Virus record (IMG/VR): IMGVR_UViG_3300028042_000002
Location: 66,050-130,049 of that record
DNA: 64,000 nucleotides
Source of the DNA: a virus
Lineage: Duplodnaviria > Heunggongvirae > Uroviricota > Caudoviricetes
Direction: 5' to 3' (one strand)
Of this stretch, positions 1 to 64,000 are shown piece by piece. The notes beneath the pieces are model-generated. The model had not been told where the DNA came from. It was given only the letters and a program-made list of their open reading frames with translations, and searched no databases. Both the position numbers and the translations under genes were made by a program. The number at the start of each line of letters is the position of its first letter. Within the stretch, counting starts at the first letter, position 1.

Positions 1-43
1 GGCAACGTCTGCTAGATTTGAATTAACTGCCTATAGTGGAATT

Positions 44-817
44 ATGGGTAAGAATTTATTTTTAAATCATAATGAATATACTTTATTTGGTAATCCTCCT
101 TTAGATATTGTTTATAATGATGGTGAAATTATAGGAGATGATGCACCATGGCAACATGAATTTCAATCTAAATCAGGTCAAACCTTCGAATTAGCATTAG
201 AAAGTGAATATTATATTAGATTTTGTAATGGATATTTAAGACCTAGTGGCAATTTAGTACGATTTGAATTTAGCAGTCCAATAATTGAGGATTGCTTCGG
301 ATGGTTCGCTTACAATGGTCAATATTCAGTACTTGATGGATTATCAACTCAAAGTGCATTACAACCTAAAATTAATTATAATGGTCAGAAAGTTAACATA
401 GATTTAACAATTCATCCACAATTATTATTAGATTTAAAATTTTATAATGGTCAAGCTTCATACATTCCCAACCATGAATATAATGTTAATTTATACAGTG
501 GTCAGGAATTAAAAGTTGATTTATATGAAGAACCATTCATAGGATTAAATGGTCAATCAATGGTATTAACAGAGTTGTCAACCGCTACACCTAATGTTAA
601 ATTTACTACTAACTATTTGATATGTTTAGAGAATTTATATTATCCACTAACAGAAGATGGAGATATTGATTATACTTATCAACAGACTGGAATAGCAGTT
701 GAAAATGAAGAATACTATACCAAAATTGATGGAACTTGTACTAATGATTATGTATATAGAACTACATTACATTTATTTGGGTATAGTAATATTATGATGG
801 ATGTTACTTTAGATTAA
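44..817 (+). CDS. hypothetical protein with YNGQ-type repeats; possibly 5'-partial, since the frame is open to the window start; possible fiber or adhesin
   Basis: Long ORF. Repeated 'YNGQ' motifs about every 30-40 aa. No stop in frame upstream to position 2. Confidence 0.45.
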   Translation: MGKNLFLNHNEYTLFGNPPLDIVYNDGEIIGDDAPWQHEFQSKSGQTFELALESEYYIRFCNGYLRPSGNLVRFEFSSPIIEDCFGWFAYNGQYSVLDGLSTQSALQPKINYNGQKVNIDLTIHPQLLLDLKFYNGQASYIPNHEYNVNLYSGQELKVDLYEEPFIGLNGQSMVLTELSTATPNVKFTTNYLICLENLYYPLTEDGDIDYTYQQTGIAVENEEYYTKIDGTCTNDYVYRTTLHLFGYSNIMMDVTLD

Positions 818-1075
818 TTTGTATAATTTTTGAAGTTCTAAATTTAAATCATCTATTTCATTACCAATAGATTTAATATATTTTTCATCATTTTTTGTTA
901 TTTTATATGATAATAATCTATGTTTCAATTTTAATTTATTTTCAATATATGAAATAGATGATTGTGCTTGTGTTGGAGAAATGCAACTAAAACTTCGATT
1001 ACCTGAAAACGGTTTAATATTTCCATTTTCATCAACTTCACATTCAATAATTAATTGTTCTATATTATTTTTCAT
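809..1075 (-). CDS. hypothetical small protein
   Basis: ORF in a co-oriented minus-strand series. Confidence 0.35.
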   Translation of the reverse strand: MKNNIEQLIIECEVDENGNIKPFSGNRSFSCISPTQAQSSISYIENKLKLKHRLLSYKITKNDEKYIKSIGNEIDDLNLELQKLYKLI

Positions 1076-1300
1076 AATTTAACCTCGATTATTATCATAT
1101 TAAATGTTGTATTACGCTAATATACTATGGTTATAAACTGAATTAGATTTTTCATTATCATCAGGTTTATAATAATTCATATTATGAGTAGCAAAGTTTA
1201 GTTTGGTGAGTACTGCAAATTCATATCCAAATTCTTCAATTTCTGAAACGGTTAAAATTTTACCTTCTGGCACACGTTTTTTCAATTTGAACACAATACA

Positions 1301-1513
1301 TTAAGTTTCATCATCTTGCTCAAATTGAATACGATTAACTTTTACGTCAATTTTTAACAATTTAGTAAGGATTTCAGCGGTTGAACTATGACCAATTGCT
1401 GATGTAATATCATTATTTTTGACAAATTGTTGAGCTTGGATTAATGTAATTTGACGATAATCAAATACGCCAAAAGAGGTTAAGATTGAAGTGTTTAATA
1501 ATGCTAATTTCAT
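1301..1513 (-). CDS. hypothetical small protein
   Basis: ORF in the minus-strand early-gene series. Confidence 0.35.
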   Translation of the reverse strand: MKLALLNTSILTSFGVFDYRQITLIQAQQFVKNNDITSAIGHSSTAEILTKLLKIDVKVNRIQFEQDDET

Positions 1514-1524
1514 AATATTTACCT

Positions 1525-1869
1525 TTATTGGTTAGTTTCAGTTACTTCTAAAATTGTTACTTGTTTTGATGATAAAACTACATAATCAGTAAATCCATCA
1601 TAATTTAATATTGCACCATCTGCATTGTTATTAATTAGATTTTCTTTACAATCATATGTATCAATTTGACCATTTGAACCGTCATCATAGTCATTATTAA
1701 TAGTAATTTCACATTTATGACAATATGATAAACCATTAGCACCGATTCCATCTAATAATTCATTATCAGATGGTTCAATATCAGTAAACCATAATCCATC
1801 ACATTTAGAACTATCAAATTTGCTAATTTTACTATCACTATAATGATAAGCTATGTAAGTATCCATCAT
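1525..1869 (-). CDS. hypothetical acidic Cys-containing protein
   Basis: ORF preceded, on the minus strand, by the conserved early promoter, 5' UTR and an AGGAAAT SD. Confidence 0.5.
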   Translation of the reverse strand: MMDTYIAYHYSDSKISKFDSSKCDGLWFTDIEPSDNELLDGIGANGLSYCHKCEITINNDYDDGSNGQIDTYDCKENLINNNADGAILNYDGFTDYVVLSSKQVTILEVTETNQ

Positions 1870-1904
1870 ATTTCCTAATTGGTTAAGTTGCTTCGATGGA
1901 TACT

Positions 1905-1932
1905 ATTATACTGAATTTTTAACTATTGTCAA
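1905..1932 (-). promoter_or_regulatory. sigma70-type early promoter (TTGACA-16-TATAAT)
   Basis: Minus strand reads TTGACAatagttaaaaattcagTATAAT. Duplicated at 2525-2552. Confidence 0.6.
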
Positions 1933-2486
1933 CTATTTATTTCAGATTTATTATATAGTTCATCAACATTTTTATATGTATTCAATATAGTAAAATCTTT
2001 ATCTGTTACATATTTAGTATTATTAAATATATACACTTTAAATGTTATTGTATTTGTATAATTATCAATCAATACATCAACTCCACTATTTAATTTCAAT
2101 ATGCCATATCTATTTACTTTTTTATCATAATATGATAAATTTATATTACCATTTTTAAATATTTTTGAAATGTAACATCTATTATTTTCAATAAATGATG
2201 ATATTAAAGTATTTTCATTTACACGTATTAAATATCCAAAATCTTGCGTATCATTCATAGCCATTGATAAATTATAACTTGTAAAATCATCAATACTTAA
2301 TGTTGACAATTTTACAACTTTAAAAAAAGTTTCATCTTTATTAAAATGATATTCTTGTTTTGCTAAGATTTTATATTTTTTCCATGCTAATTTTAAACTA
2401 GCTTTAAAAAATGTTGATGCTGGATAACCATATTTCACTGATGCTATATTTGATATTTTCCAAGCATCTGTCATAATATTTTTCAT
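1929..2486 (-). CDS. hypothetical protein
   Basis: 185-aa ORF downstream of a duplicated early promoter. Confidence 0.5.
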   Translation of the reverse strand: MKNIMTDAWKISNIASVKYGYPASTFFKASLKLAWKKYKILAKQEYHFNKDETFFKVVKLSTLSIDDFTSYNLSMAMNDTQDFGYLIRVNENTLISSFIENNRCYISKIFKNGNINLSYYDKKVNRYGILKLNSGVDVLIDNYTNTITFKVYIFNNTKYVTDKDFTILNTYKNVDELYNKSEINS

Positions 2487-2524
2487 TATAATATTATCCG
2501 TATTAAGTTAAGTTGATAAATACT

Positions 2525-2552
2525 ATTATAATGAATTTTTAACTATTGTCAA
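2525..2552 (-). promoter_or_regulatory. sigma70-type early promoter (duplicate of 1905-1932)
   Basis: Same roughly 55-bp sequence as at 1893-1945, with TTGACA-16-TATAAT. Confidence 0.6.
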
Positions 2553-2556
2553 CTAT

Positions 2557-4347
2557 TTATTTCAGATTAGGCAATTTCATTACATCTACATCATTTTTAC
2601 CTAATTTAAATGTAGTTGTATTCATCAATAAATCAATTTCATTATCATTAATTTTCATGGACTTATCTTTAAATTGCATATCATTTTTAATGTCATCTCT
2701 ACTTTTTAACCATCCTTTCAATAAACCGTGTTGAACATTTAATAATTTCATAAAATCTTGATTAAATTTAATATGAAAATTGCCATTTTTATAACTTCGC
2801 ACAGCCATGAAAATAAATTGTTCATCATTATCATATTTAGTACAGTAATAATTATGAATAGAGTTGTCATTATATGATAAAGATTTCCATGAAGTAATCA
2901 TATTAAATCCTAAATTTTCGGCAATAATCATAATATCTTTAATGAAATTAGTTGCACGTTCAGGTAAATTAGTATGATTATCACATTCATATTGTGAATA
3001 ATAGCTTGTATAACCAGTCAAAATGATACGATAATCTAATGTAACAGCACCATAACTATCTGCCTTTCTCCACATTGTATTATATTCATCAAAATATTTC
3101 TTATTACTTTTATATGCAGTAGTTGAAGCGTCATTCATCATACATTCAAAAATATTAATTAACTGTTCATCGTAATATTGATTAGCAATTTTTAATATCA
3201 TTCCTGTAATTGCATAACAATTTTCATTATTAAAATCCAGTTGATTATTATTATCCATTGTTGATAAAATCTTACTTAGTGTTACACTTGTTAAATGTTT
3301 GGTAATAGGTGTATAATTCTTAAATAATTCAGTCCAATATTGACGTTTTAATGATGATAATTTCTTCTTTAAAGTATCTGAAATATTGGTTAATTTTACG
3401 TCAAACTCTTTAAGTACATCTTTAGGAATTTGTACTAACTGTTTGTAAACATTAAACAATTTGTCATTATCTCTAGTATATAATTGGACTAAAGCTCCCA
3501 CAATTGATTGACATTTTACAATTTCATTATCTAAACGTTTGGCAAATTCATCCTCACTTGATTTAGTGTTATCAATATCTTCATTATATTGATTAGTGGT
3601 ATCATGAGTAGCCACAAAATTATTAAATAATAAATCAAATGGATTAACTTTAACCGAATTAATTTTAATATCTTTAAAATTTGAGGTGTAATCAACTTTA
3701 ATAATATCAATATTTGCCCGTGCCTTACGTTCACCATCTAAGAAATTATCAGAATGAATTACAGTTACAATTGCTTTACGTGATTTAATAGCTACATTAA
3801 TTTCATGATTATCTTTCCATCTATCTGGTACAATTAAATACATTAATTTACAATTACTTTCATTTAATAATTTAATCATAAATTGTTCATATTCCGAATA
3901 AGGTGGATTACAGAAAACAATTTCCATAGGTTTATCAACTAATGAACATGAATGTAAATCTGCACCAATAAATCTAATATCATTATCAGGGTTAGTAATA
4001 TAATTATCAATTAAAAGTTGTGATTTTTCAATAGCATATAATTCTAAATTGGGGATAATATTATTAATTGTAATATAATCCGCAAGGTGTAATAAAGCGA
4101 CACAATTACCAGCACCAATATCCAAAATTGAATAATATTCACGATCATGGAAATTATTAGATCTATAACTATCTTCAAATTGATTATAATGTTTAGAAAT
4201 ATTATCAGTAATAATATCTAACATATCAGTTGTAGTTGGGTAAAATTCAAAATCTTGGTTAGATTGTTTTAATTGTTTAACAAGTTGAACAGTTGAAGTC
4301 ATAATAATTAAATAATAAATGTGAATTAAGGAGCTGTAATAATACAA
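2557..4347 (-). CDS. SAM-dependent N6-adenine/N4-cytosine (NPPY-class) methyltransferase, large form
   Basis: Motif I 'LDIGAGNCV' and motif IV 'FCNPPY' in the N-terminal half. 596 aa. Confidence 0.6.
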   Translation of the reverse strand: MYYYSSLIHIYYLIIMTSTVQLVKQLKQSNQDFEFYPTTTDMLDIITDNISKHYNQFEDSYRSNNFHDREYYSILDIGAGNCVALLHLADYITINNIIPNLELYAIEKSQLLIDNYITNPDNDIRFIGADLHSCSLVDKPMEIVFCNPPYSEYEQFMIKLLNESNCKLMYLIVPDRWKDNHEINVAIKSRKAIVTVIHSDNFLDGERKARANIDIIKVDYTSNFKDIKINSVKVNPFDLLFNNFVATHDTTNQYNEDIDNTKSSEDEFAKRLDNEIVKCQSIVGALVQLYTRDNDKLFNVYKQLVQIPKDVLKEFDVKLTNISDTLKKKLSSLKRQYWTELFKNYTPITKHLTSVTLSKILSTMDNNNQLDFNNENCYAITGMILKIANQYYDEQLINIFECMMNDASTTAYKSNKKYFDEYNTMWRKADSYGAVTLDYRIILTGYTSYYSQYECDNHTNLPERATNFIKDIMIIAENLGFNMITSWKSLSYNDNSIHNYYCTKYDNDEQFIFMAVRSYKNGNFHIKFNQDFMKLLNVQHGLLKGWLKSRDDIKNDMQFKDKSMKINDNEIDLLMNTTTFKLGKNDVDVMKLPNLK

Positions 4348-5084
4348 TAAATTTAATCAAATTAAATAAATAATTATATGTAAATTAACAATACAGTTAA
4401 TATTTATTACATTATGGCTTACGCCTGCGTGTGATAATTCAAAGAAATAAAGTTAATTACATTATTAAGCTATTTAAAGTGGTTAAATAATTTAAATATA
4501 GCCTACTATCAATTTAATATAATAATTCCATTTAAGAGCATTTAACCTAATTAAATCGTATATTTACTATGGCGGAAATCTTATCAAATATAAATTAATA
4601 ATAAATAAATATATAATTATAAGAAATATGACTATGAACATAACAAATAATACAATAAACATGATGATATCAAGATAGATACCACTATAAACAATATAGG
4701 TTAAAGAATAATATAATCAAACATTAGAATAATAATAAATTAATATAATAACAATATAGAATAATATTTAAACAATATAGTTCACTATGGTAATGATAGG
4801 AATATAAATCATAAATGATTAACTGCTCTATACAGCAATACTATTATGTTGCTTTTTTTTATTTTTGGAGATGTTGACTAGAATGACAGCTAGACCCCCT
4901 ATATTAGCATTTACTAATGAAAACTTTCGTGGGATTTGACCCAAAATTAGAAATATTACAATGTAAGTTGTTGATTTATAAGTAATATTAAAAATAAATT
5001 AATAAAATATTGACAATTTAACCTGTATTCATATAAATAATGATATAATTAAAATTCTTATTGATAATAATTAAGGTTGATTAA

Positions 5085-5270
5085 ATGAATATTCCAGTTA
5101 AATTGAAAAAAAGTATTAAAGGTCGCCCGCGTATAGAAATTGATATTGATTTAGCAATAAAATATCTAAATGGTGGGTACAATCTTTCGAGTGTGGCGGA
5201 GGAGATGGGAATTGCAAAATCTACATTATGTTTGAAAGTTAAACAATATAAAGAAATCCATAAATCATAA
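5085..5270 (+). CDS. small HTH DNA-binding protein (module copy A)
   Basis: 'KGRPRIEIDIDLAIKYLNGGYNLSSVAEEMGIAKSTL' is a resolvase/IS630/AlpA-like HTH. Paralogs at 18316-18528 and 63163-63402. Confidence 0.6.
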   Translation: MNIPVKLKKSIKGRPRIEIDIDLAIKYLNGGYNLSSVAEEMGIAKSTLCLKVKQYKEIHKS

Positions 5271-5338
5271 ACATAAAAAAGCTAGAAAGGTAATTACATT
5301 TTACCAATCTAGCCAACATGTTCACATTAAATATTACA

Positions 5339-5655
5339 AGGCATCTATCGTAAGAGTCCCTACTTTTGCGAAAGCTCATTTTGGGCATCCCAGCCCAAGT
5401 TCGCGGCAAAAGCTTAACGGGACTAATTATAATCTTCGATGCCCCGATTCGTCCTGCGTCCGTGACGTCTTCGTACAAGTATCGTTTCACTCGATGAACT
5501 ACGACACCACTACCTCAAATGACCTTTACGGCGATGAGAGCTGTTTTTCACCTTCTTCGTCAGTTCACTCTCGTTCTCAACTACGAATGCGCTAAACAGC
5601 ATCGCCTATCGGGGACTAATCGCCTTCGTTTCACTCTCCATGGCGATCAGCGCAT
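5339..5655. other. GC-rich (about 50% GC) noncoding island; candidate structured RNA or origin with TTCACTC and CGGGACTAAT direct repeats
   Basis: Abrupt composition shift. Long imperfect hairpin (ggcatc..gatgcc, agtccc..gggact, cttttgc..gcaaaag). TTCACTC occurs three times. Confidence 0.45.
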
Positions 5656-7003
5656 GAACAAAACTTCTATTAAACATCTTCTTTTAAGCGAATTAAATAA
5701 ATATAAAACTCGTTTATCGGATGAACCATCATTATACATCAATAATACTATTTATAACAAGTTAAAAGTTGTGAATATTAATAATTTTAAGAAGTATTAC
5801 CCAAAATTAACCCGAGTTGAAATCACAAATTTATTATATCTTATTATAAATCATAACTTTATCCATTTAAAGCAAGATGATAAACAAGGTTATAATATCA
5901 TAAAAATTTATGAAGTTTCAGGAATAAACGTGCAAGTTGGCAGAAAGATATTTACTTCTAAATTATTTACCGAACTTTTAAAATTATTACTTGACAATGA
6001 AATTATTATCAAAGTTAAAAATTATCAAAGTAAGTCACACTCCAACCAATATAAATTAAATGATAATATTATTAGCAAGATGACCACATGCCAAGGTAAA
6101 ATTATTAAATTATCGCCATTCGTCCTAAAATATAAAATTAAATTTTGCACATTAAAAATAGTTAAAACTGTTAAAGATGATATATATCCATACAAATATT
6201 TATTATTAAGCACACTAAAAACTTTAAATACTGTCCAATTTCCAACCATTGAAGAAGTTGAAAAACGATTAGATGAGGCTGTTAAAAATGGTGAAAGTAA
6301 CAAAGGTAAAATATATAAAAATTATAATGATTATAGAAATCTTGTTGACAAATCTAAATATACAAACATTCAAAACATTAAAAAAGTGTTTTTATATTTA
6401 ACAACTGGATTGATATTTTCAAGGAGTGAAGAGTTTGGCAGAATTTATACATCATTTAATATGATACCAACTATCACTCGCAATATGTGTAAATTAAATA
6501 ATAATGAATTAGTTGGATTAGATTTTAATGCACTCCATCTTAATATTGCACAATCATTAGCAGTTAAACATTATGACCATGATATTAAAGATTATAATGA
6601 AATTACTCATGATAATATTGCATCCTATATGAAAATATCACGTCAAGAGGTCAAAATAGACAATTTAAGCCTACTTAACCGAAATTTGGAAGATGGGTAC
6701 GACTATAATAATAAACGTTGGGAAAAAGGCTTAATAGGAACTCCTACAGTAAATTACTTTTTAGAGTGCATCCCAGTTTTATATAATTATATTGTACAGA
6801 AAGGCGATAAAGGTATTACAAAATTTCTATTTAATATTGAAACTAAATTGATGGATAAAATTGCTATGAAATTGTTATATAGTGGTATTAATTTTATGTA
6901 TATTTTTGATGAGATAATGGTAGAGTCGAAGTATAAAATTAATGTTAGAAAGTTGATGCTGATGGAAGCTAAAAGAATGTGGATATTGGCAGGAGTTGGA
7001 TAA
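5654..7003 (+). CDS. large conserved protein of the 3-copy module (possible primase/replication-initiator component); start reset to MNKTS
   Basis: About 60% identity to the 61826-63166 ORF. The N-terminal extension in the ORF track lies in the GC island and is not conserved in the paralog. Confidence 0.55.
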   Translation: MNKTSIKHLLLSELNKYKTRLSDEPSLYINNTIYNKLKVVNINNFKKYYPKLTRVEITNLLYLIINHNFIHLKQDDKQGYNIIKIYEVSGINVQVGRKIFTSKLFTELLKLLLDNEIIIKVKNYQSKSHSNQYKLNDNIISKMTTCQGKIIKLSPFVLKYKIKFCTLKIVKTVKDDIYPYKYLLLSTLKTLNTVQFPTIEEVEKRLDEAVKNGESNKGKIYKNYNDYRNLVDKSKYTNIQNIKKVFLYLTTGLIFSRSEEFGRIYTSFNMIPTITRNMCKLNNNELVGLDFNALHLNIAQSLAVKHYDHDIKDYNEITHDNIASYMKISRQEVKIDNLSLLNRNLEDGYDYNNKRWEKGLIGTPTVNYFLECIPVLYNYIVQKGDKGITKFLFNIETKLMDKIAMKLLYSGINFMYIFDEIMVESKYKINVRKLMLMEAKRMWILAGVG

Positions 7004-7072
7004 ATTTTAGACAAAATAAAACCACCTTTTACAGTGGCTTCTGATGATGATTTAAATTTATATACTTATTAT

Positions 7073-7339
7073 TTATTTAATATTTTCTAAATATGACATT
7101 GCATTATCCAATAAATAAATTGGTGTGATATATTCAGAATTTTTACATTCATTCAACCATACTACAGATTTATTGTTAGATCTTGAAATTAATTCAGTTG
7201 AAATATATACACGATGAATAGCGAGACCATTTGATTTATTTGTTTTTGCTGTGTTGAAAAATAAACCTTTATTAGATGCTAATGTTTTAATATTTTCAAT
7301 TTTTAGGTTGATTAATTGTGCGTTAGTTAATGTAGTCAT
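7073..7339 (-). CDS. small early protein, MTTLTN family
   Basis: N-terminus is MTTLTN. Conserved promoter, UTR and SD upstream. Confidence 0.5.
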   Translation of the reverse strand: MTTLTNAQLINLKIENIKTLASNKGLFFNTAKTNKSNGLAIHRVYISTELISRSNNKSVVWLNECKNSEYITPIYLLDNAMSYLENIK

Positions 7340-7389
7340 AATATTTATTCCTGTTAGTTTGGTTTGCTTTATTGCTTAACATGCAAAGA

Positions 7390-7417
7390 AGTATACTCTT
7401 ATTTTCATTATTGTCTA
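7390..7417 (-). promoter_or_regulatory. early sigma70-like promoter (TAGACA-16-TATACT)
   Basis: Part of a conserved cassette. Confidence 0.5.
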
Positions 7418-7493
7418 GTTATTTATTCAATTATTTTAAATGAATTTAATTATTCAACAATATCAACAACTTACCAACTTAGTCATATAATAA

Positions 7494-7501
7494 TATAAAT
7501 A
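7494..7501 (+). promoter_or_regulatory. T4-late-type promoter TATAAATA
   Basis: TATAAATA lies 37 nt upstream of the 7538 ATG, in the conserved cassette 'catataataatataaatattaataacc'. Confidence 0.5.
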
Positions 7502-7537
7502 TTAATAACCATCCTCCAACCATATAATAATATAAAA

Positions 7538-7951
7538 ATGTCCGATAAAATAGCAGAATTCCTTGATATTTCAGAACTGTCAACCATTGATGAAACTACA
7601 CCCATTATGGATATAGTCACTCATACACATAATAATACTGACATAAAATTAAACAGTATTACAGATTATGCCGAAGTTCGAGCCAACCTTAAACGATTAT
7701 CAACAAAAGGTATGCAGGTGATTGATAGTCTTGCTAAAATGGCAATAGAGGCTCAATCTGCTAGAGATTATGAAGTTTTAACATTATCATTAAAGAATTT
7801 AACTGAAATTAATTTAAGTTTATTAGATGTTAATGAGAAAGCTGGTAAATTGTTGATAGATGAACGAATGTTGAATGAAAATGGGAAAGGTGTGGATGAT
7901 GGAACAATTGATGTTACAGTTGAGCAGTTGCAGAAATTATTAAAAGAATAA
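7538..7951 (+). CDS. hypothetical late protein
   Basis: ORF after a late promoter. Hairpin terminator follows. Confidence 0.5.
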   Translation: MSDKIAEFLDISELSTIDETTPIMDIVTHTHNNTDIKLNSITDYAEVRANLKRLSTKGMQVIDSLAKMAIEAQSARDYEVLTLSLKNLTEINLSLLDVNEKAGKLLIDERMLNENGKGVDDGTIDVTVEQLQKLLKE

Positions 7952-7997
7952 AAAACCACCTGTTAAAGTGGCTTGGATAGAGTTTCAAGGGGAACGA

Positions 7998-8273
7998 TTA
8001 TAAAATTTCAATAATATCATCAGCCCATTCATTTAAGGACAAATAAATTTCATTTTTTGGAATATCATTATCTTTAACATATTCCAAAAAATCATCTATT
8101 AAATCAATAAGTTGGCTATGCGAGATTACTTCCATTTTACCATATTCAGTTAATATAATTTCAAGCTCATTAATAAGTTTAATATTTTTATGATTGGATA
8201 TATGGAGAATATTTTTCAGATTATTTAATCTGTTAATTTGGATTTCAATTTTATCGAGTGTTAATGCAGTCAT
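7998..8273 (-). CDS. small acidic early protein (MTALT start)
   Basis: ORF with an N-terminus related to the MTTLTN family. Confidence 0.45.
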   Translation of the reverse strand: MTALTLDKIEIQINRLNNLKNILHISNHKNIKLINELEIILTEYGKMEVISHSQLIDLIDDFLEYVKDNDIPKNEIYLSLNEWADDIIEIL

Positions 8274-8312
8274 AATTTGGCTAGTCCTGTTTAGTATTAG
8301 TTTATTTAATGA

Positions 8313-8504
8313 TTATTTAGTAACAAGCTCAACAAGATTAGTTAAATCTTTATTTGTAATATTATCATTATCAATGTCATTTACTAAATTTTCACATAAT
8401 GATTTAAGTTGTTCAATTTCATCATTAATATTACTAACTTTACGATTTAATTGAATTTTAAGAGTGGTTACTACAATTTTATTACTTTGAGATATTTTAG
8501 TCAT
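8313..8504 (-). CDS. small early protein
   Basis: ORF with the conserved 'cctgttag' SD region upstream. Confidence 0.4.
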   Translation of the reverse strand: MTKISQSNKIVVTTLKIQLNRKVSNINDEIEQLKSLCENLVNDIDNDNITNKDLTNLVELVTK

Positions 8505-8596
8505 AATCTTAATTCCTGTTAGTTGTTTAAGTTGTTTCGATATGAAAGAGTGTACTCTTATAATATCAACAAGTTACCAACTTAGTCATATAATAA

Positions 8597-8604
8597 TATA
8601 AATA
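8597..8604 (+). promoter_or_regulatory. T4-late-type promoter TATAAATA
   Basis: Conserved cassette upstream of 8632. Confidence 0.45.
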
Positions 8605-8631
8605 CTTAATATCACACCGCACTAGCACAAT

Positions 8632-9156
8632 ATGCCATATTTCAGTCAATTTAATAAAATTAATTACACGTTTGACAGTAACCATAAAGCAACCTTAGTT
8701 AATATCACTCAAAATATAATTCTTAAAAATAATCAAATACGTGATACAACTTTATATTTTAATTATAATATTCAAGATGGTGAAAAAGCTGAACATATTT
8801 CTAATAAATTTTATCGTACACCTGAATACCACTACATAATTTTATTATTAAATGACATCATCAACCCATATTTTGACTGGTGTGTAAGCGGACGAGAGTT
8901 AGAAAGTTTTATAAATGATAAATATGGTTCAACCGTAAATGACGTGCATCATTATATAGATTTAGCTGATAATAATAGGCAGATTGATGATTATGATAGT
9001 GTGAAAATTGGAGAAATGGCAACTATACCAGCCAATATATCAATAGTTACAAATAGAGACCATGAAATAGCGTTAAATGAAGGTAGAAGGCTGATAAAAC
9101 TTATCTCAAGTGATTATATTCTTGAGATAGTGGAAGAGTTTGAAGGATTGTTTTAA
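8632..9156 (+). CDS. hypothetical late protein (possibly structural)
   Basis: 174-aa ORF after a late promoter. Confidence 0.5.
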   Translation: MPYFSQFNKINYTFDSNHKATLVNITQNIILKNNQIRDTTLYFNYNIQDGEKAEHISNKFYRTPEYHYIILLLNDIINPYFDWCVSGRELESFINDKYGSTVNDVHHYIDLADNNRQIDDYDSVKIGEMATIPANISIVTNRDHEIALNEGRRLIKLISSDYILEIVEEFEGLF

Positions 9157-9242
9157 CTTTTAGACTATGAAAAGTGACTTTTAGGTTTAAACTGATTAGA
9201 TGAATTACAATTAATTCAACACATTGATTGTCGAGTGATTAT

Positions 9243-9539
9243 TTAAAACGATTTATAACTTTTACATTCAATTACACCATTAATAAAATCTCTATACGTT
9301 TTAATAATATTATTTAATCGAATTTCTTGTACATCAAAATCAATTTCATTTAAATTATATAAAAATCTTTCACAACTTTTATCACCATTTAATAAAATAT
9401 CTATTTCATATGCTACCAAAGTATGATAACCTTTTTCATTTCCCATTGAAATCATCGTGAATATTAACAATTCAAGTTGGTCAATAATTGTATGATTAGA
9501 TGTTTCAACACTTTTAATACATTTTCTTGAGATTTTCAT
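9243..9539 (-). CDS. small early protein
   Basis: ORF with the conserved SD cassette. Confidence 0.45.
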   Translation of the reverse strand: MKISRKCIKSVETSNHTIIDQLELLIFTMISMGNEKGYHTLVAYEIDILLNGDKSCERFLYNLNEIDFDVQEIRLNNIIKTYRDFINGVIECKSYKSF

Positions 9540-9624
9540 AATATTTATTCCTGTTGGTTAATTCAAGTACCTTATTATAATGATTTTTAAGGTAATGTCC
9601 AGATTTATTTAATTATTTTTGAAA

Positions 9625-9918
9625 TTAGATTAAATCTTCGGCAATACTTTCAGCACTATTGTAAACAATTTCATCATCTTCATTGTAATAATAAAAACTA
9701 TCACAACATTGTTCAGTATCATCAATCCAAATTTCATCATCTAAAATATCATCTTTTGGGTCATCAGTTGGACAATATGTATTAGTGCATAAAAATTCAT
9801 ATGTTACTTCACCGTAACCATTAACACCAATTCTTGCTGATGTTGAATTGTTATCCATTAAATCTAAATAAATTTGAGCAACTTGTAATGCAATTTCAGA
9901 GTTTGTTAATGTAGTCAT
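9625..9918 (-). CDS. small acidic Cys-containing early protein, MTTLTN family
   Basis: N-terminus is MTTLTN. Conserved promoter cassette. Confidence 0.5.
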   Translation of the reverse strand: MTTLTNSEIALQVAQIYLDLMDNNSTSARIGVNGYGEVTYEFLCTNTYCPTDDPKDDILDDEIWIDDTEQCCDSFYYYNEDDEIVYNSAESIAEDLI

Positions 9919-9968
9919 AATATTTAATCCTGTTAGTTAGTTAGGCTTTATTGCTTAACTTGGATACT

Positions 9969-9996
9969 ATTATACTCATTTTTTAATACATGTCAA
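9969..9996 (-). promoter_or_regulatory. early sigma70 consensus promoter (TTGACA-16-TATAAT)
   Basis: Minus strand reads TTGACAtgtattaaaaaatgagTATAAT. Identical to the one at 13316-13343. Confidence 0.6.
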
Positions 9997-10070
9997 CTAA
10001 ATTATGAAATTAATTAAAGTTATTTTAATTATCTAATAATATCAACAACTTACAAACAGTCATATAATAA

Positions 10071-10078
10071 TATAAATA
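10071..10078 (+). promoter_or_regulatory. T4-late-type promoter TATAAATA
   Basis: Conserved cassette upstream of 10119. Confidence 0.45.
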
Positions 10079-10118
10079 TTAACAACCATCTCCACACCGT
10101 ATAATAATATAATCAAAT

Positions 10119-10769
10119 ATGGCTACTAATTTTTATTTAAATCATTATGAAAGCAAACCTGAACAAAATTTAATAGAAAGTTTAACTATTGAAGCTATCA
10201 AATATTGGGGAATGGATGTATTTTACCTACCTCGCACCAGTTTAGAACGTGATAATATTTTGGGTGAAGACATTAAAACAGTATTTAAAAATTCTCATAT
10301 GATTGAAGTATATTTTGAAAATGTTGATGGTTTCGAGGGTCAAGGCAACTTTTTATCAACTTTTGGAATGCAAATTAAAGATAATGCAACATTAATTATA
10401 AGTAAATCAAGATTTCAACAAGTTGTATATGGTAAAGTAAGACCAATGGAAGGGGATTTAATTTATTTACCATTATCCAATTCAATATTTGAAATTAATT
10501 TTGTCGAGCATGAGAACCCATTTTATCAAGTTGGTAAATTATTCACATATAAATTAACGTGTGAATTATATACACATAGTCATGAAGATTTTGAAACTGG
10601 TAATGTTAATATAGATGGGATAATGGCGGACTTTGATGATGTTAAAATGGTGAATAGTGCAGATAATATTGATATTCAGAATGAAAGTGATGTAATAGTT
10701 AAGGATATTGAAAATCCTAAAGATGAATTTGAGAATATTGCGGATAATGACCCATTTAATGGATTTTAG
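10119..10769 (+). CDS. hypothetical late protein (possibly virion-associated)
   Basis: 216-aa ORF after a late promoter. Confidence 0.5.
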   Translation: MATNFYLNHYESKPEQNLIESLTIEAIKYWGMDVFYLPRTSLERDNILGEDIKTVFKNSHMIEVYFENVDGFEGQGNFLSTFGMQIKDNATLIISKSRFQQVVYGKVRPMEGDLIYLPLSNSIFEINFVEHENPFYQVGKLFTYKLTCELYTHSHEDFETGNVNIDGIMADFDDVKMVNSADNIDIQNESDVIVKDIENPKDEFENIADNDPFNGF

Positions 10770-10774
10770 GCAAA

Positions 10775-10800
10775 ATAAAACCACCTGTTAAAGTGGTTTC
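10775..10800. terminator. bidirectional hairpin terminator (AAACCAC-loop-GTGGTTT)
   Basis: Stem aaaccac/gtggttt with a T-run on the minus strand. Member of a recurring hairpin family. Confidence 0.5.
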
Positions 10801-10828
10801 ATGATGTTTCACTTGGAATAATTAATAA

Positions 10829-11419
10829 TTATAAATTCATTAAACTTTTTAAATCATCATTTGCAACGGCTAATTTCATTGCTTCAAGTTTATCATTTTG
10901 TAATTTTACAATTTCTTCTTGTTGATTAATGATTTTATTTACAAGTTGTTGTTCCATATCAGATAATTCAACTTTAGTTGTTACTTCTTCGTCATTATTA
11001 AACATTTTATCAAATTCAATCATGAATTCATTAATAATTGAATATAGTGCATCATCCAAAGTATTCCATTTTTCTTCACAATCCATTGTTGGTTTCTGAT
11101 AATTATCATTAGTAATTTCTTCATTATCATTTTCCCAATCTTCAAAAAATTGTTTATTATCTAATTCAATATTAAACCTTTTCATAATTTTTAACAAGTT
11201 AATGCCACTTTCACTATTTGATAATTCACTCATTTCAAAAAGATTAATCATTTCATTATGTAAAGTTAATTCTTCAACATTAGCACCAAAACACCCATTT
11301 CCATTGGTATCACAACCATTTGAGTAATATTGATAATGTCCACCCTTATTTACTTGATTTACATAATTTGATAATAAAGTTTCTAAACGAGTTGTTTCAG
11401 TTGTAGTTAATGTAGTCAT
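10829..11419 (-). CDS. acidic early protein, MTTLTT family
   Basis: N-terminus is MTTLTTTE. Conserved cassette upstream. Confidence 0.5.
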   Translation of the reverse strand: MTTLTTTETTRLETLLSNYVNQVNKGGHYQYYSNGCDTNGNGCFGANVEELTLHNEMINLFEMSELSNSESGINLLKIMKRFNIELDNKQFFEDWENDNEEITNDNYQKPTMDCEEKWNTLDDALYSIINEFMIEFDKMFNNDEEVTTKVELSDMEQQLVNKIINQQEEIVKLQNDKLEAMKLAVANDDLKSLMNL

Positions 11420-11471
11420 AATATTTATTCCTGTTAGTTAATTAGTTGTTTAAGTTGCTTCGATATAAAAG

Positions 11472-11499
11472 AGTATACTCCCATTTTCACTATTGTCTA
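11472..11499 (-). promoter_or_regulatory. early promoter (TAGACA-16-TATACT)
   Basis: Conserved cassette. Confidence 0.5.
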
Positions 11500-11621
11500 G
11501 TTATTTATTCAATTATTTTAAAATAAATTAATTATCTAATAATATCAACAAGTTACCAACTTAGTCATATAATAATATAAATATTAATAACCATCAAATC
11601 ACTTTATAATAATATAAAACT

Positions 11622-11909
11622 ATGTCAAAACCTGCTCATCGCACCACCGATTTATGCACTGGTCATTCATGTTACCCGCCACGCCGAAGTAAAACAGGTT
11701 CACCAGATGTCATAATAAATGATAAATTGGCTCATAGATTAGGTGATAGTTGGAATACTCATTCATGTGGGAGGTATGGTCATAAAGGTGAAACTGTAAC
11801 CGCATCTATGTATGTTATTATAAATGATAAAGGGTGCGCACGAATTGGGGATGATGTGAGTTGTGGTAGTGTGATAATGACAGGTTCAAATGATGTTATA
11901 GTTGATTAA
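11622..11909 (+). CDS. gp5.4: PAAR-repeat tail-spike tip protein (T4 gp5.4-like)
   Basis: 95 aa. PAAR-like motifs: 'AHRLGDSW', 'ARIGDDVSCGSVIMTGSNDVIV'. Cys/His-rich. Late promoter upstream. Confidence 0.7.
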   Translation: MSKPAHRTTDLCTGHSCYPPRRSKTGSPDVIINDKLAHRLGDSWNTHSCGRYGHKGETVTASMYVIINDKGCARIGDDVSCGSVIMTGSNDVIVD

Positions 11910-11911
11910 TA

Positions 11912-11940
11912 AAAACCATCATAAAAGGTGGTTTTTTTAT
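11912..11940 (+). terminator. rho-independent terminator
   Basis: aaaacca-N10-tggtttt followed by a T-run. Confidence 0.55.
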
Positions 11941-11957
11941 TGAAAAATAATTATTAA

Positions 11958-12650
11958 TTATCTAGCTAACATTACATATCTAGCATAATCATAACCTTGT
12001 GTATCAATATAAATAGTTTCTCTGTCTGTTGATACTAATGCAAATCCTGTCCAATAATCAATATTATCAGTTTCTTCATTATAACCATCATCAATATATG
12101 AAACATTAAACTTTTTACGACTTTTAAGTAAATTATTTACAATTTTATCATATTTTTTAGTTTTAACATTGATAATTTTAATCACTTTAAATTTAGTTTC
12201 AATGAATTTCTGCTCACATTCAAACCGAACCTCACCAATTGTACAATTTTTATTTAACCATGGATTTTTAACATTAACAATTTGATTAAGTTGTGGTAAA
12301 TATGATACACATTCACAATTTTGTAATGCTTCTGTACGGTTAATTCTATATAAATCTTTAGCTTTTTGTTCATCATCTTCCCGCTTCCAAATTTTAAATA
12401 AAAATTCATATTCAGTATCTAAAATATTTTGAAGATTAACTTTAACATCAGCTAAAGTTTTAAATGTCTCTAAATATCCCATACCATTCATTAAATATTC
12501 TTTAGTATCAGGTTTTAAATTAAAAAATATACACCAACCTCCAAATTGTTTTTGGATATAAACATCGGCGAAATATTTTGTGTCTTGAGTTTCATATTTA
12601 CAACTGCTTTCATCATATTTAGCTTTAATTCTAGTATAAGTACGTTTCAT
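11958..12650 (-). CDS. hypothetical protein
   Basis: 230-aa ORF with an early promoter cassette upstream. Confidence 0.5.
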   Translation of the reverse strand: MKRTYTRIKAKYDESSCKYETQDTKYFADVYIQKQFGGWCIFFNLKPDTKEYLMNGMGYLETFKTLADVKVNLQNILDTEYEFLFKIWKREDDEQKAKDLYRINRTEALQNCECVSYLPQLNQIVNVKNPWLNKNCTIGEVRFECEQKFIETKFKVIKIINVKTKKYDKIVNNLLKSRKKFNVSYIDDGYNEETDNIDYWTGFALVSTDRETIYIDTQGYDYARYVMLAR

Positions 12651-12801
12651 AATTTTTAATCCTGTTAGGTTGCGGTTAAAAAGTTAACTAATTTGCTTAA
12701 CTTGGATACTATTATACTCATATTTTAACTATTATCTAGTTATTTATTCAATTATTTTAAAATGAATTTAATTATTCAACAATATCAACAACTTACCCTC
12801 A

Positions 12802-13197
12802 TTATCTCAACCTTTGCAAATATAAATTAGTTGTAATATTATCAATTTGATTAAATATTTTATATACTATCTCAATATTATAACCATCGACACCGTCCGC
12901 AAATACATCAATTTTTATTAAATTTATTCTATTTATATACTTATTAATAAGAAAATCCAAACTAGATTTAATAGACAATGCTGTTATGGTGGTTGCAGGC
13001 TCAAATAATAATGATTTCAATGATTTACTATAATCAATATTAAATTTAAAATCACGATAATCAGACATAATTATATGTTTTAATTGTCTATTTATAGATG
13101 TTTCATTGGTTAAAATATTGATATCATTGTTAAGCGGGTGTACATTGAAATTTAAATCCACGTCTGTATATATAATAGAGTTGATATTATTGGGCAT
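12802..13197 (-). CDS. gp25: baseplate wedge protein, gp25/GPW-like
   Basis: The pattern 'YTDVDLNF..HPL..DI..L.N..SI..SLK.LL..' and 'LLFEP...INRINLIKIDV' resembles the T4 gp25 family. Late promoter on the minus strand upstream. Confidence 0.5.
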   Translation of the reverse strand: MPNNINSIIYTDVDLNFNVHPLNNDINILTNETSINRQLKHIIMSDYRDFKFNIDYSKSLKSLLFEPATTITALSIKSSLDFLINKYINRINLIKIDVFADGVDGYNIEIVYKIFNQIDNITTNLYLQRLR

Positions 13198-13233
13198 ATT
13201 GCGATAAGAAATAAGGTGATTAGAGGTTATTAA

Positions 13234-13241
13234 TATTTATA
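13234..13241 (-). promoter_or_regulatory. T4-late-type promoter TATAAATA (minus strand)
   Basis: The reverse complement tatttata is followed by 'ttaataacc', as in the other cassettes. Confidence 0.45.
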
Positions 13242-13315
13242 TTATTATAAATTTGATTGTAAGTTGTTGATATTATTAGATATTTAAATTCATTTAAAAT
13301 AATTGAATAATTTAG

Positions 13316-13343
13316 TTGACATGTATTAAAAAATGAGTATAAT
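13316..13343 (+). promoter_or_regulatory. early sigma70 consensus promoter
   Basis: TTGACAtgtattaaaaaatgagTATAAT, followed by the conserved leader 'agtatccaagttaagca' and an AGGAAT SD. Confidence 0.6.
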
Positions 13344-13394
13344 AGTATCCAAGTTAAGCAGTAACCAATTAATCAACTAACAGGAATAATTATT

Positions 13395-13535
13395 ATGAAC
13401 ATGAATAACTTTGTTAAAATGGCGTTAGAAACTGCAATTGAAATTACAGGTAAAGATGGTAAAGATGAAGAAACACAAAAAATTGCATTTGAATTAGCAT
13501 GTGTAATGATGGCTGATGAATTAGCAAATAATTAA
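13395..13535 (+). CDS. small ORF (about 46 aa) upstream of parB-like gene; not in ORF track
   Basis: ATG 8 nt after the AGGAAT SD. Encodes 'MNMNNFVKMALETAIEITGKDGKDEETQKIAFELACVMMADELANN'. Confidence 0.35.
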   Translation: MNMNNFVKMALETAIEITGKDGKDEETQKIAFELACVMMADELANN

Positions 13536-13622
13536 ATAACTATTGACAGTACCTTAAAAATCATTATAATAAGGTACTTGAAACATTAAGTAACAATTAA
13601 CTAACTAACAGGAATTAATAAA

Positions 13623-14516
13623 ATGGCTACACAAATCAAAGGTTTAATCGGTGGTACTCGTGCAACTAACTTTTTCAAAATTGACCCAGAATTAATTATT
13701 ATTCAAGAAGGGTTTAATCCTCGCGATAGTTCTAACATTGACCCACTTGAATTATATGAAAGTATTAAAGAAAATGGTGTAGTATCTCCACTTATCATCA
13801 AATTAGATAAAGACGGTAATGTACTTTTAGTTGACGGTGAACGTAGATTAACTACGGTTTTAAAATTGATTGAAGATGGTGTAGACATTCAATCTGTGCC
13901 ATGTTTAAAAATTAACAAATCTCAAGATAACGAAGTTGATTTGTTAATGATGGCAATGATTGCAAACGATAGCAAACAATTAACACCATTAGAATTTAGT
14001 GAGACCTTCGCTAGATTGTTAAAATATGGGTTAAAACCTGCTGAAATTGCTAAAAAAGTAGGTAAAAGTCGGGGATGGGTTGATAATATGATTATCTTAA
14101 ATAACCTTAATCCATCTTTGAAACAAGAATTAAGAAATGGTGTAATTACGTTAAATATTGCGTTGGATATTGTACGTGAAAATCAAGGTGATTATGAAGC
14201 CCAAAATGAAGATTTTAAAATCATTACTGAAAATGCTGAAATTATTACTGAAACTGTAATAAATGAAGATAATGAACCAGTTGAAAAAGTTGTTAAAACT
14301 AAATTATATTCAAAAGGGTCAATGAAGCCTGTTAAATTGGGTGTTGCTAAAGAAATTCTTAAGGCAGTTGCATTCAATGATGAAGAATTAGAAGATTTAG
14401 CCAATCTTAAACAACTTATTGATAAATATACAACCGATGATAAAAGTATTTCGAATGTTGAAATGAAAGCATTTGCACTTGGAATGATGGCGGCTAAAGG
14501 TAAATATATGGTTTAA
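13623..14516 (+). CDS. parB: ParB-like nuclease/partition domain protein
   Basis: N-terminal ParB box 'VDGERRLTTV', then an HTH 'KPAEIAKKVGKSRGWVDNMIIL'. 297 aa. Confidence 0.7.
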   Translation: MATQIKGLIGGTRATNFFKIDPELIIIQEGFNPRDSSNIDPLELYESIKENGVVSPLIIKLDKDGNVLLVDGERRLTTVLKLIEDGVDIQSVPCLKINKSQDNEVDLLMMAMIANDSKQLTPLEFSETFARLLKYGLKPAEIAKKVGKSRGWVDNMIILNNLNPSLKQELRNGVITLNIALDIVRENQGDYEAQNEDFKIITENAEIITETVINEDNEPVEKVVKTKLYSKGSMKPVKLGVAKEILKAVAFNDEELEDLANLKQLIDKYTTDDKSISNVEMKAFALGMMAAKGKYMV

Positions 14517-14535
14517 AAAAAGATTGAAAGAATTG

Positions 14536-14561
14536 TACACTTTGATAATAATGTTAAAGTG
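14536..14561 (+). repeat. stem-loop ACACTTT-N12-AAAGTGT in a repeated regulatory cassette (second copy at 14936-14960)
   Basis: Perfect 7-bp inverted repeat. Both copies are followed by 'ttaaaaatataggaataaattATGaaa'. Confidence 0.5.
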
Positions 14562-14600
14562 TAATTATGATGTGTTAATTTAAAAATATAGGAATAAATT

Positions 14601-14918
14601 ATGAAACCTCAATACGTTAATATCATATTAACATTTGCAATTTTACCATTTTTATTAATTATGGCAAAAGTATATAATATAATTGAAGCTGAACGATTGG
14701 CTATTGCATTATTAATAGCATTCTCAATATCATTTATTGTTTTGGTATACAGTAAACATTTTAAAAATTATGAATATCAATCTAATAATTATAAATTAAT
14801 TTATTTTGGGTTAATATGTATTATTTTGTTAATGTGGGGATGGTATTTTACGTTTACATTATTAACATTTTCAATACTTTCGGCGTATGGCGATAAATTA
14901 AATAAATCAATCAAATAA
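14601..14918 (+). CDS. small membrane protein (paralog of 15568-15882)
   Basis: 3 predicted TM helices. Shared motif 'YNIIEAERLA'. Confidence 0.5.
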   Translation: MKPQYVNIILTFAILPFLLIMAKVYNIIEAERLAIALLIAFSISFIVLVYSKHFKNYEYQSNNYKLIYFGLICIILLMWGWYFTFTLLTFSILSAYGDKLNKSIK

Positions 14919-14990
14919 TATTAAACTATATAAACACTTTGATAATAATATTGAAGTGTTCCATCAAATTTAAAAATATAGGAATAAATT

Positions 14991-15206
14991 ATGAAAGTCC
15001 CACAAGGTAACATTAAAGTATTATGTACTAATCAAAAAGGTAAATTTATTATTGCCAAAAATACAAACAGTAAAGAATTTAGAATAGTTTGCCCTAGTGA
15101 AACTACTGCTTGGAAATTGCTACAAGAATATGTTTATATTAACTTACAATCTCAAACGTTATTATTCCGTGGTAATGTTTATCAAGTTAAAATTAAAATG
15201 GTGTAA
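14991..15206 (+). CDS. hypothetical small protein
   Basis: ORF after the second stem-loop cassette. Confidence 0.4.
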   Translation: MKVPQGNIKVLCTNQKGKFIIAKNTNSKEFRIVCPSETTAWKLLQEYVYINLQSQTLLFRGNVYQVKIKMV

Positions 15207-15211
15207 TAAAA

Positions 15212-15592
15212 ATGAATATATTTGAGCAGTTTTATATTGATACCAATAAACCAGTTTACCATCATGAAAATAAAAAATATTATGATGTTAATAATACACT
15301 TTATGAATTTGATGATATTGAATGCACGTTAACAGAAATTTTAATGGTTCAACAAATTCATAATATTGACGTATTGGAATTTATTATTGAAAATGAATAT
15401 ATTATTAGTGGTATTTATTATGGGGAATATGGTGTACTTATTCATAATCCTGATGCACATGAAATTTTATTATATATTAGAAATTATCGTAATAAAGTTG
15501 AAGCGACTGTCAAATCATATAAAGAATTAAATTATGAAATTAATCCACTTAAAAAATATCAAAACTTTTGGAACTTGCGGAGAATTACCTAA
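15212..15592 (+). CDS. hypothetical protein
   Basis: 126-aa ORF. Confidence 0.45.
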   Translation: MNIFEQFYIDTNKPVYHHENKKYYDVNNTLYEFDDIECTLTEILMVQQIHNIDVLEFIIENEYIISGIYYGEYGVLIHNPDAHEILLYIRNYRNKVEATVKSYKELNYEINPLKKYQNFWNLRRIT

Positions 15593-15882
15593 CAATGAAA
15601 ATATTATTTAAACAATCATTAATTTACACCACAATAACCATTTTACTATTTAGTTCACATTTTTATAATATTATAGAAGTTGAACGGTTGGCAATGGTTA
15701 TAATTTGGATATATTCGTTGACTTTTATGGATGATGATATAGACGATATCCCATATTTCACATTAGTATATTTTTATTTATTATTAATCCCATTGGCAAT
15801 GTTTGGGTGGTGGTTTACATTAACATTATTATTAATTTCATTGGCAATCAATTCAGATATTGAGGCGTTTACAAATGATTAA
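15568..15882 (+). CDS. small membrane protein (paralog of 14601-14918); true start probably downstream of 15592
   Basis: 'YNIIEVERLAM' and a Trp-rich TM segment shared with the paralog. Confidence 0.45.
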   Translation: MELAENYLTMKILFKQSLIYTTITILLFSSHFYNIIEVERLAMVIIWIYSLTFMDDDIDDIPYFTLVYFYLLLIPLAMFGWWFTLTLLLISLAINSDIEAFTND

Positions 15883-16084
15883 ACTAACCCACAATCAAAA
15901 TTATTTATTATACATTGGAAGAATACCTAATCATTGCAATTATGATGCCATCCGTGAATTATTTAAAGACCAACACGATGGTACAAGATTTACGGTTGAG
16001 TACTGTAAGCAAAATAAAATTAAGATTTTAGACTGTCGCATTCCTATTAAATGTAAACCAATTAAAGAAGGTAATAAAATATGA
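15860..16084 (+). CDS. hypothetical small protein
   Basis: ORF. Confidence 0.35.
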   Translation: MRRLQMIKLTHNQNYLLYIGRIPNHCNYDAIRELFKDQHDGTRFTVEYCKQNKIKILDCRIPIKCKPIKEGNKI

Positions 16085-16235
16085 AACCAACAGAACAATC
16101 ATTATTAGTAACAGTAAATATAATGTTAAAATGTGGTACAATTGCCACTTTTGGAACGTTTAAAAGTTTAACTTATGATAAGCAACAATATAAAGATTTT
16201 ATCAAAAAGTATCCAATTAGCTGGTTATCATTTAA

Positions 16236-16478
16236 ATGAGCAGTCAATCAAAATTAGAAAGCCTTGTCGAAATTTCAATTAATATTTTCAGTGGGTTTAT
16301 ATTATCATTATTGATATGGATATATATTATCACACCGTATTATGATATTAATGTTACCATGCATGAAAATTTATCAATTACTGGTATATTCACCATAGCG
16401 GCAGTCATTCGTGGCTACTTTTGGCGAAGGTTTTTTAACAATAAACTACATAAAATTATTATTAAATGGTTAAAATAA
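16236..16478 (+). CDS. small membrane protein
   Basis: 2 TM helices. Confidence 0.4.
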   Translation: MSSQSKLESLVEISINIFSGFILSLLIWIYIITPYYDINVTMHENLSITGIFTIAAVIRGYFWRRFFNNKLHKIIIKWLK

Positions 16479-16479
16479 T

Positions 16480-16773
16480 ATGAATATAATTGATATAGAA
16501 CGTGCTATTGATAATGCTAAATATGAAATTATCCAAACGTGGCAACTTAAAATTACTATAACTAAAGATTTAGATTTTATTTTTAAAGTGGCGCAAGGTA
16601 ATGAAAATAGATATCATTTTAACGAGATTATAAAAAGTATATTAAATGATAAAAAAGTAATAAACTGTGATGATACATTACATGGCACATTATATCCAAC
16701 AAGTTCAATGGTATCATTATTTACTCGAAAGGGTGGAATTAAATATTATGTTACAACGGTTAAAATAATATGA
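16480..16773 (+). CDS. hypothetical protein
   Basis: ORF, translationally coupled. Confidence 0.4.
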   Translation: MNIIDIERAIDNAKYEIIQTWQLKITITKDLDFIFKVAQGNENRYHFNEIIKSILNDKKVINCDDTLHGTLYPTSSMVSLFTRKGGIKYYVTTVKII

Positions 16774-16961
16774 AATTATCAGAATTTAATAAAAGTAATG
16801 AAGATGCAAATCATCCATGTTATTTATGTAGAAATAGAATTATACATGATAATAAATATTGTAATTTTCATCCTAAATACGAACCTCATTGTATAATGTT
16901 GGTGTCACCATTTGAATTTTTAAATATGAATAAACTTTGTGATGCTATATCCTCTTCTTAA
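16770..16961 (+). CDS. small Cys/His-rich protein
   Basis: 'CYLC...CNFH' zinc-ribbon-like. Confidence 0.35.
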   Translation: MKLSEFNKSNEDANHPCYLCRNRIIHDNKYCNFHPKYEPHCIMLVSPFEFLNMNKLCDAISSS

Positions 16962-17400
16962 TACCTAATTCATATTCAGTCATTATCTTAAAATTTATGC
17001 CATGTTTAGTACAATATTCATTGGCATATTTCCATTTATCAGTATTCTTACGATAAGTCAATAATTCTTTTAATAATATTACTTTACGTTTACCTTTTTT
17101 TGGAACTGGTTCAATAGTTTCATGATATGGCTTAACTTCGATTAAATCTACTACAATTTCATCACTTTTATTACGATATTTTACTATAAAATCAGGGAAA
17201 TAACGTCTAACCTTTTTATCAACAGATGAATAATATCTTATTACTATGGTTTCACTACCCCACTCTAGGATATTTGGGTCTATGTCAAATCGTACCATCA
17301 ATTTCAATTCCCATGATGATCTATAGATTATATTTTTAACATTGCCTTTATATTTATCAGGATTTGAAGGTGTAAATCGACCTTTTTTAGCTTTATTCAT
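16945..17400 (-). CDS. PD-(D/E)xK-type nuclease-like protein (possible free-standing homing endonuclease)
   Basis: 'YFPDFIV...DLIEVKP' is a D...E.K motif. Lone minus-strand gene after plus-strand genes. Confidence 0.4.
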   Translation of the reverse strand: MNKAKKGRFTPSNPDKYKGNVKNIIYRSSWELKLMVRFDIDPNILEWGSETIVIRYYSSVDKKVRRYFPDFIVKYRNKSDEIVVDLIEVKPYHETIEPVPKKGKRKVILLKELLTYRKNTDKWKYANEYCTKHGINFKIMTEYELGIKKRI

Positions 17401-17628
17401 AATAATATTTATAATTATTTAATGGTTTAAATTTAATAATGATTTTAAAGTGGATAAGTTATTGAATACTATTTATTACTATGAAAAGATAAAACCTGCG
17501 TGTGATAATTCAAAGGCATTACTATATATTAATATAAATTTAGTACTGGATTAATATTGGGAATGGTTTTAAATTGGTTAATGTGTTAATAATATTTATT
17601 AAAATTATAATGTAATCCAGTTGAACAA

Positions 17629-17952
17629 TATTTATTACTATGGACGCTTCGCTTAGGTGTGCAAAATTCAAGGCATTATGATAAATTATTAGTTGATTAA
17701 TATTAAGCCATTTAAGCCAGTTGAATTATAATATCTACTACTTACTATTACTTTATGATTATGATTAAATTTAGCAATGGTTTTATAGTTGTTTGATATG
17801 GTAAAAGTTAGGTCATTATATTACATTGTAAGAATTGTATAATATTTATCAAAATTAATTAATATTAATAGAAGTAAGTCAAGTGGAAAATGTAATCAAT
17901 ATTATTCTTTCGAATTATCACACCAAAGCGAAGCGTCTAAAGTAATAAATTA
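17629..17952. repeat. about 320-bp noncoding element bounded by 45-bp inverted repeats (ATTTATTACT.TGGACGCTTCGCTTAGGTGTG.AAATTC); related direct copies at 17471-17521 and 4400-4445
   Basis: 17642-17661 'ggacgcttcgcttaggtgtg' pairs with 17921-17940 'cacaccaaagcgaagcgtc'. No ORF inside. Confidence 0.5.
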
Positions 17953-17969
17953 GTAATATGACCATTAAA

Positions 17970-18218
17970 GGGTCATTAATATTAAAATGGGTCATTGTCT
18001 CTAGCTGTTGATGTTATTAGTGTTTACTATACATAATGACCTAATGACCATATAAATTAATAAATATAATAATAATATAGTAGTAGTAAAACATATAACG
18101 TAAGTTGAATGGATATTATAGTCATTGGGTCATAATAACATATAAGTAGTTGATTTATATCATGTTTATATGATGACCCATTATTAATTTACTAACTATA
18201 TTAAATTGAAAGGGTCAC
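17970..18218. promoter_or_regulatory. cluster of at least 7 GGGTCA(T)/TGACC(C) repeats upstream of HTH gene (candidate operator/iteron array)
   Basis: Motif copies at 17970, 17989, 18035 (rc), 18044 (rc), 18127, 18175 (rc), 18212. Confidence 0.4.
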
Positions 18219-18315
18219 TAAATAATTTATATTGAAGATATTTATAATTTATTAAAGGTAATAATCATATTTATTATAAATACTGTTATAATAGAGTTTC
18301 ATAATAAAACGATAG

Positions 18316-18528
18316 GTGATAAAAATGGCTTTAGATGTTAATAAATTAGTAAAAAATATAAAAGGTGCAGGAGCTTATAAAGATGTTGATATGGTGGAGA
18401 TTATGGAGTTAAAGAAACAAGGTTACACATATTCAAGTATGGCAGAGCAATTAGGTATCACAAAAGTTACACTTTCTAGGAAAGTTGCAGAATATAAAAA
18501 AGAATTATTAAAACGTAAAGGAAATTAA
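18316..18528 (+). CDS. small HTH DNA-binding protein (module copy B)
   Basis: 'QGYTYSSMAEQLGITKVTLSRKVAEYKKE' is paralogous to the 5085 and 63163 proteins. Confidence 0.6.
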   Translation: MIKMALDVNKLVKNIKGAGAYKDVDMVEIMELKKQGYTYSSMAEQLGITKVTLSRKVAEYKKELLKRKGN

Positions 18529-18531
18529 AAC

Positions 18532-19725
18532 ATGATAAACCAATCAAATATGATAGATAAATCAGCATTAGAAATTTTTGAAATATTTTTAGATGATAAT
18601 TCACATAAAGCAGGTTATGAAAAATTCATTCATCCTGATGGAAATTATATTCCAATATCTGAAATACACGCAGAATTTGACGCATGGTGTTCCAAACTTG
18701 GAGTGTCTGCTAAAGTTTATACCAATAGAAAATTTAAACATACAATGGTGTTATACTACGTGAAATGGCTAAAGGATTATAAATTATATTTAAGTGAAAA
18801 ATTATCAAAATGTCCAATCTCAAACAATCAAACAGAGTGGAAAAAACTCCAAAAATTGACAGAATTTACAGATAATGACATCATCATTTATAAGGCGTTA
18901 ATATGGAAAATTAAAACCCAACTTATAACAAATAAACAAATCAAGATACAATTTCCAATGCCAGTATTATTCAGTACTAAACAAGGCTTGGGTAAATCAT
19001 ATTTTAATAAATTATTATGTGAACCATTAGGCGAACTTTCAATTGAACGTGATATTTCAGTTTTAAACGATGAAAATAATTCTAAATTATTTAAAGATAT
19101 GTTACTTATCAACTTTGATGAAATGGCTAGTCAAACTAAGGAAAGCTTAACAAACCTTAAGAGTATTTTAACTAAAGATGATATCCAATTTAGAGAAATT
19201 TATACAGCTAATCAGATTACAGTAAAAAAGATGTTTTGTAGTGTAGGTTCATCTAATAAATCATTACATGAAATTTTAAATGATACGACAGGCTCGCGTA
19301 GATTATGGCAAGTTAGTTTAATTAAATCAATATATAAGACTATTCATAGTATTGATTTTCTTGAACTGTATCGAGAAGTTGATCACAATAAACCATGTGA
19401 ACTAATGAATGATGAATGTTATACTAAAATAATGGATATTCAACAATCAACCCAGCGTAAAAAGGATATTGTTGAATATTGGATTGAAGCTTGGAATTGT
19501 AATATTAATTATGGTGATATGATAGAAGTTGATATTCCATTAAATAATAGTACATATACTTCTATGTATTTATATAAACATTTTGAAAATTGGTGTATAA
19601 TTAACAATGAAAAAGTATTATCACATAATAAATTTGGTAGAAGTGTTAAAAATTATTTATCAACTGTTTTTATTAAGCACCGTACAAGTAAATTTAAAGG
19701 TTACAAATTTATCACACCACAATAA
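18532..19725 (+). CDS. D5_N-like + VirE-family P-loop NTPase (P4-alpha-type primase-helicase C-terminal module)
   Basis: 'LYAEFDAWC' D5_N-like region. Walker A 'KQGLGKSYF', Walker B 'INFDEMAS', VirE signature 'NDTTGSRRLWQV'. Confidence 0.65.
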   Translation: MINQSNMIDKSALEIFEIFLDDNSHKAGYEKFIHPDGNYIPISEIHAEFDAWCSKLGVSAKVYTNRKFKHTMVLYYVKWLKDYKLYLSEKLSKCPISNNQTEWKKLQKLTEFTDNDIIIYKALIWKIKTQLITNKQIKIQFPMPVLFSTKQGLGKSYFNKLLCEPLGELSIERDISVLNDENNSKLFKDMLLINFDEMASQTKESLTNLKSILTKDDIQFREIYTANQITVKKMFCSVGSSNKSLHEILNDTTGSRRLWQVSLIKSIYKTIHSIDFLELYREVDHNKPCELMNDECYTKIMDIQQSTQRKKDIVEYWIEAWNCNINYGDMIEVDIPLNNSTYTSMYLYKHFENWCIINNEKVLSHNKFGRSVKNYLSTVFIKHRTSKFKGYKFITPQ

Positions 19726-19739
19726 ACAGGCACATTAAC

Positions 19740-19982
19740 ATGAACCAAAATCAATTAAAAATAATAGAAATTTCTTCATTTACATCATCTTTATATTGTT
19801 CTCAAGTATTATTTATGAATTTTATTAGTAGCAACTTTACCGACTATTTAATATTATTTTTAGCCATTGTACTTACAATTTTAACCATATTAAATTTAAA
19901 ATTAAGAAATGATATCAAGAAATTAGATATGGAATTAGGAGGGTTAGATTTACAACTTAATAATTATGCAAAAAAGTTGTAG
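19740..19982 (+). CDS. small membrane protein
   Basis: One TM segment with a coiled C-terminus. Confidence 0.4.
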   Translation: MNQNQLKIIEISSFTSSLYCSQVLFMNFISSNFTDYLILFLAIVLTILTILNLKLRNDIKKLDMELGGLDLQLNNYAKKL

Positions 19983-20110
19983 TAATTGTCAATGGTGGCA
20001 AAAAGTAAGACAAATTAAAGGTATTTGCAATCGTTATGATTATGGTTGGGTTAATTCTGATTATAATTGTAACGGGTGGCAAAGAATTAAAACTTATAAA
20101 AAGGTAAATT

Positions 20111-20413
20111 ATGATAAAAAATTTAAAAATTATGATTAGTGCAAATAGATTTAAAGGTGATTATAATGATACAATTATTTATGAATGCACCAAACCTAAA
20201 CATATTCATAAATTAATTAATTTTTTTGGAGTTGAAAAAAGTTACGATGATATTGGATATTTTGACGATAATATACCATTATTAGATGATAAAGGTGATA
20301 TTATAATTGATGAGCAAACCCTTAGACATTTAAAAACAGTTGAATTATTATTAAACGATGTGGAAGGTAATTATAATGCAACATATAGTTTGATTGTATT
20401 ACTCAAATATTGA
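20111..20413 (+). CDS. hypothetical protein
   Basis: ORF after an AAAGGTAAAT RBS. Confidence 0.4.
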   Translation: MIKNLKIMISANRFKGDYNDTIIYECTKPKHIHKLINFFGVEKSYDDIGYFDDNIPLLDDKGDIIIDEQTLRHLKTVELLLNDVEGNYNATYSLIVLLKY

Positions 20414-20578
20414 TATATAAAAAAGGTAAATCATGATGAAAATTAAAAAACAATGTAAAAATTGCTCTCATTGGGTTGAAAAATGTGAAATTGGATTATG
20501 TTTAAAGTATCCATACAAATGGACAGATTATAACCATAGTTGTATAAATTATAAACAAGTTAATAGAGGTAATATGTA

Positions 20579-20890
20579 ATGAGCATTCATAAATGTATCC
20601 AGTGTAATACCATAAAAGAATGTTATTCAAGCCTTAATAAAATTAACGATATAGTTGATTGTTGGATTTATATATGTAAAGATTGTCGAGATGATAATAT
20701 TAAATCAAATATTGAAAATTTTAATGATGACACAAGTTACACAAATGAAATAATATGCCCTCATTGCGGCTACGTTGAAGATGTTAGCTGGGAATATGCT
20801 GATAATAATGATAGAATCAATTGTCCTGAATGTGATAACAACTTTAATTATAATCGTAATATTGAAGTAACATATTCAACTAATAAATAA
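20579..20890 (+). CDS. zinc-ribbon protein (4 CxxC)
   Basis: CIQC, CKDC, CPHCG and CPEC motifs. Confidence 0.45.
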   Translation: MSIHKCIQCNTIKECYSSLNKINDIVDCWIYICKDCRDDNIKSNIENFNDDTSYTNEIICPHCGYVEDVSWEYADNNDRINCPECDNNFNYNRNIEVTYSTNK

Positions 20891-20900
20891 GGTAAATACA

Positions 20901-21182
20901 ATGATGAAAAATGGTAAACTGTCTGCCGAAGAATGTACAATGAAATTAAAAGATAACGATATTAACAATAATTTTTCATATTCAAACTGGTTTATATATA
21001 GTAATGACGAATTTAATTATGCTTTTTATCGTAATTATGGTTATATTAAAGCATGGGTTACACCTAAATCATTATTATTAAAATATTATAACACTTTTAA
21101 AGCTAAATGTTTACATGATAATAATTTCCCCGTTTACATAATGAATGAACAAGCTAACCAATATGAACTAAAACTAAAATGA
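20901..21182 (+). CDS. hypothetical protein (domain shared with 21196-21798)
   Basis: 'NYAFYRNYGYIKAWVTPKSLLLKYYNTFK' aligns with 'NNAFYKYYGYIKSKFTPNFILLKFYNRFK'. Confidence 0.45.
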   Translation: MMKNGKLSAEECTMKLKDNDINNNFSYSNWFIYSNDEFNYAFYRNYGYIKAWVTPKSLLLKYYNTFKAKCLHDNNFPVYIMNEQANQYELKLK

Positions 21183-21195
21183 AAAGGTAAATAAA

Positions 21196-21798
21196 ATGAA
21201 AAATATTCAATATTATTATATTAAAATTGAAGTTTATTCTGATGGTAAAGCATTAGTAACCTACAATAATCAAAAAAAATTAGATTATTGTTATAATAAA
21301 TTAACGTTAGAAAAATGTATTGAAGATAAAGGAAGATTTTCAGATGAAGAAATAGGATATAATTCATTCATTAAAAATAGGTATAAATTATATACACTAA
21401 GATTGAATGTAATAGAACGTGAAAATTATGTAGAATTTGATATCAATCTCAATGATAGTCCAGTTGATATTTATTTTAATATTTGTGAAAATTTAAGTCA
21501 TATTAAAATTGAAAATACTATTAAAAATATGAAGAAAACTAAAATTGAGGCGGAAGAACATTATATGAGATTAGTTGATAATACAACTTTAGAATTAAAA
21601 ACGTTTATATCATCAAATGAAGATTTTAATAATGCATTTTATAAATATTATGGATATATTAAATCGAAATTCACACCTAATTTCATATTATTAAAATTTT
21701 ATAACCGATTTAAATATAATGCTTGCTATGTACCTTCAAATATTCGTATAATGGAACAACAATATTACAAATATAAGTTAAATGATTTACTCAAATAA
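21196..21798 (+). CDS. hypothetical protein with duplicated domain
   Basis: C-terminal domain is paralogous to the previous ORF. Confidence 0.45.
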   Translation: MKNIQYYYIKIEVYSDGKALVTYNNQKKLDYCYNKLTLEKCIEDKGRFSDEEIGYNSFIKNRYKLYTLRLNVIERENYVEFDINLNDSPVDIYFNICENLSHIKIENTIKNMKKTKIEAEEHYMRLVDNTTLELKTFISSNEDFNNAFYKYYGYIKSKFTPNFILLKFYNRFKYNACYVPSNIRIMEQQYYKYKLNDLLK

Positions 21799-21937
21799 TA
21801 GCGAGAATAATTAAAATGACTAAATTGTTAATAAATACTTACACTTTTAGTGTTGTTGTTTATATCAACAATATAACTAAAATAATGTAACTTGACAATG
21901 GAAGTAACATATTCAACTAATAAATAAGGTAAATATT

Positions 21938-22162
21938 ATGAATAAATTTTCAGAACTACCAAATTTTAAATGTCTTTATTGCGACACAAAAATATATATT
22001 AATAATACTCAACTTAAAAAATATTCTGTAACTTGTCCCACATGTCATACTGAAATAATAGCAACGTTAACTATATCTAAAAATTGTGCAACTGGTAAAG
22101 ATTATTATATCTTCACCAAAATTAAATTATATAATAAACATTTAAAAGTTTTTATTGAATAG
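21938..22162 (+). CDS. zinc-ribbon protein
   Basis: CLYC and CPTC motifs. Confidence 0.4.
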   Translation: MNKFSELPNFKCLYCDTKIYINNTQLKKYSVTCPTCHTEIIATLTISKNCATGKDYYIFTKIKLYNKHLKVFIE

Positions 22163-22163
22163 A

Positions 22164-22655
22164 TTAAACATTAACCCACTTTTCAAACGTAAAAGTAACT
22201 GTACTAATAATAACCTCATTTAACATGGAATATCCCATATTTATCTGGGGGGCATCAAGTGGATAAGCATTAATTAATTTTATAGCATAATCCACACTCC
22301 CATCTAATTTATCAAGATGTTCAATTGTAATATCCTTAACATAATCATCGTAGAATTTAATTAAACCTGTATTATTATCAATAACATCATTAAGCCAGTT
22401 ATCAAAGAATAACTTTTGTGGCAAACCTTTCGTATTAATAAATGAAAATGTAACATCTTGAAATACATTACTAATTGGTAATTTAAATTTATTATTATAA
22501 TGTTGATTATTAGACGTTAAAAAATTTCTACTTGGTAATGATGAAGTGTTGCACATCATAGTTAAACTTTCATCGCCATTTGGAAATATAATATTATATC
22601 TTGATGGACTTGCTAACCCTTCACTAATGTTGGCTATAAATTTATCAATATTCAT
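22164..22655 (-). CDS. gp3: tail-tube-fold protein (gp19 paralog; gp3-like tail completion/sheath stabiliser by size and neighbourhood)
   Basis: N-terminus 'IDKFIANISEGLASPSRYNIIFP' parallels the gp19 N-terminus 'INEFIANFQGGGARPNLYRISF'. 163 aa. Confidence 0.45.
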   Translation of the reverse strand: MNIDKFIANISEGLASPSRYNIIFPNGDESLTMMCNTSSLPSRNFLTSNNQHYNNKFKLPISNVFQDVTFSFINTKGLPQKLFFDNWLNDVIDNNTGLIKFYDDYVKDITIEHLDKLDGSVDYAIKLINAYPLDAPQINMGYSMLNEVIISTVTFTFEKWVNV

Positions 22656-23284
22656 GAATTTTTAACCATTGCTCGACTATCCTTCCACACTTCACGTTTA
22701 TCAGCTTTCTTAAATTGTTCAACGGGTAAAAATACGACAATTTCCCATTCATCAAAATCAACTTGAACAAAATTAGACCTAACGTGAGACCATAAATACC
22801 TTTTAATAGTAGGTTGATATGGAGTACCCTTTAAACTTTGTAATAATTGATAGCTTATTTTAATATAATCTTCATTTTTACCACGGTCAATAGTTTTAGA
22901 TTTTAACTTTAATAATTCATCAAGTAATTTAGCTCTTAATAAGTTAGGCAAATAATGAAAATTTAACCCTAAAAAACCATTATCAGTATATCCAATTGGA
23001 ATAACTAGAGGGAAAGTGTCGTAATATTTCAATACTTTTTTCCACTTTGGGTCATAAATATAAAAATACATAAATCCTATTCTTGGTAATGAATGAAATG
23101 TAAATTTATCACGACTTGATTTATCTGCTCCACCTTTTTTAATTATACTAAAAAACCATGAATTGCCTTTCTTTTTACCTTTAATTTTATCGGTGAACCA
23201 CGATTTAGCATTTTTTATCTTCGCACGAATGCCATTATTGGTTAAACTTTTTAACTTATCTGATAGTGATTTAGTTTTCTTCAT
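22652..23284 (-). CDS. gp2/gp4-like head completion / DNA end-protector candidate
   Basis: Adjacent to the gp3-like gene, as in the T4 3-2-4 cluster. Motif 'YDPKWK..YYDTFPLV...GFLGLNFHYLP'. Assignment is from memory of the family, not verified. Confidence 0.3.
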   Translation of the reverse strand: MKKTKSLSDKLKSLTNNGIRAKIKNAKSWFTDKIKGKKKGNSWFFSIIKKGGADKSSRDKFTFHSLPRIGFMYFYIYDPKWKKVLKYYDTFPLVIPIGYTDNGFLGLNFHYLPNLLRAKLLDELLKLKSKTIDRGKNEDYIKISYQLLQSLKGTPYQPTIKRYLWSHVRSNFVQVDFDEWEIVVFLPVEQFKKADKREVWKDSRAMVKNS

Positions 23285-23357
23285 GTTTTTAATAGTATTT
23301 ATATTAATAAATCTGATATAATTAATTTTTAATAATTATAATTAAATAGGTAAAATA

Positions 23358-23585
23358 ATGAAAAATGTACAAGAAATGACAATTGATGAATGGTTAAATA
23401 AATTAGGATATTATTCTAATAAATATGGAAAAACTACTGATAAAAGGTGTTATGCTGACTACTTTAGAAAACATAATATAGATAAAAACTGTATCACAAC
23501 ATGGAAACGTGAACAATATTCAGTTATTGGCAATGATGAAAATGGTTGGAAATTGGTTACATGCAGACGAGTATTGAATATATGA
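23358..23585 (+). CDS. hypothetical small protein
   Basis: ORF. Confidence 0.35.
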   Translation: MKNVQEMTIDEWLNKLGYYSNKYGKTTDKRCYADYFRKHNIDKNCITTWKREQYSVIGNDENGWKLVTCRRVLNI

Positions 23586-23933
23586 TAAATAAATTAAAAA
23601 ATATATTAGGTTTACCGAATAAAGATATTATTAAAATTGTTGAACATCAATCTAGTGCAAGTATTAATACAGTTTATAATATTTTAAATAATGTCTTTGA
23701 TTTTAGTCCAGCATCATTAAGTAAAACATATTTAATAAATGGTAATACTTTATTTGAATTATTAATTAGAGATAACCTTAATTTCTTATTGATTACTCAT
23801 CATTCAATTATATTAAATAGATTAATGAATGATAAAGCTAGTACGATAAATTTACATTATATAAATTAACACGACATTTCCTTAATATTATAAATAATAA
23901 CGACAATAAACTTATAATTTTAAGGAAATAAAA

Positions 23934-24413
23934 ATGAATATATCTACAGCAGAAATTAATCAATATAGAACATGGTTAACTGACTATTTAGCAACCCACA
24001 AACTTGAAGATAGTGCAACAGTAAAAACATCATTAGGTAATTATTATTTTTCTAACCAAGATGCTAGAATTAAAAATTTATTAATTGAATTACAATCTAA
24101 TATACCATTTCAATCGGCTCAAGGTGGAATAATTGATGTGGTTACTATTACAAACGGTGGCACAGGTTATTCTATTGGTGATAAAATTGTAATTACATCA
24201 TTAACAGGTGAAAATGGTGGAATTGTTGTTGATGGTGTAACTTTAGGTGTTATTACATCTGTAAAAGTAGTGAATAATGGTACAGGTTACGAAGATATTA
24301 CGTTAGATGCTACAAATATTGGCAATGGTGATGCGGTATTAACTGCTACATTTACTGCAACTACTGCAAAATCTCAAGTATCGGTAGTACAAGGTATTAT
24401 TGATACATTATAA
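23934..24413 (+). CDS. Gly-rich NGGTGY-repeat protein (surface/decoration candidate)
   Basis: Repeats 'VTITNGGTGYSIGDKIVIT' and 'VVNNGTGYEDITL' are also present in the gp18 insertion. Confidence 0.5.
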   Translation: MNISTAEINQYRTWLTDYLATHKLEDSATVKTSLGNYYFSNQDARIKNLLIELQSNIPFQSAQGGIIDVVTITNGGTGYSIGDKIVITSLTGENGGIVVDGVTLGVITSVKVVNNGTGYEDITLDATNIGNGDAVLTATFTATTAKSQVSVVQGIIDTL

Positions 24414-24436
24414 AAATAATTAAAGGTTATATAAAT

Positions 24437-24703
24437 ATGAATACAATAAAAGAAGATTTACTTAAATTTTTAAAAAGAATGGAACGAGATAACCCAAGAA
24501 ATAAATTTAAAGTTACTGATGGTGTAAATTATTATAAAATAGAAAATGATAATCAAACATGGGGATTTATGGATAAAAAAGGTTATATATGGGCTTCGTT
24601 GAGTGCAAATAACCCAAACCCTAATTATTCTCGTGGATATGTTGATGATTTAATGTGGAATTATAAAAAATATTCTAAAAAATGGGAATTGGCGGTAGAA
24701 TAA
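24437..24703 (+). CDS. hypothetical protein
   Basis: ORF. Confidence 0.4.
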   Translation: MNTIKEDLLKFLKRMERDNPRNKFKVTDGVNYYKIENDNQTWGFMDKKGYIWASLSANNPNPNYSRGYVDDLMWNYKKYSKKWELAVE

Positions 24704-24954
24704 TATGATAAATACAGATAAAAGTTCAACCTACAAATTTAGACCAGCTTTAGACAGTGAATGGAAAGAACGACAACACAATCGCAACTTAAATCCATTT
24801 TATACTCCTAATAAACGTAACGATAATAATAAATATAATAATACACAAAAAGATTATATTGAACAATATCCTTACATGTAATAATTGGTATAAATATGAA
24901 TTTTTCAAAAGCTTTACAAGAATTAAAAAATGGTAATAAAGTTAGTCGCACAAT

Positions 24955-25407
24955 ATGAAAATTTTAAAATACGTAGAAACTTCATTTAGAGGTAAACCAA
25001 GTTTCATCATTAAAATGAATGGAATTAAATATTTATCAAATGGTTGTGTATTTGTTGAATATAATAATAAAAATGTTAAGAAGTTAATTAATAAATATGA
25101 TTGTAGAAGTTTTATTGATGAATTAATGCAAAGTAAATCTATTAAATTTAAAAATTTAACAAATGGTCGTTATATGTTCTATGGTTGTACATTACCGGAC
25201 AATTTTAACCCTAATTTAGAAAAGTTAACATGTGGTTATTCGATGTTTGAAGGTTGCACATTACCTGACAATTTTAATCCTAATTTAGAAAATTTAACAG
25301 ATGGTCGTTATATGTTCTATGGTTGTACATTATCTGATAAATTTAACCCTAATTTAGAAAAGTTAACAAAAGGTCTTTTCATGTTTGAATGTTGTACACG
25401 TTATTAA
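24955..25407 (+). CDS. BspA-like leucine-rich-repeat (LRR_5-type) protein
   Basis: 3.5 tandem 23-aa repeats 'NLTNGRYMFYGCTLPDNFNPNLEKLT'. Confidence 0.5.
   Translation: MKILKYVETSFRGKPSFIIKMNGIKYLSNGCVFVEYNNKNVKKLINKYDCRSFIDELMQSKSIKFKNLTNGRYMFYGCTLPDNFNPNLEKLTCGYSMFEGCTLPDNFNPNLENLTDGRYMFYGCTLSDKFNPNLEKLTKGLFMFECCTRY
25153..25404 (+). repeat. 69-bp tandem repeat, about 3.6 copies (encodes LRR units)
   Basis: Near-identical DNA units visible directly in the sequence. Confidence 0.7.
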
Positions 25408-25430
25408 TTTATAATAATATAATTTTAATC

Positions 25431-25466
25431 AACCACTATTTAACTTTTAATAGTGGTTTTTTATTG
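25431..25466 (+). terminator. rho-independent terminator
   Basis: aaccactat-loop-atagtggtt followed by tttttt. Confidence 0.55.
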
Positions 25467-25527
25467 CCACAAATTTATTATAATGATAATATACATATTC
25501 ACTAATTAAAGGTAATAACATAATAAT

Positions 25528-26667
25528 ATGAACAATTTATATAATGGTTTAATGAAATTACAACATGATAATCCAGCATTTTATTACTCTGACCAAAATT
25601 ACAACGATAAAACATTAATTCGAACATTTAATTATAGACTAGCAACTTGGACAGATTTTCAACTTCCTTATGCGTTGGATAGTCGCGGAACTTCATTCAT
25701 TTTAAGAGATAATCAAAAACCTAAATTATTTTGCCGAGGGTATCAAAAGTTTTTTAATTTGGGTGAAGGTATTCCAAAAGACGAATTTATTAAAAATAAT
25801 AGAATAGTTTCAGTATTTGAAAAAGTTGACGGGAGTTTAATATCAGTTGGTATGATTGACGATAACTTAAAATTATTAGCTAAATCTAAATCAACAATTC
25901 ATTCAGACCATGCTATAACTGCACAATCAATTATTGATAATAATGTAGAATTACAACGATTTATTGCTAATAAGATTACTCGGGGATACACTCCACATTT
26001 TGAATTAGTTGGTAAAGATTTTAGAATAGTTTTGAATTATAAAGAAACTGAATTAATTTATTTAGGGTGCGTAAATAATCTTACAGGTGAATTAGTAGAA
26101 TTACCACCAATCAGAGGTTCATTTAAATATAATAGTTTTAAAATGGTTAAAGATTATTTATATACATGGAAAGATTTATTAGATATTCAAGCCAATCATC
26201 CAGCTAATATTGAGGGATTTGTAGTTAAAGTTGATGACGGTTCATTAGTTAAGGTAAAATTAAATAGTTATTGTCATATTCATCATTTAAAAGATAATAT
26301 TTATAATTCTAAAAATTTAGTTGCATTAATATTAGACAGAAAACTTGACGACCTCTATGATATTTTTAGTGATAATAATGAAGCATTGGCGCACATTAAA
26401 AACTGTGAAAAATTGATATCCAATCATTATAATAATTTAATCATAGAAATTAATAAATTAGCAAGTTCTTATATTGATGATTATAATTCAAATCGGAAAG
26501 AGTTTGCAATTAAGAACCACACCAATACAATATTTCATATAGTAATGAAAATAATTCATGTTAGAGATGATATACTTATTGAAAGTATGTTAACTGATTA
26601 CATTAAAAAACAATGTTCAACTAAAGATAAAGCGGATTTATATTTAAGAAAAATGATAGAATTATGA
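25528..26667 (+). CDS. rnlA: RNA ligase 1 (T4 Rnl1/gp63-like)
   Basis: Motif I 'KVDGSL', motifs IV/V 'EGFVVKVDDGSLVKVK'. Collinear similarity to T4 Rnl1 from the N-terminus ('LYNGLMKL...FYYSD'). Confidence 0.85.
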   Translation: MNNLYNGLMKLQHDNPAFYYSDQNYNDKTLIRTFNYRLATWTDFQLPYALDSRGTSFILRDNQKPKLFCRGYQKFFNLGEGIPKDEFIKNNRIVSVFEKVDGSLISVGMIDDNLKLLAKSKSTIHSDHAITAQSIIDNNVELQRFIANKITRGYTPHFELVGKDFRIVLNYKETELIYLGCVNNLTGELVELPPIRGSFKYNSFKMVKDYLYTWKDLLDIQANHPANIEGFVVKVDDGSLVKVKLNSYCHIHHLKDNIYNSKNLVALILDRKLDDLYDIFSDNNEALAHIKNCEKLISNHYNNLIIEINKLASSYIDDYNSNRKEFAIKNHTNTIFHIVMKIIHVRDDILIESMLTDYIKKQCSTKDKADLYLRKMIEL

Positions 26668-27014
26668 AAATAATTATAGTAAATGTATTGAAATCTAAAT
26701 CAACTCATTATTGTGGCAGACCCTCATATTATAAATTAAAATATGGTGAAAATTGTTCAACGTTAGGTAATCCTTTTTTAATAACAAAATATGAAAATAG
26801 AGATAATGTTTGCGATAAATATGATGAATATTTCAACAATAATATATCTAATAATGGTAATATGATTAATACGTTAAATAATATGGTTAAATATTTGGAA
26901 ATTGGTAATGATATAAAATTAGGTTGTTTTTGCACCCCAAAACGTTGTCATTGTAGTACAATTAAAACATATTTAGAAAGTAAAAATATTACTAAATATA
27001 ACACATTTTTTTAA
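26664..27014 (+). CDS. DUF4326-like small protein (HYCGRP...LGNPF motifs), translationally coupled to rnlA
   Basis: ATGA overlap with the rnlA stop. Motifs recalled from the DUF4326 family. Low certainty. Confidence 0.35.
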   Translation: MKIIIVNVLKSKSTHYCGRPSYYKLKYGENCSTLGNPFLITKYENRDNVCDKYDEYFNNNISNNGNMINTLNNMVKYLEIGNDIKLGCFCTPKRCHCSTIKTYLESKNITKYNTFF

Positions 27015-27035
27015 CATTAAAAAAGGTAAAATATT

Positions 27036-27239
27036 ATGAATGACAGACGTAAAACATATTCTGAATTACTGAATGAAAACGACCAATTAAATTTTAAAGT
27101 TTTAAACCTTGAAATTGTTATCAATGGTGTTGAACTTTATATATCTACATTACGGGAAAGCTCATTGACAAGAGTTAATATTACTAATAAAACTTTAATC
27201 AAGCATCAAGAATATTTAATTAAAGTTTTATTCAAATAA
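27036..27239 (+). CDS. hypothetical small protein
   Basis: ORF after an AAAGGTAAA RBS. Confidence 0.35.
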   Translation: MNDRRKTYSELLNENDQLNFKVLNLEIVINGVELYISTLRESSLTRVNITNKTLIKHQEYLIKVLFK

Positions 27240-27421
27240 TATCCAAATTTAAAGATTATTACGATTATTCTGTATGTAATAATTATTGCTGAGATGATTG
27301 ACATATTTATAAACGATTTACAACTATTGCAGAATTACCAACTGATAAAGTTAGATTATTAAAGCATAGTAAATTTAATGATTATAAAAGTATTACAGAA
27401 TTTATTAATATCAATAATAGA

Positions 27422-27964
27422 ATGGTTGAACGGGTGACCGAATATCATTATGATTTATATATTGGTTTTTGTGGTGAAATATATCATTGTTATGTGGTAA
27501 AAATGCCTCGTAATTATACACAATGGTCTAAATATTTAGATTATCATCATTATGATTTTTATTATAATGTAAATGATTTTATTGATGGTAATATTAAAAC
27601 TAAAGATAAAAATATTATTAAATTATTTAAACGTGATGAAAATTTAAAAATTAAGCATATGTTAAATATTATCAAGAAATTTAACTTATTTGCCAAATAT
27701 AAGACACCAGTGTTTATGATGTATACCCATAATTATGATAAAGAATATAATGTAATTATCAATCCAAAACTTGAAGATGTACAATTTCATAAATTATTTA
27801 ATGGTATGCAAACGTATCAAGAAATTGAAATGTATATTGGTTCTATGATGCTTCAACGTGAAATGAATGGTAATATTACTGATGATAAAATATTAGCATT
27901 AAATCATGGTTTTGATAAATGGTCATTTCGTAAACGTCCTAAAAATTTAACAAAAGGTAATTAA
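27422..27964 (+). CDS. hypothetical protein
   Basis: 180-aa ORF. Confidence 0.45.
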   Translation: MVERVTEYHYDLYIGFCGEIYHCYVVKMPRNYTQWSKYLDYHHYDFYYNVNDFIDGNIKTKDKNIIKLFKRDENLKIKHMLNIIKKFNLFAKYKTPVFMMYTHNYDKEYNVIINPKLEDVQFHKLFNGMQTYQEIEMYIGSMMLQREMNGNITDDKILALNHGFDKWSFRKRPKNLTKGN

Positions 27965-27966
27965 AA

Positions 27967-28320
27967 ATGAATAAAACATTCGAATTAAGAGATATTTTAA
28001 CGGTAACAACTGGTAGATTATTAACAAAATCTAAATCAGATAAAGATAATGGGATTAGTTCGTTATATATAATATTGGATTATTTAACAGGTGTATCAAA
28101 TTTTACACACCAATTAGGTCAAGCCTCAACTAAAGTTAAACCAACTTTATTATCATTACACCCCGAATTAGGTAATGTGAATTTAGATTACCTAGATGAG
28201 TTATTACAAGATGATGATAAAGGATTAGCAATTTTAACATGGTTGGATTATTGTATTTCTGATTGTAAAATGAAAGCTGAATATATATTGTCACCATTAA
28301 ACATCAGTAAGATAAGATAA
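27967..28320 (+). CDS. hypothetical protein
   Basis: 117-aa ORF, coupled to the previous one. Confidence 0.45.
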   Translation: MNKTFELRDILTVTTGRLLTKSKSDKDNGISSLYIILDYLTGVSNFTHQLGQASTKVKPTLLSLHPELGNVNLDYLDELLQDDDKGLAILTWLDYCISDCKMKAEYILSPLNISKIR

Positions 28321-28321
28321 A

Positions 28322-28531
28322 ATGAATAATCACAATCAACAATTTAAATATGATGGTACTATGACTAAAGATAAAATTATTCATCATATTATTAAAGATT
28401 TAAACGGTGCTAAATATATTTATGAAAATTCAATTATTGGATTATTTGAATATTATAATGTAAGTGGATTATTTTATGAAAAGGTTAAACCTGATTTATA
28501 TAAAATGATTAAACAAGTTTATAATTATTAA
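28322..28531 (+). CDS. hypothetical small protein
   Basis: ORF. Confidence 0.35.
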   Translation: MNNHNQQFKYDGTMTKDKIIHHIIKDLNGAKYIYENSIIGLFEYYNVSGLFYEKVKPDLYKMIKQVYNY

Positions 28532-30096
28532 TTATATCCAACAGTAGGGTCATTATAAAATCCTACTGGTGGTAAATCATCTTCAATATTATTACTTTTA
28601 ATCAACTCAGCCCGTGTATTATTATTATACATATCTTTAAAGTATTCCTCATTAGTCAACCATCCAAAACTTACCAACGTCATTACAATATCATCATTTT
28701 TACCTTTTTCGGCACTATAGCTATCTTTATTATTAATTGAAAATGTTTGCAGCTCTGAAATTGTATTTTCATCTTTAATAATAAGTATTTCATTTTCTAT
28801 TAATATTTTAAGATTTGCACACCCAACCTTTTTACTACTTTTAGTCATTTTTAATCCATATTGAATATTTGAACAAAAACCACTACTAATTTTAACTTTA
28901 CCGCCTTTGGAAACAGTAATAATCATGTTTTCATATTCATAATCATAGTATAAACTTCGTGCAACTTCTGCACCAATTGTATTAGTTTCAATAATGGTTA
29001 ATGCCTCGTTATATTCTAATGCAAAATTATTAACAACTTGAGATAATAAAATAGGGGAGATTAGATTATTTCGATATAATGCAACTTGAGTATAAGGTGA
29101 TGATGTAATATCCATAATATTAATAACACTATAATCTAATCCTACACCTTCTGATACGTCAACACATGCTACATAATTATGACCAGCAATAGGTTTTTCA
29201 TATATAGTATAATTATCATTTAATAATAACGGTTGAATATGAGTTAAGTTTTCAATTTTTGAACCTTCTATTAATGTGTTACTACTGCCGAAAAATTCAT
29301 TACCATATTCACGTCTAAATTTAAGTAATCCAATATTTTTAATGGTTTCAGCTTTCCAATCATCATCATAACCTTCATTCTCCCAATAATCGACACGAAT
29401 AGGATTAAATGTGTTATTACCTTGAGTTGCCTCTGTCCACAATTTATAAAATAATTCCATACCATTTGGAGTAGATGAAATTATAAGCTTGGATGTTTTA
29501 CCACTTGAAATCACTGGATATGTAGATGAGTAAAATTCACTAGCATTATCAACCTTAGAAAATTCATCTAAATATAATAAATTATATGCATTACCAACTG
29601 CACTATCAGATGATGTTGCAGATGATAATATTCTTGAACCATTGCCAAATTCTACATCAGTTTTATTCCATATTTCAACCCCACATTGTAAAAAATGAGG
29701 TAAACTTTCATACATTAACTTGATGCCACGTAAGATTTTTTTAGAAACATCTCCTTTATTAGCTAATATTCCTATATATTTATCACTATTAAATATAGCA
29801 TAATGTAAAATATAGGTCATTGTTGTGGTAGTTTTACCCGTTTGCCGAGATGCTAATAATATATTAAATCTATTAGCATTATATTTATTAATAATACGTT
29901 CTTGATATTTCCTCATTACAAACTTTTGAACGCCTTGGTCTAAAGTATGAATTTTGCAATAAGTTTTAGCAAAGTATATAATATCATTAGAGCATTTAAT
30001 ATACTCTGAAATTTGTTTTTTGGTAAGTTTAACCGTTACCCCAGCTTTTTTGAGGTGTGGATTACCATTATAAAATGTATTATTTTTTATAGCCAT
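28528..30096 (-). CDS. gp17: terminase large subunit (T4 gp17-like)
   Basis: Walker A 'SRQTGKTT'. Conserved 'GILANKGD', 'LPHFLQ', 'ISSTPNG' and a C-terminal nuclease region, aligned to T4 gp17. Confidence 0.9.
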   Translation of the reverse strand: MAIKNNTFYNGNPHLKKAGVTVKLTKKQISEYIKCSNDIIYFAKTYCKIHTLDQGVQKFVMRKYQERIINKYNANRFNILLASRQTGKTTTTMTYILHYAIFNSDKYIGILANKGDVSKKILRGIKLMYESLPHFLQCGVEIWNKTDVEFGNGSRILSSATSSDSAVGNAYNLLYLDEFSKVDNASEFYSSTYPVISSGKTSKLIISSTPNGMELFYKLWTEATQGNNTFNPIRVDYWENEGYDDDWKAETIKNIGLLKFRREYGNEFFGSSNTLIEGSKIENLTHIQPLLLNDNYTIYEKPIAGHNYVACVDVSEGVGLDYSVINIMDITSSPYTQVALYRNNLISPILLSQVVNNFALEYNEALTIIETNTIGAEVARSLYYDYEYENMIITVSKGGKVKISSGFCSNIQYGLKMTKSSKKVGCANLKILIENEILIIKDENTISELQTFSINNKDSYSAEKGKNDDIVMTLVSFGWLTNEEYFKDMYNNNTRAELIKSNNIEDDLPPVGFYNDPTVGYN

Positions 30097-30101
30097 AATT
30101 A

Positions 30102-30563
30102 TTAATCTTTTAATCTTTCATAATATTCATGACAATTTAATATGAATGGTTTTAATATTGGTAAATTGTTAATATCACCTTTAAACTCTGTTGATAATGT
30201 AATATGAGGATTATAAGCTGGGTATGGATGAGTAAAATTATACTTAGTTTTCAAGTAGTTATGACGTTTTTGTAATGTAACACTTTCAAAACTAATAACA
30301 AGAGTATTCTCACCAAATATCTCATAATTAGGGTTATTAATTTTAATACCTTTATTATAGTAATCTAATTCTATAACATGATTTATATGATGGTTTACAT
30401 TGAAAAAGGTTGAACTTTCATCATAAATAATTGTAGTGTGGATATCATTAATATTTGATAAATTTTCTATATTTTTATAAGGTGATAAGTCAAAATTAGT
30501 ATATTTAACGGCACAGTAAAATCCTAAAGGTGTATAATTCATGGCTCTCGTGTTGAATAACAT
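30102..30563 (-). CDS. 2H phosphoesterase (two HxT motifs); Acb1-like anti-CBASS cyclic-nucleotide phosphodiesterase candidate
   Basis: 'IHTTIIY' (H42) and 'PHITLST' (H120). 153 aa, close to the T4 Acb1 size. Sits where gp16 would be expected. Confidence 0.55.
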   Translation of the reverse strand: MLFNTRAMNYTPLGFYCAVKYTNFDLSPYKNIENLSNINDIHTTIIYDESSTFFNVNHHINHVIELDYYNKGIKINNPNYEIFGENTLVISFESVTLQKRHNYLKTKYNFTHPYPAYNPHITLSTEFKGDINNLPILKPFILNCHEYYERLKD

Positions 30564-30605
30564 TTAAAAAGTAGTATTAATATTTATAATAAGAGGCTTA
30601 AGATA

Positions 30606-33600
30606 TTGAAACAGTACTTAAATATAACCCAAATTAAGAATAAAATTTATCATAAATATATTGATGAAAATGCTCAAAGGCAGGTAGAATTTACAGATAT
30701 TAAACCTGAATTATTCGTTAAAACCAATAGTGATTATGAAACAGATTATAAAAGTTTTAATGGTGGATATCTTGATAAAGTTGATTTTAATTCTATTAAA
30801 CATGCTCAATCATTTGTATATGAATATAAAGACCATATAGGATTTGATATTTACGGCAATCGTAACTACTGGGCGCAATTTATACATGAATACTACCCTG
30901 ATATTATTAATTATAATAAATCATTATTAAATGTAGTTTCATTAGATATTGAAAATTTGATAGGAGATGGTCGAACGTCACCAACAGAAAGTGCAATGTT
31001 AGCTAAAAATGAAATCACAGTAATTACACTTGGATATAATGGTAAATATTTCACTTTTACAACTAAACCATTTGAAAACAATGATAAAAATGTAATCCAT
31101 ACTCAAGCAAAATCGGAACAAGAATTATTATATAACTTTTTAATGAAATGGCGTGAAATTGACCCCGATATTATTACAGGGTGGTTTATAGACCAATATG
31201 ATATACCATATATTGTAAATAGAATTAGAAACTTGTTAGGTGATAAATATGTTAAATGGTTAAGTCCAAGCGGTAAACAATTTGTGGGGGATGATAGTGT
31301 AAAATACAATGATTATATTCATGATAATAAACATTATGATATATTAGGTATTACAACTTTAGACTACCTTGCAATGTACAAGAAATTTACATTCACTAAA
31401 CGTGAAAAATATTCATTAGATTTTATATCTCATATTGAATTGGGTAAAAATAAGCTAGATTATTCGGAGTATAGTAATTTAGATGATATGTATAATAATA
31501 ATCCACAAAAATACTTTGATTATAATATTATAGATGTAAAATTAATTGATGAGCTTGATGAAAAGTTAAACCTTATCGAATTATGCTTAAACCTTAGCTA
31601 TAAAAGTAAGATTAACTTTGATAAAGTATTTTCACAGGTTCAAATGTGGGATAGTTATATTTATCATGAATTAATGAAAGATAATATTATTATACCACCA
31701 AAGCAAGACCATAATAAATCAGAAAAATATGAAGGTGCGGCAGTAATTGAACCTAAAATTGGTTTGCATAATTGGGTAGTATCATACGACCTTGATGGAC
31801 TTTATCCACATTTAATGATGCAATATAATATTTCACCTGAAACAATCAGAAAAATATTGGATGGTGTAACAGTTGATAAATTGTTAAATAAATCTATAAA
31901 TGTTAATGAATTATTAGAAGGTGATGACGATTTAACATTATGTGCCAATGGTGTGACATTTAGTAAAACTGGTGGAATTATTCCTAAATTAATGAGGGAT
32001 ATTTATAAAGAACGGAAAGAAGTTAAGCAACAAATGTTGAAATATGAACAAATGTTAACAAATGATAAGAATAACAAAGAGTTACAGAATTTATATAGTA
32101 AATGTAAGGTTACTCAAATGGGATTAAAAGTATTTTTAAATTCATGTTATGGGATGCTAGGTAATCAATATTCAAGGTATTATAATATTAATATTGCCGA
32201 AGCTATCACTTTAAGTGGACAATTATCATTAATGTGGATTAAAAATGATATGAATACACAATTAAATAAAGAATTTAAAAATGTTGATGCTGATTATATT
32301 ATTGCGGGTGATAGTGTAGGTTATGAAAGTGAAGTTCATATTAGAAAACTTTTAAATAATGGTAATTATGATTATAAATCTATTAAAATTAATGAATTAT
32401 TTAATATGGTTGATATTGATAATAAATATTTAAATGATGATAAAGGTAAGCAAAGAATATTCAATATGCAAGGTTGGGAGACTTTAACTTACGATGAAAC
32501 AATTCATGAAAATTGCTATAAACCTATTAAATATATTTATCGTCATAAAGTAGATAAGCCAATTTGGAAAGTAAATATTAATAATTGCGAACATATTATT
32601 GTTACGGATGACCATAGTTTAATGGGATATGTCAATACTAAAAATAGATTAAATCATAAGTCTTCAATATTTAAGCGTGTTAAAGTTAAAGAATTAAACA
32701 AGACATCCTTAATTCAAAATAAACATTTGAAAATTCCATTATTAGAGTATGATAATATTGATAGTGATGAAGTGTTGAAATATCAATTCTTAGGTTACAT
32801 GTTGGCTGATGGTAATTATAATCATAAAATGTGTGAATTGAGTGTTGGAATTCAAGATGTTAATGAAATTGAAATTAAATTATTTAAACCATTATTAAAA
32901 GCTAACTTAATTACACGATATACAATCAGAGAAAATCGCCACGATGTTAGGATATATGGTGTAAATATGTTTAATTTTTGTGGTGATATTTGCAATAGAA
33001 CTGGAAAGTTAGAAACTTTGACAAATATTGAAAATTTAGAAGAATATAAAATTAAAGCTTTTTTAAGCGGGTATTTCACTGGAGATGGTCATGCTGGAGT
33101 AACTAACATAAAAGTTTCATCTATACATAAAAATATAATATTAAAAATTAAACGATTATTATTATTAATTAATATTTCTAGCACAATCTTTAAAGATAAC
33201 ACTGAAAATTCTTATAATGGCGTATTTAGTGGAACATTTAATTATGTATTAGTAATAAAAAGTGATTTTAATGAGGTTGCATTTATCTTAAACCGTAAAA
33301 ATGATTATAAAGATTATAATGATACCCCACGTAGAAGATATTTTAAAAAAAATGGATATAATTTTACTCTATCAACAATTAAAAATATAACACCTGTTAA
33401 TAATTACAATGAATTTGTTTATGATATTGAAGTTGAAGACACCCATACATTTTATGCTAATGATTTATTAGTTCATAATACCGACAGTATTTACACTACA
33501 TTTAACCCAATAGTTAAAAACTATGATGATAATTTATCTAACCATGAAATCACTATTAAATTAGATAAATTTTCAAAGTCTAAAATTCAACCAATGATTA

Positions 33601-34295
33601 ACCAATCTTACATAAATTTAGCAGAATATATGCACGCTAAAGAACAAAAAATGAATATGAGTAGAGAAGTTATTGCTAGTCGTGGAATTTGGAGAAAGAA
33701 GAAAAATTATGCTTTAGATGTTTATAATAGTGAAGGTGTAATTTATAATCCACCAAAATTAAAAATCATGGGGTTGGAAAGTGTAAAATCATCAACTCCT
33801 CAATTATGCAGAATTGCTATTACTAAAATTATTGAAATCATGTTACGTGAAGATGAACTAACTTTACAAGAATTTGTATCAAAATTTAAAATAGAATTTA
33901 ATAATGCTCCACTTGAAGATATTGCCAAACCAACAGGGGTTAATGATATCGTAAAATGGGATTATGATGATAAATTTAATAAATGGGGATTTACAACTAG
34001 AACACCTGCTCACGTTAAAGCTAGTATTACATACAATAGATTAATTGATGAATTAGATTTATACACTAAATATAAAACTATTAATAATGGTGATAAGATA
34101 AAATATTTATATTTATTAAAAAGTAATCCACTTTTCACAAATACAATAGGGTTTCCTGATGTTCTACCATCTGAATTTAAACTTAATGAATATATTGACT
34201 ATAATAATCAATTTTATGTTACATTTAAAAAGCCATTGGATAGTTTATGCAATATAATAAATTGGAAATCTGAAAAACTTAAAACATTTTTTTAA
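30606..34295 (+). CDS. gp43: family B DNA polymerase (T4 gp43-like) containing an intein
   Basis: Exo motifs ('LDIENL'), 'GWFIDQYDIPYIVNR', 'SLYPHLMMQYNISPETI'. Motif C is split: ..IIAGD|intein|TDSIYT. Confidence 0.9.
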   Translation: MKQYLNITQIKNKIYHKYIDENAQRQVEFTDIKPELFVKTNSDYETDYKSFNGGYLDKVDFNSIKHAQSFVYEYKDHIGFDIYGNRNYWAQFIHEYYPDIINYNKSLLNVVSLDIENLIGDGRTSPTESAMLAKNEITVITLGYNGKYFTFTTKPFENNDKNVIHTQAKSEQELLYNFLMKWREIDPDIITGWFIDQYDIPYIVNRIRNLLGDKYVKWLSPSGKQFVGDDSVKYNDYIHDNKHYDILGITTLDYLAMYKKFTFTKREKYSLDFISHIELGKNKLDYSEYSNLDDMYNNNPQKYFDYNIIDVKLIDELDEKLNLIELCLNLSYKSKINFDKVFSQVQMWDSYIYHELMKDNIIIPPKQDHNKSEKYEGAAVIEPKIGLHNWVVSYDLDGLYPHLMMQYNISPETIRKILDGVTVDKLLNKSINVNELLEGDDDLTLCANGVTFSKTGGIIPKLMRDIYKERKEVKQQMLKYEQMLTNDKNNKELQNLYSKCKVTQMGLKVFLNSCYGMLGNQYSRYYNINIAEAITLSGQLSLMWIKNDMNTQLNKEFKNVDADYIIAGDSVGYESEVHIRKLLNNGNYDYKSIKINELFNMVDIDNKYLNDDKGKQRIFNMQGWETLTYDETIHENCYKPIKYIYRHKVDKPIWKVNINNCEHIIVTDDHSLMGYVNTKNRLNHKSSIFKRVKVKELNKTSLIQNKHLKIPLLEYDNIDSDEVLKYQFLGYMLADGNYNHKMCELSVGIQDVNEIEIKLFKPLLKANLITRYTIRENRHDVRIYGVNMFNFCGDICNRTGKLETLTNIENLEEYKIKAFLSGYFTGDGHAGVTNIKVSSIHKNIILKIKRLLLLINISSTIFKDNTENSYNGVFSGTFNYVLVIKSDFNEVAFILNRKNDYKDYNDTPRRRYFKKNGYNFTLSTIKNITPVNNYNEFVYDIEVEDTHTFYANDLLVHNTDSIYTTFNPIVKNYDDNLSNHEITIKLDKFSKSKIQPMINQSYINLAEYMHAKEQKMNMSREVIASRGIWRKKKNYALDVYNSEGVIYNPPKLKIMGLESVKSSTPQLCRIAITKIIEIMLREDELTLQEFVSKFKIEFNNAPLEDIAKPTGVNDIVKWDYDDKFNKWGFTTRTPAHVKASITYNRLIDELDLYTKYKTINNGDKIKYLYLLKSNPLFTNTIGFPDVLPSEFKLNEYIDYNNQFYVTFKKPLDSLCNIINWKSEKLKTFF
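32313..33479 (+). mobile_element. intein (389 aa) with LAGLIDADG homing endonuclease, inserted in DNA polymerase motif C (DTDS)
   Basis: Starts with Ser after AGD. Block B 'IIVTDDHSLMGY'. LAGLIDADG motifs 'FLGYMLADGNY' and 'FLSGYFTGDGH'. Blocks F/G 'VYDIEVEDTHTFYANDLLVHN', followed by +1 Thr. Confidence 0.85.
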
Positions 34296-34308
34296 AGGTA
34301 AATAAATT

Positions 34309-34602
34309 ATGAAAGAATATAGAATTAAAGTAACAGTAAAAAATATATCATATGGTGATATATTATATATAAGTACCTATTATATTGAACATTTAACATG
34401 GTCTGTTGATAATCTTAATATTTGTAAAAATAATCTTAAAATATTAAAAAATGGATATTTAGAAAATTTAAATATGATTAGTATACTTGATAATAAAGGT
34501 AATTTAGTTAAAGTTCGGCAAATTTGGCGTGATTATGATAAGCAATTAATTAGATTTGATATAGAATTAATTGATGATGACTTAACATTTATTGTAGAGT
34601 AA
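34309..34602 (+). CDS. hypothetical protein
   Basis: ORF after an AAAGGTAAAT RBS. Confidence 0.4.
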   Translation: MKEYRIKVTVKNISYGDILYISTYYIEHLTWSVDNLNICKNNLKILKNGYLENLNMISILDNKGNLVKVRQIWRDYDKQLIRFDIELIDDDLTFIVE

Positions 34603-34802
34603 ATAAATTATGAAATAATTACTTCCAATCGATACATTAATAACTAAACTTGAATTATTTAAAATCACTTACATTCAAGCAGAAATTGATAGATTATCAA
34701 CTCGTCAACGAAAATTAAAATCTTAAAAGTGAAAGGAAATTTAACATATATTTATTAATGTATCAAGTAGAATTTAAACGTAAAATTCTAGACAAAATCA
34801 AC

Positions 34803-35273
34803 TTACTTTAAATCATAATATTTACCATAATTATCAACCCTACTTTCATTTAGTTTTGGATTATGGTAATAAACTCTACAAATATTTTCATTATAATAAA
34901 CACGTTCCCCATTTGTATCAACCTTCTCCAAAACTTCTAATAATATTTGTAACCGCACTTCATTATAATTTAAATCTCCCCTATCTGAATGTAAGCTAAT
35001 TATTTCACGTTTAAAATTACCTTTACCAAATTTGGTAATATCATCATTTAAATATTTACAACTTCCATAATATTTTTCCCAGTTTGATTGCTTTACAACT
35101 CTTCTTTTACGTTTATATCCTTTCAATGGTGGTAATAGTTTTTGACTATGGAATAACTTTTTGCCAATATATTTCATACCATTAACTTTATTAGTGATAA
35201 TATATATAAATCCTTTATAATTATTAATGTCATCTATAGTGAAATCTTGATTATTATATTGCCACGCTTTCAT
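34803..35273 (-). CDS. GIY-YIG homing endonuclease (Seg-like)
   Basis: 'GFIYIITNKVNGMKYIGKK' GIY-YIG motif. Lone minus-strand gene between plus-strand genes. Confidence 0.55.
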   Translation of the reverse strand: MKAWQYNNQDFTIDDINNYKGFIYIITNKVNGMKYIGKKLFHSQKLLPPLKGYKRKRRVVKQSNWEKYYGSCKYLNDDITKFGKGNFKREIISLHSDRGDLNYNEVRLQILLEVLEKVDTNGERVYYNENICRVYYHNPKLNESRVDNYGKYYDLK

Positions 35274-35383
35274 AAATTAATTACCTTTAAATTGTGATTA
35301 TTGTCTTAATATTTATAGTAATAATGATAAAATATTATATACTAATGGTTCATTATATCACACACAAAGAGAGTACTTAAATA

Positions 35384-35677
35384 ATGAAACCCACATTAAT
35401 ACTACAAACATATAATAAAAATGATGAATTATGTAATCACAATAAACAAACTGGGTTATTTAATAATATTATTAAATTTGAACTTGGCGTAGATATTACA
35501 TGTGAAGATGAATTTATCATTAAAGTAAATTCAAATAGTCATAATTCTAATTATTATATAAATTTAGTCCCATTTGATTGGGATATTGGTGTAAATGATA
35601 TAGAATACAGTAAAATAAATAATATGATTGAATTAATAATTATGGCTAAAACTGAAAGATTTTCTATTACGTACTAA
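35384..35677 (+). CDS. hypothetical protein
   Basis: ORF. Confidence 0.4.
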   Translation: MKPTLILQTYNKNDELCNHNKQTGLFNNIIKFELGVDITCEDEFIIKVNSNSHNSNYYINLVPFDWDIGVNDIEYSKINNMIELIIMAKTERFSITY

Positions 35678-35689
35678 AGGTGTATTAAA

Positions 35690-36844
35690 ATGAAACAAAG
35701 AATGATTAAATTTCCAAAAATTACAGATTTTATTTCAACTGTTAAAAATATCAGATTTATGGCTCAATACAATGGTCAAGATGAAATCAATAAAGCAATT
35801 ATTGATTATAATACACCATTGCCATCAAATTTAAAATATCATGCAACTGAAAAAATTCATGGTACTAATGCAGGTGTGTCATATAATAATAAATTAGGAT
35901 ATTGGGTTCAAAGTCGTAATAATATTTTAACAATTGAACGAGATAATGCAGGATGTTATTTATTTTCAATGAAACGTAAATCTAATTTTATTAATATTAT
36001 CAATAACTTAGCTGAATATTATAACATTGATTTAGATGTTGATATTATTACAATATTTTTTGAATTTGCGGGTGGAAATATTCAATCTTATAGTGCCTTA
36101 TCAAATTATGATGATAAAGTTGCAATTATATTTTCACATTTTAAAGTGTCTCCAATAGTTGAAGAAGTTAATGGACATACAACTAAATATTCACAATTAT
36201 ATAATGGAAGATGGGAAAGTACTAAAGCTTATAATGATAATGAAAATTCTATTTATAATATCAATAATTTTAAAAGTTATGAAGGTGTAATTGACGTTAA
36301 TGATATTAATAAAAGTGTCGCAGAATTTAATAATATTATCGCAAAGTTAGAAGATAATTCGCCCGTTGGTCAATCATTTGGAATTGATGGCAATATTGGT
36401 GAAGGTGTCGTAGTATCATTAATTTATAATAATAGATTAATCAGATTTAAAGTAAAAGGAAGTAAGCATAGTAAATCCAAGGTTAAAACATTAACACCAG
36501 TTGATGATAAATTAGAACAACGTAAAATTGACTTTTGTAATAAGTTTACTTGCACACCCGAAAGATTAGAACAATTTTATCAACAATTATTACATGAAAA
36601 CAATAATGATATATCTATGAAGAATTTCGGTAGTTATATTAAATATGTAATGAAAGATATTGCAGTTGAAGAATGCGACAACCTTATTGAAAATGAATTA
36701 AATATGAAAATGATTAATAAGTATGCGGTAGGAATGATTAAAAGTTATTATGTTGACCAGCTTTACGCTAATATTGCAATTAAAAATATTAATGAAGGGT
36801 TAGTCAGTGAAGAAGAAAGTAAAAATCTTATGAATGGTATTTAA
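35690..36844 (+). CDS. rnlB: RNA ligase 2 family (T4 Rnl2-like)
   Basis: Motif I 'EKIHGTN', motif IV 'GEGVVV', motif V 'KFKVKGSKHSK'. Confidence 0.75.
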   Translation: MKQRMIKFPKITDFISTVKNIRFMAQYNGQDEINKAIIDYNTPLPSNLKYHATEKIHGTNAGVSYNNKLGYWVQSRNNILTIERDNAGCYLFSMKRKSNFINIINNLAEYYNIDLDVDIITIFFEFAGGNIQSYSALSNYDDKVAIIFSHFKVSPIVEEVNGHTTKYSQLYNGRWESTKAYNDNENSIYNINNFKSYEGVIDVNDINKSVAEFNNIIAKLEDNSPVGQSFGIDGNIGEGVVVSLIYNNRLIRFKVKGSKHSKSKVKTLTPVDDKLEQRKIDFCNKFTCTPERLEQFYQQLLHENNNDISMKNFGSYIKYVMKDIAVEECDNLIENELNMKMINKYAVGMIKSYYVDQLYANIAIKNINEGLVSEEESKNLMNGI

Positions 36845-36930
36845 TATCATCAACTCCAACAAAATTAAAGGGTAAATTAAAAATGAATATTAATATTATT
36901 GAATTATCATATACAAGAAAAGATTAAAAT

Positions 36931-37422
36931 ATGAAAACTTTATTATTCCACAAAGAAATATCATTTAAACGTGCTATCAAAATTCCAATATTTAAATCTA
37001 CATTAATAAATAAATTGCACCCGTTTATAGATTGGGAATTATGTACATTTGATATTAAAATACATAAACTTAATAAAGGTGATTGTCCATGTCGTCCAAT
37101 TTGGCATTATGATGGACATAATGATCCATTTAATACACCTTTAAATTATTATATGTTATTTTTACAGGGCAATGCTGAGTGTAAAACTAAATTCTTTAAG
37201 AATGAACCACCATTAAAATGTGAAAATACTGAACGTAGTATCCACAATTTAGCCAAGTTTTATGAAAATATAATAGGTAAAACTGGTATAATACAACTTG
37301 ATTACAATAAATGTAATTACTATACAAATAAACAACTTCACCAAGCTGATTATAGTCAAAATAATGGTGAAAGGTTGTTAATCCGAGCAAACTTAAAAAG
37401 GTTAATAAAAAATGAATATTAA
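36931..37422 (+). CDS. hypothetical Cys/His-rich protein (weak 2OG-Fe(II) oxygenase-like HxD)
   Basis: 'IWHYDGHND'. Low confidence. Confidence 0.3.
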   Translation: MKTLLFHKEISFKRAIKIPIFKSTLINKLHPFIDWELCTFDIKIHKLNKGDCPCRPIWHYDGHNDPFNTPLNYYMLFLQGNAECKTKFFKNEPPLKCENTERSIHNLAKFYENIIGKTGIIQLDYNKCNYYTNKQLHQADYSQNNGERLLIRANLKRLIKNEY

Positions 37423-37777
37423 TATTATTGCATTATCATATACAAGAAAAGATAATCTTATTGAAGTGTCAAGAGATATGGCAAGACTTATTTTTAATAC
37501 TAAACAATATAATAATGTACATTTATTTGGAAGGGTGCTTATTAAAGAGGTTAGTATTATTGATAGTATTATAATTAAATATCCATTATTGGATAATAAT
37601 ACTTATAATATTTTTATTGTGGAAAATGAACCAGATATGATTATTAACATCAACTCGTTAAATATTAACTATTCTAATTATACAATTATTAATGTTGCAG
37701 ATTATGAAATCCATAACACAGATGCACTAACAACAATTACTGATATTATTTCTCAAAGTGAAGGTAAATTAAAATGA
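37412..37777 (+). CDS. hypothetical protein
   Basis: ORF. Confidence 0.4.
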   Translation: MNINIIALSYTRKDNLIEVSRDMARLIFNTKQYNNVHLFGRVLIKEVSIIDSIIIKYPLLDNNTYNIFIVENEPDMIININSLNINYSNYTIINVADYEIHNTDALTTITDIISQSEGKLK

Positions 37778-38295
37778 ATGTAGAACAATTTAATAAAGAA
37801 AATAAATTAAATTTAGAGTTATTGATTTCTAAAATTATAAACAAAGTTGTAAATTTAAAAGAGGTTGCCAAGTTGAAACAATTAGTTCCATCATTAAATA
37901 ACATTATTATTGGTTATGGTTGGTCAGGTTTCAATGATGGTGATGCTGAATATCCAATTATCCAAGGATTATTTAATTTTGATATTGATTGTGATTATGA
38001 TATTGGAGTTATCGATGATTTAGATGATATTAGATACAGGTGTGTTAATGGTGATGGGTTTGAAGTGTTTCAACATGTTAAGTTCGGTAAAAGATTTGTA
38101 TATGAATTATCAAAATTAACCAAATCAGATAAAACTAGATTTTGTAAATTATATGAAGATATTTCAGACGCATTAATATTTGTAGTTGAGAATACAAAAG
38201 AAGTTGGTGAATTATTAACAATTAAGATTGGTAAAAACTTAAATAAAAATGGTAAGTTTGTAAATTCTGTATATGTTAAAAATAAAATAAATTAA
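37774..38295 (+). CDS. hypothetical protein
   Basis: ORF. Confidence 0.4.
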   Translation: MNVEQFNKENKLNLELLISKIINKVVNLKEVAKLKQLVPSLNNIIIGYGWSGFNDGDAEYPIIQGLFNFDIDCDYDIGVIDDLDDIRYRCVNGDGFEVFQHVKFGKRFVYELSKLTKSDKTRFCKLYEDISDALIFVVENTKEVGELLTIKIGKNLNKNGKFVNSVYVKNKIN

Positions 38296-38306
38296 GGTAA
38301 ATTAAA

Positions 38307-38897
38307 ATGAACAAAATAAATAAATTATTAGTATTGGTAGATGATGATTACCAAACAGTCGAACTTAGAAATTATTTAGATGATTTTAAAAATGTAAAAG
38401 ACTATTCAATTTACAATTATAATGATTATAGTGGTGATTATTGGTTAGACACTTTATTTATTATTATAACAAAAAGAATTGGAGTAGTTAATGATGTAAA
38501 AAATCATAGTAATATTGTAACCATTAATGAAAATGATATAAAAAATGATGAACTTTACAATATATTACTTGACATTATAAAGCCATTTGAATTTAACCAA
38601 CTTAAATCGGGTATTAAAAATGATGAAAATAAACTAAGATGGTCATTATTACCAATCAAGCAAGTTGAAACAGTTGTAAAAGTTCTTCAAAAAGGTTCAA
38701 TTAAATATAGTGATGATAATTGGCAGAAAGTTGATAATTTTGAAAATCGTTATTATGATGCAATGATGAGACATTTAACATCTTGGAAGAATGGGGAACG
38801 GTTAGATCCTGAAACTAAATTACCACATTTGGCACATGCTATTTGTAATGGATTATTTTTAATGTGGTTTGATGATAATAAAAAGGTGAATAAATAA
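38307..38897 (+). CDS. DUF550/dATP-dGTP pyrophosphohydrolase-like (MazG-like all-alpha NTP-PPase) domain protein
   Basis: 'RWSLLP...KYSDDNW...RYYDAMMRHL..W..GERLDPETKLPHLAHAICNGLFL'. Confidence 0.45.
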   Translation: MNKINKLLVLVDDDYQTVELRNYLDDFKNVKDYSIYNYNDYSGDYWLDTLFIIITKRIGVVNDVKNHSNIVTINENDIKNDELYNILLDIIKPFEFNQLKSGIKNDENKLRWSLLPIKQVETVVKVLQKGSIKYSDDNWQKVDNFENRYYDAMMRHLTSWKNGERLDPETKLPHLAHAICNGLFLMWFDDNKKVNK

Positions 38898-39151
38898 TGG
38901 TAAAATTTATAAATATAGCAGGTGTAACATTAATTAAAACTTGCAATCTTATTGAAATATCATTAACTCTTGAAAATTCTTTAAGATTTTTGTATAGTGA
39001 TACTGAAAAGATTACGGTTATTGAATGTCCTTCAAGTGTTGATAATGTAAAAGAGCTTGAAAGAATTAATAAACTTTTAAATTATGTTGATAATATTGAA
39101 GATGTTCCGTTGGAAGTTGAAGCACCTAAATTTAGTGTTTTTCGGTGGTAA
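38897..39151 (+). CDS. hypothetical protein
   Basis: ORF. Confidence 0.35.
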   Translation: MVKFINIAGVTLIKTCNLIEISLTLENSLRFLYSDTEKITVIECPSSVDNVKELERINKLLNYVDNIEDVPLEVEAPKFSVFRW

Positions 39152-39435
39152 ATTATAACAATGAAAAAAGAAATAAAGTTATCAAGATTATCACGGTTAA
39201 ATTTCATAGTTATTTTGACTATTATTTTATATTTACTGGTATTGATATGTCTGATAATATAGAATTAACTATTTCAATTGGTGGTAATTCCAAATTAATT
39301 GAGAATATAAAACCCATATACCAATCAGATGAAGTCCCTATTAATGAAATTTTTAATAAATATGGACAACATATTCAAACTGGTGTTACTTCATATGTAT
39401 ATAGTCATAGTATAATTGATAAATATATTAAATAA
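39145..39435 (+). CDS. hypothetical protein
   Basis: ORF. Confidence 0.35.
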   Translation: MVNYNNEKRNKVIKIITVKFHSYFDYYFIFTGIDMSDNIELTISIGGNSKLIENIKPIYQSDEVPINEIFNKYGQHIQTGVTSYVYSHSIIDKYIK

Positions 39436-39468
39436 AGGTAACAATCATTAAAACAATTTAACAATAAG

Positions 39469-39798
39469 GTGAATAAAAAAGTGAAATACACTATTACAGA
39501 TACAACAATAAAAATGAAAGTTAAAAATGGTGAAAATAAAATTATAAATTGCCATGTTGGAGACCCTTTACGAAGCTTGATATTGATTGCCATAAATGAA
39601 TGTAATCATAAAAAGGTTAAATATTATTTCAATAATCAATATCACACCAACTGGTCTGAACGTGGAGAAATGGTAATTGATAATATTCAATATGACAATG
39701 AAACGGATAACCTTACAAATATTGAACAGTCCTGTAAAACTTTATACAAACTTGGTCAAGATTTATATGGTAACAACTGGTTAGATGATATAAGATAA
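39469..39798 (+). CDS. hypothetical protein (GTG start)
   Basis: ORF after an AAGGTGAAT RBS. Confidence 0.35.
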   Translation: MNKKVKYTITDTTIKMKVKNGENKIINCHVGDPLRSLILIAINECNHKKVKYYFNNQYHTNWSERGEMVIDNIQYDNETDNLTNIEQSCKTLYKLGQDLYGNNWLDDIR

Positions 39799-39992
39799 TG
39801 ATATATTTTAAAGGTGTTAAGGTTAATAATCATATTGAAAATTTATCACATAGAGAATTTACTGACTATATAAACAAAAAATATTCATATATGATAGATA
39901 ATGAATATAATCATAATTGTTACAATCAAGAAACCGAAAAATTTAATCATATACAACCCTCAAGAGGGTTTAAATTATATGATAATGAATAA
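39798..39992 (+). CDS. hypothetical small protein
   Basis: ORF. Confidence 0.3.
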   Translation: MIYFKGVKVNNHIENLSHREFTDYINKKYSYMIDNEYNHNCYNQETEKFNHIQPSRGFKLYDNE

Positions 39993-40401
39993 ATTTACTA
40001 AATATTTCATGTCTATTGCGATATTAACTTCAAAGTTATCCCATTGCAAACGTAAGCAAGTTGGTGCAATATTAGTTAAAAATAATTCAATTATATCAAT
40101 AGGTTATAATGGTACTCCTAGTAATGAAGATAATAATTGTGAAGATGATGAAAATGGATTGACATTAAATAATGTAATCCATGCAGAGGATAATGTATTT
40201 AGAAAGTTATATAATTCTCATGAAACTGCAAAAGGTGCTGAATTGTATTGTACTTTATTTCCATGTTGTCGATGTACTGATATTTTAATTGATAGTAAAA
40301 TTAAAAAGTTGATTTATCTTGATGAATATGGTAATAGTGAAGTAAATATTAAGAAATTAAATGATAATAATATAGAGGTTATAAAGTATGATAAATTATA
40401 A
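39979..40401 (+). CDS. cd: dCMP deaminase
   Basis: 'HAEDNV' and 'PCCRCTDIL' zinc-binding motifs. Start chosen at MIMNKF. Confidence 0.75.
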   Translation: MIMNKFTKYFMSIAILTSKLSHCKRKQVGAILVKNNSIISIGYNGTPSNEDNNCEDDENGLTLNNVIHAEDNVFRKLYNSHETAKGAELYCTLFPCCRCTDILIDSKIKKLIYLDEYGNSEVNIKKLNDNNIEVIKYDKL

Positions 40402-40918
40402 AATATTACAACGGGAATTAGATGATATACATTTACATTCATTTCATAGTTTTTTTATAGATGATGTTAAAGAAATTATGAAATATAAAGGTAATGAAGA
40501 ACACCTTTTAGCAATGTATTTAAGTCGAAAAACAATACCAAATATTGATTATTATAATTCAGGTTTAGAAGGTAAATATGATGGATTGTATTTTAAATAT
40601 ACTAATTTATATGGTTATTATACTGATATAAATTTATCAATATATGTATTGAAAGAATTAGATGAACATGATAGTGATGAACCAGCAAAGTATTATAATA
40701 TTGAAGAGTTTAATAGTTTCAATAAAAATAATTTAGTTAAGGTGTATGAAAATGGTGAATGGTTACACCTTGGTAAATGGGTTATTGATATTATCAGATT
40801 GTATGATAGTAAAAACCATTCGAAAATAAACCAATGGAAATATAATAGACCTGATAAATTTATTTTAGATAATCAGCAGTCAATCCTTAGTAATTATATA
40901 AATAATATTACAACATAA
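40388..40918 (+). CDS. hypothetical protein
   Basis: ORF. Confidence 0.4.
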   Translation: MINYKILQRELDDIHLHSFHSFFIDDVKEIMKYKGNEEHLLAMYLSRKTIPNIDYYNSGLEGKYDGLYFKYTNLYGYYTDINLSIYVLKELDEHDSDEPAKYYNIEEFNSFNKNNLVKVYENGEWLHLGKWVIDIIRLYDSKNHSKINQWKYNRPDKFILDNQQSILSNYINNITT

Positions 40919-40941
40919 CTAACAATTTAAATAATATTATA

Positions 40942-41184
40942 ATGACAACTAATTACACTACAACACCTCCAACATTTGCCAAAGATGCTAAACCTTCAAA
41001 ATTAGGTTGGCACGATAAATCAACTGGTGAATTGTTGGTATCTAATCGAAATATTAACCCCGATTTATACGCTAAGAAAAATATTAAAGTTGAGAAGGAA
41101 GTTAAAGTAGTTAAAGCATCTCAAACCACAATTAAGAAAAAAGTTGTAACAACTAAAAAGAAAGTTACCAAAGCTAGAAAATGA
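40942..41184 (+). CDS. small basic Lys-rich (histone H1-like tail) protein
   Basis: C-terminus 'KKKVVTTKKKVTKARK'. Confidence 0.4.
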   Translation: MTTNYTTTPPTFAKDAKPSKLGWHDKSTGELLVSNRNINPDLYAKKNIKVEKEVKVVKASQTTIKKKVVTTKKKVTKARK

Positions 41185-41537
41185 TAACAGATGATAAATC
41201 ATTTTTAGAGTATTGCCTTAGTCATTATAAAAATTCTTATTATACCCACGATGAATTTATTGATGATATTAACCAAATTGTAGTAATTAAAAGGTTATTT
41301 AGTCGATACTCTAAAAGTAATAAAATTAACGAGAGATTAGTATTAAATATTATTATAACCTTATTAAATATATTTGATATTGAAACTGTTAATATTATTT
41401 TATTCTATAAATTACCATCTATTTATTATCCTCAAATTAAACCATTTCTAATCCACTTAAATTCTTACGCGCCAAATAATGTTGCCGATAATATCCAATC
41501 TGACATCAATATAATTAGATTATTAGAAGCAATGTAG
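41181..41537 (+). CDS. hypothetical protein
   Basis: ORF. Confidence 0.4.
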   Translation: MITDDKSFLEYCLSHYKNSYYTHDEFIDDINQIVVIKRLFSRYSKSNKINERLVLNIIITLLNIFDIETVNIILFYKLPSIYYPQIKPFLIHLNSYAPNNVADNIQSDINIIRLLEAM

Positions 41538-41580
41538 TATAATTACTGCATATTTTAACATTCAAGGTAAGTTATTTAAG

Positions 41581-42597
41581 ATGTATATAGATTTAAAATA
41601 TGTAAAATTATTATCACCACAATTAAAAAACTTTAAACAAACTGATAGCCATACTTTTAATTTTAGTTGTCCAATTTGCGGAGATAGTAAAAAAGATACT
41701 AAGAAGGCTAGAGGTTATTTATTTGCTGGTAAATCTAAACTATTTTATAAATGTCATAATTGTGGCACTCCGTCAACATTTAAAAAAATATTACAAAGTA
41801 TTGATGATAATTTATATAATGAATATGTCGATGAATGTAAATCGGATTTAATGTATGGTAAAATAGATTTAACACCTCAACGAATTATATCTGAACCTAA
41901 AATTAATAATAATTATCTATTAAGTTGCACCGATAATATTACATTATTATCAGATGACCATATTGCTAAAAAGTATATAAATAATAGACAAATTCCCGAA
42001 AGCTCACAATATGATTTATATTACATTAATGATTTAAATGTATTAGCAAATCAGTTAGATAAATATAAAATTAATAAAAGTAAGTTTTATAGTACAGATT
42101 ATATTATTATACCAATAAGGAATAAGTTTGATACAATTACTCATATTCAAGCACGACTAATAACGCCTACTAATGATAAATTTAGGTTTATTACATTGCA
42201 AGTTATTAAAAATACTGTTAAATTATATGGTATTAATAATATTGATAAGAATAATGAAAATATCTATATTGTTGAAGGTGCTTTCGATAGTATGTTTATT
42301 GATAATTCAATGGCAATGATGGGAAGCTCTGTAAATATTAAAAATATTAAAGGCAATCTTATATTTATTTATGATAATGAGCCTCACAATGATGAAATTA
42401 TGAAACTAATGAAACGTAGGATCGAAAATGGGTATAATGTGGTAATTTGGGGTACGTTAGTTGGTGCGATAAAAGATATAAATGATATGATATTGGCTAA
42501 TGTATTTAAAAATAAATTTAATTTATTAGAGTATATTAAATTACATACGTTTAAAGGTGAGAAAGCAATGATTAAATTTGAAGAGTATATAAAATAA
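41581..42597 (+). CDS. gp61: DNA primase (T4 gp61-like)
   Basis: N-terminal zinc ribbon 'CPICGDS...CHNCG'. Toprim-like 'IVEGAFD'. 338 aa. Confidence 0.75.
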   Translation: MYIDLKYVKLLSPQLKNFKQTDSHTFNFSCPICGDSKKDTKKARGYLFAGKSKLFYKCHNCGTPSTFKKILQSIDDNLYNEYVDECKSDLMYGKIDLTPQRIISEPKINNNYLLSCTDNITLLSDDHIAKKYINNRQIPESSQYDLYYINDLNVLANQLDKYKINKSKFYSTDYIIIPIRNKFDTITHIQARLITPTNDKFRFITLQVIKNTVKLYGINNIDKNNENIYIVEGAFDSMFIDNSMAMMGSSVNIKNIKGNLIFIYDNEPHNDEIMKLMKRRIENGYNVVIWGTLVGAIKDINDMILANVFKNKFNLLEYIKLHTFKGEKAMIKFEEYIK

Positions 42598-43701
42598 ATG
42601 ACAAAAATACTAGACTTAGAACACATTCAGAATAATGTTAAAGACCGTAAATTATTCATGGGACATTATTCAGGATATCAACGATTTGACCAATATAAAT
42701 ATCAAGATATAAAATCATTAGAGTTCATAATGCGTAAAGCATATTGGACACCAGAAGAAGTCAACCTCACTCAAGCTAGAATTAATTTTAAAACTTTACC
42801 ACAACATCATCAAGATATTTTAACTGTAAATTTATTATTTCAAACTTTAATGGACAGTGTGAATTCTCGTTCACTTGATTTAATATTATCACAATTAACC
42901 ACGTCTAATGAACTTGAAGCATTATTCAAAACTCAAGCATTTTTTGAACTTATTCATAGTTTTTCATATTCTCATATTATCCGTGAAGTATTCCCAAACG
43001 CGACAGCAGAATTTGATAAATTATATAATATTCCTGAAATTACCAATAGATTGACAGGTGAAGTAGAATTATTTAACATTTATTCAACTGGTAAATATTA
43101 CTTACTTTCTCACGATGAAAAACGTCATTATATTGTTAAAATATTATTAAAAACTTACATTTTAGAAAGTATTAAATTTTATGTATCATTTTTAATTACT
43201 TATGCTATTGACCATGCTAACGATAATAAAATATTACCAATTTCTCATATTATTAAATTAATTAATTTTGATGAAGATAAACATGTTGATGTATTTTCCA
43301 AAATTATTAATATTTTAACCAATAATAAAGATGAAGGATTTAGTGATATATTTAAGTCAGACTGGTATAATGATTTAGTAATTTCATCCTTTAAACAATG
43401 TTATGAAGATGAATTAGAATGGGGTAAATTTTTATTATCTTATGGACGTATTCCATCTATCACAATTGAAGTTTTAGAAACCTTTATTAAATATTGGATT
43501 GATGAAAGATTGGGTAGAATTAATCAACCTAAAATTTATAATGAAAAATCTAGTGATATTATTACTTGGTTTAACCTTTTCCGAGATGTTGACAAAGATA
43601 ATACAGCATTTCAAGAAGGTGATGGACTGGCTTATAATATTGGTATTTTGGTTAATGATTTAACTGAAAATAAATTAACTTATAATGAGAATATAAAATG
43701 A
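42598..43701 (+). CDS. nrdB: ribonucleotide reductase class Ia beta subunit
   Basis: 'FFELIHSFSYSHIIR' iron-ligand motif. Tyr radical region. Confidence 0.85.
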   Translation: MTKILDLEHIQNNVKDRKLFMGHYSGYQRFDQYKYQDIKSLEFIMRKAYWTPEEVNLTQARINFKTLPQHHQDILTVNLLFQTLMDSVNSRSLDLILSQLTTSNELEALFKTQAFFELIHSFSYSHIIREVFPNATAEFDKLYNIPEITNRLTGEVELFNIYSTGKYYLLSHDEKRHYIVKILLKTYILESIKFYVSFLITYAIDHANDNKILPISHIIKLINFDEDKHVDVFSKIINILTNNKDEGFSDIFKSDWYNDLVISSFKQCYEDELEWGKFLLSYGRIPSITIEVLETFIKYWIDERLGRINQPKIYNEKSSDIITWFNLFRDVDKDNTAFQEGDGLAYNIGILVNDLTENKLTYNENIK

Positions 43702-43970
43702 TTAATAAATACCCAAAATTTAAACTGTTGATGGAATTGTTTGATATTAAACCTAAAGTAACTAATGTAATAATTTGTAAATATTGTTACTCAAATGGTT
43801 ATAATTTTTATTTCAATTTAAATGAAATAAAACGTGATACATATTTCAACATATTTAAATATGATAATATTATAAATTCTCGACAGTTTGAGACTAAGAG
43901 TTTTATGTTAGACGAGATAAAAGCTTATCAAAATGTAGATTTAATTCTAATCCACGGTGACCCAAAATGA
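43698..43970 (+). CDS. glutaredoxin/thioredoxin-like (NrdC/NrdH-like) protein
   Basis: 'CKYC' redox-motif candidate. Lies between nrdB and nrdA. Confidence 0.4.
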   Translation: MINKYPKFKLLMELFDIKPKVTNVIICKYCYSNGYNFYFNLNEIKRDTYFNIFKYDNIINSRQFETKSFMLDEIKAYQNVDLILIHGDPK

Positions 43971-46279
43971 GTAAAAAATTAATCACTTTAGAAGATGTTA
44001 TTCAAAATTATAACACTAAAAACCTTAATATTATTAAACGTAAAGGTCATACAGAGCCATTTAATGTGACCAAATTATTAAAGGTTATAAATTGGGCTAC
44101 TCAAGATAATGAAAACTTTACTAAAGAATTATTATTAGACACTAAAATTAAATTATATAATGATATTCGTATTGTTGACTTATATAATGAATTAATTAAT
44201 ACTGCTAGTAATAAAATTTCATTAATGTACTCACAATGGGAATATATTTCAGCACGTTTGTTTTTATTAAAAATTTATAAAGACGTGTGGCAAATCGAAA
44301 CGAAAGATTATCCAAATTATTCAGATGTAATTAAAAAAGGTTTACGTCATCATATTTATGACCATAAAATTATTAATACATTTACAGATGATGAAATTGA
44401 CCAATTGGATATTGTTATTAAAGCTTCTCAATCTAACGACCTTTTATTCACATGGAAAAGTTTAAATACAATTTATGATAAATATTGTTTAAATTATACC
44501 AAGACTAAAAAGCTTGAATTACCACAACATGTGTATATGAGAGTGGCTATTGCATTACATTATAAATCTAATAATAAAATATCTAAAATTATTGAATGTT
44601 ATAATAATTTAGCCACTCATAAATTTACTGTATCAACTCCTATTGCATTAAATGGATTAACAATAAATTCAAACTATGCAAGTTGTGTACTATCTCAAAT
44701 GGATGATGATACACATAATATTTTAGATGTTAATAAAGATATGGGGATTTATTCAAAATATAAAGGTGGAACTGCGTGTGATATTACTAGATTAAGAAGT
44801 AAATTATCTTATATTAAAGGTAATCAAGGTTATTCAAGTGGTACAGTTCCATTTATTAAAATAATTGAAAGTACATTAAAAGCATTTAATCAAGGTGGAA
44901 AACGTACAGGAAGTTGTAATATATTTTTTCAGTGGTGGCATCATGATTTTAAAGATTTAATTGTGCTTAAAAGTAATACTGGTACTGATGATAATCGTGC
45001 AAGGTCATTAAAATATGCTGTAAAATTGAATAACTTATTAATTCATCGTGTAATTAGAGATGAAGATATTACATTATTTGACCCCAAAGATGTTCCAAAA
45101 TTATTCAATATTTATGGTGATGAATTTGATAAACAATATATTGAATATGAAAATAAAGTAGGCATTCGTAAATCTAAAATGAAAGCCAGTGATTTATGGT
45201 ATATGATGATGAAAGAACGTGCCGAAACGTCTAATATTTATCTTTTCCACGAAGAAAATGTTAATAATCATTCAATGCTAAAAAGGTATATTAATAGTTC
45301 TAATTTATGTATGGAAATTTTAGAACCCTCAAGAGCATCCAAACTTATTAATGAAACTTATCATACTGATGAAAATGGTAAGGTTACTATAAATAAATCT
45401 TATCAGGCTGGTGAAATTGCATTATGTAATTTATCATCCATCAATCTATTAGAATATTTTAAACTTTCTGAAAGTGGAAGAGCTAAATTAATCTTTAATA
45501 TTGTTGAAACACTTGATAATAGTATTGATTTATCATATTACCCTGTTAAAGAAGGTAAAATATCTAATTTAAAATATAGATACCTTGGAATAGGTGTTAA
45601 TAATTATACAAATTATCTTGCTACGTTAGGGATTATTATTGATAGTGAAGAAGCTTTAACAGAAACTCATAGAATATTTGATGAAATTTCATATAATATT
45701 ATCAATAGTTCAATGTTATTAGCTAAAAGTAAGGGTAAATTTGCAGGGTATAACGATACAAAATGGGGAGATGGTGTATTACCTGTTGATATTTGTAATA
45801 AACGTGCATTAGAATTGGGTGATTATAATCAAAGTTTATCAATGAGGTTAAAATGGGATAAATTACGTATAGATATTAAATATTATGGTGTGAGAAATGC
45901 TTTAATGTTGGCTATTATGCCCACTGCAACATCAGGAAAGTCAATTAATGCTACAGAAAGTATTGAACCTATTTCAAATTTATTATATAAAGAAAGTGGA
46001 ACTAAAAATATAACTAGCCTTGTTCCAAATTTTAGAAAGAATAATAAATATTATAAAAATGGTTTTGAATGTAATCAAGAAATGTTAGTTAAATTAGCCG
46101 CTATTAGACAATGTTACATAGACCAGTCTCAATCATTAAATTTATACTTTAAGCACCCCGACAGCCTATATGAGCTTAGTAGGATACATTTATTAGGCTT
46201 TGAATATGGTGTTAAAACTTATTATTATATGAAACAGCTTAAATCTAGTGATGAAGAAATATGTGAAAGTTGTTCTTAA
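43967..46279 (+). CDS. nrdA: ribonucleotide reductase class Ia alpha subunit
   Basis: 'ASCVLSQ', 'SNLCMEI', 'GEIALCNLSSINL', C-terminal CxxC. Aligns along its length with E. coli/T4 NrdA. Confidence 0.9.
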   Translation: MSKKLITLEDVIQNYNTKNLNIIKRKGHTEPFNVTKLLKVINWATQDNENFTKELLLDTKIKLYNDIRIVDLYNELINTASNKISLMYSQWEYISARLFLLKIYKDVWQIETKDYPNYSDVIKKGLRHHIYDHKIINTFTDDEIDQLDIVIKASQSNDLLFTWKSLNTIYDKYCLNYTKTKKLELPQHVYMRVAIALHYKSNNKISKIIECYNNLATHKFTVSTPIALNGLTINSNYASCVLSQMDDDTHNILDVNKDMGIYSKYKGGTACDITRLRSKLSYIKGNQGYSSGTVPFIKIIESTLKAFNQGGKRTGSCNIFFQWWHHDFKDLIVLKSNTGTDDNRARSLKYAVKLNNLLIHRVIRDEDITLFDPKDVPKLFNIYGDEFDKQYIEYENKVGIRKSKMKASDLWYMMMKERAETSNIYLFHEENVNNHSMLKRYINSSNLCMEILEPSRASKLINETYHTDENGKVTINKSYQAGEIALCNLSSINLLEYFKLSESGRAKLIFNIVETLDNSIDLSYYPVKEGKISNLKYRYLGIGVNNYTNYLATLGIIIDSEEALTETHRIFDEISYNIINSSMLLAKSKGKFAGYNDTKWGDGVLPVDICNKRALELGDYNQSLSMRLKWDKLRIDIKYYGVRNALMLAIMPTATSGKSINATESIEPISNLLYKESGTKNITSLVPNFRKNNKYYKNGFECNQEMLVKLAAIRQCYIDQSQSLNLYFKHPDSLYELSRIHLLGFEYGVKTYYYMKQLKSSDEEICESCS

Positions 46280-46384
46280 ATTTAATTAATATATTTTAGA
46301 ATATTTAAGGGTATAATTTAATTATTATATCCTTTTTTTAATGTATAATAAGTTTTAACAAATTAACCAATAGGCAAACAAAAG

Positions 46385-46678
46385 ATGGGATATTATACGA
46401 ACCATAAAATTATAATTGAAAACGACGAAAATGAAACAATTTTAAATGAACTTATTGAAATTGTTGGATATGACCCATTTGATGATGATTGTAAATGGTA
46501 TGAAGAACCTAATGATATGAAATTAATTTCAAAAAGATACCCAAATGTATTATTTACATTAAATGGCGAAGGTGAAGAATCTTTTGATATATGGGTAAAA
46601 TACTATAAAAATGGTAAATGTCAAGAATGTATAGCCGAACTAACATTTGATAAATTTGATGAAAGTAAATTAAAATAA
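46385..46678 (+). CDS. hypothetical protein
   Basis: ORF. Confidence 0.4.
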   Translation: MGYYTNHKIIIENDENETILNELIEIVGYDPFDDDCKWYEEPNDMKLISKRYPNVLFTLNGEGEESFDIWVKYYKNGKCQECIAELTFDKFDESKLK

Positions 46679-46689
46679 GGTGATAAAAA

Positions 46690-47076
46690 ATGATTGATAT
46701 ATACCAAAATATAAAAAATGATGAATATGAAAATAAACTACAATACCCAAAAAATATTAGCAGAAAATGTGAATGTGGAAATTTATTAAGTAAAAACGAT
46801 AAATATTGTAGTAAATGTGGTTTAAAATCTGATTATGATAATAAATTGAAATTATATCAAGTTGAGAAATTAAAATATAATAATGAAGACGATATTATAT
46901 ATAACCAATTTAAAAAAGATTTAATTGAATATTTCGAATGGGGTAATTATAAAAGCAAATTAAAATTATTTGATATTGCATGGCAAAATGGTCACTCTAA
47001 TGGATATTGGGATGTTATTAACTCTGCTGCACATATTAACAATATTATAAAATTAATTAATGATGATAAAGGTTAA
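46690..47076 (+). CDS. zinc-ribbon protein
   Basis: 'CECGN...CSKCG'. Confidence 0.4.
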   Translation: MIDIYQNIKNDEYENKLQYPKNISRKCECGNLLSKNDKYCSKCGLKSDYDNKLKLYQVEKLKYNNEDDIIYNQFKKDLIEYFEWGNYKSKLKLFDIAWQNGHSNGYWDVINSAAHINNIIKLINDDKG

Positions 47077-47440
47077 AATAATGACTGAAAATGAAAAATA
47101 TAGAACCGGTAATCGTAAATATTTATATAAATTGGTTATTGATAATTTAGGTGACATTAATATTGATGAATATAGTAAACATTTATCAAATATAAGTATT
47201 CGCAATTTACATACACCTTTTTATATGTATAATATTGATAAAAGTATTATAATATCAATAGCAGAACAAGATGATACTTTATATATACATAATGACCAAT
47301 GTTACGATAAAACTAAATTAAAAATAAACTTACACAAAGTATTAATTTCAGAAGATAAGAACATTGAAAATGAAATTGTAAATATTATCACATTTAAAGA
47401 AAGTGAATTAGTTGAAAGATTTATAAATTTATTAGGGTAA
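47060..47440 (+). CDS. hypothetical protein
   Basis: ORF. Confidence 0.4.
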   Translation: MMIKVKIMTENEKYRTGNRKYLYKLVIDNLGDINIDEYSKHLSNISIRNLHTPFYMYNIDKSIIISIAEQDDTLYIHNDQCYDKTKLKINLHKVLISEDKNIENEIVNIITFKESELVERFINLLG

Positions 47441-47450
47441 TAATAATAAC

Positions 47451-48014
47451 ATGAAACAAATAAATAGAATTATAAAAAGACTTAATAGTTTAGGAGAACC
47501 ATCAACTCGTGAAGATGTTTGCGATGACATGTGGAGTAATTTTCCAAATATCAGAACATTTGATAAGGCTATAAAAATTGGTAAATTGTATAAATGTAAT
47601 GATTTATATGGTATTAGAAATTATGAAGATACAATTACATTAGGTCAATTTATCGCGAAGTGTAAACATAAAAACTTACCAAATTTTCCAGTATATTATT
47701 ATCATGATTATGGCATTTCATCAGGTATTGAAAGTTGGAGAGGTGTATATGATGAATTAGCTTTAGATGTTGCATCTGATTATGATAAAAATATTAAACC
47801 TTTAATACTTAATGAATTTATTTTAATGTTAGAAGAATGTAACGGTGAAACTTATGATGGGTATAAAGGTGGTGAATTTACAATGAATTTAGATACTAAA
47901 GTATGGGTTGATAATTATGGCGAAAGTTCTAATCCATCTACAACAATTCAAGATGTAATTCATATTGCAGATAAAATATTTATTCTTACATGCCCATTAG
48001 ACGAGGGATATTAA
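47451..48014 (+). CDS. hypothetical protein
   Basis: ORF. Confidence 0.4.
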   Translation: MKQINRIIKRLNSLGEPSTREDVCDDMWSNFPNIRTFDKAIKIGKLYKCNDLYGIRNYEDTITLGQFIAKCKHKNLPNFPVYYYHDYGISSGIESWRGVYDELALDVASDYDKNIKPLILNEFILMLEECNGETYDGYKGGEFTMNLDTKVWVDNYGESSNPSTTIQDVIHIADKIFILTCPLDEGY

Positions 48015-48015
48015 A

Positions 48016-48552
48016 ATGATTAAAATTAAACCATCTTATTATAATGCATTATTATCATCATTAGCTAATAAGAACGACCCACGATATTATTTACATGGTA
48101 TTAATTTAACCAGTAATTATATTGTTGCAAGCGATGGTGTATTACTTACTAAAGTTATTATTGATACATGTATAGAAATTAATGATGATGATAATATTAT
48201 AATAATCCCAATTTCAATTAAAGCCAAACGAGCTAATAAAAATTTAAAATATATCTTAATTGATATAGACGAGTTACAAGCTCAACATATTGATAAAAAT
48301 GATAACATTATCCATATTGAAATGTTTTCAAATATTGAAGATAATTATCCCAATATTGATAGAATATTACATAAAAATAATAAAGATATTGAAATTGGAT
48401 ATATGCTTAATATTAAAAGTATTAATAAAGTTTTATCATCAATGTGGGTTGATAATGCTGAAATATCACCACTAAATGAAAGATGTGTTAATGTCAATAT
48501 AAATGATGATAATATTGTAATAATTTCAACAATCATACAAAAAGGTAAATAA
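48016..48552 (+). CDS. hypothetical protein
   Basis: ORF. Confidence 0.4.
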   Translation: MIKIKPSYYNALLSSLANKNDPRYYLHGINLTSNYIVASDGVLLTKVIIDTCIEINDDDNIIIIPISIKAKRANKNLKYILIDIDELQAQHIDKNDNIIHIEMFSNIEDNYPNIDRILHKNNKDIEIGYMLNIKSINKVLSSMWVDNAEISPLNERCVNVNINDDNIVIISTIIQKGK

Positions 48553-48743
48553 AATGGTTACATATAGCTTAATATTAACAACTTTAATATCATCCTTATT
48601 ATTTTACATCAATGGTTCTAATGATAATGCGATATGGTGTATATTTATTGGAGGTGTAATATTTTCAATGCAACATTTAATTGTTAAATTGTGGAATGTT
48701 TATGAAATTTATTTATCTTCTAAAATGTAAAAAGGTTAAAATT

Positions 48744-49115
48744 ATGAAATTTGAAAATATAAAAGTCGGAGACTATGTTTTAATTAATGTAGATTTAGAT
48801 TATGGTTGGCGTATGCACTATAATAATTATAATATTAAACTGAAAATTGAACGGTTGACACCTAAACAGATGGTTGTTGGTGGTTGTAAATATTGGAGGG
48901 AAGATGGAAAAGGTTTGGGAGGTTTATATAATGATAAACTTTATCATATTGATGAATTTGATGATGATACAGAACAATATAATAAAGATAAAATATTAAT
49001 TGATAATTACATATATATGAATAATTATACAAAATTTAAAATTGATATTCGTAATCCTAATATTGATAAAATTATTGAAAGGTGGTTAGAGTTTAAAAAA
49101 TTGATAGATTTATAA
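48744..49115 (+). CDS. hypothetical protein (start reset to MKFENIK after AAAGGTTAAAATT RBS)
   Basis: RBS-consistent start. Confidence 0.4.
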   Translation: MKFENIKVGDYVLINVDLDYGWRMHYNNYNIKLKIERLTPKQMVVGGCKYWREDGKGLGGLYNDKLYHIDEFDDDTEQYNKDKILIDNYIYMNNYTKFKIDIRNPNIDKIIERWLEFKKLIDL

Positions 49116-49122
49116 CAATAAA

Positions 49123-49154
49123 AAACCACCTAACAACTTAATGAAAGGTGGTTT
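49123..49154. terminator. hairpin terminator (AAACCACC-loop-GGTGGTTT), T-run on minus strand: terminator of gene 23 transcript
   Basis: Stem 8 bp. On the minus strand it is followed by ttttttatt. Confidence 0.55.
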
Positions 49155-49180
49155 ATAATTATAATACGTTTTAAATGATA

Positions 49181-50407
49181 TTACAACAAATTAGTTACTT
49201 TAACTTTACGGTAATAAACATTTTGACCAGCATTTAAGTTTGTAAAAGGATTTGCAACAATGCCGTATCTAGTACGAAAGCCGATAATAGGTTGCATTGA
49301 CGCAGTGTCCATAACTTGAACTTGTTCTAAAGGACGATATGGACAATAGAACATTCCTGCATCATATTGATGTTGACCTTTATAACCAACTACATAAAAA
49401 TCAACAGTTGCATAAGGGTCAATATATACACGAACTTTACCACGATAAATACCTACAAATGTATTACCTTGTGGATCAACGTCTAAATTTGTACCTTTAG
49501 CTAAAGCTGGACTATAATCTAATGCACCTGCTAATTCTAATGCTACTGCTACATCACTAGAACAAATTAAAACATTACCTTTACCGCGTCTAGTATCAAT
49601 CCCAATTTGATTACAATCTCTATCAATTTGGAAACATAATCCCTTAACTTTTTCACCCAACCAACGTCCATCACTATCAACATCTAAATCAAATGTTCCT
49701 GCCACTGTGGTATTAGTTGCACCAGCTTTAGAAATACTGTAAATAGTACGAATAACTTCACGATTAATTTCAGAAATTAATTCATTACTTAAAATATTAG
49801 ATAATTCACTTTTAGCATCTAAACCATGTACAGCTCGTAAATCATCTTCCAATTGTTTAGAGTATGACGCACGTAATTGACGACTACCAGCAGTAACAGT
49901 AGTTCTATCAATATTAAATTTCATTTCTCGCCAAAAATCGCTACCTTCTGCCTCAGCTGTTGATAATGCTGTACCAGTAGTTTGACCCGTATTAGGATCT
50001 GTTCCAGCGTGAGTACCTTTACCCGAATATGCAGTGTCAGCTTCATTAAATAATGCTTCATCTGTAATTGCACCAGCCGCATCAACATAATCACTATGGA
50101 TACTGAAAATAGTTTGAGTAGGTGCACGCATAGGTTGAATACCACATACATCAAATGCAATTAATTTAGTTGACAATCGTCTAATTAAACTAATTAAAAC
50201 TGGGTCAGTGTATTGAATATCACCACTTCCCATATTATTAACAGGTTCACCAGCTTCTTTAAGCATTTCTTGAGTATTTTCAAGTAATTGTGCAACTACT
50301 TTCTCTTTGCCAATACTTTCAATTTTTGGCATTTTATCAGATTTTAATACACCATCCCACTTTTCAATCAATAAATCTAGTGTTGGTTTATTATCATTTG
50401 TTCCCAT
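49181..50407 (-). CDS. gp23: major capsid protein (T4 gp23-like)
   Basis: 'LIAFDVCGIQPM', 'AVHGLDA', 'YKGQHQYDAGMFYCPY' and 'GFRTRYGI' align to T4 gp23. Start reset to MGTND after an AGGAGA SD. Confidence 0.9.
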   Translation of the reverse strand: MGTNDNKPTLDLLIEKWDGVLKSDKMPKIESIGKEKVVAQLLENTQEMLKEAGEPVNNMGSGDIQYTDPVLISLIRRLSTKLIAFDVCGIQPMRAPTQTIFSIHSDYVDAAGAITDEALFNEADTAYSGKGTHAGTDPNTGQTTGTALSTAEAEGSDFWREMKFNIDRTTVTAGSRQLRASYSKQLEDDLRAVHGLDAKSELSNILSNELISEINREVIRTIYSISKAGATNTTVAGTFDLDVDSDGRWLGEKVKGLCFQIDRDCNQIGIDTRRGKGNVLICSSDVAVALELAGALDYSPALAKGTNLDVDPQGNTFVGIYRGKVRVYIDPYATVDFYVVGYKGQHQYDAGMFYCPYRPLEQVQVMDTASMQPIIGFRTRYGIVANPFTNLNAGQNVYYRKVKVTNLL

Positions 50408-50429
50408 TTTAATATCTCCTATGATATTG

Positions 50430-51137
50430 TTATACAAGTTGTTCAGCTAATTTATCCATACTAGATTTATTGCTTTCAAATAATGGTGTTTCATTATTAG
50501 CATTATGCTTTACAGTATTACCATTAAAATACTGGTCTTTAATTAATCCTAATTGAACCAAAGTTGTACTATCATCAATATAATCAATATTTTCAGATAA
50601 TCCTTTAAACTTTTCAGCTTGAGTTTCGGTTAAATTACTTTTAGAGAGGTAACTACTAATAACATTTTCTTTATGAAGATTATCAACATGTGAGTGTAAG
50701 GTTGAGTTCATTTCAATAAGTGTATTAATTTTATTTTCAAGGTTTTCAATTTTAGTATCAGCTTCACCAAGAATATCCACATATTCAGTAGGCATATCAA
50801 TATGACACTCATTGAATACATCTTTCATTTTACTGACAAATTCATTAAGTTTTTCAACTCTTAAACCATGGTCAAGTTCAACTTTATTATTTTCAATCCA
50901 TTCATTAATGGCATAATCTGAATATTGTTTAACTTTTTCATCTAATGTTTCAGATTGTTTTTCTAAAGCTTCGGAAAGGATTTCAAGGTTTTTAATTTCC
51001 AACTCTGATTGAATTGTTTTAACCTTTTCAGATAATAATTCATCTAAACCAGTAATAAATTTATCTTGTTCACTTTCAGATAATTGTACATCTTTGAAAA
51101 TAATATTCTTATCTTCATTTGTTAATAATGTGGTCAT
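50430..51137 (-). CDS. gp22: prohead core scaffold protein (gp22-like)
   Basis: Acidic coiled-coil protein between gp21 and gp23. Late promoter TATAAATA and GGAG SD upstream. N-terminus is MTTLLTN. Confidence 0.7.
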   Translation of the reverse strand: MTTLLTNEDKNIIFKDVQLSESEQDKFITGLDELLSEKVKTIQSELEIKNLEILSEALEKQSETLDEKVKQYSDYAINEWIENNKVELDHGLRVEKLNEFVSKMKDVFNECHIDMPTEYVDILGEADTKIENLENKINTLIEMNSTLHSHVDNLHKENVISSYLSKSNLTETQAEKFKGLSENIDYIDDSTTLVQLGLIKDQYFNGNTVKHNANNETPLFESNKSSMDKLAEQLV

Positions 51138-51188
51138 TTATGACAACTCCATAATTCTATTTTTATTAGTATTTATAAGTATTAAAAT

Positions 51189-51845
51189 TTATAATGTATT
51201 CTTAATACTTTGCATTAATTTATCTATTGAAACCTTTGAAAATCTGTTATATTTTACTTCATTATCAATATACTTTTTAGTAGCTTCTAATGATTGTTCA
51301 GTTAAAATACCATCGACAATAATCCATTCTTTGCCTTCCATGATTCCATTTACAAATGCTGATGGAGCTGATGGATCTTGTACAACATCCCAACATTTTA
51401 AAAAGTAATCTTCTTGGACTATATCAACATTGTTACTATTTTTTACAGTACCAACCCCGCGTGTAGAAACCCCTAATTTAATACCATCGTCAATAACTAA
51501 ATTACGAACCAGATTTCCTAATGGTGTATTAGTTAATTTACTTTTACCATAAATATCACTTTCATTAACCCATTTCAACTCTACCATTTTATGACAAATT
51601 CTTTCAGGGTTAATAGTTAGATTTTTCGGATGATTTAATTCACCTGTTGCCTGATTATCATTAATTATAATATTATATTTATTAACTTCCCGTTCCATGA
51701 TAGGCTTAGGGTACATTCTATTATTACGATTTAATACTGTTTGAGCATAAATACCTTCAATAAATACATCTTTACGATTAGTACTTTCATTTAAAGGTGA
51801 TACAGTAGATTTAATATCATTATAATTCTCTACTATTAATTTCAT
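51189..51845 (-). CDS. gp21: prohead core protease (gp21-like)
   Basis: 'IEGIYAQ..LNRN.RMYPK', 'GELNHP', 'STRGVGT' align to T4 gp21. Confidence 0.85.
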   Translation of the reverse strand: MKLIVENYNDIKSTVSPLNESTNRKDVFIEGIYAQTVLNRNNRMYPKPIMEREVNKYNIIINDNQATGELNHPKNLTINPERICHKMVELKWVNESDIYGKSKLTNTPLGNLVRNLVIDDGIKLGVSTRGVGTVKNSNNVDIVQEDYFLKCWDVVQDPSAPSAFVNGIMEGKEWIIVDGILTEQSLEATKKYIDNEVKYNRFSKVSIDKLMQSIKNTL

Positions 51846-51851
51846 TGTTTA

Positions 51852-52505
51852 TTATCCAACCATAGACTTACGTTTTTTAAGAGCTTTATTACGTTTTTTA
51901 ATCATATTCTTCAAAAATCCACTACCTTTAGCTTTCTTAGTTTTAACAGCTTTACGGATTGCTAATTTACGATTAATACGTTCTTTACCAGTAATCTGAA
52001 CACATTTACCATTAGTGAACTTAAACCCTTTTTTACATTGCATTTTAATTCTGCGTTGACCTTTGGAGTTTACTTTGATTACACGTTTAGCTTCATTAAT
52101 TTCTGCATCATCAGGTAATTCATTATTTTCATATTCAGCATTATACAAACTAATAACCATAGTAAATTTATCATCACCATGTTCATCAAATGTCATCAAA
52201 TCTTCTAATGATAGTTCTTCACCTTCATAAAAAATCATATAATCAACATAATCTTTATAGTATTCATCAAATTCAACTATTAATGATAATGTTTTAGTAT
52301 AATCAGTAGTAATTGTAATTGTATCATCTTCAATACTATATGGAATATCTTGATTTTGAATAATAGTAGCGATGTCTAATTTATCAGCATAACCTTCCGT
52401 GAAAATAGTTTTAATTACATTATCAATATGAGGCTCTACGATAGTTTCAACACTTTCATTGACAACAGTTCTGCAAATATTTAAAAGGTGTTCATCTTGT
52501 TTCAT
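51852..52505 (-). CDS. prohead core/internal-protein-like protein (acidic N-terminus, very basic C-terminus) at gp67/68 position
   Basis: Lies between gp20 and gp21. C-terminus 'KKAKGSGFLKNMIKKRNKALKKRK'. Confidence 0.4.
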   Translation of the reverse strand: MKQDEHLLNICRTVVNESVETIVEPHIDNVIKTIFTEGYADKLDIATIIQNQDIPYSIEDDTITITTDYTKTLSLIVEFDEYYKDYVDYMIFYEGEELSLEDLMTFDEHGDDKFTMVISLYNAEYENNELPDDAEINEAKRVIKVNSKGQRRIKMQCKKGFKFTNGKCVQITGKERINRKLAIRKAVKTKKAKGSGFLKNMIKKRNKALKKRKSMVG

Positions 52506-52509
52506 TTTA

Positions 52510-52830
52510 TTACTTTCCTAATTGTGGGATTAATTTTAAACTATTTTGTAAAGTATCAATCAGTTTACCTTGATTTACATCTGCATTATTAACACTTTTC
52601 ACACCTTGTACCGAACTTTTAAATGCACATTTTTCATTTAAATCTAATGTAGCAAAATCAACAGGTTTACCACTTGTTACACTAATTTCACATTTAAAAT
52701 CTTTATTAGAGTGTATAATTCTATAAGTTGATGCACCTGCTACAGATGATTGATTATCTCCACGAATTGTAGAAAATTGTGAACATGCTGATATCATAAA
52801 TAACGTTAATAATAATATAAAATATTTCAT
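52510..52830 (-). CDS. small lipoprotein encoded inside head-gene cluster
   Basis: Signal peptide with lipobox 'MISAC|S'. Conserved Cys pair. Confidence 0.5.
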   Translation of the reverse strand: MKYFILLLTLFMISACSQFSTIRGDNQSSVAGASTYRIIHSNKDFKCEISVTSGKPVDFATLDLNEKCAFKSSVQGVKSVNNADVNQGKLIDTLQNSLKLIPQLGK

Positions 52831-53456
52831 TTCATATCCACTTTATTGTTAAGTTTATTTATGATACTTTCAACACTATCATTAGGGTTCGATATAATAT
52901 TACATTCTTTACCATTGACACTTACACATAATTTAACACTTTTACCATACTTCTTAGTATTTAAAAATATCATATTAGGTTGGTCATTAATATATTGCTT
53001 CATTCCAATATCATAAAATTTTAAATTTGGTGGAGTGTAATCAACATCCATCATAGTCATCATTTCATTAATATTATTATCACCATTAATTCGGTCTAAA
53101 ACTACTCTAATATCAACAACTTTATTAACTTTAATATCTTTATCTTTATTGTTAACTTTCACGCAAAGATTATATACTCGACCATCTTTAACTGCCTTGA
53201 CAAATTTTAAACCTTTTAATTGGTTGATTATTTTCTTAAATTTATCACTTGTAATATCAATTAAAAATTTTTCATCACGACTATAAATATTAGCTTGCTT
53301 AGCATCAGATATTTTATAAAATGAAACCTTCTCTTGCATAATTTCATCAATATTTAAAGATGTTTTATAATTTTTAACTTTTTCATTAAGGTATTGTGAT
53401 ACTAACCCACTGAATTTACTAGGGTTTTTATTCTGAATATGTGTACTAAAAGTCAT
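52827..53456 (-). CDS. hypothetical head-module protein
   Basis: 209-aa ORF, coupled to the portal gene. Confidence 0.45.
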   Translation of the reverse strand: MTFSTHIQNKNPSKFSGLVSQYLNEKVKNYKTSLNIDEIMQEKVSFYKISDAKQANIYSRDEKFLIDITSDKFKKIINQLKGLKFVKAVKDGRVYNLCVKVNNKDKDIKVNKVVDIRVVLDRINGDNNINEMMTMMDVDYTPPNLKFYDIGMKQYINDQPNMIFLNTKKYGKSVKLCVSVNGKECNIISNPNDSVESIINKLNNKVDMK

Positions 53457-54999
53457 TATTAGGCTCTTCTATTTTAAATTGTGGGTTACTTTTTTCAGCT
53501 TTAATTAACTTATCTTCATGTTCAATTTCTATATCAGATTGTTTAAATATATTCCTTCGGATTGTGTCATAAGAATACAATGTTCCAATTACACCACTTT
53601 GAACGTACATTCCATATAATTCAATACGATCTTGAGCAATTTCAAGTTCTTTCAATTCTGAAAAATAATTATCTTTTAAGTATTTATAATTTATTAAATT
53701 TTCAATGCTATTCCACTCTGATAATGTGATTACATTTCTTAAAATTAATTGGGTTTTTAATAATTGGGTAAATAATGAATTAAATTTAATCCGTTTATGA
53801 ATAATAAATTTATTAAACCTTATTTCATCTCGTGAGATTTCACTACTTCTGCCAATATTAAATCCTGTACCAGTTTCAAACCGTGATAATGGTATATTTA
53901 ATGCACGATATAATTTATTTTTAAAATATTCAACATCGGTTAATTCTCCTAAAGCATCGCCACTTGGCAATGTTGAAACCTCTGTTCCACGTCCACCTTC
54001 TCGTCTAGGTAGCCAATAATCTTCTAATAATGATTGAAATTTAGACCTATTTTTAATTGCACCCGTATTAACATCATAACTAATATTAGATTTAAATTTA
54101 TCCATTACAGATTTAATGTATTGGTCAGCTTTACCGCTTTGCATTGAACCTACATCAACATAAAATATTCTACGTTCAGGTGCGCGTGAAACTCGATAAA
54201 TAATGATACTATCTTCCATCATTTTTAAATTATTATAAGGTTTAATTACTTTATATAATTCTGATAAATTCATATTACCATCGGGTGATAATAATCCACT
54301 CGTAACGTATGTTATTAATGATTTAGGAATTTTTAAAGTATGTGAATTTCCTTGCCTATAATTAGAATTTGTAATACCCTTACTTGAATATATATAATAT
54401 TCCTTGACATCCTTAACATTATACAAATCTAATTCAATATTTTTATTACTTTTATTAGATTTTATTTCCCTTACAGATAATATATTAAGTGGATTTACTT
54501 TAACCAATTTAATAATACCATTTTTAATATTTTTACTATCTATAACACTATGATACACCAACTTACCATCAACATACCATCTTTTAAATATTTCATTACC
54601 ATTCTGATTGAAATTTAATAATTTTAAAATTGTATCAAATTCTACTATTATTTTATCTTTAATATTATCACTAAGAGTTTCAATCTTATCTAAATTCAAT
54701 TCAACTAAATTATTATCCGAACTATCCATGATAATGGCTTCATTTGTAATTTCCTTTACTGCAATATCAATATCATGGTTTAACATCATATTTCGATAAG
54801 TATTAATTAATCCACTTTCATCTTTTGGAAGTTCATCTAAATCTATACTATAATCATTATAAAAGCTATTATTTCCACCATTATCAACAATCAATTCATG
54901 ACTATCATCTTCGGCGGATGGTGGTATAAAAGTTTCACCTTTTTCATCTTCAACTTTGAATATTTTGAATACATTGTTAAATATTTGAGATAATTCCAT
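53446..54999 (-). CDS. gp20: portal vertex protein (gp20-like)
   Basis: 'FKRWYVDGKLVYHSVID' and 'IIYRVSRAPERRIFYVDVG', 'DYWLPRREGGRGTEV' align to T4 gp20. Confidence 0.9.
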   Translation of the reverse strand: MELSQIFNNVFKIFKVEDEKGETFIPPSAEDDSHELIVDNGGNNSFYNDYSIDLDELPKDESGLINTYRNMMLNHDIDIAVKEITNEAIIMDSSDNNLVELNLDKIETLSDNIKDKIIVEFDTILKLLNFNQNGNEIFKRWYVDGKLVYHSVIDSKNIKNGIIKLVKVNPLNILSVREIKSNKSNKNIELDLYNVKDVKEYYIYSSKGITNSNYRQGNSHTLKIPKSLITYVTSGLLSPDGNMNLSELYKVIKPYNNLKMMEDSIIIYRVSRAPERRIFYVDVGSMQSGKADQYIKSVMDKFKSNISYDVNTGAIKNRSKFQSLLEDYWLPRREGGRGTEVSTLPSGDALGELTDVEYFKNKLYRALNIPLSRFETGTGFNIGRSSEISRDEIRFNKFIIHKRIKFNSLFTQLLKTQLILRNVITLSEWNSIENLINYKYLKDNYFSELKELEIAQDRIELYGMYVQSGVIGTLYSYDTIRRNIFKQSDIEIEHEDKLIKAEKSNPQFKIEEPNNDF

Positions 55000-55031
55000 A
55001 AATTTGGTTAGATTGTTGTTATATTTGTATA

Positions 55032-55039
55032 TATTTATA
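55032..55039 (-). promoter_or_regulatory. T4-late-type promoter TATAAATA for portal operon
   Basis: Reverse complement tatttata lies 33 nt upstream of the gp20 start. Confidence 0.4.
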
Positions 55040-55089
55040 AAATATTCTTATATAATTAGACTTTAATAATATTAAATATAGGTGAAACT

Positions 55090-55791
55090 GTGCAAGAAAT
55101 AATAAATATGACAATGAAAATGATAATGAGACATGAAAAATTAACATCATTTTTAACAGAACTTAATCTTCATGACAGTTATAATATATTAATTGTTGAT
55201 GAAAATGGTGATGCTTTGGTACATGAGACTAATTTAATACGTGAATTTTCTGCCATTAACACAAAACGTAAAAATATGCTAGATAAAATTAAAAAAGAAT
55301 ATTATGATTATTTTACAGTATTAGATTATGTAAAATTGTTACATGGTAATAGCGATGATTATGCTAATACACATAATAAATTTTATTATGACATCGAATA
55401 TAATTATCAATTTTCACCTGATTTATTTACAGATGCCAATCAAGAACGTTTTATTATTATCGAAACTACTCATAATGACAGTCATAAAACATTAAATACT
55501 ATTCATCGTGTTGATGATGATTGTGAATTATTGGGATATGGTAGATATGTAACAATCAGCGTTAAATTATATTATGATGATAATGCAGAATATGAATGTT
55601 TACGATTTTATGTAACCAGTGCAGATGATTTAAATATGAGTTTCAATTATAATGTTACCACTTTGGATGAATATAATAAAATGTATTTAGAATGCGTAAA
55701 ATATTTAAGAAATGTTAAAGATTTGCCATCTATTACAGAATTTGAAAAATATTGGAGGGTTTTAAATGTTGTAGAATTTGATTATAATTAA
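55090..55791 (+). CDS. hypothetical protein
   Basis: 233-aa ORF. Confidence 0.45.
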   Translation: MQEIINMTMKMIMRHEKLTSFLTELNLHDSYNILIVDENGDALVHETNLIREFSAINTKRKNMLDKIKKEYYDYFTVLDYVKLLHGNSDDYANTHNKFYYDIEYNYQFSPDLFTDANQERFIIIETTHNDSHKTLNTIHRVDDDCELLGYGRYVTISVKLYYDDNAEYECLRFYVTSADDLNMSFNYNVTTLDEYNKMYLECVKYLRNVKDLPSITEFEKYWRVLNVVEFDYN

Positions 55792-55880
55792 AGTAAATCT
55801 TGACAACATTTAAAATTTGATTATACTTAGCTACATGTTGAGTATGTTACTTAACTTAAATTCAATTAGGAATTAAAATT

Positions 55881-56543
55881 ATGTTAAAAAATATCACAAT
55901 CAATAAAATCAATCGTAAATATGCTAAAATCACTATCTCAAATGGTTTTGAATGTAAATTAATCGTAGATGATGCAGTTAAAAGGTTGGGAACTGGTACA
56001 TTTGATTTGGATATCAAAGATGTTTCAATTAAAACTAAATATGGCACAAATTGTATTTATGAATTGGTTAGTAATGGTGAAATTAATGAAAATAATATAG
56101 TTTTTCTTAAATCTGATTATTATAATCAAAATTTAGTTAATGAATGTCATAAATTAGGTGGACGTTATGATAGTACAACTAAAGTATGGGATTTTCCATC
56201 ATATATTGAAGATAAAGTCGAAGAATTGGATTATATTTATAATAGTCCATTAAAACCTTATCAAATTACTGTAAATTATAAATTTTATGAATACAATCAA
56301 CCAATTGAAATTATGGGATTTACTATTGCAACTGCTTATGATAGAGATGGTGGGGCTAAAGTAAATAATGATGAAATGTTAAGAATTTCAGTATTGCAAG
56401 GCGGATTTACAAGTGGTGGAAGTCATAAAAATTGGAAAACAGTTGCTAAAGAAGGTACAATAATCAGATTATATTTACCATCTAAATTAGTTGAAGAATT
56501 TGGAAATTTTGATGATGATGTTTATAAAATTGAGGAAGTTTAA
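55881..56543 (+). CDS. hypothetical protein
   Basis: 220-aa ORF. Confidence 0.45.
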   Translation: MLKNITINKINRKYAKITISNGFECKLIVDDAVKRLGTGTFDLDIKDVSIKTKYGTNCIYELVSNGEINENNIVFLKSDYYNQNLVNECHKLGGRYDSTTKVWDFPSYIEDKVEELDYIYNSPLKPYQITVNYKFYEYNQPIEIMGFTIATAYDRDGGAKVNNDEMLRISVLQGGFTSGGSHKNWKTVAKEGTIIRLYLPSKLVEEFGNFDDDVYKIEEV

Positions 56544-56545
56544 TA

Positions 56546-56734
56546 ATGAAAATTATCAATAATGGTGAAATTAAACCAAAATATCTGTACGAAGGAAAAT
56601 GTAATGAATGTGGATTTCATGCTCATTTAACTGAAAATGAATGTGTTAGGAATTATACACAAGATAAAGTATTTACAGGGTTGTCTATCGATTGTCCAAC
56701 ATGTAAGAACTTTATCAATGTGAATCCACTTTAA
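56546..56734 (+). CDS. zinc-ribbon protein
   Basis: 'CNECG...CPTC'. Confidence 0.4.
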   Translation: MKIINNGEIKPKYLYEGKCNECGFHAHLTENECVRNYTQDKVFTGLSIDCPTCKNFINVNPL

Positions 56735-56744
56735 TTAATAATGA

Positions 56745-56775
56745 AAAAGGTTATCTAAATTGATAACCTTTTTTA
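56745..56775 (+). terminator. rho-independent terminator
   Basis: aaaaggttatc-loop-gataacctttttt. Confidence 0.6.
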
Positions 56776-56798
56776 ATGCTTAAATTATATTATTATAT

Positions 56799-57320
56799 CT
56801 ATTCTGAAATAGTATCACTAAACCAATAATTATATTCAAATGTTACTTGAAATTCTTCAACTGTATCATTTTCTGCGTATCCTAAGCTAATCTCACCAAC
56901 TTCTGTAGGAAAAGCATTTTTAATGGTATAAGTATATAAAACTTTTCCACCATCTCTATCAAGTTGTTCAACTATAATATCACTATAGTAATCATTGGGA
57001 TTTGTTGACCCTACATTACTTTCATGAGTATTCATCAATGCTGACCAACGTTCAAAAGATGACTTACTTACAAAATCTGTATCTTCATAAATTGTAACTG
57101 TCCATGGTTCAAAAGTTTTATCACCCGCAATTTTAATCTTACGTCCCATATATGATACATCTGCTACACCCATTGTTGAAGGTGGTAATGATGCGGCTTT
57201 ACACATAAATGATGTTTTTTGAGGATTATCCATAAATTTCGTAAATGAAATACGGTATAAATTTGGTCTAGCTCCGCCACCTTGGAAATTTGCAATAAAT
57301 TCATTAATTCCTATTGCCAT
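56799..57320 (-). CDS. gp19: tail tube protein (gp19-like)
   Basis: 'ARPNLYRISF', 'KIKIAGDKTFEPWTVTIYED', 'FPTEVGEISLGY' align to T4 gp19. Confidence 0.85.
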   Translation of the reverse strand: MAIGINEFIANFQGGGARPNLYRISFTKFMDNPQKTSFMCKAASLPPSTMGVADVSYMGRKIKIAGDKTFEPWTVTIYEDTDFVSKSSFERWSALMNTHESNVGSTNPNDYYSDIIVEQLDRDGGKVLYTYTIKNAFPTEVGEISLGYAENDTVEEFQVTFEYNYWFSDTISE

Positions 57321-57353
57321 TTTGTATTACTCCTAGTTTATATTAATATAAGT

Positions 57354-59582
57354 TTAAATATTTTCTGACAATACGCCAATTACTTCACTAAATTCAACAT
57401 TGCCACCAACTGCCACAAAATTTAATTGAATATAATTAATTGAATAAACTGGTTTGATGTAAATATCACAAATAAATTCTGAATTTTGGATAACTTGTGG
57501 AGTGTTATTACTTTCATCACAAACCACTTTAAAATCACTAATTCCACGTCTACCTTGAACAGTGCGTAAAAATGGTTCAACTTGTGATACAAAAGATTGG
57601 CGAGTAAATCTATCATTAAATTCAAATAATTTATATTTAGCTGACTTTGCAATACTCTTTTCTAAAGTAATGAATAATCGTCTAATATTCAACTTTTGGA
57701 ATGCTGATGGACGAGCTAATAAAGTTTTATCACCAAGTAAAATTACGCCTTCACCAACTTCACTAATAATTGGATTGATACCATTTTTATAAAGGTTATC
57801 ACGTTGTCCTTTATTTGGATTATATGCCAATTTTACAACGTTTTTAATTTGCCCACGCTCATAACCAGCGGGAGACCACCAAGTATCACGATTAAAATCA
57901 GTATAAGCACATTTTCCAGCGACATCAGCATTTAATGGTAACCAGCGATATTTATCATTATATTTATCATATTGATATTTCCAATTGCAATCCATAAAAG
58001 CGTAACTTGATGAAATATTCACATCTTGTCTAGTGTTAATTACATTTGCATTAGCATTAACATCATTAATACCAACAATATCACTATATTTAGGTGAATA
58101 AAACATGACACAATCTTTACGAACTGTTGCAATATTATCATTTACATATTTAACAATAGTTTTAAAAGTGTTAACGGTTGCACCTTCACCAGCATCACCT
58201 ACAATTAATAATGATACGTCAACTACTTCACTATTTACAAATAAATCCCATCCACGAGTTAATTCATCTTCACCAACTGTTGCACTATTAATACCACCTG
58301 ATAAAGTTTTATCAAAGGTTGCGGATAATGATTTAAAATTTTGACCACTGGCAATTGTATTCCAAGGGTCATCAAAATTAGCATCAACTACAATTACAGT
58401 ACTTGCTAATGCTTGAGTACCATTGGCAGGTGCATCAATAGTAATTACAGTTGTTGCAGTAATATAATTTTGACCACTTGAACCGACTGCAACACTTTCA
58501 ACACTTTTACTAATTGTGGATGTTGCTGTAGCATCGCCATTACCCGAACCAGTTGTATCAATATTAGCAGTTGAATATCCTGTGCCAGCATTTGTAACAG
58601 TAATAGTATCAATTACTCCACCAGTTACCGAACCTACAGCCGCACTTGCACCATTTCCATCACCAATAATTACAATTAAATCACCAAGGGTGTAACCTGT
58701 ACCACCATCTGTAACAATAATACTATCAATAATACCAGTGGATGATAATGTTGCTGTCGCTGATGCAAGAGTTCCATCACCAGTAATTACCACATTTGGT
58801 ACACTTGTATAACCATCACCACCATTATCAACAGTAATATTAGTAATTGAACCACCTACAGCATAATCACCACTTTCAGGGTCAGTTAAATACCATACAT
58901 AATCTGATTGATTATTAATTACAGTTCCATAAAAGTTAGGAGTACCGTCTAATTCTTTACCATCCTTAGCTTTTGATAAATATGCAAACCGTTCTAATAC
59001 TGTATCAGGAATACCCGTAAATAATCCTAATTTATCCACAATTACAACATGAATTTCATCATTAGAACCATTTACACTTTTAACATATTCTGAACTACTA
59101 GGCGCACCATCAAATAAGTTTTCATAACTTTTATAATTAGGATTAGTTCCCCATGTTGCACTATCAATTAAGATAATTTCTAATGAATTACCTAAATTAC
59201 TTGGATATTTTGAGGCAAATATAGCAGTATTGCCAGCCGATGTACCAATAATTTGACTATGTGAAGTTTCATTTTTAATTAGTAAACCAGTTCCATCTAC
59301 TGTAGCATTTTTAGCCACCGTATCATCAACTACCCTAACTACATTGATATTATTTGAATAATCTAAAAAGTTTGATACGCTGAACCAGTCTCTATAATTT
59401 ACATCATTAGGTTTACCAAGTTTAAACTCTAATTGACTTTTATTATTAAGGTTGATATATTCTTCTACAGCTCCCCATTCAAATTGACCTACAAACGCTG
59501 CACCAGTTGTGGCTACATTTTGAATAAATCCACTAAAATCAAATTCACGAGTTACTACACCTGCTGAAAGTTGAAATCCCAT
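57354..59582 (-). CDS. gp18: tail sheath protein (gp18-like) with Gly-rich repeat insertion
   Basis: N- and C-terminal sheath domains. Central 'NGGxGY' repeat insertion. 742 aa. Confidence 0.8.
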   Translation of the reverse strand: MGFQLSAGVVTREFDFSGFIQNVATTGAAFVGQFEWGAVEEYINLNNKSQLEFKLGKPNDVNYRDWFSVSNFLDYSNNINVVRVVDDTVAKNATVDGTGLLIKNETSHSQIIGTSAGNTAIFASKYPSNLGNSLEIILIDSATWGTNPNYKSYENLFDGAPSSSEYVKSVNGSNDEIHVVIVDKLGLFTGIPDTVLERFAYLSKAKDGKELDGTPNFYGTVINNQSDYVWYLTDPESGDYAVGGSITNITVDNGGDGYTSVPNVVITGDGTLASATATLSSTGIIDSIIVTDGGTGYTLGDLIVIIGDGNGASAAVGSVTGGVIDTITVTNAGTGYSTANIDTTGSGNGDATATSTISKSVESVAVGSSGQNYITATTVITIDAPANGTQALASTVIVVDANFDDPWNTIASGQNFKSLSATFDKTLSGGINSATVGEDELTRGWDLFVNSEVVDVSLLIVGDAGEGATVNTFKTIVKYVNDNIATVRKDCVMFYSPKYSDIVGINDVNANANVINTRQDVNISSSYAFMDCNWKYQYDKYNDKYRWLPLNADVAGKCAYTDFNRDTWWSPAGYERGQIKNVVKLAYNPNKGQRDNLYKNGINPIISEVGEGVILLGDKTLLARPSAFQKLNIRRLFITLEKSIAKSAKYKLFEFNDRFTRQSFVSQVEPFLRTVQGRRGISDFKVVCDESNNTPQVIQNSEFICDIYIKPVYSINYIQLNFVAVGGNVEFSEVIGVLSENI

Positions 59583-59622
59583 CTTTTATACTCCATAAAA
59601 AATATTAATTAATTTTTAATAG

Positions 59623-59630
59623 TATTTATA
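59623..59630 (-). promoter_or_regulatory. T4-late-type promoter TATAAATA for gp18
   Basis: Reverse complement tatttata. GGAG SD precedes the ATG. Confidence 0.5.
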
Positions 59631-59663
59631 AATTAGGGAATTATAATAAATTTTAGACAATAA

Positions 59664-59700
59664 AAAACCACTCTAATAATATTAACTAGAGTGGTTGCTA
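59664..59700 (-). terminator. rho-independent terminator (minus strand)
   Basis: aaccactct-loop-agagtggtt, with ttttttatt on the minus strand. Confidence 0.55.
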
Positions 59701-59728
59701 ATAGGTTTTATCTATTAGTCAGTGTAAG

Positions 59729-60592
59729 TTATTGATTTTGTTGATACATTCTCATTCTAGCACCACTATCATTAAAGGCTTCAAATGGCATAAACACTGT
59801 TGATTTATTTTCTGCCATTTTCTCTTGAACTTCTAATGCTCTTAATTTTAATAATGCTGGAGTAATACCTTCACCAATAATTTTATTACTATCTCGAACA
59901 GCCTTAGCCATAGTTAATTTAATTTGATAGTCGGCTTCTGCTAATAAACGTTCATTCTTTTTCTTAATTAATTCAATTTTGGCTTGACTTTCTTCTTTTT
60001 TAATAGCTAATTCACGTTCTTTAACCATATTAACAACATCTGTCACAACTTTAGGATATGAAATGTCACCTAAATTAATATCACTAATTTCAATTGGTGT
60101 ACCTTGTAATCCATCTTGAATACTTTTTCCAATTTCGGCAGATAACCTATTATAGTTTTTATGAATATCATTTACATTATATTGAGATAATACACTTCTA
60201 GTGCGGTTTCTAATGGTTGGTTTACCATAAATTCTATAAACATCATCAAAATCAACTGTATTAGTATCATGATCAACTTTAATATCATTGAACATACTAT
60301 CAATAATTTTATCAGTTGCTGAAATCCTACCTCTAAATCGTACATCAACATTTAATGTAAGTTTATCTGAAAGGATTACTTTTACAGTTTCTTTATATGT
60401 ATCAGTATTAACATTTAATAAAATTAGCTTATCTCGACCCCAAATTGTATATTTTCCACTTGGTAAAGTTTCGGGATTATATCCACTTGTTGTTAAAATT
60501 TTACCTTTGGTTGCAGGTGGTACAGTTTGAAATGAACAAGCTTGAATTAATGTAAAGGAAGTAATCAATACTACAATTTTAAATACTTTCAT
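59729..60592 (-). CDS. SPFH/band-7 domain lipoprotein
   Basis: Lipobox 'LIQAC|S'. C-terminal Ala/Glu-rich coiled-coil typical of HflK/C-prohibitin. Confidence 0.5.
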   Translation of the reverse strand: MKVFKIVVLITSFTLIQACSFQTVPPATKGKILTTSGYNPETLPSGKYTIWGRDKLILLNVNTDTYKETVKVILSDKLTLNVDVRFRGRISATDKIIDSMFNDIKVDHDTNTVDFDDVYRIYGKPTIRNRTRSVLSQYNVNDIHKNYNRLSAEIGKSIQDGLQGTPIEISDINLGDISYPKVVTDVVNMVKERELAIKKEESQAKIELIKKKNERLLAEADYQIKLTMAKAVRDSNKIIGEGITPALLKLRALEVQEKMAENKSTVFMPFEAFNDSGARMRMYQQNQ

Positions 60593-60875
60593 TTTTACTA
60601 CTCTCTTTTAGTTTATTTAATTCTGATTGTTGGAAATCATTAAAATCAATTTCAGGTACAATCACACGGGGGTTAATATTGTTAAATTTACTATCAATAT
60701 CTTCAAATCTACTCATATTAGATTGAACCACTTTTACAGGCATTGCAATTATTGAAATAATTCCAATAATTAAGCAAAATATACCCATTTTATTATATTT
60801 AATCCAAAATAAATATATTGTTAAACAAATTAAACCTAATGGTATTAATTGAAATATTGTAAATTCTATTGTCAT
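60579..60875 (-). CDS. small membrane protein (2 TM)
   Basis: Overlaps the SPFH gene start, suggesting an operon. Confidence 0.45.
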   Translation of the reverse strand: MTIEFTIFQLIPLGLICLTIYLFWIKYNKMGIFCLIIGIISIIAMPVKVVQSNMSRFEDIDSKFNNINPRVIVPEIDFNDFQQSELNKLKESSKNESI

Positions 60876-60902
60876 AAATAATCCTCACTTTCGTCTTCTC
60901 TA

Positions 60903-61031
60903 CTTACCTTTATCACATTGTTTATTATTTGAATTGCCATAAAAAGTACATTCAATATCATATTTAATATCGTAGCATGCTTGCAATGATAATAATATTA
61001 AAATCACCATTAACAATTTAATTCTCTTCAT
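60903..61031 (-). CDS. mini-lipoprotein (about 42 aa), not in ORF track
   Basis: 'MKRIKLLMVILILLSLQAC|Y' has a lipobox. Confidence 0.3.
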
Positions 61032-61256
61032 CATAATCAGAATTTAACGGTCTTGGTAATGGCATATCATTGATGATATTATCACATTCTTCAAATGGTA
61101 ATCCAGTTTCCAATAATCCATCTTTTAATAGTGAGTAAATATCATCACATTGGTTTTCATCTTCTTGCATTGTTTATTACCTTTAATTAATTTGTTTGAG
61201 TGATTTAATTATTCTATCATAAAGTATTATTTATTAGTTACAATAATCAACTATTT

Positions 61257-61802
61257 TTACATTTTAGATATAAATTTAAAGCATCTTAAACCGCCCTTTC
61301 GACATTTATTAAATTGACCACTTAAATAATTATTTAAATCTCGACTAAATTTAATATTACTAATAATTTTAATATTGCCAACTGTACACCCGTTTTCGAA
61401 ATGTTTATATAAGTTGGAGGATGAATAAATTTTATTAGGTTCTGCTTGAATAATTGGTTCACATTCACCATAATTTACATTATCAAGCCAATCTATATAC
61501 AATAATTCAACAATAGTCTTTTTACGTTGGGTTTCATAATTCTTTAATTCATCTTTATGTTCCTTTAACCATTCTTTATGATGTAAAACAAGTGTAAGTT
61601 TAAACTTAGTTTTATTATAATATTTACGGGGCACTTTAAGGTCAAAACACCACGCATCAAATTCTGCATAAAGTTCGGATTGAAAAATTTCATCATCATT
61701 TAAATCTATAAATTTTAAATATCCTGTTTTATATTCACGAAAATCCAAAAAAGTTTGAAATATTTCTAATGGTGTTTTATTTTCTATTGTTGTCATATTC
61801 AT
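61257..61802 (-). CDS. truncated D5_N-like fragment (paralog of N-terminus of 18532-19725; helicase part missing)
   Basis: 'LYAEFDAWCFDL' is shared with the paralog's 'IHAEFDAWCSKL'. Ends before the Walker A region. Confidence 0.5.
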   Translation of the reverse strand: MNMTTIENKTPLEIFQTFLDFREYKTGYLKFIDLNDDEIFQSELYAEFDAWCFDLKVPRKYYNKTKFKLTLVLHHKEWLKEHKDELKNYETQRKKTIVELLYIDWLDNVNYGECEPIIQAEPNKIYSSSNLYKHFENGCTVGNIKIISNIKFSRDLNNYLSGQFNKCRKGGLRCFKFISKM

Positions 61803-61825
61803 TAACCTATATTAATAATCATAAA

Positions 61826-63166
61826 TTAGCTTACATTGGATAAAATATTTAAATTTCTGCTACAGTTAATCATCGTATCATATAGGACTATTTTATTTTT
61901 AATTTCAACCATTAATTCATCAAATACATATAAAAAAGACATACCTGAATATAATAATACCTTGGCAATCTTATCCATTAATGAACTTTCATTATTAAAT
62001 AAAAATTTAGTAATACCTTTATTACCCATTTCCAATATATAATTATATAAAACTGGAATATGACGTTGAATATAATTCATAGTTGGAGTATTTAATGAGC
62101 CTTTCTCCCATCGTTCATTTTTATAATCATAACCATCATTTAAATTTCTATTAAGGATGCTAAGATTGTCTATTTTGACTGATTGGCGGGTAACATTCAT
62201 AGAGTTTGCAATATTATCATGAGTTATTTCATTATAATCATTTATATTATGGTTGTAGTGATTAACTGCCAAAGCTTGTGCGATATTAAGATGTAAACCA
62301 TTAAAATCTAATCCAACTAATTTATTATTGTTAAGTTTGCACATGTTACGGGCAATGGTTGGTAATAAATTAAATGATGTATAAATTCTGCCAAAGTCTT
62401 TACTAATTGAGAATATTAAATCATTGATTAAGTAGTTGAAAGTGTTTTTAGAGTTTTCAATATCAATATATTTACTTTTATCTTCCATTTTAATATATTG
62501 TTTATGGTTTAAATATACTCGACCCTTGTTAATTTCGCCATTCTCAACCGCTAATTCTAACCTTCTTTCAAATTCTTCAATAGTTGGAAATGTAATATCT
62601 CTGTAAGTATAAATACAACCTAATAATAAATGTAAATATTTGTACTCTGCGTTTGCAATAATATTATTTAATTTTAATATAGAGGATTTAGTTTTATATT
62701 TAGTTACTCGTGGTGATAATCTAATATCTTTATGTTTACAATTATAACGTTTACTTATGATATTATCATTTAATTTATATTTATTTGAACTTTTACCTAC
62801 TTTATACGATGCAGTCTTATAAATAATATTGTTATTGGTTAATAATTTTAATAATCGTGGAAATAATATCCTATTGAATATATTTTTACCATTTTCAAAA
62901 TTTATTCCAGCCTCTTCTGCAATAATAACATTTGTATCTATGCGTTCATCTCTTTTTACGCTAATAAAATTATTCTGAATTAATAGATACATCATATCGG
63001 TAACATCTTTCTTACTATATGAAGTGTTACCAATTTTAAATTCTTTAACTTTAATCTTAAATAATTCCCTATATATTGCATTATTAGCATATATGTAATT
63101 ATTTTTATCCAATGTCTTTTTATATTCAATTACAGCATTTTTTAATTTGTGTTTAATATCAATCAT
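61826..63166 (-). CDS. large conserved protein of the 3-copy module (paralog of 5654-7003)
   Basis: About 60% identity over about 330 aa ('GRIYTSFN..PTI.RNMCKLNNN.LVGLDFN.LHLNIAQ'). Confidence 0.6.
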   Translation of the reverse strand: MIDIKHKLKNAVIEYKKTLDKNNYIYANNAIYRELFKIKVKEFKIGNTSYSKKDVTDMMYLLIQNNFISVKRDERIDTNVIIAEEAGINFENGKNIFNRILFPRLLKLLTNNNIIYKTASYKVGKSSNKYKLNDNIISKRYNCKHKDIRLSPRVTKYKTKSSILKLNNIIANAEYKYLHLLLGCIYTYRDITFPTIEEFERRLELAVENGEINKGRVYLNHKQYIKMEDKSKYIDIENSKNTFNYLINDLIFSISKDFGRIYTSFNLLPTIARNMCKLNNNKLVGLDFNGLHLNIAQALAVNHYNHNINDYNEITHDNIANSMNVTRQSVKIDNLSILNRNLNDGYDYKNERWEKGSLNTPTMNYIQRHIPVLYNYILEMGNKGITKFLFNNESSLMDKIAKVLLYSGMSFLYVFDELMVEIKNKIVLYDTMINCSRNLNILSNVS

Positions 63167-63402
63167 TTTTTTAATTTTCCTAAATTTGGTTTCTTTGCTT
63201 TCATTGTTCTTTTTGGTTTTAAATTATGTTCCTTTCTATACGCATGAACCCTCTTATATAACGTGCATTTATTTACACCTAATGCATCGGCAATACTTTC
63301 ATGAGTATATCCTTCGTCCTTCAATTTCATAACCAATTCAATATCAATAACAACACCCCATGCAGTTTGTTTTAATTTACTTCTATCTAAATCCGAATTC
63401 AT
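63163..63402 (-). CDS. small HTH DNA-binding protein (module copy C)
   Basis: 'EGYTHESIADALGVNKCTLYKRVHAYRKE' is paralogous to the other two HTH proteins. Confidence 0.6.
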   Translation of the reverse strand: MNSDLDRSKLKQTAWGVVIDIELVMKLKDEGYTHESIADALGVNKCTLYKRVHAYRKEHNLKPKRTMKAKKPNLGKLKK

Positions 63403-63904
63403 AATATTACCTAATTTGTTTAATTGTTATGGTATTATAACAGTATTTATACATATTGAATTTAAAGTTGAATATAAAGTGTAAAAAATTATATAATAAT
63501 ATAAATATCTACCAATTTTGAAAAGTTTTAATAAATTAATTATTATATAAATCAATGACTTATAATTTTGTAATTCTGAACGTTTTATTATTACAAAAGT
63601 TGAAAATGTATAGTCTAGCTGTCATTCTAATAATGTTTACCCAAAATTGAAAATGACCCACATTATATATATGGGGCATATGTAAATATGCTTTATTAAT
63701 TTGTTTCATAAAGAAACATAATTATCAAATATTCTTTAAGAAAACATTGTACTACTATGATAAATATTATTGATATGATTATTGTCTTACTATACTGTTA
63801 AATATTGAATGGATTATCTTGATAGTACTAATCTTGATTATTATGATAATAAATTTAATTTAAATTTTGATTATATGTCAGAATATAGTGAATATATAGT
63901 GAGA

Positions 63905-63994
<90 letters not shown>

Positions 63995-64000
63995 TACTTT

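What the first reader, a model, noticed from the sequence alone, without database searches (positions are those of the whole stretch)
4348..7003. Three diverged copies of an HTH + large-protein + D5_N/VirE primase-helicase module inside a T4-like genome (copy A)
Copy A consists of four parts: a noncoding region carrying shared motifs (GTGTGATAATTCAAAG at 4424; 'tagaatgacagctagac' at 4877), an HTH gene (5085-5270), a GC-rich structured spacer, and a 450-aa protein. Copy C (61257-63660) is its inverted paralog. It carries the same noncoding motif, an HTH gene, the large protein and a truncated D5_N fragment. Copy B (17401-19725) has an HTH gene and an intact D5_N+VirE NTPase. Taken together the ancestral unit looks like HTH regulator + primase-like protein + P4-alpha/D5-type helicase. 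That is the architecture of satellite, PICI or plasmid replication modules, not of T4 replication genes (gp61 and gp43 are present separately). Three decaying copies in 64 kb suggest a selfish mobile or replicative element family, or captured satellite modules.
Basis: partly seen in the sequence, partly recalled or inferred. Interest (0 to 1): 0.85.

Follow-up and report, generated by a model that had tools for sequence, protein, structure and literature searches.

The report
Mini family-A polymerase replication modules in phage
A very AT-rich T4-like phage carries three diverged copies of a small replication-starter cassette: a DNA-binding protein, a stripped-down family-A-type polymerase that probably makes primers, and a D5-type helicase. 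The kind is already known from mobile elements (TV-Pol / CcPol), but this branch is unannotated, and one copy has been invaded by an undescribed structured-RNA repeat that is also found in a bacterium.

Summary
Copies A (4348-7003) and C (61257-~63900, inverted) share an HTH gene, a ~450-aa protein (55% identical) and upstream motifs. Copy B (17401-19725) has an HTH gene plus an intact VapE/D5-type SF3 helicase. Copy C keeps only the two ends of that helicase.

The large protein has no Pfam, NCBIfam or PADLOC match. With a 42-sequence alignment it folds confidently (pLDDT 91.6). The model is a minimal family-A DNA polymerase / T7-type RNA polymerase palm and fingers behind winged-helix domains, with invariant Arg, Asp, Lys and Asp catalytic-type residues.

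Relatives (PHROG 4756, unknown function) lie in small low-GC phages and in Flavobacterium chromosomal islands, next to serine or tyrosine recombinases and restriction-modification cargo.

This matches the published TV-Pol family (Iyer et al. 2008) and the biochemically proven CcPol-MP/Cch2 primase-helicase of SCCmec. The fold is family A, not AEP, and the polymerase genes are intact, not decaying. No target-site duplications were found.

The "GC-rich spacer" is a discrete ~300-nt structured-RNA repeat, absent from Rfam and also present in bacterial contigs.

Verdict: a new variant of a known kind, of moderate interest.

The parts
4348..5084 (+). Copy A upstream AT-rich noncoding region with shared motifs (4429-4444 GTGTGATAATTCAAAG; 4879-4895 TAGAATGACAGCTAGAC; 4964-4979 TAAGTTGTTGATTTAT). 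Putative origin/regulatory region.
5085..5270 (+). Copy A HTH protein (61 aa). Fis/resolvase-type tri-helical HTH with a GRPR arm-like motif.
   Evidence: (HTH_7 E 6e-4)
5349..5651 (+). GC-rich ~300-nt structured-RNA repeat element inserted between the HTH and polymerase genes. Not part of the ancestral module; copies occur in bacterial metagenome contigs.
   Evidence: no Rfam hit
5654..7003 (+). Copy A TV-Pol-like minimal family-A-fold polymerase (449 aa): N-terminal winged-helix domains plus palm and fingers. Invariant R263, R276, D290, H295, K334, N342, E396, D419.
17401..18315 (+). Copy B upstream noncoding region. A ~50-70-nt repeat occurs at 17462-17534 and 17621-17690, and inverted at 17901-17950. 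Four GGGTCAT iteron-like sites lie at 17970-18179, and TAAGTAGTTGATTTAT at 18143-18158.
18316..18528 (+). Copy B HTH protein (70 aa from GTG 18316; ATG at 18325).
   Evidence: (HTH_8 3.6e-5)
18532..19725 (+). Copy B intact SF3 helicase (397 aa): VapE-like_dom, DUF5906 and a C-terminal Pox_D5 domain. Walker A 'GLGKS' and Walker B 'INFDE' are readable in the translation.
61257..61802 (-). Copy C helicase derivative (181 aa). The N- and C-terminal domains are retained, the ATPase core is deleted in frame, and the ORF is still open.
61826..63166 (-). Copy C TV-Pol-like polymerase (446 aa), 55% identical to copy A. Its start overlaps the HTH stop (ATGA).
63163..63402 (-). Copy C HTH protein (79 aa).
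   Evidence: (HTH_23 1.4e-6)
63403..63900 (-). Copy C upstream noncoding region with TAGAATGACAGCTAGAC (63613-63629), TAAGTCATTGATTTAT (63547-63562) and one GGGTCAT (63653-63659). It ends in a ~100-nt homopolymer tract.

Best explanation
The three loci are diverged descendants of one replication-initiation cassette of mobile-element type. The cassette has a small HTH DNA-binding protein, a minimal family-A-fold polymerase of the TV-Pol kind (winged-helix DNA-binding domains fused to a bare palm and fingers, with no exonuclease), and a D5/VapE-type SF3 helicase. All three genes lie downstream of an AT-rich, repeat-bearing noncoding region.

Inferred mechanism:
1. The HTH protein and/or the polymerase's winged-helix domains recognise repeats in the upstream region, which acts as the origin.
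2. The helicase opens and unwinds the DNA.
3. The polymerase starts strands de novo, acting as a primase-polymerase as shown for SCCmec CcPol-MP.
4. A processive replisome then extends them. Here that would be the phage's own gp43 machinery; in islands and small phages it would be the host's.

In this genome no locus is complete. A has HTH + polymerase, B has HTH + helicase, and C has HTH + polymerase + an ATPase-less helicase stub. Any activity would therefore need parts acting in trans.

Shown: homology among the copies, the fold, conservation of catalytic-type residues, and genomic contexts. Inferred: primase activity, origin function of the upstream regions, and mobile-element ancestry in this phage.
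For: - Copies are homologous and share upstream motifs found nowhere else in the window.
- The AF2 model from a 42-sequence alignment has pLDDT 91.6 and pTM 0.90.
- In Foldseek against PDB, all 50 listed matches, out of 58 with E<=1e-3, are family A DNA polymerases.
- The best BFVD matches are 400-450-aa phage proteins, some labelled 'putative DNA polymerase I'.
- Invariant residues R276, D290, K334 and D419 across 42 members, with R263 nearly invariant there (invariant among the 12 closest members), plus the motifs DFSxLHPNIA / RxEVKIEHLSFFN / YVYDA, parallel family-A motifs A, B and C.
- Family contexts: the gene sits behind 200-1400-nt AT-rich gaps in small low-GC phages, with no canonical replication gene within 5.5 kb.
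- In Flavobacterium chromosomes the neighbours include Resolvase (12), large serine recombinase (6), tyrosine integrase (6), HTH_3 (5) and type I RM cargo.
- Literature: TV-Pol is defined by exactly these features and contexts, including D5 helicase linkage, resolvase/integrase linkage, Bacteroidetes hosts and an element inside a myophage genome (PMC2579912). CcPol-MP is a biochemically proven family-A primase with a partner helicase that binds iterons (PMC7581432; PMC10061031).
- The phage has its own gp43 and gp61, and 80 other T4-like gp4 neighbourhoods lack the modules.
Against: - No sequence-level link to a bona fide TV-Pol or PolA was obtained. There was no Pfam hit. The profile did not match Ma-LMM01 ORFs, including its small PolA gp178.
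- In the wider family the polymerase is not usually next to an SF3 helicase.
- There is no OB-fold partner ORF between polymerase and helicase in copy C, where the gap is 23 nt. In CcPol that partner was required for priming.
- No integrase, att sites, TSDs or TIRs in the window.
- The base composition of the modules equals that of the phage, so any acquisition is old.
- DNA versus RNA product, and priming itself, are untested. His295 sits where family-A DNA polymerases have the steric-gate Glu.
Confidence: 0.6

Rival explanations
1. Domesticated origin-initiation systems of the phage itself. Each module marks one of several replication origins of this T4-like genome. The family-A-fold enzyme lays down the origin primer, a job done in T4 by host RNA polymerase transcripts. 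The one intact helicase (copy B) would serve all origins.
For: - Both polymerase genes and the copy-B helicase are intact.
- Each module has a long AT-rich upstream region with its own repeats and a shared motif.
- Composition is indistinguishable from the host phage.
- No mobility signatures were found.
- The parts are complementary across loci.
Against: - Absent from 80 other T4-like gp4 neighbourhoods.
- Relatives live in integrative islands and small phages.
- The helicase stub in copy C looks like loss, not design.
- There are no replication data.
Confidence: 0.2
2. The large protein is a miniature single-subunit RNA polymerase used for transcription of some phage or element genes, with the HTH protein as specificity factor or regulator. 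It would not be a replication protein.
For: - The position of the family-A steric-gate Glu is His, not Glu.
- In small phages the gene is first after a long intergenic region, as an early gene would be.
Against: - Several small phages with the gene also encode sigma factors.
- It is linked to an SF3 helicase here and to recombinases in islands. These are replication and mobility contexts, as in TV-Pol and CcPol.
Confidence: 0.1
3. Inert remnants: old insertions of a selfish element that no longer function and are simply decaying.
For: - No locus is complete.
- The helicase core is deleted in copy C.
- The polymerase is missing in copy B.
- A foreign repeat element is inserted in copy A.
Against: - At ~25% GC, roughly 9% of random codons are stops (my calculation). 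Open frames of 449, 446, 397 and even 181 codons after divergence to 45-55% identity therefore imply purifying selection.
- All ten family-invariant residues are kept in both polymerases.
Confidence: 0.08

Closest known systems
TV-Pol family (Iyer, Abhiman & Aravind 2008, Biol Direct 3:39; PMC2579912)
   Same: [quoted passage not shown]
- Linked or fused to D5-like helicases in viruses and prophage remnants, or found next to gamma-delta resolvases or integrases near RM operons.
- Present in Bacteroidetes and inside a myophage genome (Ma-LMM01).
- Predicted to be primase-polymerases. All of these features are seen here.
   Different: - No sequence-level bridge to a named TV-Pol member could be made with the tools at hand.
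- The N-terminal region is modelled as alpha/beta winged-helix domains rather than the 'all-helical' domain described.
- Three diverged, mutually incomplete copies in one T4-like genome have not, to my knowledge, been described.
CcPol-MP primase with Cch2 helicase of SCCmec, and the PolA-SSB primases of Bacillota (PMC7581432; PMC10061031)
   Same: - A family-A polymerase domain used as a primase in an operon with a helicase.
- Carried on elements moved by serine recombinases that also carry restriction-modification cargo.
- The helicase binds iterons near its gene.
- The Flavobacterium islands found here have the same recombinase + polymerase + defence-cargo logic.
   Different: - No OB-fold 'MP' gene lies between polymerase and helicase (copy C gap 23 nt).
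- CcPol retains part of the 3'-5' exonuclease domain, whereas this protein has winged-helix domains instead.
- Hosts are Bacteroidota and low-GC phages, not Bacillota.
- A separate HTH gene precedes the polymerase.
P4 alpha / poxvirus D5 / SaPI-PICI pri-rep type primase-helicases
   Same: - The same functional layout: an origin-binding function, a primase and an SF3 helicase, encoded beside their origin.
- The copy-B helicase matches VapE-like_dom, DUF5906 and Pox_D5 and PHROG 'DNA primase/helicase' families.
   Different: - The primase moiety there is Toprim or AEP and is usually fused to the helicase. Here it is a separate family-A-fold protein.
- No integrase, packaging-hijack genes or att sites are present to make this a satellite.
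Small T7-like RNA polymerases (N4 RNAPII, T7 RNAP, mitochondrial RNAP)
   Different: This protein is much smaller. It has no recognisable promoter-specificity loop or N-terminal domain of the T7 type, and its genomic contexts are recombinases and helicases.

Membership tests
TV-Pol (Iyer et al. 2008) | Stand-alone globular protein of about 400-600 residues without nuclease domains | tested here: met
   The window proteins are 449 and 446 aa, and relatives are mostly 400-620 aa. There are no Pfam nuclease hits. The model has no exonuclease domain.
TV-Pol (Iyer et al. 2008) | Two conserved acidic residues in the RRM-like palm | tested here: met
   D290 and D419 are invariant in 42 sequences. They lie on strand 284-291 and hairpin 415-424 of the model.
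TV-Pol (Iyer et al. 2008) | [quoted passage not shown] | tested here: met
   R263 is nearly invariant in A2 and invariant in A5, beside strands 255-257/264-266. R276 is invariant.
TV-Pol (Iyer et al. 2008) | Fingers module with RxxxK motif (helix O equivalent) | tested here: met
   K334 is invariant and R330 is present in most members ('R-x-E-V-K'), on helix 330-342.
TV-Pol (Iyer et al. 2008) | Gene-neighbourhood or fusion with a D5-like helicase, or with resolvase/integrase/transposase near RM operons | tested here: met
   A helicase stub lies directly downstream in copy C, and its intact paralogue is in copy B. In genome loci the neighbours include Resolvase 12, Recombinase 6, Phage_integrase 6 and type I RM 3.
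TV-Pol (Iyer et al. 2008) | Detectable sequence homology to named TV-Pol members (e.g. Sputnik V13, Ma-LMM01, CcPol) | tested here: inconclusive
   The A2 profile found nothing in the 112 kb of the Ma-LMM01 genome that was searched. The structural-gene stretch from 50 to 100 kb was fetched but never searched with the profile. hhalign to gp030, gp134 and gp178 was negative. Which Ma-LMM01 ORF is the TV-Pol is not stated in the text read. No other named member was available.
TV-Pol (Iyer et al. 2008) | N-terminal all-helical accessory domain (subset linked to recombinases) | tested here: not met
Family A DNA polymerase (Pfam DNA_pol_A) | Sequence match to the curated family model | tested here: not met
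   No Pfam hit at E<=0.1 for the window proteins, and none at E<=0.01 for 42 family members. There is no PDB sequence hit.
Family A DNA polymerase (Pfam DNA_pol_A) | Palm and fingers fold with motifs A, B and C | tested here: met
PolA-SSB primase (CcPol-MP type) | Small OB-fold partner gene between polymerase and helicase | tested here: not met
   In copy C the polymerase stop (61826) and the helicase-stub start (61802) are 23 nt apart, with no ORF between them.
   No Pfam or PHROG primase hit. The fold matches are family A / T7-type polymerases only.
D5/VapE-type SF3 helicase (copy B protein) | VapE/DUF5906 P-loop core with Walker A/B and a C-terminal Pox_D5 domain | tested here: met
   VapE-like_dom 8.1e-18, DUF5906 4.9e-9, Pox_D5 2.1e-8. 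'GLGKS' and 'INFDE' are readable in the translation. D5_N was not detected.
Phage satellite (PICI / P4 / PLE type) | Integrase plus att sites and helper-exploitation (packaging or capsid-redirecting) genes | tested here: not met
   No integrase or recombinase ORF in or beside any copy. No flanking repeats beyond chance.
Known RNA families (for the 5349-5651 element) | Match to an Rfam 15 covariance model | tested here: not met
   No match at gathering score or at E<=10.

The most novel reading that the evidence does not exclude
This T4-like phage has replaced transcript-primed origin firing with a distributed, trans-complementing set of origin-specific family-A-fold primases. There would be two polymerases with different winged-helix/HTH specificities, one shared SF3 helicase and an ATPase-less helicase adaptor, each encoded beside the origin it serves. 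The family (PHROG 4756, hundreds of Flavobacterium island and small-phage members) would then be a third major class of replicative primase in Bacteroidota mobile elements.
Probability: 0.15. Interest if true: 0.75.

Novelty: new variant of a known kind. Interest (0 to 1): 0.5.

Why it matters
- It assigns a fold and a testable function (origin-specific primase-polymerase) to a sizeable unannotated protein family. The family has no Pfam model, corresponds to PHROG 4756 'unknown', and includes at least 732 'hypothetical' Flavobacterium homologues.
- It extends the TV-Pol / CcPol idea of family-A polymerases acting as primases from Bacillota cassettes to Bacteroidota islands, small phages and a T4-like genome.
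- It gives a natural three-copy, mix-and-match system in which the specificity of polymerase, HTH protein and helicase could be dissected.
- The inserted RNA repeat, shared at 100% identity over about 105-126 nt with bacterial contigs, is a possible host clue and an undescribed structured RNA.

Tried and rejected
Searches on the large protein:
- Pfam, NCBIfam and PADLOC gave nothing. PHROGs gave nothing for the two window proteins, though 34 of 42 family members match the unannotated phrog_4756.
- PDB sequence searches gave nothing.
- AF2 with only the two paralogues failed, with pLDDT 32.
- The word-indexed 5.8-billion-protein search found only the protein itself and its paralogue, and four hits with the profile.
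- tblastn of window or metagenome members against GenBank phages found nothing. Only the family consensus found Aeromonas phages.

Tests of linkage and mobility:
- Looked for the copy-B helicase or the HTH next to family members in 26 loci: none.
- Looked for close relatives of the helicase in IMG/VR: none.
- Tried to confirm TV-Pol membership against Microcystis phage Ma-LMM01. gp030, gp134 (a DnaG-type primase) and gp178 (a small canonical PolA) did not match the profile.
- Flanking direct or inverted repeats are not above shuffled controls.
- Promoter-consensus scanning is uninformative at this AT content, with 35 sites versus 25±5 expected.

Ideas rejected:
- That the GC-rich spacer is a family-associated RNA. 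It has no similarity to the regions upstream of other family members, and it occurs on its own in bacterial contigs.
- Defence-system membership.

The afdb50 fold library was unavailable.
Full report
**1. What the window is**

The window is 25% GC throughout and encodes T4-type proteins:
- major capsid protein (gp23)
- portal (gp20)
- large terminase
- tail sheath
- a family B DNA polymerase carrying an intein with a LAGLIDADG domain
- ribonucleotide reductase
- two RNA ligases
- a gp4-type head-completion protein
- a gp61-like primase at 41581-42597, a small terminase, and a ParB-like protein

No tRNA and no Rfam family reaches threshold. An independently assembled ENA contig of 58.6 kb is 100% identical to window 5352-63927. 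The co-occurrence of the three loci on one molecule is therefore not peculiar to this assembly. No close relative of the phage exists in IMG/VR; the best gp4 identity is 58%.

**2. The observation**

- The two large proteins are 55% identical over 444 residues. The alignment starts at residue 51 of the long 5519 ORF, so the true start in copy A is the ATG at 5654 (449 aa).
- The copy-B protein is an SF3 helicase: VapE-like_dom 8e-18, DUF5906 and Pox_D5, plus PHROG primase/helicase families. Walker A and B motifs are readable.
- The 181-aa copy-C protein matches its residues 2-84 and 307-395. It is the same gene with the ATPase core removed in frame.
- The three HTH proteins are mutually about 40% identical. 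They weakly resemble Fis/NtrC and resolvase-type HTH domains.
- The 17-mer TAGAATGACAGCTAGAC is shared exactly by A and C, and GTGTGATAATTCAAAG by A and B.
- A third motif, TAAGTNNTTGATTTAT, occurs exactly three times in 64 kb, once 106-167 nt upstream of each HTH start.
- Copy B's upstream region also has a ~50-70-nt unit present twice directly and once inverted. It has four GGGTCAT sites within 210 nt.

The copies are thus one family, old enough to have diverged to about 70% at the DNA level.

**3. What the large protein is**

Curated sequence libraries say nothing about the two window proteins: Pfam, PHROGs, NCBIfam, PADLOC and PDB. An exhaustive HMMER search of 1.84 billion representatives found 207 relatives at E<=1e-3, of which 90 are at E<=1e-10.

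In a 42-sequence alignment, ten residues are invariant: Y133, R276, D290, H295, H319, K334, N342, E396, Y416 and D419 (copy-A numbering). The consensus blocks are DFSxLHPNIA, RxEVKIEHLSFFN and YVYDA. By eye these parallel motifs A (DYSQIELR), B (RRxAKxxNFGxxYG) and C (HDE) of family A polymerases; that comparison rests on my own knowledge.

The alignment gave a confident AlphaFold model, with pLDDT 91.6 and pTM 0.90.
- In Foldseek against the PDB, 58 matches have E<=1e-3, and all 50 listed are family A DNA polymerases.
- Against viral models, the best matches (TM 0.6) are 400-410-aa phage proteins, one labelled 'putative DNA polymerase I'. The 450-aa protein of Aeromonas phage 2L372X is also found.

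The protein is therefore a bare palm-plus-fingers polymerase of the family A / T7-RNAP superfamily. It has no exonuclease domain and is fused to DNA-binding winged-helix domains.

**4. Where the family lives**

- 34 of 42 members match PHROG 4756, which has no annotation.
- In IMG/VR the gene lies in small (10-46 kb) low-GC phage contigs, behind an AT-rich gap of 200-1400 nt. This is often where transcription switches direction. Terminase, portal, HNH endonuclease and sigma-factor genes are nearby, and no canonical replication gene lies within 5.5 kb.
- In species-representative genomes, 17 of 19 loci are Flavobacterium or its relative Lacinutrix, mostly on large chromosomal contigs.
- The neighbours there are small resolvases (12 loci), large serine recombinases (6), tyrosine integrases (6), Cro/CI-type HTH proteins (5), GIY-YIG homing endonucleases (4), and type I restriction-modification or Mrr-helicase cargo. 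These are integrative islands.
- A Flavobacterium member has at least 732 homologues. Almost all are named 'hypothetical protein', and one UniRef entry is named 'DNA-directed DNA po...'.

**5. Comparison with what is known**

The literature search found the relevant precedent. Iyer, Abhiman and Aravind (2008; PMC2579912) described the TV-Pol family as follows:
- A conserved hairpin Arg, two palm Asp and an RxxxK fingers motif.
- Never linked to nucleases.
- Either next to or fused with D5-like helicases in viruses and prophage remnants, or next to gamma-delta resolvases, integrases or transposases near restriction-modification operons.
- Found in Bacteroidetes among others, and in an element inside the myophage Ma-LMM01.
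- Predicted to be primase-polymerases.

Bebel et al. (2020; PMC7581432) showed that one member, SCCmec CcPol, together with the small protein MP, synthesises DNA primers de novo. They also showed that its partner helicase Cch2 binds iterons beside its gene. Rice (2023; PMC10061031) extended this to PolA-SSB primases on Bacillota islands that carry large serine recombinases and conflict cargo.

Every structural and contextual feature of TV-Pol that I could test is met here (see the membership table). Three things remain open or differ:
- I could not obtain a sequence-level bridge to a named member. The profile did not hit the parts of the Ma-LMM01 genome searched, including its small canonical PolA.
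- The N-terminal domain differs from the one described.
- The OB-fold partner of the CcPol type is absent.

I therefore file this as working like a TV-Pol/CcPol-type primase-helicase module and as a probable divergent TV-Pol branch, not as a proven member.

**6. How the three loci relate, and whether they are decaying**

Copy C shows the ancestral order HTH > polymerase > helicase. The HTH stop overlaps the polymerase start, and 23 nt separate polymerase and helicase.
- Copy A has lost the helicase.
- Copy B has lost the polymerase.
- Copy C has lost the helicase motor.

The surviving genes nevertheless look selected. Both polymerases keep all invariant residues, and the helicase keeps its Walker motifs. 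At this base composition about 9% of random codons are stops, so even the 181-codon stub would be open by chance with a probability of about 6e-8. That figure is my own calculation from the composition.

I found no target-site duplications or terminal inverted repeats beyond shuffled controls, and no recombinase in the window. The gp4 neighbourhoods of 80 other T4-like phages lack all three gene types. This shows the modules are accessory to the T4 core. Those phages are too distant to date the insertion.

The composition of the modules equals that of the phage. Together with 45-55% protein identity between copies, this points to old residence or to acquisition from equally AT-rich elements. 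Whether the loci now serve the phage (for example as origins, the second explanation) or a parasite cannot be decided from sequence.

**7. The 'GC-rich structured spacer'**

This is a separate entity.
- It is the only noncoding GC-rich island in the window.
- It folds better than shuffles on both strands, z about -3.7.
- It has no Rfam match even at E<=10.
- A 24-mer from it found four metagenome contigs. Alignment shows a sharply bounded element (window 5349-5651) whose flanks are unrelated from copy to copy.
- Its first ~115 nt are almost identical among copies, and the rest is about 70-80% identical.
- Two of the contigs are bacterial chromosome fragments of 34% GC, with MetK, LspA, DusA, LptB and a GGDEF-EAL protein. 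These contigs end inside the element, as does the ENA phage contig, which is what a multi-copy repeat produces.
- A consensus fold of the three full copies has 73 pairs, of which 11 are kept through changes on both sides. Shuffles give 4.0±1.5 such pairs (0 of 500 reach 11), and slid controls give 0-1.
- G-U pairs and A-U to G-U changes favour the + strand, the strand of the flanking genes.

With only three sequences, and a structure derived from them, this is suggestive rather than conclusive. In three cases the element lies within about 90 nt downstream of a co-oriented ORF (window HTH, L133 PIN-like ORF, L134 metalloprotease-like ORF). What kind of element it is (MITE-like, IS200/IS605-derived or a small RNA gene) remains unexplained. 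Its 100% identity over about 105-126 nt with bacterial copies suggests recent exchange, and possibly points to the host.

**8. Verdict**

It is wrong in detail: the fold is family A rather than AEP, the genes are intact rather than decaying, and the spacer is an independent repeat.
- The kind has been known since 2008 and has been biochemically grounded since 2020. The novelty is a divergent, unannotated branch with winged-helix domains, its triple and mutually incomplete presence in a T4-like genome, and the hitch-hiking RNA element.
- Interest is moderate.

Noticed in passing
window 5349-5651; L131 362-628 and 870-975; L132 1265-1565; L133 1-141 and 4779-4883; L134 1-126: A ~300-nt GC-rich structured-RNA repeat with a sharp 5' boundary (CGTAAGAGTCCCTAC...). 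It is multi-copy in 34%-GC bacterial contigs and present once in the phage. It has no Rfam family, and 11 compensatory pairs are seen among three copies.
   Followed up: partly
window 7322-7542, 8490-8611, 9894-10112, 11395-11626, 12646-12797, 13211-13409 (also 1876-1948, 2503-2568): A separate family of ~150-220-nt intergenic repeats, 75-86% identical, between small genes of the structural region. They are probably repeated promoter or regulatory cassettes.
   Followed up: no
window 30606-34295: The gp43-type family B DNA polymerase carries an intein with a LAGLIDADG homing-endonuclease domain.
   Followed up: no
window 63900-64000: A ~100-nt homopolymer tract, poly(T) on the + strand, lies at the window end. 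The independent ENA contig also ends here. It could be a genome end, a hard-to-assemble tract or an artefact.
   Followed up: partly
window 2557-4347 (-): A 596-aa protein with a weak methyltransferase match and a DUF4942 domain lies directly left of copy A. No PHROG or PADLOC match.
   Followed up: no
window 13623-14516 (+): A ParB-like protein (PHROG 1033, 1.7e-42) sits in the structural-gene region of a T4-like phage.
   Followed up: no
L032 8853-9518, L033 8797-9441, L044 8620-9279, L046 8544-9200: In four Flavobacteriaceae islands a GIY-YIG/NUMOD1 homing-type endonuclease gene lies immediately downstream of the TV-Pol-like gene.
   Followed up: no
L028-L046, region between the small upstream ORF and the polymerase gene (e.g. 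L029 6819-7436, L032 6919-7373, L044 6572-7079): Many Flavobacterium islands have a 430-620-nt noncoding gap between a small ORF (an HTH protein where tested) and the polymerase gene. They were not examined for iterons or RNA structure.
   Followed up: no
L134 10762-11250 (-): A TnpB-like C-terminal fragment lies on the same bacterial contig that carries a copy of the RNA repeat (judged by eye). This hints at IS200/IS605-family activity in that genome.
   Followed up: no
window 25145-25398; 36860-36924 / 37388-37453; 20861-21101 / 21603-21941: Further local direct repeats, 74-93% identical, are seen in the self-comparison.
   Followed up: no

Follow-up and report, generated by a model that had tools for sequence, protein, structure and literature searches.

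The window, that is, the whole 64-kb stretch of DNA analyzed here (25.3% GC), belongs to an uncultured T4-like myophage, in which Pfam searches recovered the gp23 major capsid protein, the gp20 portal, the tail sheath, the large terminase, ribonucleotide reductase and two RNA ligases, together with a family-B DNA polymerase containing an intein. The capsid protein shares at most 51% identity with that of any isolated phage, the nearest being T4-like phages of Stenotrophomonas, and it lies closest (51%) to the capsid proteins of Gammaproteobacteria phages. Within this AT-rich background, the segment at 5339–5655 reaches 48.9% GC, and the GC-richest 305-nt stretch of the whole window starts at 5349 (49.5%). 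Outside the island region, the best stretch of the same length attains 40.3% and is found within the major capsid gene, which agrees with the isolated GC-rich island described in the original prediction.

The island is located in module A, the first of two paralogous gene modules (table 1). The large gene of this module encodes a 449-aa protein that is 55% identical to the 446-aa product of module B, the alignment starting with residue 6 of the former against residue 4 of the latter; the helix-turn-helix (HTH) counterpart of module B is 79 aa long and overlaps the start codon of the large gene. Both large proteins were orphans in word-based searches, and a profile search retrieved 207 remote homologs, among which no Pfam family was found for the shared region. 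A structure prediction made from two sequences only was unusable (pLDDT 33); the AlphaFold2 model of the 449-aa protein computed from a 51-sequence alignment reached a pLDDT of 90.8, and the best 50 of its 70 PDB fold matches (E ≤ 0.001) were all family-A (PolA-type) polymerases, with low TM-scores of 0.21–0.38. Residues D290, K334/N342 and Y416-x-x-D419 are invariant, and we take them to resemble PolA motifs A, B and C. A YxDE-like motif had raised the idea of a retron- or DRT-type noncoding RNA upstream of a reverse transcriptase; this candidate was rejected on account of the family-A polymerase-like fold, a module B devoid of the RNA, and the mobility of the island.

Alignment of the two modules showed that the island block is absent from module B, as had been claimed. 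In the paralog and the 207 remote homologs, the alignment begins with the ATG at 5654, and the N-terminal extension sits wholly inside the element. Both the extension from 5519 and the ORF at 5239–5490 are thus artefacts, as had been suspected. The gene calls of 489 and 494 aa in two public assemblies run 40–45 residues into the element, so that the island explains an annotation error made in two pipelines.

The element sits in sense orientation between AAGG (5338–5341) and the ATG at 5654, one base upstream of the latter. When it is removed in silico, AAGGCATCTA is joined directly to CATG, with a Shine-Dalgarno-like AAGG 7 nt before the ATG; in module B, AGGA is found 11 nt before the ATG. 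Because the element landed one base before the ATG, it would stand between the gene and both its ribosome-binding site and the upstream HTH gene; the insertion thereby appears to have broken up the region where translation starts and to have ended the coupling of the HTH gene to the large gene. The same insertion was present in two independent assemblies, an ENA contig of 58.6 kb and a JGI contig of 130 kb; in the latter, part of the predicted 494-aa product is encoded by the element. The ENA contig breaks off just 4 nt within the 5′ boundary of the element, as would be expected from de Bruijn assembly if further copies of the repeat, with different sequence to their left, were present in the sample. 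With the translation start region of one of two paralogous polymerase-like modules seemingly split, the phage would offer a natural experiment.

Table 1. Positions of the genes of modules A and B and of the parts of the inserted element (window coordinates)
Feature	Position	Strand	Remarks
Module-A small HTH ORF, 61 aa	5085..5270	+	Weak HTH_7 and HTH_Tnp_1 matches
AAGGCATCTA, probable native ribosome-binding region of the downstream gene	5338..5347	+	Now 305 nt from the ATG; inferred
Mobile repeat copy	5348..5652	+	305 nt, 49% GC; runs from TCGTAAGAGTCCC... to ...GGCGATCAGCG
5′ long hairpin, helices 1–3: GAGUCCC/GGGACU, UUUUGC/GCAAAA, apical GGGC-AUCCCA-GCCC	5356..5423	+	A4 columns 8–77: 22 pairs, 94–99% paired, 6 compensatory
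Closing helix, 5′ strand CCCGA	5443..5447	+	Long-range pairing with UCGGG at 5609–5613; columns 99–103 with 273–277
ATTCGTCCTGCGT, intact copy of the site occupied by an IS110-family IS in the relative L145	5447..5459	+	CGTC-CT-GCGT junction in L145
Central-to-3′ domain, helices 5–8, within the closing helix	5530..5606	+	Columns 192–270: 16 pairs, 13 compensatory in the family
Closing helix, 3′ strand UCGGG, in the conserved CUAUCGGGGACUAA motif	5609..5613	+	Family alignment
3′ terminal hairpin G.CU.AUCGCC/GGCGAU.AG.C, ending in the invariant CAGCG (5648–5652)	5614..5651	+	Columns 278–325: 9 pairs, 98.7% paired, 5 compensatory
Target-side NNNG, here CATG; ATG 5654–5656 is the start codon of the downstream gene	5653..5656	+	41 filled/empty pairs: NNNG after CAGCG is target, G at +4 invariant
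Module-A large gene, 449-aa orphan protein, family-A DNA-polymerase-like fold	5654..7003	+	489/494-aa forms from 5534 or 5519 are over-extensions
Module B: HTH ORF and 446-aa paralog, no island; uninterrupted reference arrangement	61826..63402	-	Alignment to module A

The repeat family and its conserved fold

The island, at about 5348–5652, is one copy of a dispersed, noncoding mobile repeat of 255–315 nt. A BLASTN search of plasmids with the island alone, a query which had been proposed as a check, matched the Methylomonas plasmid CP157006 at eight places and a Methylobacter plasmid once, and a three-copy alignment exhibited end-to-end homology with the common blocks GGGCATCCCAGCCC, CCCCGATTCG and CTATCGGGGACTAA and a TCAGCG end. 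The family profile matches positions 5346–5666 (E = 3.8e-62) as its sole match in the window, and the homology of the phage copy to copies from Methylococcales genomes and metagenomes spans its full length. The 5′ boundary of the phage copy was placed from its closest relative (L185) and the canonical TCGGGGAGTC start, and the 3′ boundary is the family-wide CAGCG end.

Among the matches listed in a pattern scan covering 185,579 species genomes, the true ones lie nearly all in the methanotrophic gill symbionts of Bathymodiolus japonicus and B. platifrons, the others in Methylicorpusculum and Methylococcaceae MAGs; loci in Xanthomonas, Pseudomonas, Pirellulales and Cytophagales proved to be chance matches with no match to the profile. 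On the genome loci, nhmmer counted at least 174 copies in at least 117 loci, which the family profile raised to at least 329 copies, and a metagenome scan added 140. In total, about 470 copies were recovered: from the methanotrophic gill symbionts of Bathymodiolus, from plasmids of Methylomonas and Methylobacter, from Methylococcaceae MAGs and from numerous metagenomes. The repeat has hundreds of occurrences in methane-oxidizing bacteria, its abundance being put at hundreds per symbiont genome. The copies from the metagenome scan have a GC content of 0.45–0.63 (mostly 0.50–0.58) within flanks of 0.31–0.62, and the composition of the element is constant, at about 50–58% GC, whatever the surrounding genome.

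The closest relative of the phage copy, L185, is found on a 1.3-kb contig with flanks of 45% GC and shares 93% identity with it over the first 106 nt and 80% overall. Apart from these 106 nt, the phage copy is only about 75–80% identical to the sampled copies; therefore, the donor lineage would be an unsampled one and the transfer not very recent, which weighs against the interpretation given below. As regards acquisition, the suggestion of recently acquired DNA is borne out, the island being an inserted mobile repeat abundant in Methylococcales genomes. Rfam 15, searched with all families, gave no match at the gathering score in the whole 64-kb window, none at E ≤ 10 in the region 5200–5750, and none relevant at E ≤ 10 in eight loci with family copies, and ARAGORN found no tRNA or tmRNA gene in the window, so that both checks proposed for a known RNA class came back empty. 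Conserved family motifs searched as strings in the literature returned nothing relevant, and the repeat family appears to be undescribed so far.

A fold of 52 pairs in nine helices was obtained from the alignment A4, comprising 17 diverse copies with pairwise identity below 92%, by RNAalifold with one helix added by inspection. In this alignment, 94.9% of the cells are paired and 27 pairs are changed on both sides; the observed values were reached by none of 500 shuffles on four of five measures and by one of 500 on the fifth, and controls in which the 3′ partners were slid by one to three columns gave 33–46% paired cells and two to nine compensated pairs. The architecture consists of a long hairpin at the 5′ side, a closing helix round a variable center and a strongly covarying domain, and a 3′ hairpin ending in CAGCG. 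Compensatory variants are exemplified by CCCCAG/CUGGGG, CCCGGA/UCCGGG and CCGGU/ACCG(C)GG in the closing helix, and by AAAAUC/GAUUUU, AUCGCC/GGCGAU and CCAGCC/GGCUGG in the 3′ hairpin; substitutions in the element are thus paired and compensatory, not codon-wise. The phage copy retains 47 of the 52 pairs, and its central-to-3′ domain has five mismatches. Since G–U cells outnumber A–C cells on the + strand by 19 to 10 in A4, this strand is weakly indicated as the folding one. The island as a whole folds modestly better than its shuffles on both strands (z about −1.9).

These data also bear on the structural elements read from the phage copy at the outset. The hairpin of about 105 nt is well supported, as the segment 5338–5446 reaches −34.8 kcal/mol (z = −4.0) with none of 200 shuffles as good. 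Of the stems said to be nested in it, agtccc/gggact, cttttgc/gcaaaag and gggc...gccc are conserved and covarying in relatives, whereas the outermost, ggcatc/gatgcc, is not conserved: its 5′ arm (5340–5345) is located outside the element, in phage sequence resembling the displaced ribosome-binding region. The three direct copies of TTCACTC are present in the island (5486, 5564 and 5630, with two more elsewhere in the 64 kb), but CGGGACTAAT, given as a twofold repeat, occurs only once, whereas GGGACTAAT occurs twice (5419 and 5612). These repeats are not iterons. Of the corresponding GGGACU copies, one forms the 3′ side of helix 1 and the second is part of the family-wide GGGGACUAA motif. A structural RNA, one of the options offered, agrees with a fold that is conserved with many compensatory changes, although no known RNA class was matched and the folding molecule may be RNA or single-stranded DNA. 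Finally, instead of a segment devoid of covariation that would simply code for the in-frame N-terminal extension of a homolog, we found a covarying structure and homologs that begin at 5654.

Insertion, mobility and a probable link to a host

As the symbiont genomes are full of other repeats, many copies sit in sequences that are also present uninterrupted, which gave 41 ungapped pairs of filled and empty sites. These revealed clean insertion, with no target-site duplication and no bases lost, of a unit that runs from two bases ahead of GGGG through CAGCG. At the 5′ end, a random flank precedes T (58–75%), C (82–90%) and GGGGAGTCGCTA; at the 3′ end, TTTTCAGCG is followed by three variable bases and then an invariant G. 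In the target, the G at +4 is invariant and positions +1, +2, +3 and +5 are conserved at 49–57%, the 3′ flank consensus being AATGA; the triplet at +2 to +4 among 260 distinct sites reads ATG at 44, TTG at 37 and AAG at 27. Target specificity is one-sided and minimal, with a fixed orientation. No terminal inverted repeats were found, the ends TCGGGGAGTC... and ...TTTTCAGCG not being inverted repeats. Deletion derivatives have lost the middle and kept the 5′ 60–100 nt and the 3′ ~70 nt; because only both ends persist in these variants, it is probably they that are required in cis. Among the ~470 copies recovered, no cognate protein gene was found within or beside the element, and the neighboring ORFs are mutually unrelated.

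The phage site and a few symbiont sites had suggested that start codons are targeted. This idea was not supported: at the 260 distinct bacterial sites, an ORF of 100 aa or more starts from only 2% of the flanking NTGs, against 9% of control NTG triplets. Insertions inside long ORFs showed no sense bias (12 sense, 10 antisense), and no orientation bias relative to the upstream gene was detected (23 same, 27 opposite).

Together, these observations lead us to interpret the island, with a probability of roughly 80%, as a nonautonomous mobile element from a Methylococcales-type (methanotroph) host that was inserted in an uncultured T4-like phage. In this reading, the noncoding element of 255–315 nt inserts without target duplication or deletion, in an orientation fixed relative to the G four bases downstream; one strand adopts the conserved multi-helix fold, and the mobilizing enzyme must act in trans because no copy encodes a protein. 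Mobilization might proceed through a single-stranded intermediate, by an IS200/IS605, PATE "peel-and-paste" or other HUH-type mechanism, a route that we put forward as a best guess, though one less likely than not. The prokaryotic families that leave no duplication are IS200/IS605, IS91, IS607 and IS110, and single-strand HUH elements would fit best among them because of the hairpins near both ends, the asymmetric target motif and the end-only deletion derivatives. Counted against IS200/IS605 are two terminal hairpins unlike each other and the single invariant target position, and no IS200-type TnpA was seen in a weak test of ~1.5 Mb of flanks with an approximate query sequence.

In the phage, the insertion would most likely have lowered or changed the expression of the polymerase-like gene of module A, with module B intact, and the element probably serves no phage function but is carried as a passenger. 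A consideration against passenger status is that the retention of 47 of 52 pairs could reflect continued selection in the phage.

The island likely points to methane-oxidizing Gammaproteobacteria (Methylococcales) as the host of the phage, a group for which, to our knowledge, few phages are known. It would thereby provide a sequence-level link between an uncultured AT-rich T4-like phage and Methylococcales, including the clade of Bathymodiolus mussel symbionts. A large gap in composition separates the phage (25% GC) from such a host (38–55% GC) and stands on the opposing side; a phage–host gap of this size is also seen for T4 and E. coli. The interest of the locus resides in the repeat family and in the host link more than in any phage function, the family combining strong covariation for a 300-nt element with a single target need, a G four bases downstream.

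Alternative readings

The alternatives differ in what they make of the fold and of the phage copy. The family could represent mobile structured RNAs of an unrecognized class, acting either as standalone scaffolds of guide RNA for some RNA-guided enzyme (OMEGA-like, with its own 5′ flank and NNNG) or as RNAs aiding their own mobility, with a functional phage copy; we consider this unlikely. Slightly less likely still is the more specific proposal of a standalone omega-RNA-like scaffold of IscB/IsrB (OMEGA), in which the 5′ flank would be the guide, NNNG the target-adjacent motif (TAM), the nuclease would be encoded elsewhere, and the phage copy would be either inert or a programmed guide. The size of ~300 nt and the topology resemble those of IsrB omega-RNA (5′ stem region, nexus-like closing helix with inserted helices, 3′ stem-loops), and standalone omega-RNAs are known (PMC9581776). 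The motifs that IsrB recognizes immediately downstream of the target are of the NTG type (PMC9581776), its TAMs being NTG, NTGA or NTGG, to be compared with a family 3′ flank of AATGA with an invariant G; the IscB omega-RNA lies at the transposon's right end, with the guide outside the element, and the GstIscB TAM TTCAT reads ATGAA on the other strand (10.1101/2023.03.14.532601). The likeness to the HEARO/IscB-IsrB omega-RNA (RF02033) extends to a multi-helix fold of ~250–300 nt borne by a mobile element, numerous copies without an ORF, a 5′ flank that varies and a short G-containing motif directly downstream, and the excess of G–U over A–C cells on the + strand (19 versus 10) points the same way. 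Nevertheless, neither the RF02033 covariance model nor any other relevant one matched the repeat, even when small search spaces were scanned at E ≤ 10, no IscB- or IsrB-like ORF adjoins any of the ~470 copies, the invariant G is at +4 and not at +3, and the copies, unlike IscB elements, are not co-oriented with the upstream gene. HEARO elements reportedly integrate at ATGA/GTGA sites, a point on which nothing here is based.

A role acquired within the phage, that is, domestication of the element as a structured 5′ leader or noncoding RNA that regulates the polymerase-like gene of module A, or else as a site bound by a protein, strikes us as improbable. Its exact position between the ribosome-binding site and the ATG in sense orientation, its fixation in two assemblies, the pairs kept despite 20–25% divergence from relatives, and AT-enriched loops suggestive of a long residence in the phage would all be compatible with it; on the other hand, bacterial insertions show no preference for start codons (2% versus 9% of control NTGs at the 260 sites), the sample is one phage genome, and module B manages without the element. 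There is very little to recommend a self-splicing element of the group I intron or IStron-like kind, the removal of which would restore the spacing between ribosome-binding site and ATG. Group I introns do occur in T4-like phages, precise RNA excision would restore the transcript given that no target duplication is left, and one Methylobacter copy is located 60 nt upstream of tnpB in an IStron-like arrangement. However, this neighboring TnpB is an ordinary one, 66% identical to TnpBs of Klebsiella plasmids that are without the element, and has a left-end hairpin of its own, so that the association was dismissed as a coincidence. Rfam likewise gave no group I or II intron match. A group I intron or IStron would be expected to have an intron core, an element-owned terminal G, 5′ exon pairing and tolerated sense insertions in genes. 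In the repeat, the conserved G at the 3′ side is part of the target and not of the element, the 5′ flanks are random and hence allow no internal guide pairing, and long ORFs show no sense bias. An apparent intron in an IS1634-like transposase gene (L086) was rejected as well; just one of five copies of that IS carries the repeat, which makes it an ordinary insertional disruption. Least probable of all, and barely credible, is that the island serves as an iteron-bearing origin of replication or truly encodes an N-terminal extension of the large protein. This reading could appeal to the three TTCACTC and two GGGACTAAT repeats, to the in-frame ORF from 5519 that gene callers extended to 489 or 494 aa, and to the polymerase-like nature of the adjoining gene, yet relatives do not preserve the direct repeats as such, the block in its entirety is mobile and missing from module B, the homologs and the paralog begin at the 5654 ATG, and the element evolves by compensatory base-pair changes instead of codon-wise.

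Comparison with known mobile elements

Repeats common to phage and host are already known, and small host repeats (MITEs) in phage genomes serve as virus–host links according to one report (PMC11602168; Nucleic Acids Res 2024). The phage-borne repeat resembles such MITEs in being a small host repeat within a viral genome, usable to link virus and host; classical MITEs, however, have terminal inverted repeats and target-site duplications, and the phage-borne repeat has neither.

A further likeness is found in ISPpu9 of the IS110 family, whose ssr9 module is a gene for a small RNA and spreads selfishly via the IS transposase (PMC12288879). Both are standalone small-RNA-like modules multiplying without a transposase of their own, and an IS110-family element is associated with one copy of the repeat (L145). 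Nonetheless, ISPpu9/ssr9 insert at specific REP sites, whereas the flanks of the repeat family are random, and the IS110 element of L145 is an insertion into the repeat, not its parent. In this copy, a 1.2-kb IS110-family IS is flanked by CT at both junctions (CGTC-CT-GCGT), and its left end carries ATTCGTCCT and ACGCAG, resembling bridge-RNA target guides for the site; the CT core on both sides, the AT-rich insert and the guide-like site matches identify it as an insertion, and IS110 was consequently rejected as the parent element. The hallmarks of IS110/bridge-RNA systems (a DEDD recombinase, a specific target and a core dinucleotide at both junctions) are likewise absent from the repeat, which has random flanks and no core repeated at its two junctions.

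The nearest described kind are the PATEs, nonautonomous IS200/IS605 derivatives moved in trans by the Y1 HUH transposase TnpA. Like them, the repeat is multi-copy and protein-less, lacks terminal inverted repeats and target-site duplications, and carries, only a few bases from either end, a hairpin, the combination of features by which PATEs are recognized. It likewise inserts in an orientation-specific manner at a short motif (on the other strand, 3′ of a TCATT-like C-N-N-N), is frequently nested in other repeats, and gives rise to end-only deletion derivatives. The differences are that the repeat family has one invariant target position in place of a 4–5 nt motif, that its end hairpins are dissimilar and its covarying structure spans the whole 300 nt and not just the ends, and that no TnpA, TnpB or IscB partner and no ORF-bearing version were found among the ~470 copies. 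The repeat thus differs from classical MITEs and also, on several counts, from PATEs, and learning what mobilizes it and whether it is transcribed might bring a new member into the HUH or OMEGA systems, or uncover something beyond them.

Similar loops and inserted elements in the repeat

Across the 17 diverse copies of the dispersed non-coding repeat that comprise alignment A4, the domain-III hairpin and the 3′ hairpin were found to bear similar sequences in their apical loops, with the consensus TTCGCTnAnGCTCCG in both. The phage copy exhibits TTCACTCTC in both loops and, therefore, the two seem to have changed together in this copy. Such similar loops could comprise a putative pair of binding sites for a single factor.

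One metagenome copy of the repeat (L145) harbors an IS110-family insertion sequence at the site ATTCGTC-CT-GCGT, with CT at both junctions. The left end of this element (190 nt) holds ATTCGTCCT and ACGCAG, as would be expected of bridge-RNA target guides. At the matching site of the repeat in another locus (L173), a TGTATCT footprint was observed, and the target site is intact in the phage copy. A second repeat family, starting with CAGGCGCGCCATGCTACCTCAC, was seen at L020, L066, L086, and L115 (Bathymodiolus japonicus symbiont); it has the central and 3′ domains in common with the first family, whereas the 5′ domain differs. These repeats sit nested in first-family copies and also within an IS1634-like transposase gene.

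Features of the repeat, the modules, and other genes
Feature	Position (window unless stated)	Strand or context
DUF4942 ORF	2557-4347	-
AGAATGACAGCTAGAC, copy 1	4880-4895	+
IS110 target site	5447-5459	phage repeat copy
Similar apical loops	5564-5572 and 5630-5638; A4 columns 222-240 and 289-305	
Module-A large protein gene	5654-7003	+
Family-B DNA polymerase gene	30606-34295	
Module-B large protein gene	61826-63166	-
AGAATGACAGCTAGAC, copy 2	63613-63628	-
Poly-T run	63908-63992	
IS110-family element	L145 9787-10969 (JYMV01005756.1)	within repeat copy

Surroundings of modules A and B

The window contains exactly two copies of the 16-nt motif AGAATGACAGCTAGAC, one upstream of module A and the other upstream of module B; the motif may be a common regulatory or recombination site. 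Just outside module B, T runs for 85 nt with one interrupting base (poly-A when read on the minus strand), and the independent ENA contig ends within this stretch, which could reflect a true homopolymer, the end of the genome, or an artefact of assembly. The 596-aa ORF with a DUF4942 domain, which also has a weak methyltransferase match, lies immediately upstream of module A and is encoded on the other strand. Elsewhere, an intein bearing a LAGLIDADG homing endonuclease domain interrupts the family-B DNA polymerase gene.

Large proteins of the modules

The modules are paralogous and inverted relative to each other; in each, a small HTH ORF precedes a protein of ~450 aa, and these large proteins share 55% identity. 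No Pfam family was found for them, and a word search of 5.8 billion proteins matched only these two sequences; a profile search retrieved 207 remote relatives, one of which bears a GIY-YIG/NUMOD domain. Both proteins present PolA-like motifs, and their predicted fold resembles that of family-A DNA polymerases.

Follow-up and report, generated by a model that had tools for sequence, protein, structure and literature searches.

Genes and repeats of the locus

The DNA analysed is a stretch of 64,000 nt, here called the window, from an uncultured, T4-like and very AT-rich phage; the features of the locus are listed in Table 1. Four small ORFs of the minus strand (ORF7073, ORF7998, ORF9625 and ORF10829) and the prohead scaffold gene gp22 start alike, with MTTLTNAQ, MTALTLDK, MTTLTNSE, MTTLTTTE and MTTLLTNE respectively, and translation reproduced all five N-termini given in a preliminary description of this DNA. 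The motif T[TA]LL?T[NT] occurs four times among all proteins of the window, every time at residue 2, and no further occurrence was found in any of them.

The bodies behind the shared start are unrelated to each other, local alignments against shuffled controls giving no significant similarity (best of 36 pairs, z=2.5). No homologues of the tagged bodies, those of ORF9625 and ORF10829 included, were found in the databases searched; ORF7073 gave a single spurious repeat match among 1.84 billion representatives and none in Pfam or PHROG. The AF2 models of ORF9625 and ORF10829 are of low confidence (pLDDT 52). The picture of otherwise unrelated proteins is upheld, the genes being real, accessory and located in a repeat-rich region. 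The label "early" also agrees with the promoters, which are consensus sigma-70 promoters, with no TATAAATA upstream on the strand of the tagged ORFs. The proteins had been described as acidic, which applies to three of the four (pI 4.0-4.5) but not to ORF7073.

The late promoter TATAAATA was identified 28-46 nt upstream of gp22 (33 nt, at 51177-51170), the portal, the sheath, the TerS-like gene, gp53, gp14 and PAAR. The terminator hairpins, which close convergent genes at their 3' ends, are a repeat family separate from the promoter cassette.

Table 1. Genes, promoter units and terminators of the locus, with the scaffold gene gp22
Feature	Position	Strand	Details
Terminator hairpin, copy 1	7018-7041	.	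AAACCACC-loop-GGTGGTTT (family D4), between convergent genes
ORF7073	7073-7339	-	88 aa; MTTLTN; basic, pI 9.4
Cassette C1	7322-7540	-	TAGACA-16-TATACT at 7417-7390, 5'UTR, RBS box, ATGACTACATTAAC; plus-strand TATAAATA at 7494-7501
gp16-like small terminase (TerS-like), late	7538-7951	+	phrog_445 (E=1e-12); TATAAATA 37 nt upstream; driven from C1
Terminator hairpin, copy 2	7953-7974	.	Family D4
ORF7998	7998-8273	-	91 aa; MTALTL; acidic, pI 4.5; second gene behind ORF8313
ORF8313	8313-8504	-	63 aa; MTKISQ; behind truncated cassette; degenerate copy, 11/15 nt as in MTTLT leader
Truncated cassette copy	8505-8631	-	Lacks -35 block; RBS box kept; plus-strand TATAAATA at 8597-8604
gp53-like baseplate wedge, late	8632-9156	+	phrog_232 (E=5e-36); PF11246; TATAAATA 28 nt upstream
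ORF9243	9243-9539	-	98 aa; MKISRK; RBS box CTAACAGGAATAAATATT, no tag; behind class II promoter
Class II PeSL-like promoter	9540-9624	-	TGGACA-16-TATAAT at 9601-9574; hairpin GTACCTTA...TAAGGTAC over -10 box
ORF9625	9625-9918	-	97 aa; MTTLTN; very acidic, pI 4.05; 4 Cys
Cassette C3	9901-10121	-	Perfect TTGACA-16-TATAAT at 9996-9969, RBS box, ATGACTACATTAAC; plus-strand TATAAATA at 10071-10078
gp14 neck protein, late	10119-10769	+	phrog_679 (E=6e-63); driven from C3
Terminator hairpin, copy 3	10778-10799	.	Family D4
ORF10829	10829-11419	-	196 aa; MTTLTT; acidic, pI 4.2
Cassette C4	11402-11624	-	TAGACA-16-TATACT at 11499-11472, RBS box, ATGACTACATTAAC; plus-strand TATAAATA at 11576-11583
PAAR (gp5.4-like) spike tip, late	11622-11909	+	PF05488; phrog_281; driven from C4
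Terminator hairpin, copy 4	11911-11938	.	AAAACCATC...GGTGGTTTT, read straight off the sequence
ORF11958	11958-12650	-	230 aa; MKRTYT; no tag; behind early half of cassette
Cassette C5	12651-12801	-	Early half only; mosaic: -35 block of C1/C4 type, -10/UTR block of C3/C6 type
Baseplate wedge subunit, late	12802-13197	-	phrog_261 (E=9e-18); driven from late side of inverted C6
Cassette C6, inverted	13198-13397	+	TTGACA-16-TATAAT at 13316-13343 towards ORF13395; minus-strand TATAAATA at 13241-13234 towards baseplate wedge gene
ORF13395	13395-13535	+	46 aa; MNMNNF; no tag; behind inverted full cassette copy
Second class II PeSL-like promoter	13536-13622	+	TTGACA-16-TATAAT at 13543-13570; precedes ParB-like gene
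gp22 prohead scaffold	50430-51137	-	MTTLLTN; T4-type, PF25623 (E=2e-34); own GGAG RBS; no cassette

The bidirectional promoter cassette

The repeat that carries the shared start is a bidirectional promoter unit of ~215 nt, present in at least six copies. Its early strand opens with AT-rich DNA, followed by a sigma-70 promoter of consensus sequence and about 45 nt of unstructured 5'UTR; the RBS box CTAACAGGAATAAATATT comes next, and the unit closes with ATG and ACT ACA TTA AC, its final 14 nt being ATGACTACATTAAC. The opposite strand holds the T4-type late promoter TATAAATA, directed to one core late gene. Eight RBS boxes were identified in the window, where 0.02 are expected. ATGACTACATTAAC lies directly 3' of the box in three of them, which are exactly the three full copies of a 153-nt repeat (family D1), and with a single mismatch in one more; it also terminates repeats of 51 and 153 nt. 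The N-terminal identity of the small ORFs is thus far above chance, yet it is a DNA repeat and coincides with the repeat's edge. This largely bears out the explanation that the preliminary description had set against its own proposal, namely a recombining cassette that includes the first codons.

Some copies are mosaic: C5 combines blocks of two types, and C6 is the same as C3 as far as the ATG and diverges after it. These promoter blocks appear to be the footprint of recombination between cassette copies, which is deduced from the mosaic pattern only, as no related genome was found.

Identity over +1 to +15 mostly tracks identity over the upstream 30 nt. Two copies show 25/30 with 14/15, the degenerate copies show 22/30 with 11/15 (MTKIS) and 22/30 with 10/15 (MATQI, the ParB-like gene behind the second class II promoter, which starts MATQIK), and a further copy shows 22/30 with 9/15 over the first 15 nt. 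The degenerate copies alter amino acids, so the peptide is not under purifying selection in them. One exception is ORF7998, which has no promoter of its own, a diverged RBS box and an upstream 30 nt at background identity (10/30, ungapped alignment), while its first 15 nt are 14/15 identical; this hints at an extra conservation of the first five codons. Compared with shuffled controls, the initiation regions show less structure (z +0.5 to +1.1), which is what an efficient initiation module predicts.

Likeness to cassettes and internal proteins of T4-type phages

The promoter-early stem-loops (PeSLs; Arbiol et al. 2010, Comeau et al. 2014) are early promoter cassettes that end with a Shine-Dalgarno sequence and a start codon. 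They recombine, and in hyperplastic regions they flank ORFs that have no homologues (ORFans) (PMC2839356, PMC4122927). The cassette shares with them the sigma-70-like early promoters, which are repeated and have AT-rich DNA upstream, the extension to Shine-Dalgarno and start codon, the neighbouring ORFans and a mosaicism of copies that is consistent with recombination; in addition, a hairpin covers the -10 box of the two class II copies, at 9574-9601 and 13543-13570. It differs in that no G+C-rich stem-loop was found in the main cassette, in being bidirectional, core late genes being driven by a late promoter on its opposite strand, in a homology that extends 14-25 nt into the coding sequence, and in exchanges that are deduced from the mosaic pattern.

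The T4 internal proteins with their capsid-targeting sequence (CTS) are likewise unrelated small proteins with a common short N-terminus, encoded in variable regions of a T4-type genome. T4 ipII and ipIII have a block of identical DNA, from about -19 to +32, that takes in the RBS and the ten-codon CTS, and their bodies are unrelated. Their promoter is sigma-70-like with a hairpin over the -10 box, and no TATAAATA lies within 160 nt. As in the present phage, the shared codons are thus inside a DNA-identical block with RBS and sigma-70-like promoter. The differences are in the peptides: MTTLTN has no similarity to MKTYQEFIAE, the shared part is of 5-6 residues against 10-19 in T4 (PMC9026906), there is no (L/I)xE cleavage site after the tag, and the tagged proteins are mostly acidic where those of T4 are basic. 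In T4, CTS residues 4 and 7 are needed for targeting and residues 8 and 10 for processing (PMC9026906).

Origin and role of the shared N-terminus

The preferred reading, to which about even confidence is given, is that MTTLT(N/T) is a portable expression leader that belongs to a PeSL-like recombination cassette. The peptide is encoded by the coding-side end of the cassette and the unrelated, homologue-less bodies are fused to it in frame, so that it would be inherited with the module of promoter, translation-initiation region and first five codons. The module would have spread and been reshuffled by homologous recombination between copies, as reported for the PeSL cassettes of T4-type phages, and the leader peptide would have no targeting role. 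Two points weigh against an absence of function. Published PeSLs stop at the start codon, so five codons kept in frame across four unrelated ORFs need an extra explanation, and the T4 ipII/ipIII cassette, including its first codons, encodes a real targeting peptide, so that a cassette origin is compatible with function.

A third point is gp22, which shares MTTL(L)TN without the cassette DNA, so that the expression-leader reading must count the match as coincidence. Its upstream DNA and RBS are unrelated to the cassette, and the match is at the protein level only: over the six codons shared with ORF7073 there are three nucleotide differences, all synonymous. With N-terminal residue frequencies taken position by position from the genes of the window, the expectation is 0.03 genes per window for MTTL and ~0.0012 for the full MTTL(L)TN match (nominal chance 1.25e-5 per gene). 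The resemblance is nominally non-random.

This match, with its nominal chance of ~1e-3 per window and its place outside any cassette, is the main argument for a rival that is considered unlikely but is the strongest of those weighed: that gp22 and the early accessory proteins have in MTTL(L)T(N) a common, short N-terminal signal, which takes the latter into the prohead scaffolding core. Such a signal would act like the CTS of T4 IPI-III, though differing from it in sequence and lacking the T4-type cleavage site. The T4 ipII/ipIII gene layout is identical in kind, and the T-even internal proteins have been described as diverse defence proteins with only the CTS in common (PMC3012670). The first ten residues of gp22 are outside the PF25623 domain and vary between relatives, as a lineage-specific signal would. 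At position 8, gp22, ORF9625 and ORF10829 all have Glu, a possible Glu-specific cut site if the preference at P3 differs from that in T4, and residues 1-5 are outside the first helix in both low-confidence AF2 models. Against this, the (L/I/V)xE site of the prohead protease is absent from the first 30 residues of every tagged ORF, against 12 such sites in gp22, and gp23 carries LKE|A where it is expected; three of the four tagged proteins are acidic, against a pI of 9.3-9.6 for T4 IPII and IPIII; and the tagged ORFs have no late promoter. Identity from ORF to ORF is that of the DNA repeat, with almost no synonymous variation, and does not independently point to selection on the peptide; tag-less and degenerate starts lie behind the same cassette. 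Nor does T4 predict the gp22 match, as its other core proteins reportedly do not conserve the CTS, for which no likeness to gp22 has been reported either (PMC9958956). The analogy with T4 internal proteins proposed in the preliminary description thus stands for the gene layout and the gp22 match but not for the hallmarks of the CTS, and that interpretation as a whole is partly supported.

A second rival, judged improbable, holds that selection acts on the conserved segment (about -21 to +14) as a translation-initiation region, the peptide being a by-product. The segment might offer ribosomes an optimal landing site, or act as operator for a RegA-like translational repressor of early mRNAs. The 30S footprint has the size of the span from the RBS box to +14, ATTATGA is invariant in the seven aligned minus-strand copies, the initiation regions are unstructured, and ORF7998, though it lacks the promoter, retains a form of the box and the first 15 nt. 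The RegA sites of T4 are AU-rich conserved sequences across the start codon of several early genes, a likeness that would be one of analogy only, and a RegA homologue was not detected within the window. Moreover, no conserved RNA structure or Rfam family was found for the initiation regions, in half of the cassette copies the same RBS box is followed by unrelated codons 2-5, different starts are seen in other highly expressed late genes (gp23, sheath, tube and portal), and the synonymous-only differences of gp22 from the leader are left unexplained.

Equally little credence is given to the tagged ORFs being one gene duplicated with the cassette, whose bodies diverged beyond recognition while the 5' end was kept alike through gene conversion involving the promoter and RBS region, which is under selection. 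ORF9625 and ORF10829 are 88% identical over a 51-nt repeat (family D2) that reaches ~25 nt into the coding sequence, ORF7998 and ORF9625 are 76% identical over 42 nt, with similar residues at 7-13 ranking 2 of 104, the sizes of ORF7073, ORF7998 and ORF9625 are alike (88-97 aa), and in both AF2 models a helix at residues 6-22/24 comes first and a beta-hairpin next; this is countered by the lack of significant similarity between the bodies, a pI range from 9.4 to 4.0, one ORF of twice the others' length, and models too poor for comparison.

With the expression leader as the preferred reading, several unrelated small early genes of this phage would owe their shared first 5-6 residues to fusion with copies of the repeated promoter-RBS-start cassette, and the tagged proteins would be strongly expressed, lineage-specific, early accessory proteins whose likeness to gp22 is coincidental. 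If capsid targeting is true, they would be packaged and injected with the DNA and could be anti-defence or takeover factors.

The tagged ORFs and the phage

The N-termini listed in the preliminary description were all present when the sequence was read: MTTLTN in ORF7073 and ORF9625, MTTLTT in ORF10829, MTALTL in ORF7998 and MTTLLTN in gp22, the prohead scaffold. Consensus promoters, an RBS, terminators and open frames of 88-196 codons, in spite of frequent stop codons in this genome, mark the four tagged ORFs as real genes. They have only 5-6 residues in common (~13 similar residues in one pair), and their bodies show no mutual similarity, the best of 36 pairs having z=2.5 vs shuffled controls. 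The same description called them acidic, which holds for three of the four (pI 4.05, 4.21 and 4.54) and not for ORF7073, a basic protein (pI 9.37); acidic proteins are ~42% of all those in the window. No homologues were identified for the three ORFs searched: ORF10829 and ORF9625 retrieved only the query itself from 5.8 billion proteins, and ORF7073 retrieved from 1.84 billion cluster representatives the query and one spurious match to a tandem-repeat protein. Pfam and PHROG scans assigned no significant family to any of the cassette-driven minus-strand ORFs that they covered. The AF2 single-sequence models of ORF10829 and ORF9625 are unreliable and unusable for fold search (pLDDT 52); in both, residues 1-5 precede the first helix.

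The window (G+C 25.3%) derives from a T4-type myovirus. Flanked by the genes for the prohead protease and for the major capsid protein, gp22 has the position of a T4-type scaffold as well as its profile match. A T4-type portal, sheath, tube protein, gp14 neck protein, gp53, PAAR protein and gp16-like small terminase are also encoded, and tRNA genes are absent from the 64 kb. The phage is uncultured and recorded only in metagenome contigs (ENA ERZ27262682 and a 130-kb JGI contig), the ENA contig k141_1386850, of 58.6 kb, falling within the window. This is a very isolated lineage. It has no close cultured phage, the best DNA matches, confined to the gp14 gene, span 3% of the query, and no close relative was identified in IMG/VR, INPHARED, GTDB genomes or protein databases. 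The search of IMG/VR for related loci with gp23 gave no relative, that of protein databases with gp22 gave the query itself only, and GTDB genomes gave no match. Pattern scans of IMG/VR (cassette plus leader; late-promoter repeat) returned nothing or one chance match in a giant-virus MAG. The 118 metagenome loci matching the RBS-box pattern AACAGGAWTAAWTATTATG were discarded, each being a lone chance match in an unrelated context.

Other ORFs of the window are listed in the table. Annotation of the matching ENA contig includes a TnsA-like endonuclease N-domain protein and a VapE/D5-primase-like protein, both of them unusual to find in a T4-type genome. The 106-aa ORF of the head module is located in the interval between the portal and a gp68-like gene; its start, MKYFILLLTLFMISAC, resembles the signal peptide of a lipoprotein and contains ISAC, which is lipobox-like, and the ORF has no family match. 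Two further ORFs without family matches split the tube (gp19)-portal (gp20) interval on the opposite strand of an otherwise collinear minus-strand head-tail module.

Features of the window with their positions, strands and attributes
Feature	Position	Strand	Attributes
ORF7073	7073-7339	-	tagged
ORF7998	7998-8273	-	tagged
ORF9625	9625-9918	-	tagged
ORF10829	10829-11419	-	tagged
gp22 scaffold	50430-51137	-	PF25623, E=2e-34
gp21 prohead protease			PF03420; upstream of gp22
gp23-like capsid gene			downstream of gp22
Cassette promoters	7417-7390, 9996-9969, 11499-11472, 12738-12711, 13316-13343		10-12/12 consensus positions
Full direct-repeat copy C1	7322-7540		homology past ATG: ACT ACA TTA AC
Full direct-repeat copy C3	9901-10121		homology past ATG as in C1
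Full direct-repeat copy C4	11402-11624		homology past ATG as in C1
Terminator hairpins	7018-7041, 7953-7974, 10778-10799, 11911-11938		AAACCACC-loop-GGTGGTTT; 4 near-identical copies
Class II promoter	9574-9601	-	hairpin
Class II promoter	13543-13570	+	hairpin
ParB-like protein	13623-14516	+	HTH_ParB, ParB_N
TnsA-like protein	16945-17400	-	
VapE/D5-primase-like protein	18532-19725	+	
80-aa ORF	40942-41184	+	no family match
106-aa ORF	52510-52830	-	no family match
ORF in gp19-gp20 interval	55108-55791	+	no family match
ORF in gp19-gp20 interval	55881-56543	+	no family match

The repeated cassette and the late genes

The tagged ORFs are located downstream of a repeated intergenic cassette, of ~215 nt in the full copy. 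On its minus strand it comprises the AT-rich block GTTGATATTRTTRRATAATTAAA (5 copies vs 0.06 expected) next to a sigma-70 promoter, either a perfect TTGACA-16-TATAAT or TAGACA-16-TATACT, then a 5'UTR of ~45 nt and the RBS box CTAACAGGAATAAATATT (8 copies vs 0.02 expected) followed by ATG, with AGGA 9 nt ahead of the ATG in all copies. The blocks upstream of the promoters align between copies, and the homology enters the coding sequence as far as ~+25 for ORF9625/ORF10829 and ~+39 for ORF7998/ORF9625. The main cassette has only weak AT palindromes and no G+C-rich stem-loop. The promoter blocks are mosaic, C5 (a copy of the early half) joining the -35 block of C1/C4 to the -10/UTR block of C3/C6, and this suggests that recombination between copies is ongoing or took place in the past; the inverted copy C6 is identical to C3 as far as the ATG. 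A region at 63.4-63.6 kb, considered on account of an exact late-promoter repeat, is not a cassette copy.

The plus strand of the cassette bears ATATAATAATATAAATA, which includes the octamer TATAAATA. This is found 28-41 nt upstream of four plus-strand late genes (gp16-like, gp53, gp14 and PAAR) and, in C6, 37 nt upstream of the baseplate wedge gene. The same octamer is located 33-41 nt upstream of gp22, portal and sheath, and it is therefore this phage's late promoter. None was identified ahead of the tagged ORFs on their own strand. The 80-aa ORF, with a Thr-rich N-terminus (MTTNYTTTPP) and TATAAATA 38 nt upstream, is a small late protein outside the leader family.

The resulting layout is a chain of modules, each formed by a late promoter, one core late gene, a hairpin terminator shared by both strands' genes and one or two opposite-strand early ORFs with their early promoter. 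The hairpins between convergent late and early genes are the second kind of regulatory repeat here and are distinct from the promoter cassette. Five core late genes (gp16-like, gp53, gp14, PAAR and baseplate wedge) are single-gene units in 7300-13700, each with its own TATAAATA on the repeated cassette and with homologue-less early ORFs of the opposite strand in between. The closest relatives found (gp14 62% and 55% identical) have gp13-gp23 in one collinear same-strand operon with no interleaved ORFs, so the single-gene modules are a derived state, in which this phage's version of the conserved T4 late module is split up. Between direct-repeat cassettes, every segment contains at least one accessory ORF together with a late gene that is presumably essential. 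Cassette-by-cassette deletion would therefore cost an essential gene, and this could, as an idea only, lock the accessory genes in place.

Origin of the common N-terminus

The most likely reading, held with middling confidence, is that the common peptide is a leader inherited with the recombining expression cassette. Four lines of evidence say that the tag is not more than the edge of the repeat. Identity to C3 was measured over 30 nt upstream and over the first 15 nt of coding sequence (background 0.31), and was 25/30 and 14/15 in both ORF7073 and ORF10829 (MTTLT), 22/30 and 11/15 in ORF8313 (MTKIS), 22/30 and 10/15 in the ParB-like gene (MATQI) and 22/30 and 9/15 in ORF9243 (MKISR). In most copies the first codons have thus diverged equally with the upstream DNA, drifted DNA giving an altered peptide, and C5 and C6 have the same promoter and RBS followed by unrelated codons. 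The mosaic promoter blocks described above are a further line. Synonymous differences among the three exact copies are almost absent, which is predicted by a DNA repeat and is no independent sign of selection on the peptide. ORF7998 points the other way, to a tag beyond the repeat's edge: it lacks a promoter and its RBS region is diverged (10/30, ungapped alignment), yet 14/15 of its first nucleotides are kept. The ParB-like gene has a perfect sigma-70 promoter, and its start MATQIK is the one with 10/15 nt identical to the MTTLT leader; its GmrSD_N match is sub-threshold, below the Pfam gathering cut-off.

The match to gp22 is the sole observation left as coincidence by the cassette explanation, and the T4 model does not predict it either. 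The gp22 gene is served by a late promoter of its own and a GGAG RBS, and its upstream DNA does not resemble the cassette. It starts ATG ACC ACA TTA TTA ACA AAT GAA, ORF7073 starts ATG ACT ACA TTA ACT AAC and ORF9625 has ...ACA AAC TCT GAA. One extra Leu codon separates gp22 from ORF7073 and the remaining three nucleotide differences are all synonymous; the pair was picked for amino-acid identity, so the synonymy is no independent test of selection. The resemblance lies at the protein level and does not reflect a recent DNA transfer. Chance estimates from the N-terminal residue frequencies of 95 non-cassette genes give MTTL a probability of 3-5e-4 per gene (0.03 per window) and MTTL(L)TN with one indel 1.25e-5 per gene (~1e-3 per window). 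Prefixes of 4-5 residues common to unrelated gene pairs do exist here (e.g. MKQIN), only with the common residues K, N and I, and the motif T[TA]LL?T[NT] was identified only in four N-termini, those of gp22, ORF7073, ORF9625 and ORF10829. An MT[TA]L start was found in 0 of ~1,500 ORFs from 80 related loci. The 19 related gp22 N-termini, drawn from loci found with gp14, are all different (closest MPDENLDLTQE), and the conserved PF25623 domain does not include residues 1-10 of gp22.

A function in capsid targeting, copied from gp22 or common with it, is unlikely though not negligible, and similar doubt attaches to MTTL(L)T(N) as a new, non-T4 capsid-targeting leader that copies the scaffold's own N-terminal peptide, whose bearers would co-assemble with gp22 in the core of the prohead and enter the next host by injection. 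Both draw on the gp22 match, at the protein level and outside any cassette. In T4 the capsid-targeting sequence (CTS) is a propeptide of 10-19 residues common to otherwise unrelated internal proteins, with residues 4 and 7 needed for targeting and 8 and 10 for processing (PMC9026906); the gp21 prohead protease cuts it off after Glu in a (L/I)xE context (PMC9026906, PMC7697877). No tagged ORF has [LIV]xE in its first 30 residues (first at residue 62, 34, 92 and 48), and the 1-4 sites that each has in total are what chance would give; in gp22 there are 12, of which the first occupies residues 19-21. The gp23 of this phage carries LKE|A at the position where T4 gp23 is cleaved. MTTLTN has Met alone in common with the T4 CTS MKTYQEFIAE. 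T4 internal proteins of this type are small, basic and DNA-associated (pI 9.3-9.6 for IPII and IPIII), occur in proheads and virions and enter the host together with the DNA; three of the four ORFs here are not basic. With no early [LIV]xE site and mostly acidic products, the tagged ORFs therefore fall outside the strict T4 definition of a CTS. According to a recent review, other core proteins do not conserve the T4 CTS (PMC9958956). The T4 gp22 N-terminus is MLKEQLIAEA, and its partial likeness to the CTS is the cleavage site. Glu is found at residue 8 in gp22, ORF9625 and ORF10829 (three of five tag-bearing proteins; MTTL(L)TxxE), ORF7073 having Gln and ORF7998 Lys. It could be a candidate site for a Glu-specific protease with a P3 preference unlike that of T4, a weak case since ORF9625 and ORF10829 share DNA there.

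The DNA-level layout is another matter. Promoter, RBS and tag codons are kept between loci with unrelated bodies both here and in T4 ipII/ipIII, which are identical from ~-19 to +32, spanning RBS and CTS. Both T4 genes have a promoter read from sequence as GTTTAC...TAnnnT, sigma-70-like and with a hairpin over the -10 box, and no TATAAATA within 160 nt. The two architectures are the same, so a targeting role is compatible both with an origin from a cassette and with an early promoter, and early-only timing was dropped as a case against packaging. The earlier proposal of a packaged family of internal or anti-defence proteins keeps the layout of ipII/ipIII and the gp22 match, and loses the strict CTS definition.

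An RNA-level operator is improbable: the stretch conserved from -21 to +14 is compatible with a ribosome footprint, but in half of the copies the same RBS is followed by different codons. A conserved structure in the 5'UTR and initiation region was rejected (MFE -1.9 to -7.6 kcal/mol, no better than shuffled); the 5'UTR and first 40 nt of seven cassette copies gave z of +0.5 to +1.1 vs shuffled controls, and neither an Rfam family nor a RegA homologue was seen anywhere in the window. Descent of the tagged ORFs as diverged paralogues is just as improbable, hidden paralogy of the bodies being unsupported in pairwise comparison with shuffled controls.

Relation to known systems and meaning

The promoter-early stem-loops (PeSLs) of T4-type phages are repeated early promoters ending in a Shine-Dalgarno sequence and a start codon, which flank ORFans in hyperplastic regions and mediate modular shuffling (PMC2839356, PMC4122927). 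By analogy, the cassettes described here may work like PeSLs. They share the repeated sigma-70-like early promoter with its AT-rich upstream region, the 3' end formed by Shine-Dalgarno and start codon, and the location beside homologue-less ORFs, such inserts being absent from the collinear gp13-gp23 of the closest relatives. They differ in that the stable stem-loop is missing from the main cassette and present over the -10 box in two class II promoters, the cassette is bidirectional, its second strand bearing a late promoter, the terminators are a separate repeat family and the homology extends past the ATG into coding sequence. The class II promoters, with their hairpin GTACCTTA...TAAGGTAC, are much like published PeSLs and like the promoters read upstream of T4 ipII/ipIII.

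If the leader is an expression module only, this is an unusually clear PeSL-like case in a lineage without cultured relatives, in which the cassettes include the initial codons and, on the opposite strand, a late promoter, and have broken a normally collinear T4 late module into single-gene units among early accessory genes. A leader that acts as a targeting signal would represent the first CTS-like system beyond the T-even phages and would carry the internal-protein/CTS principle over to a distant T4-like lineage that is uncultured. For T4, the way in which proteins reach the core is still called mysterious (PMC9958956), and such a signal would point to mimicry of the scaffold N-terminus as a route of cargo recruitment into the core and provide a short tag with which foreign proteins could be loaded into capsids. 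A recombining cassette with a targeting leader could give a captured ORF early expression and capsid loading in one step.
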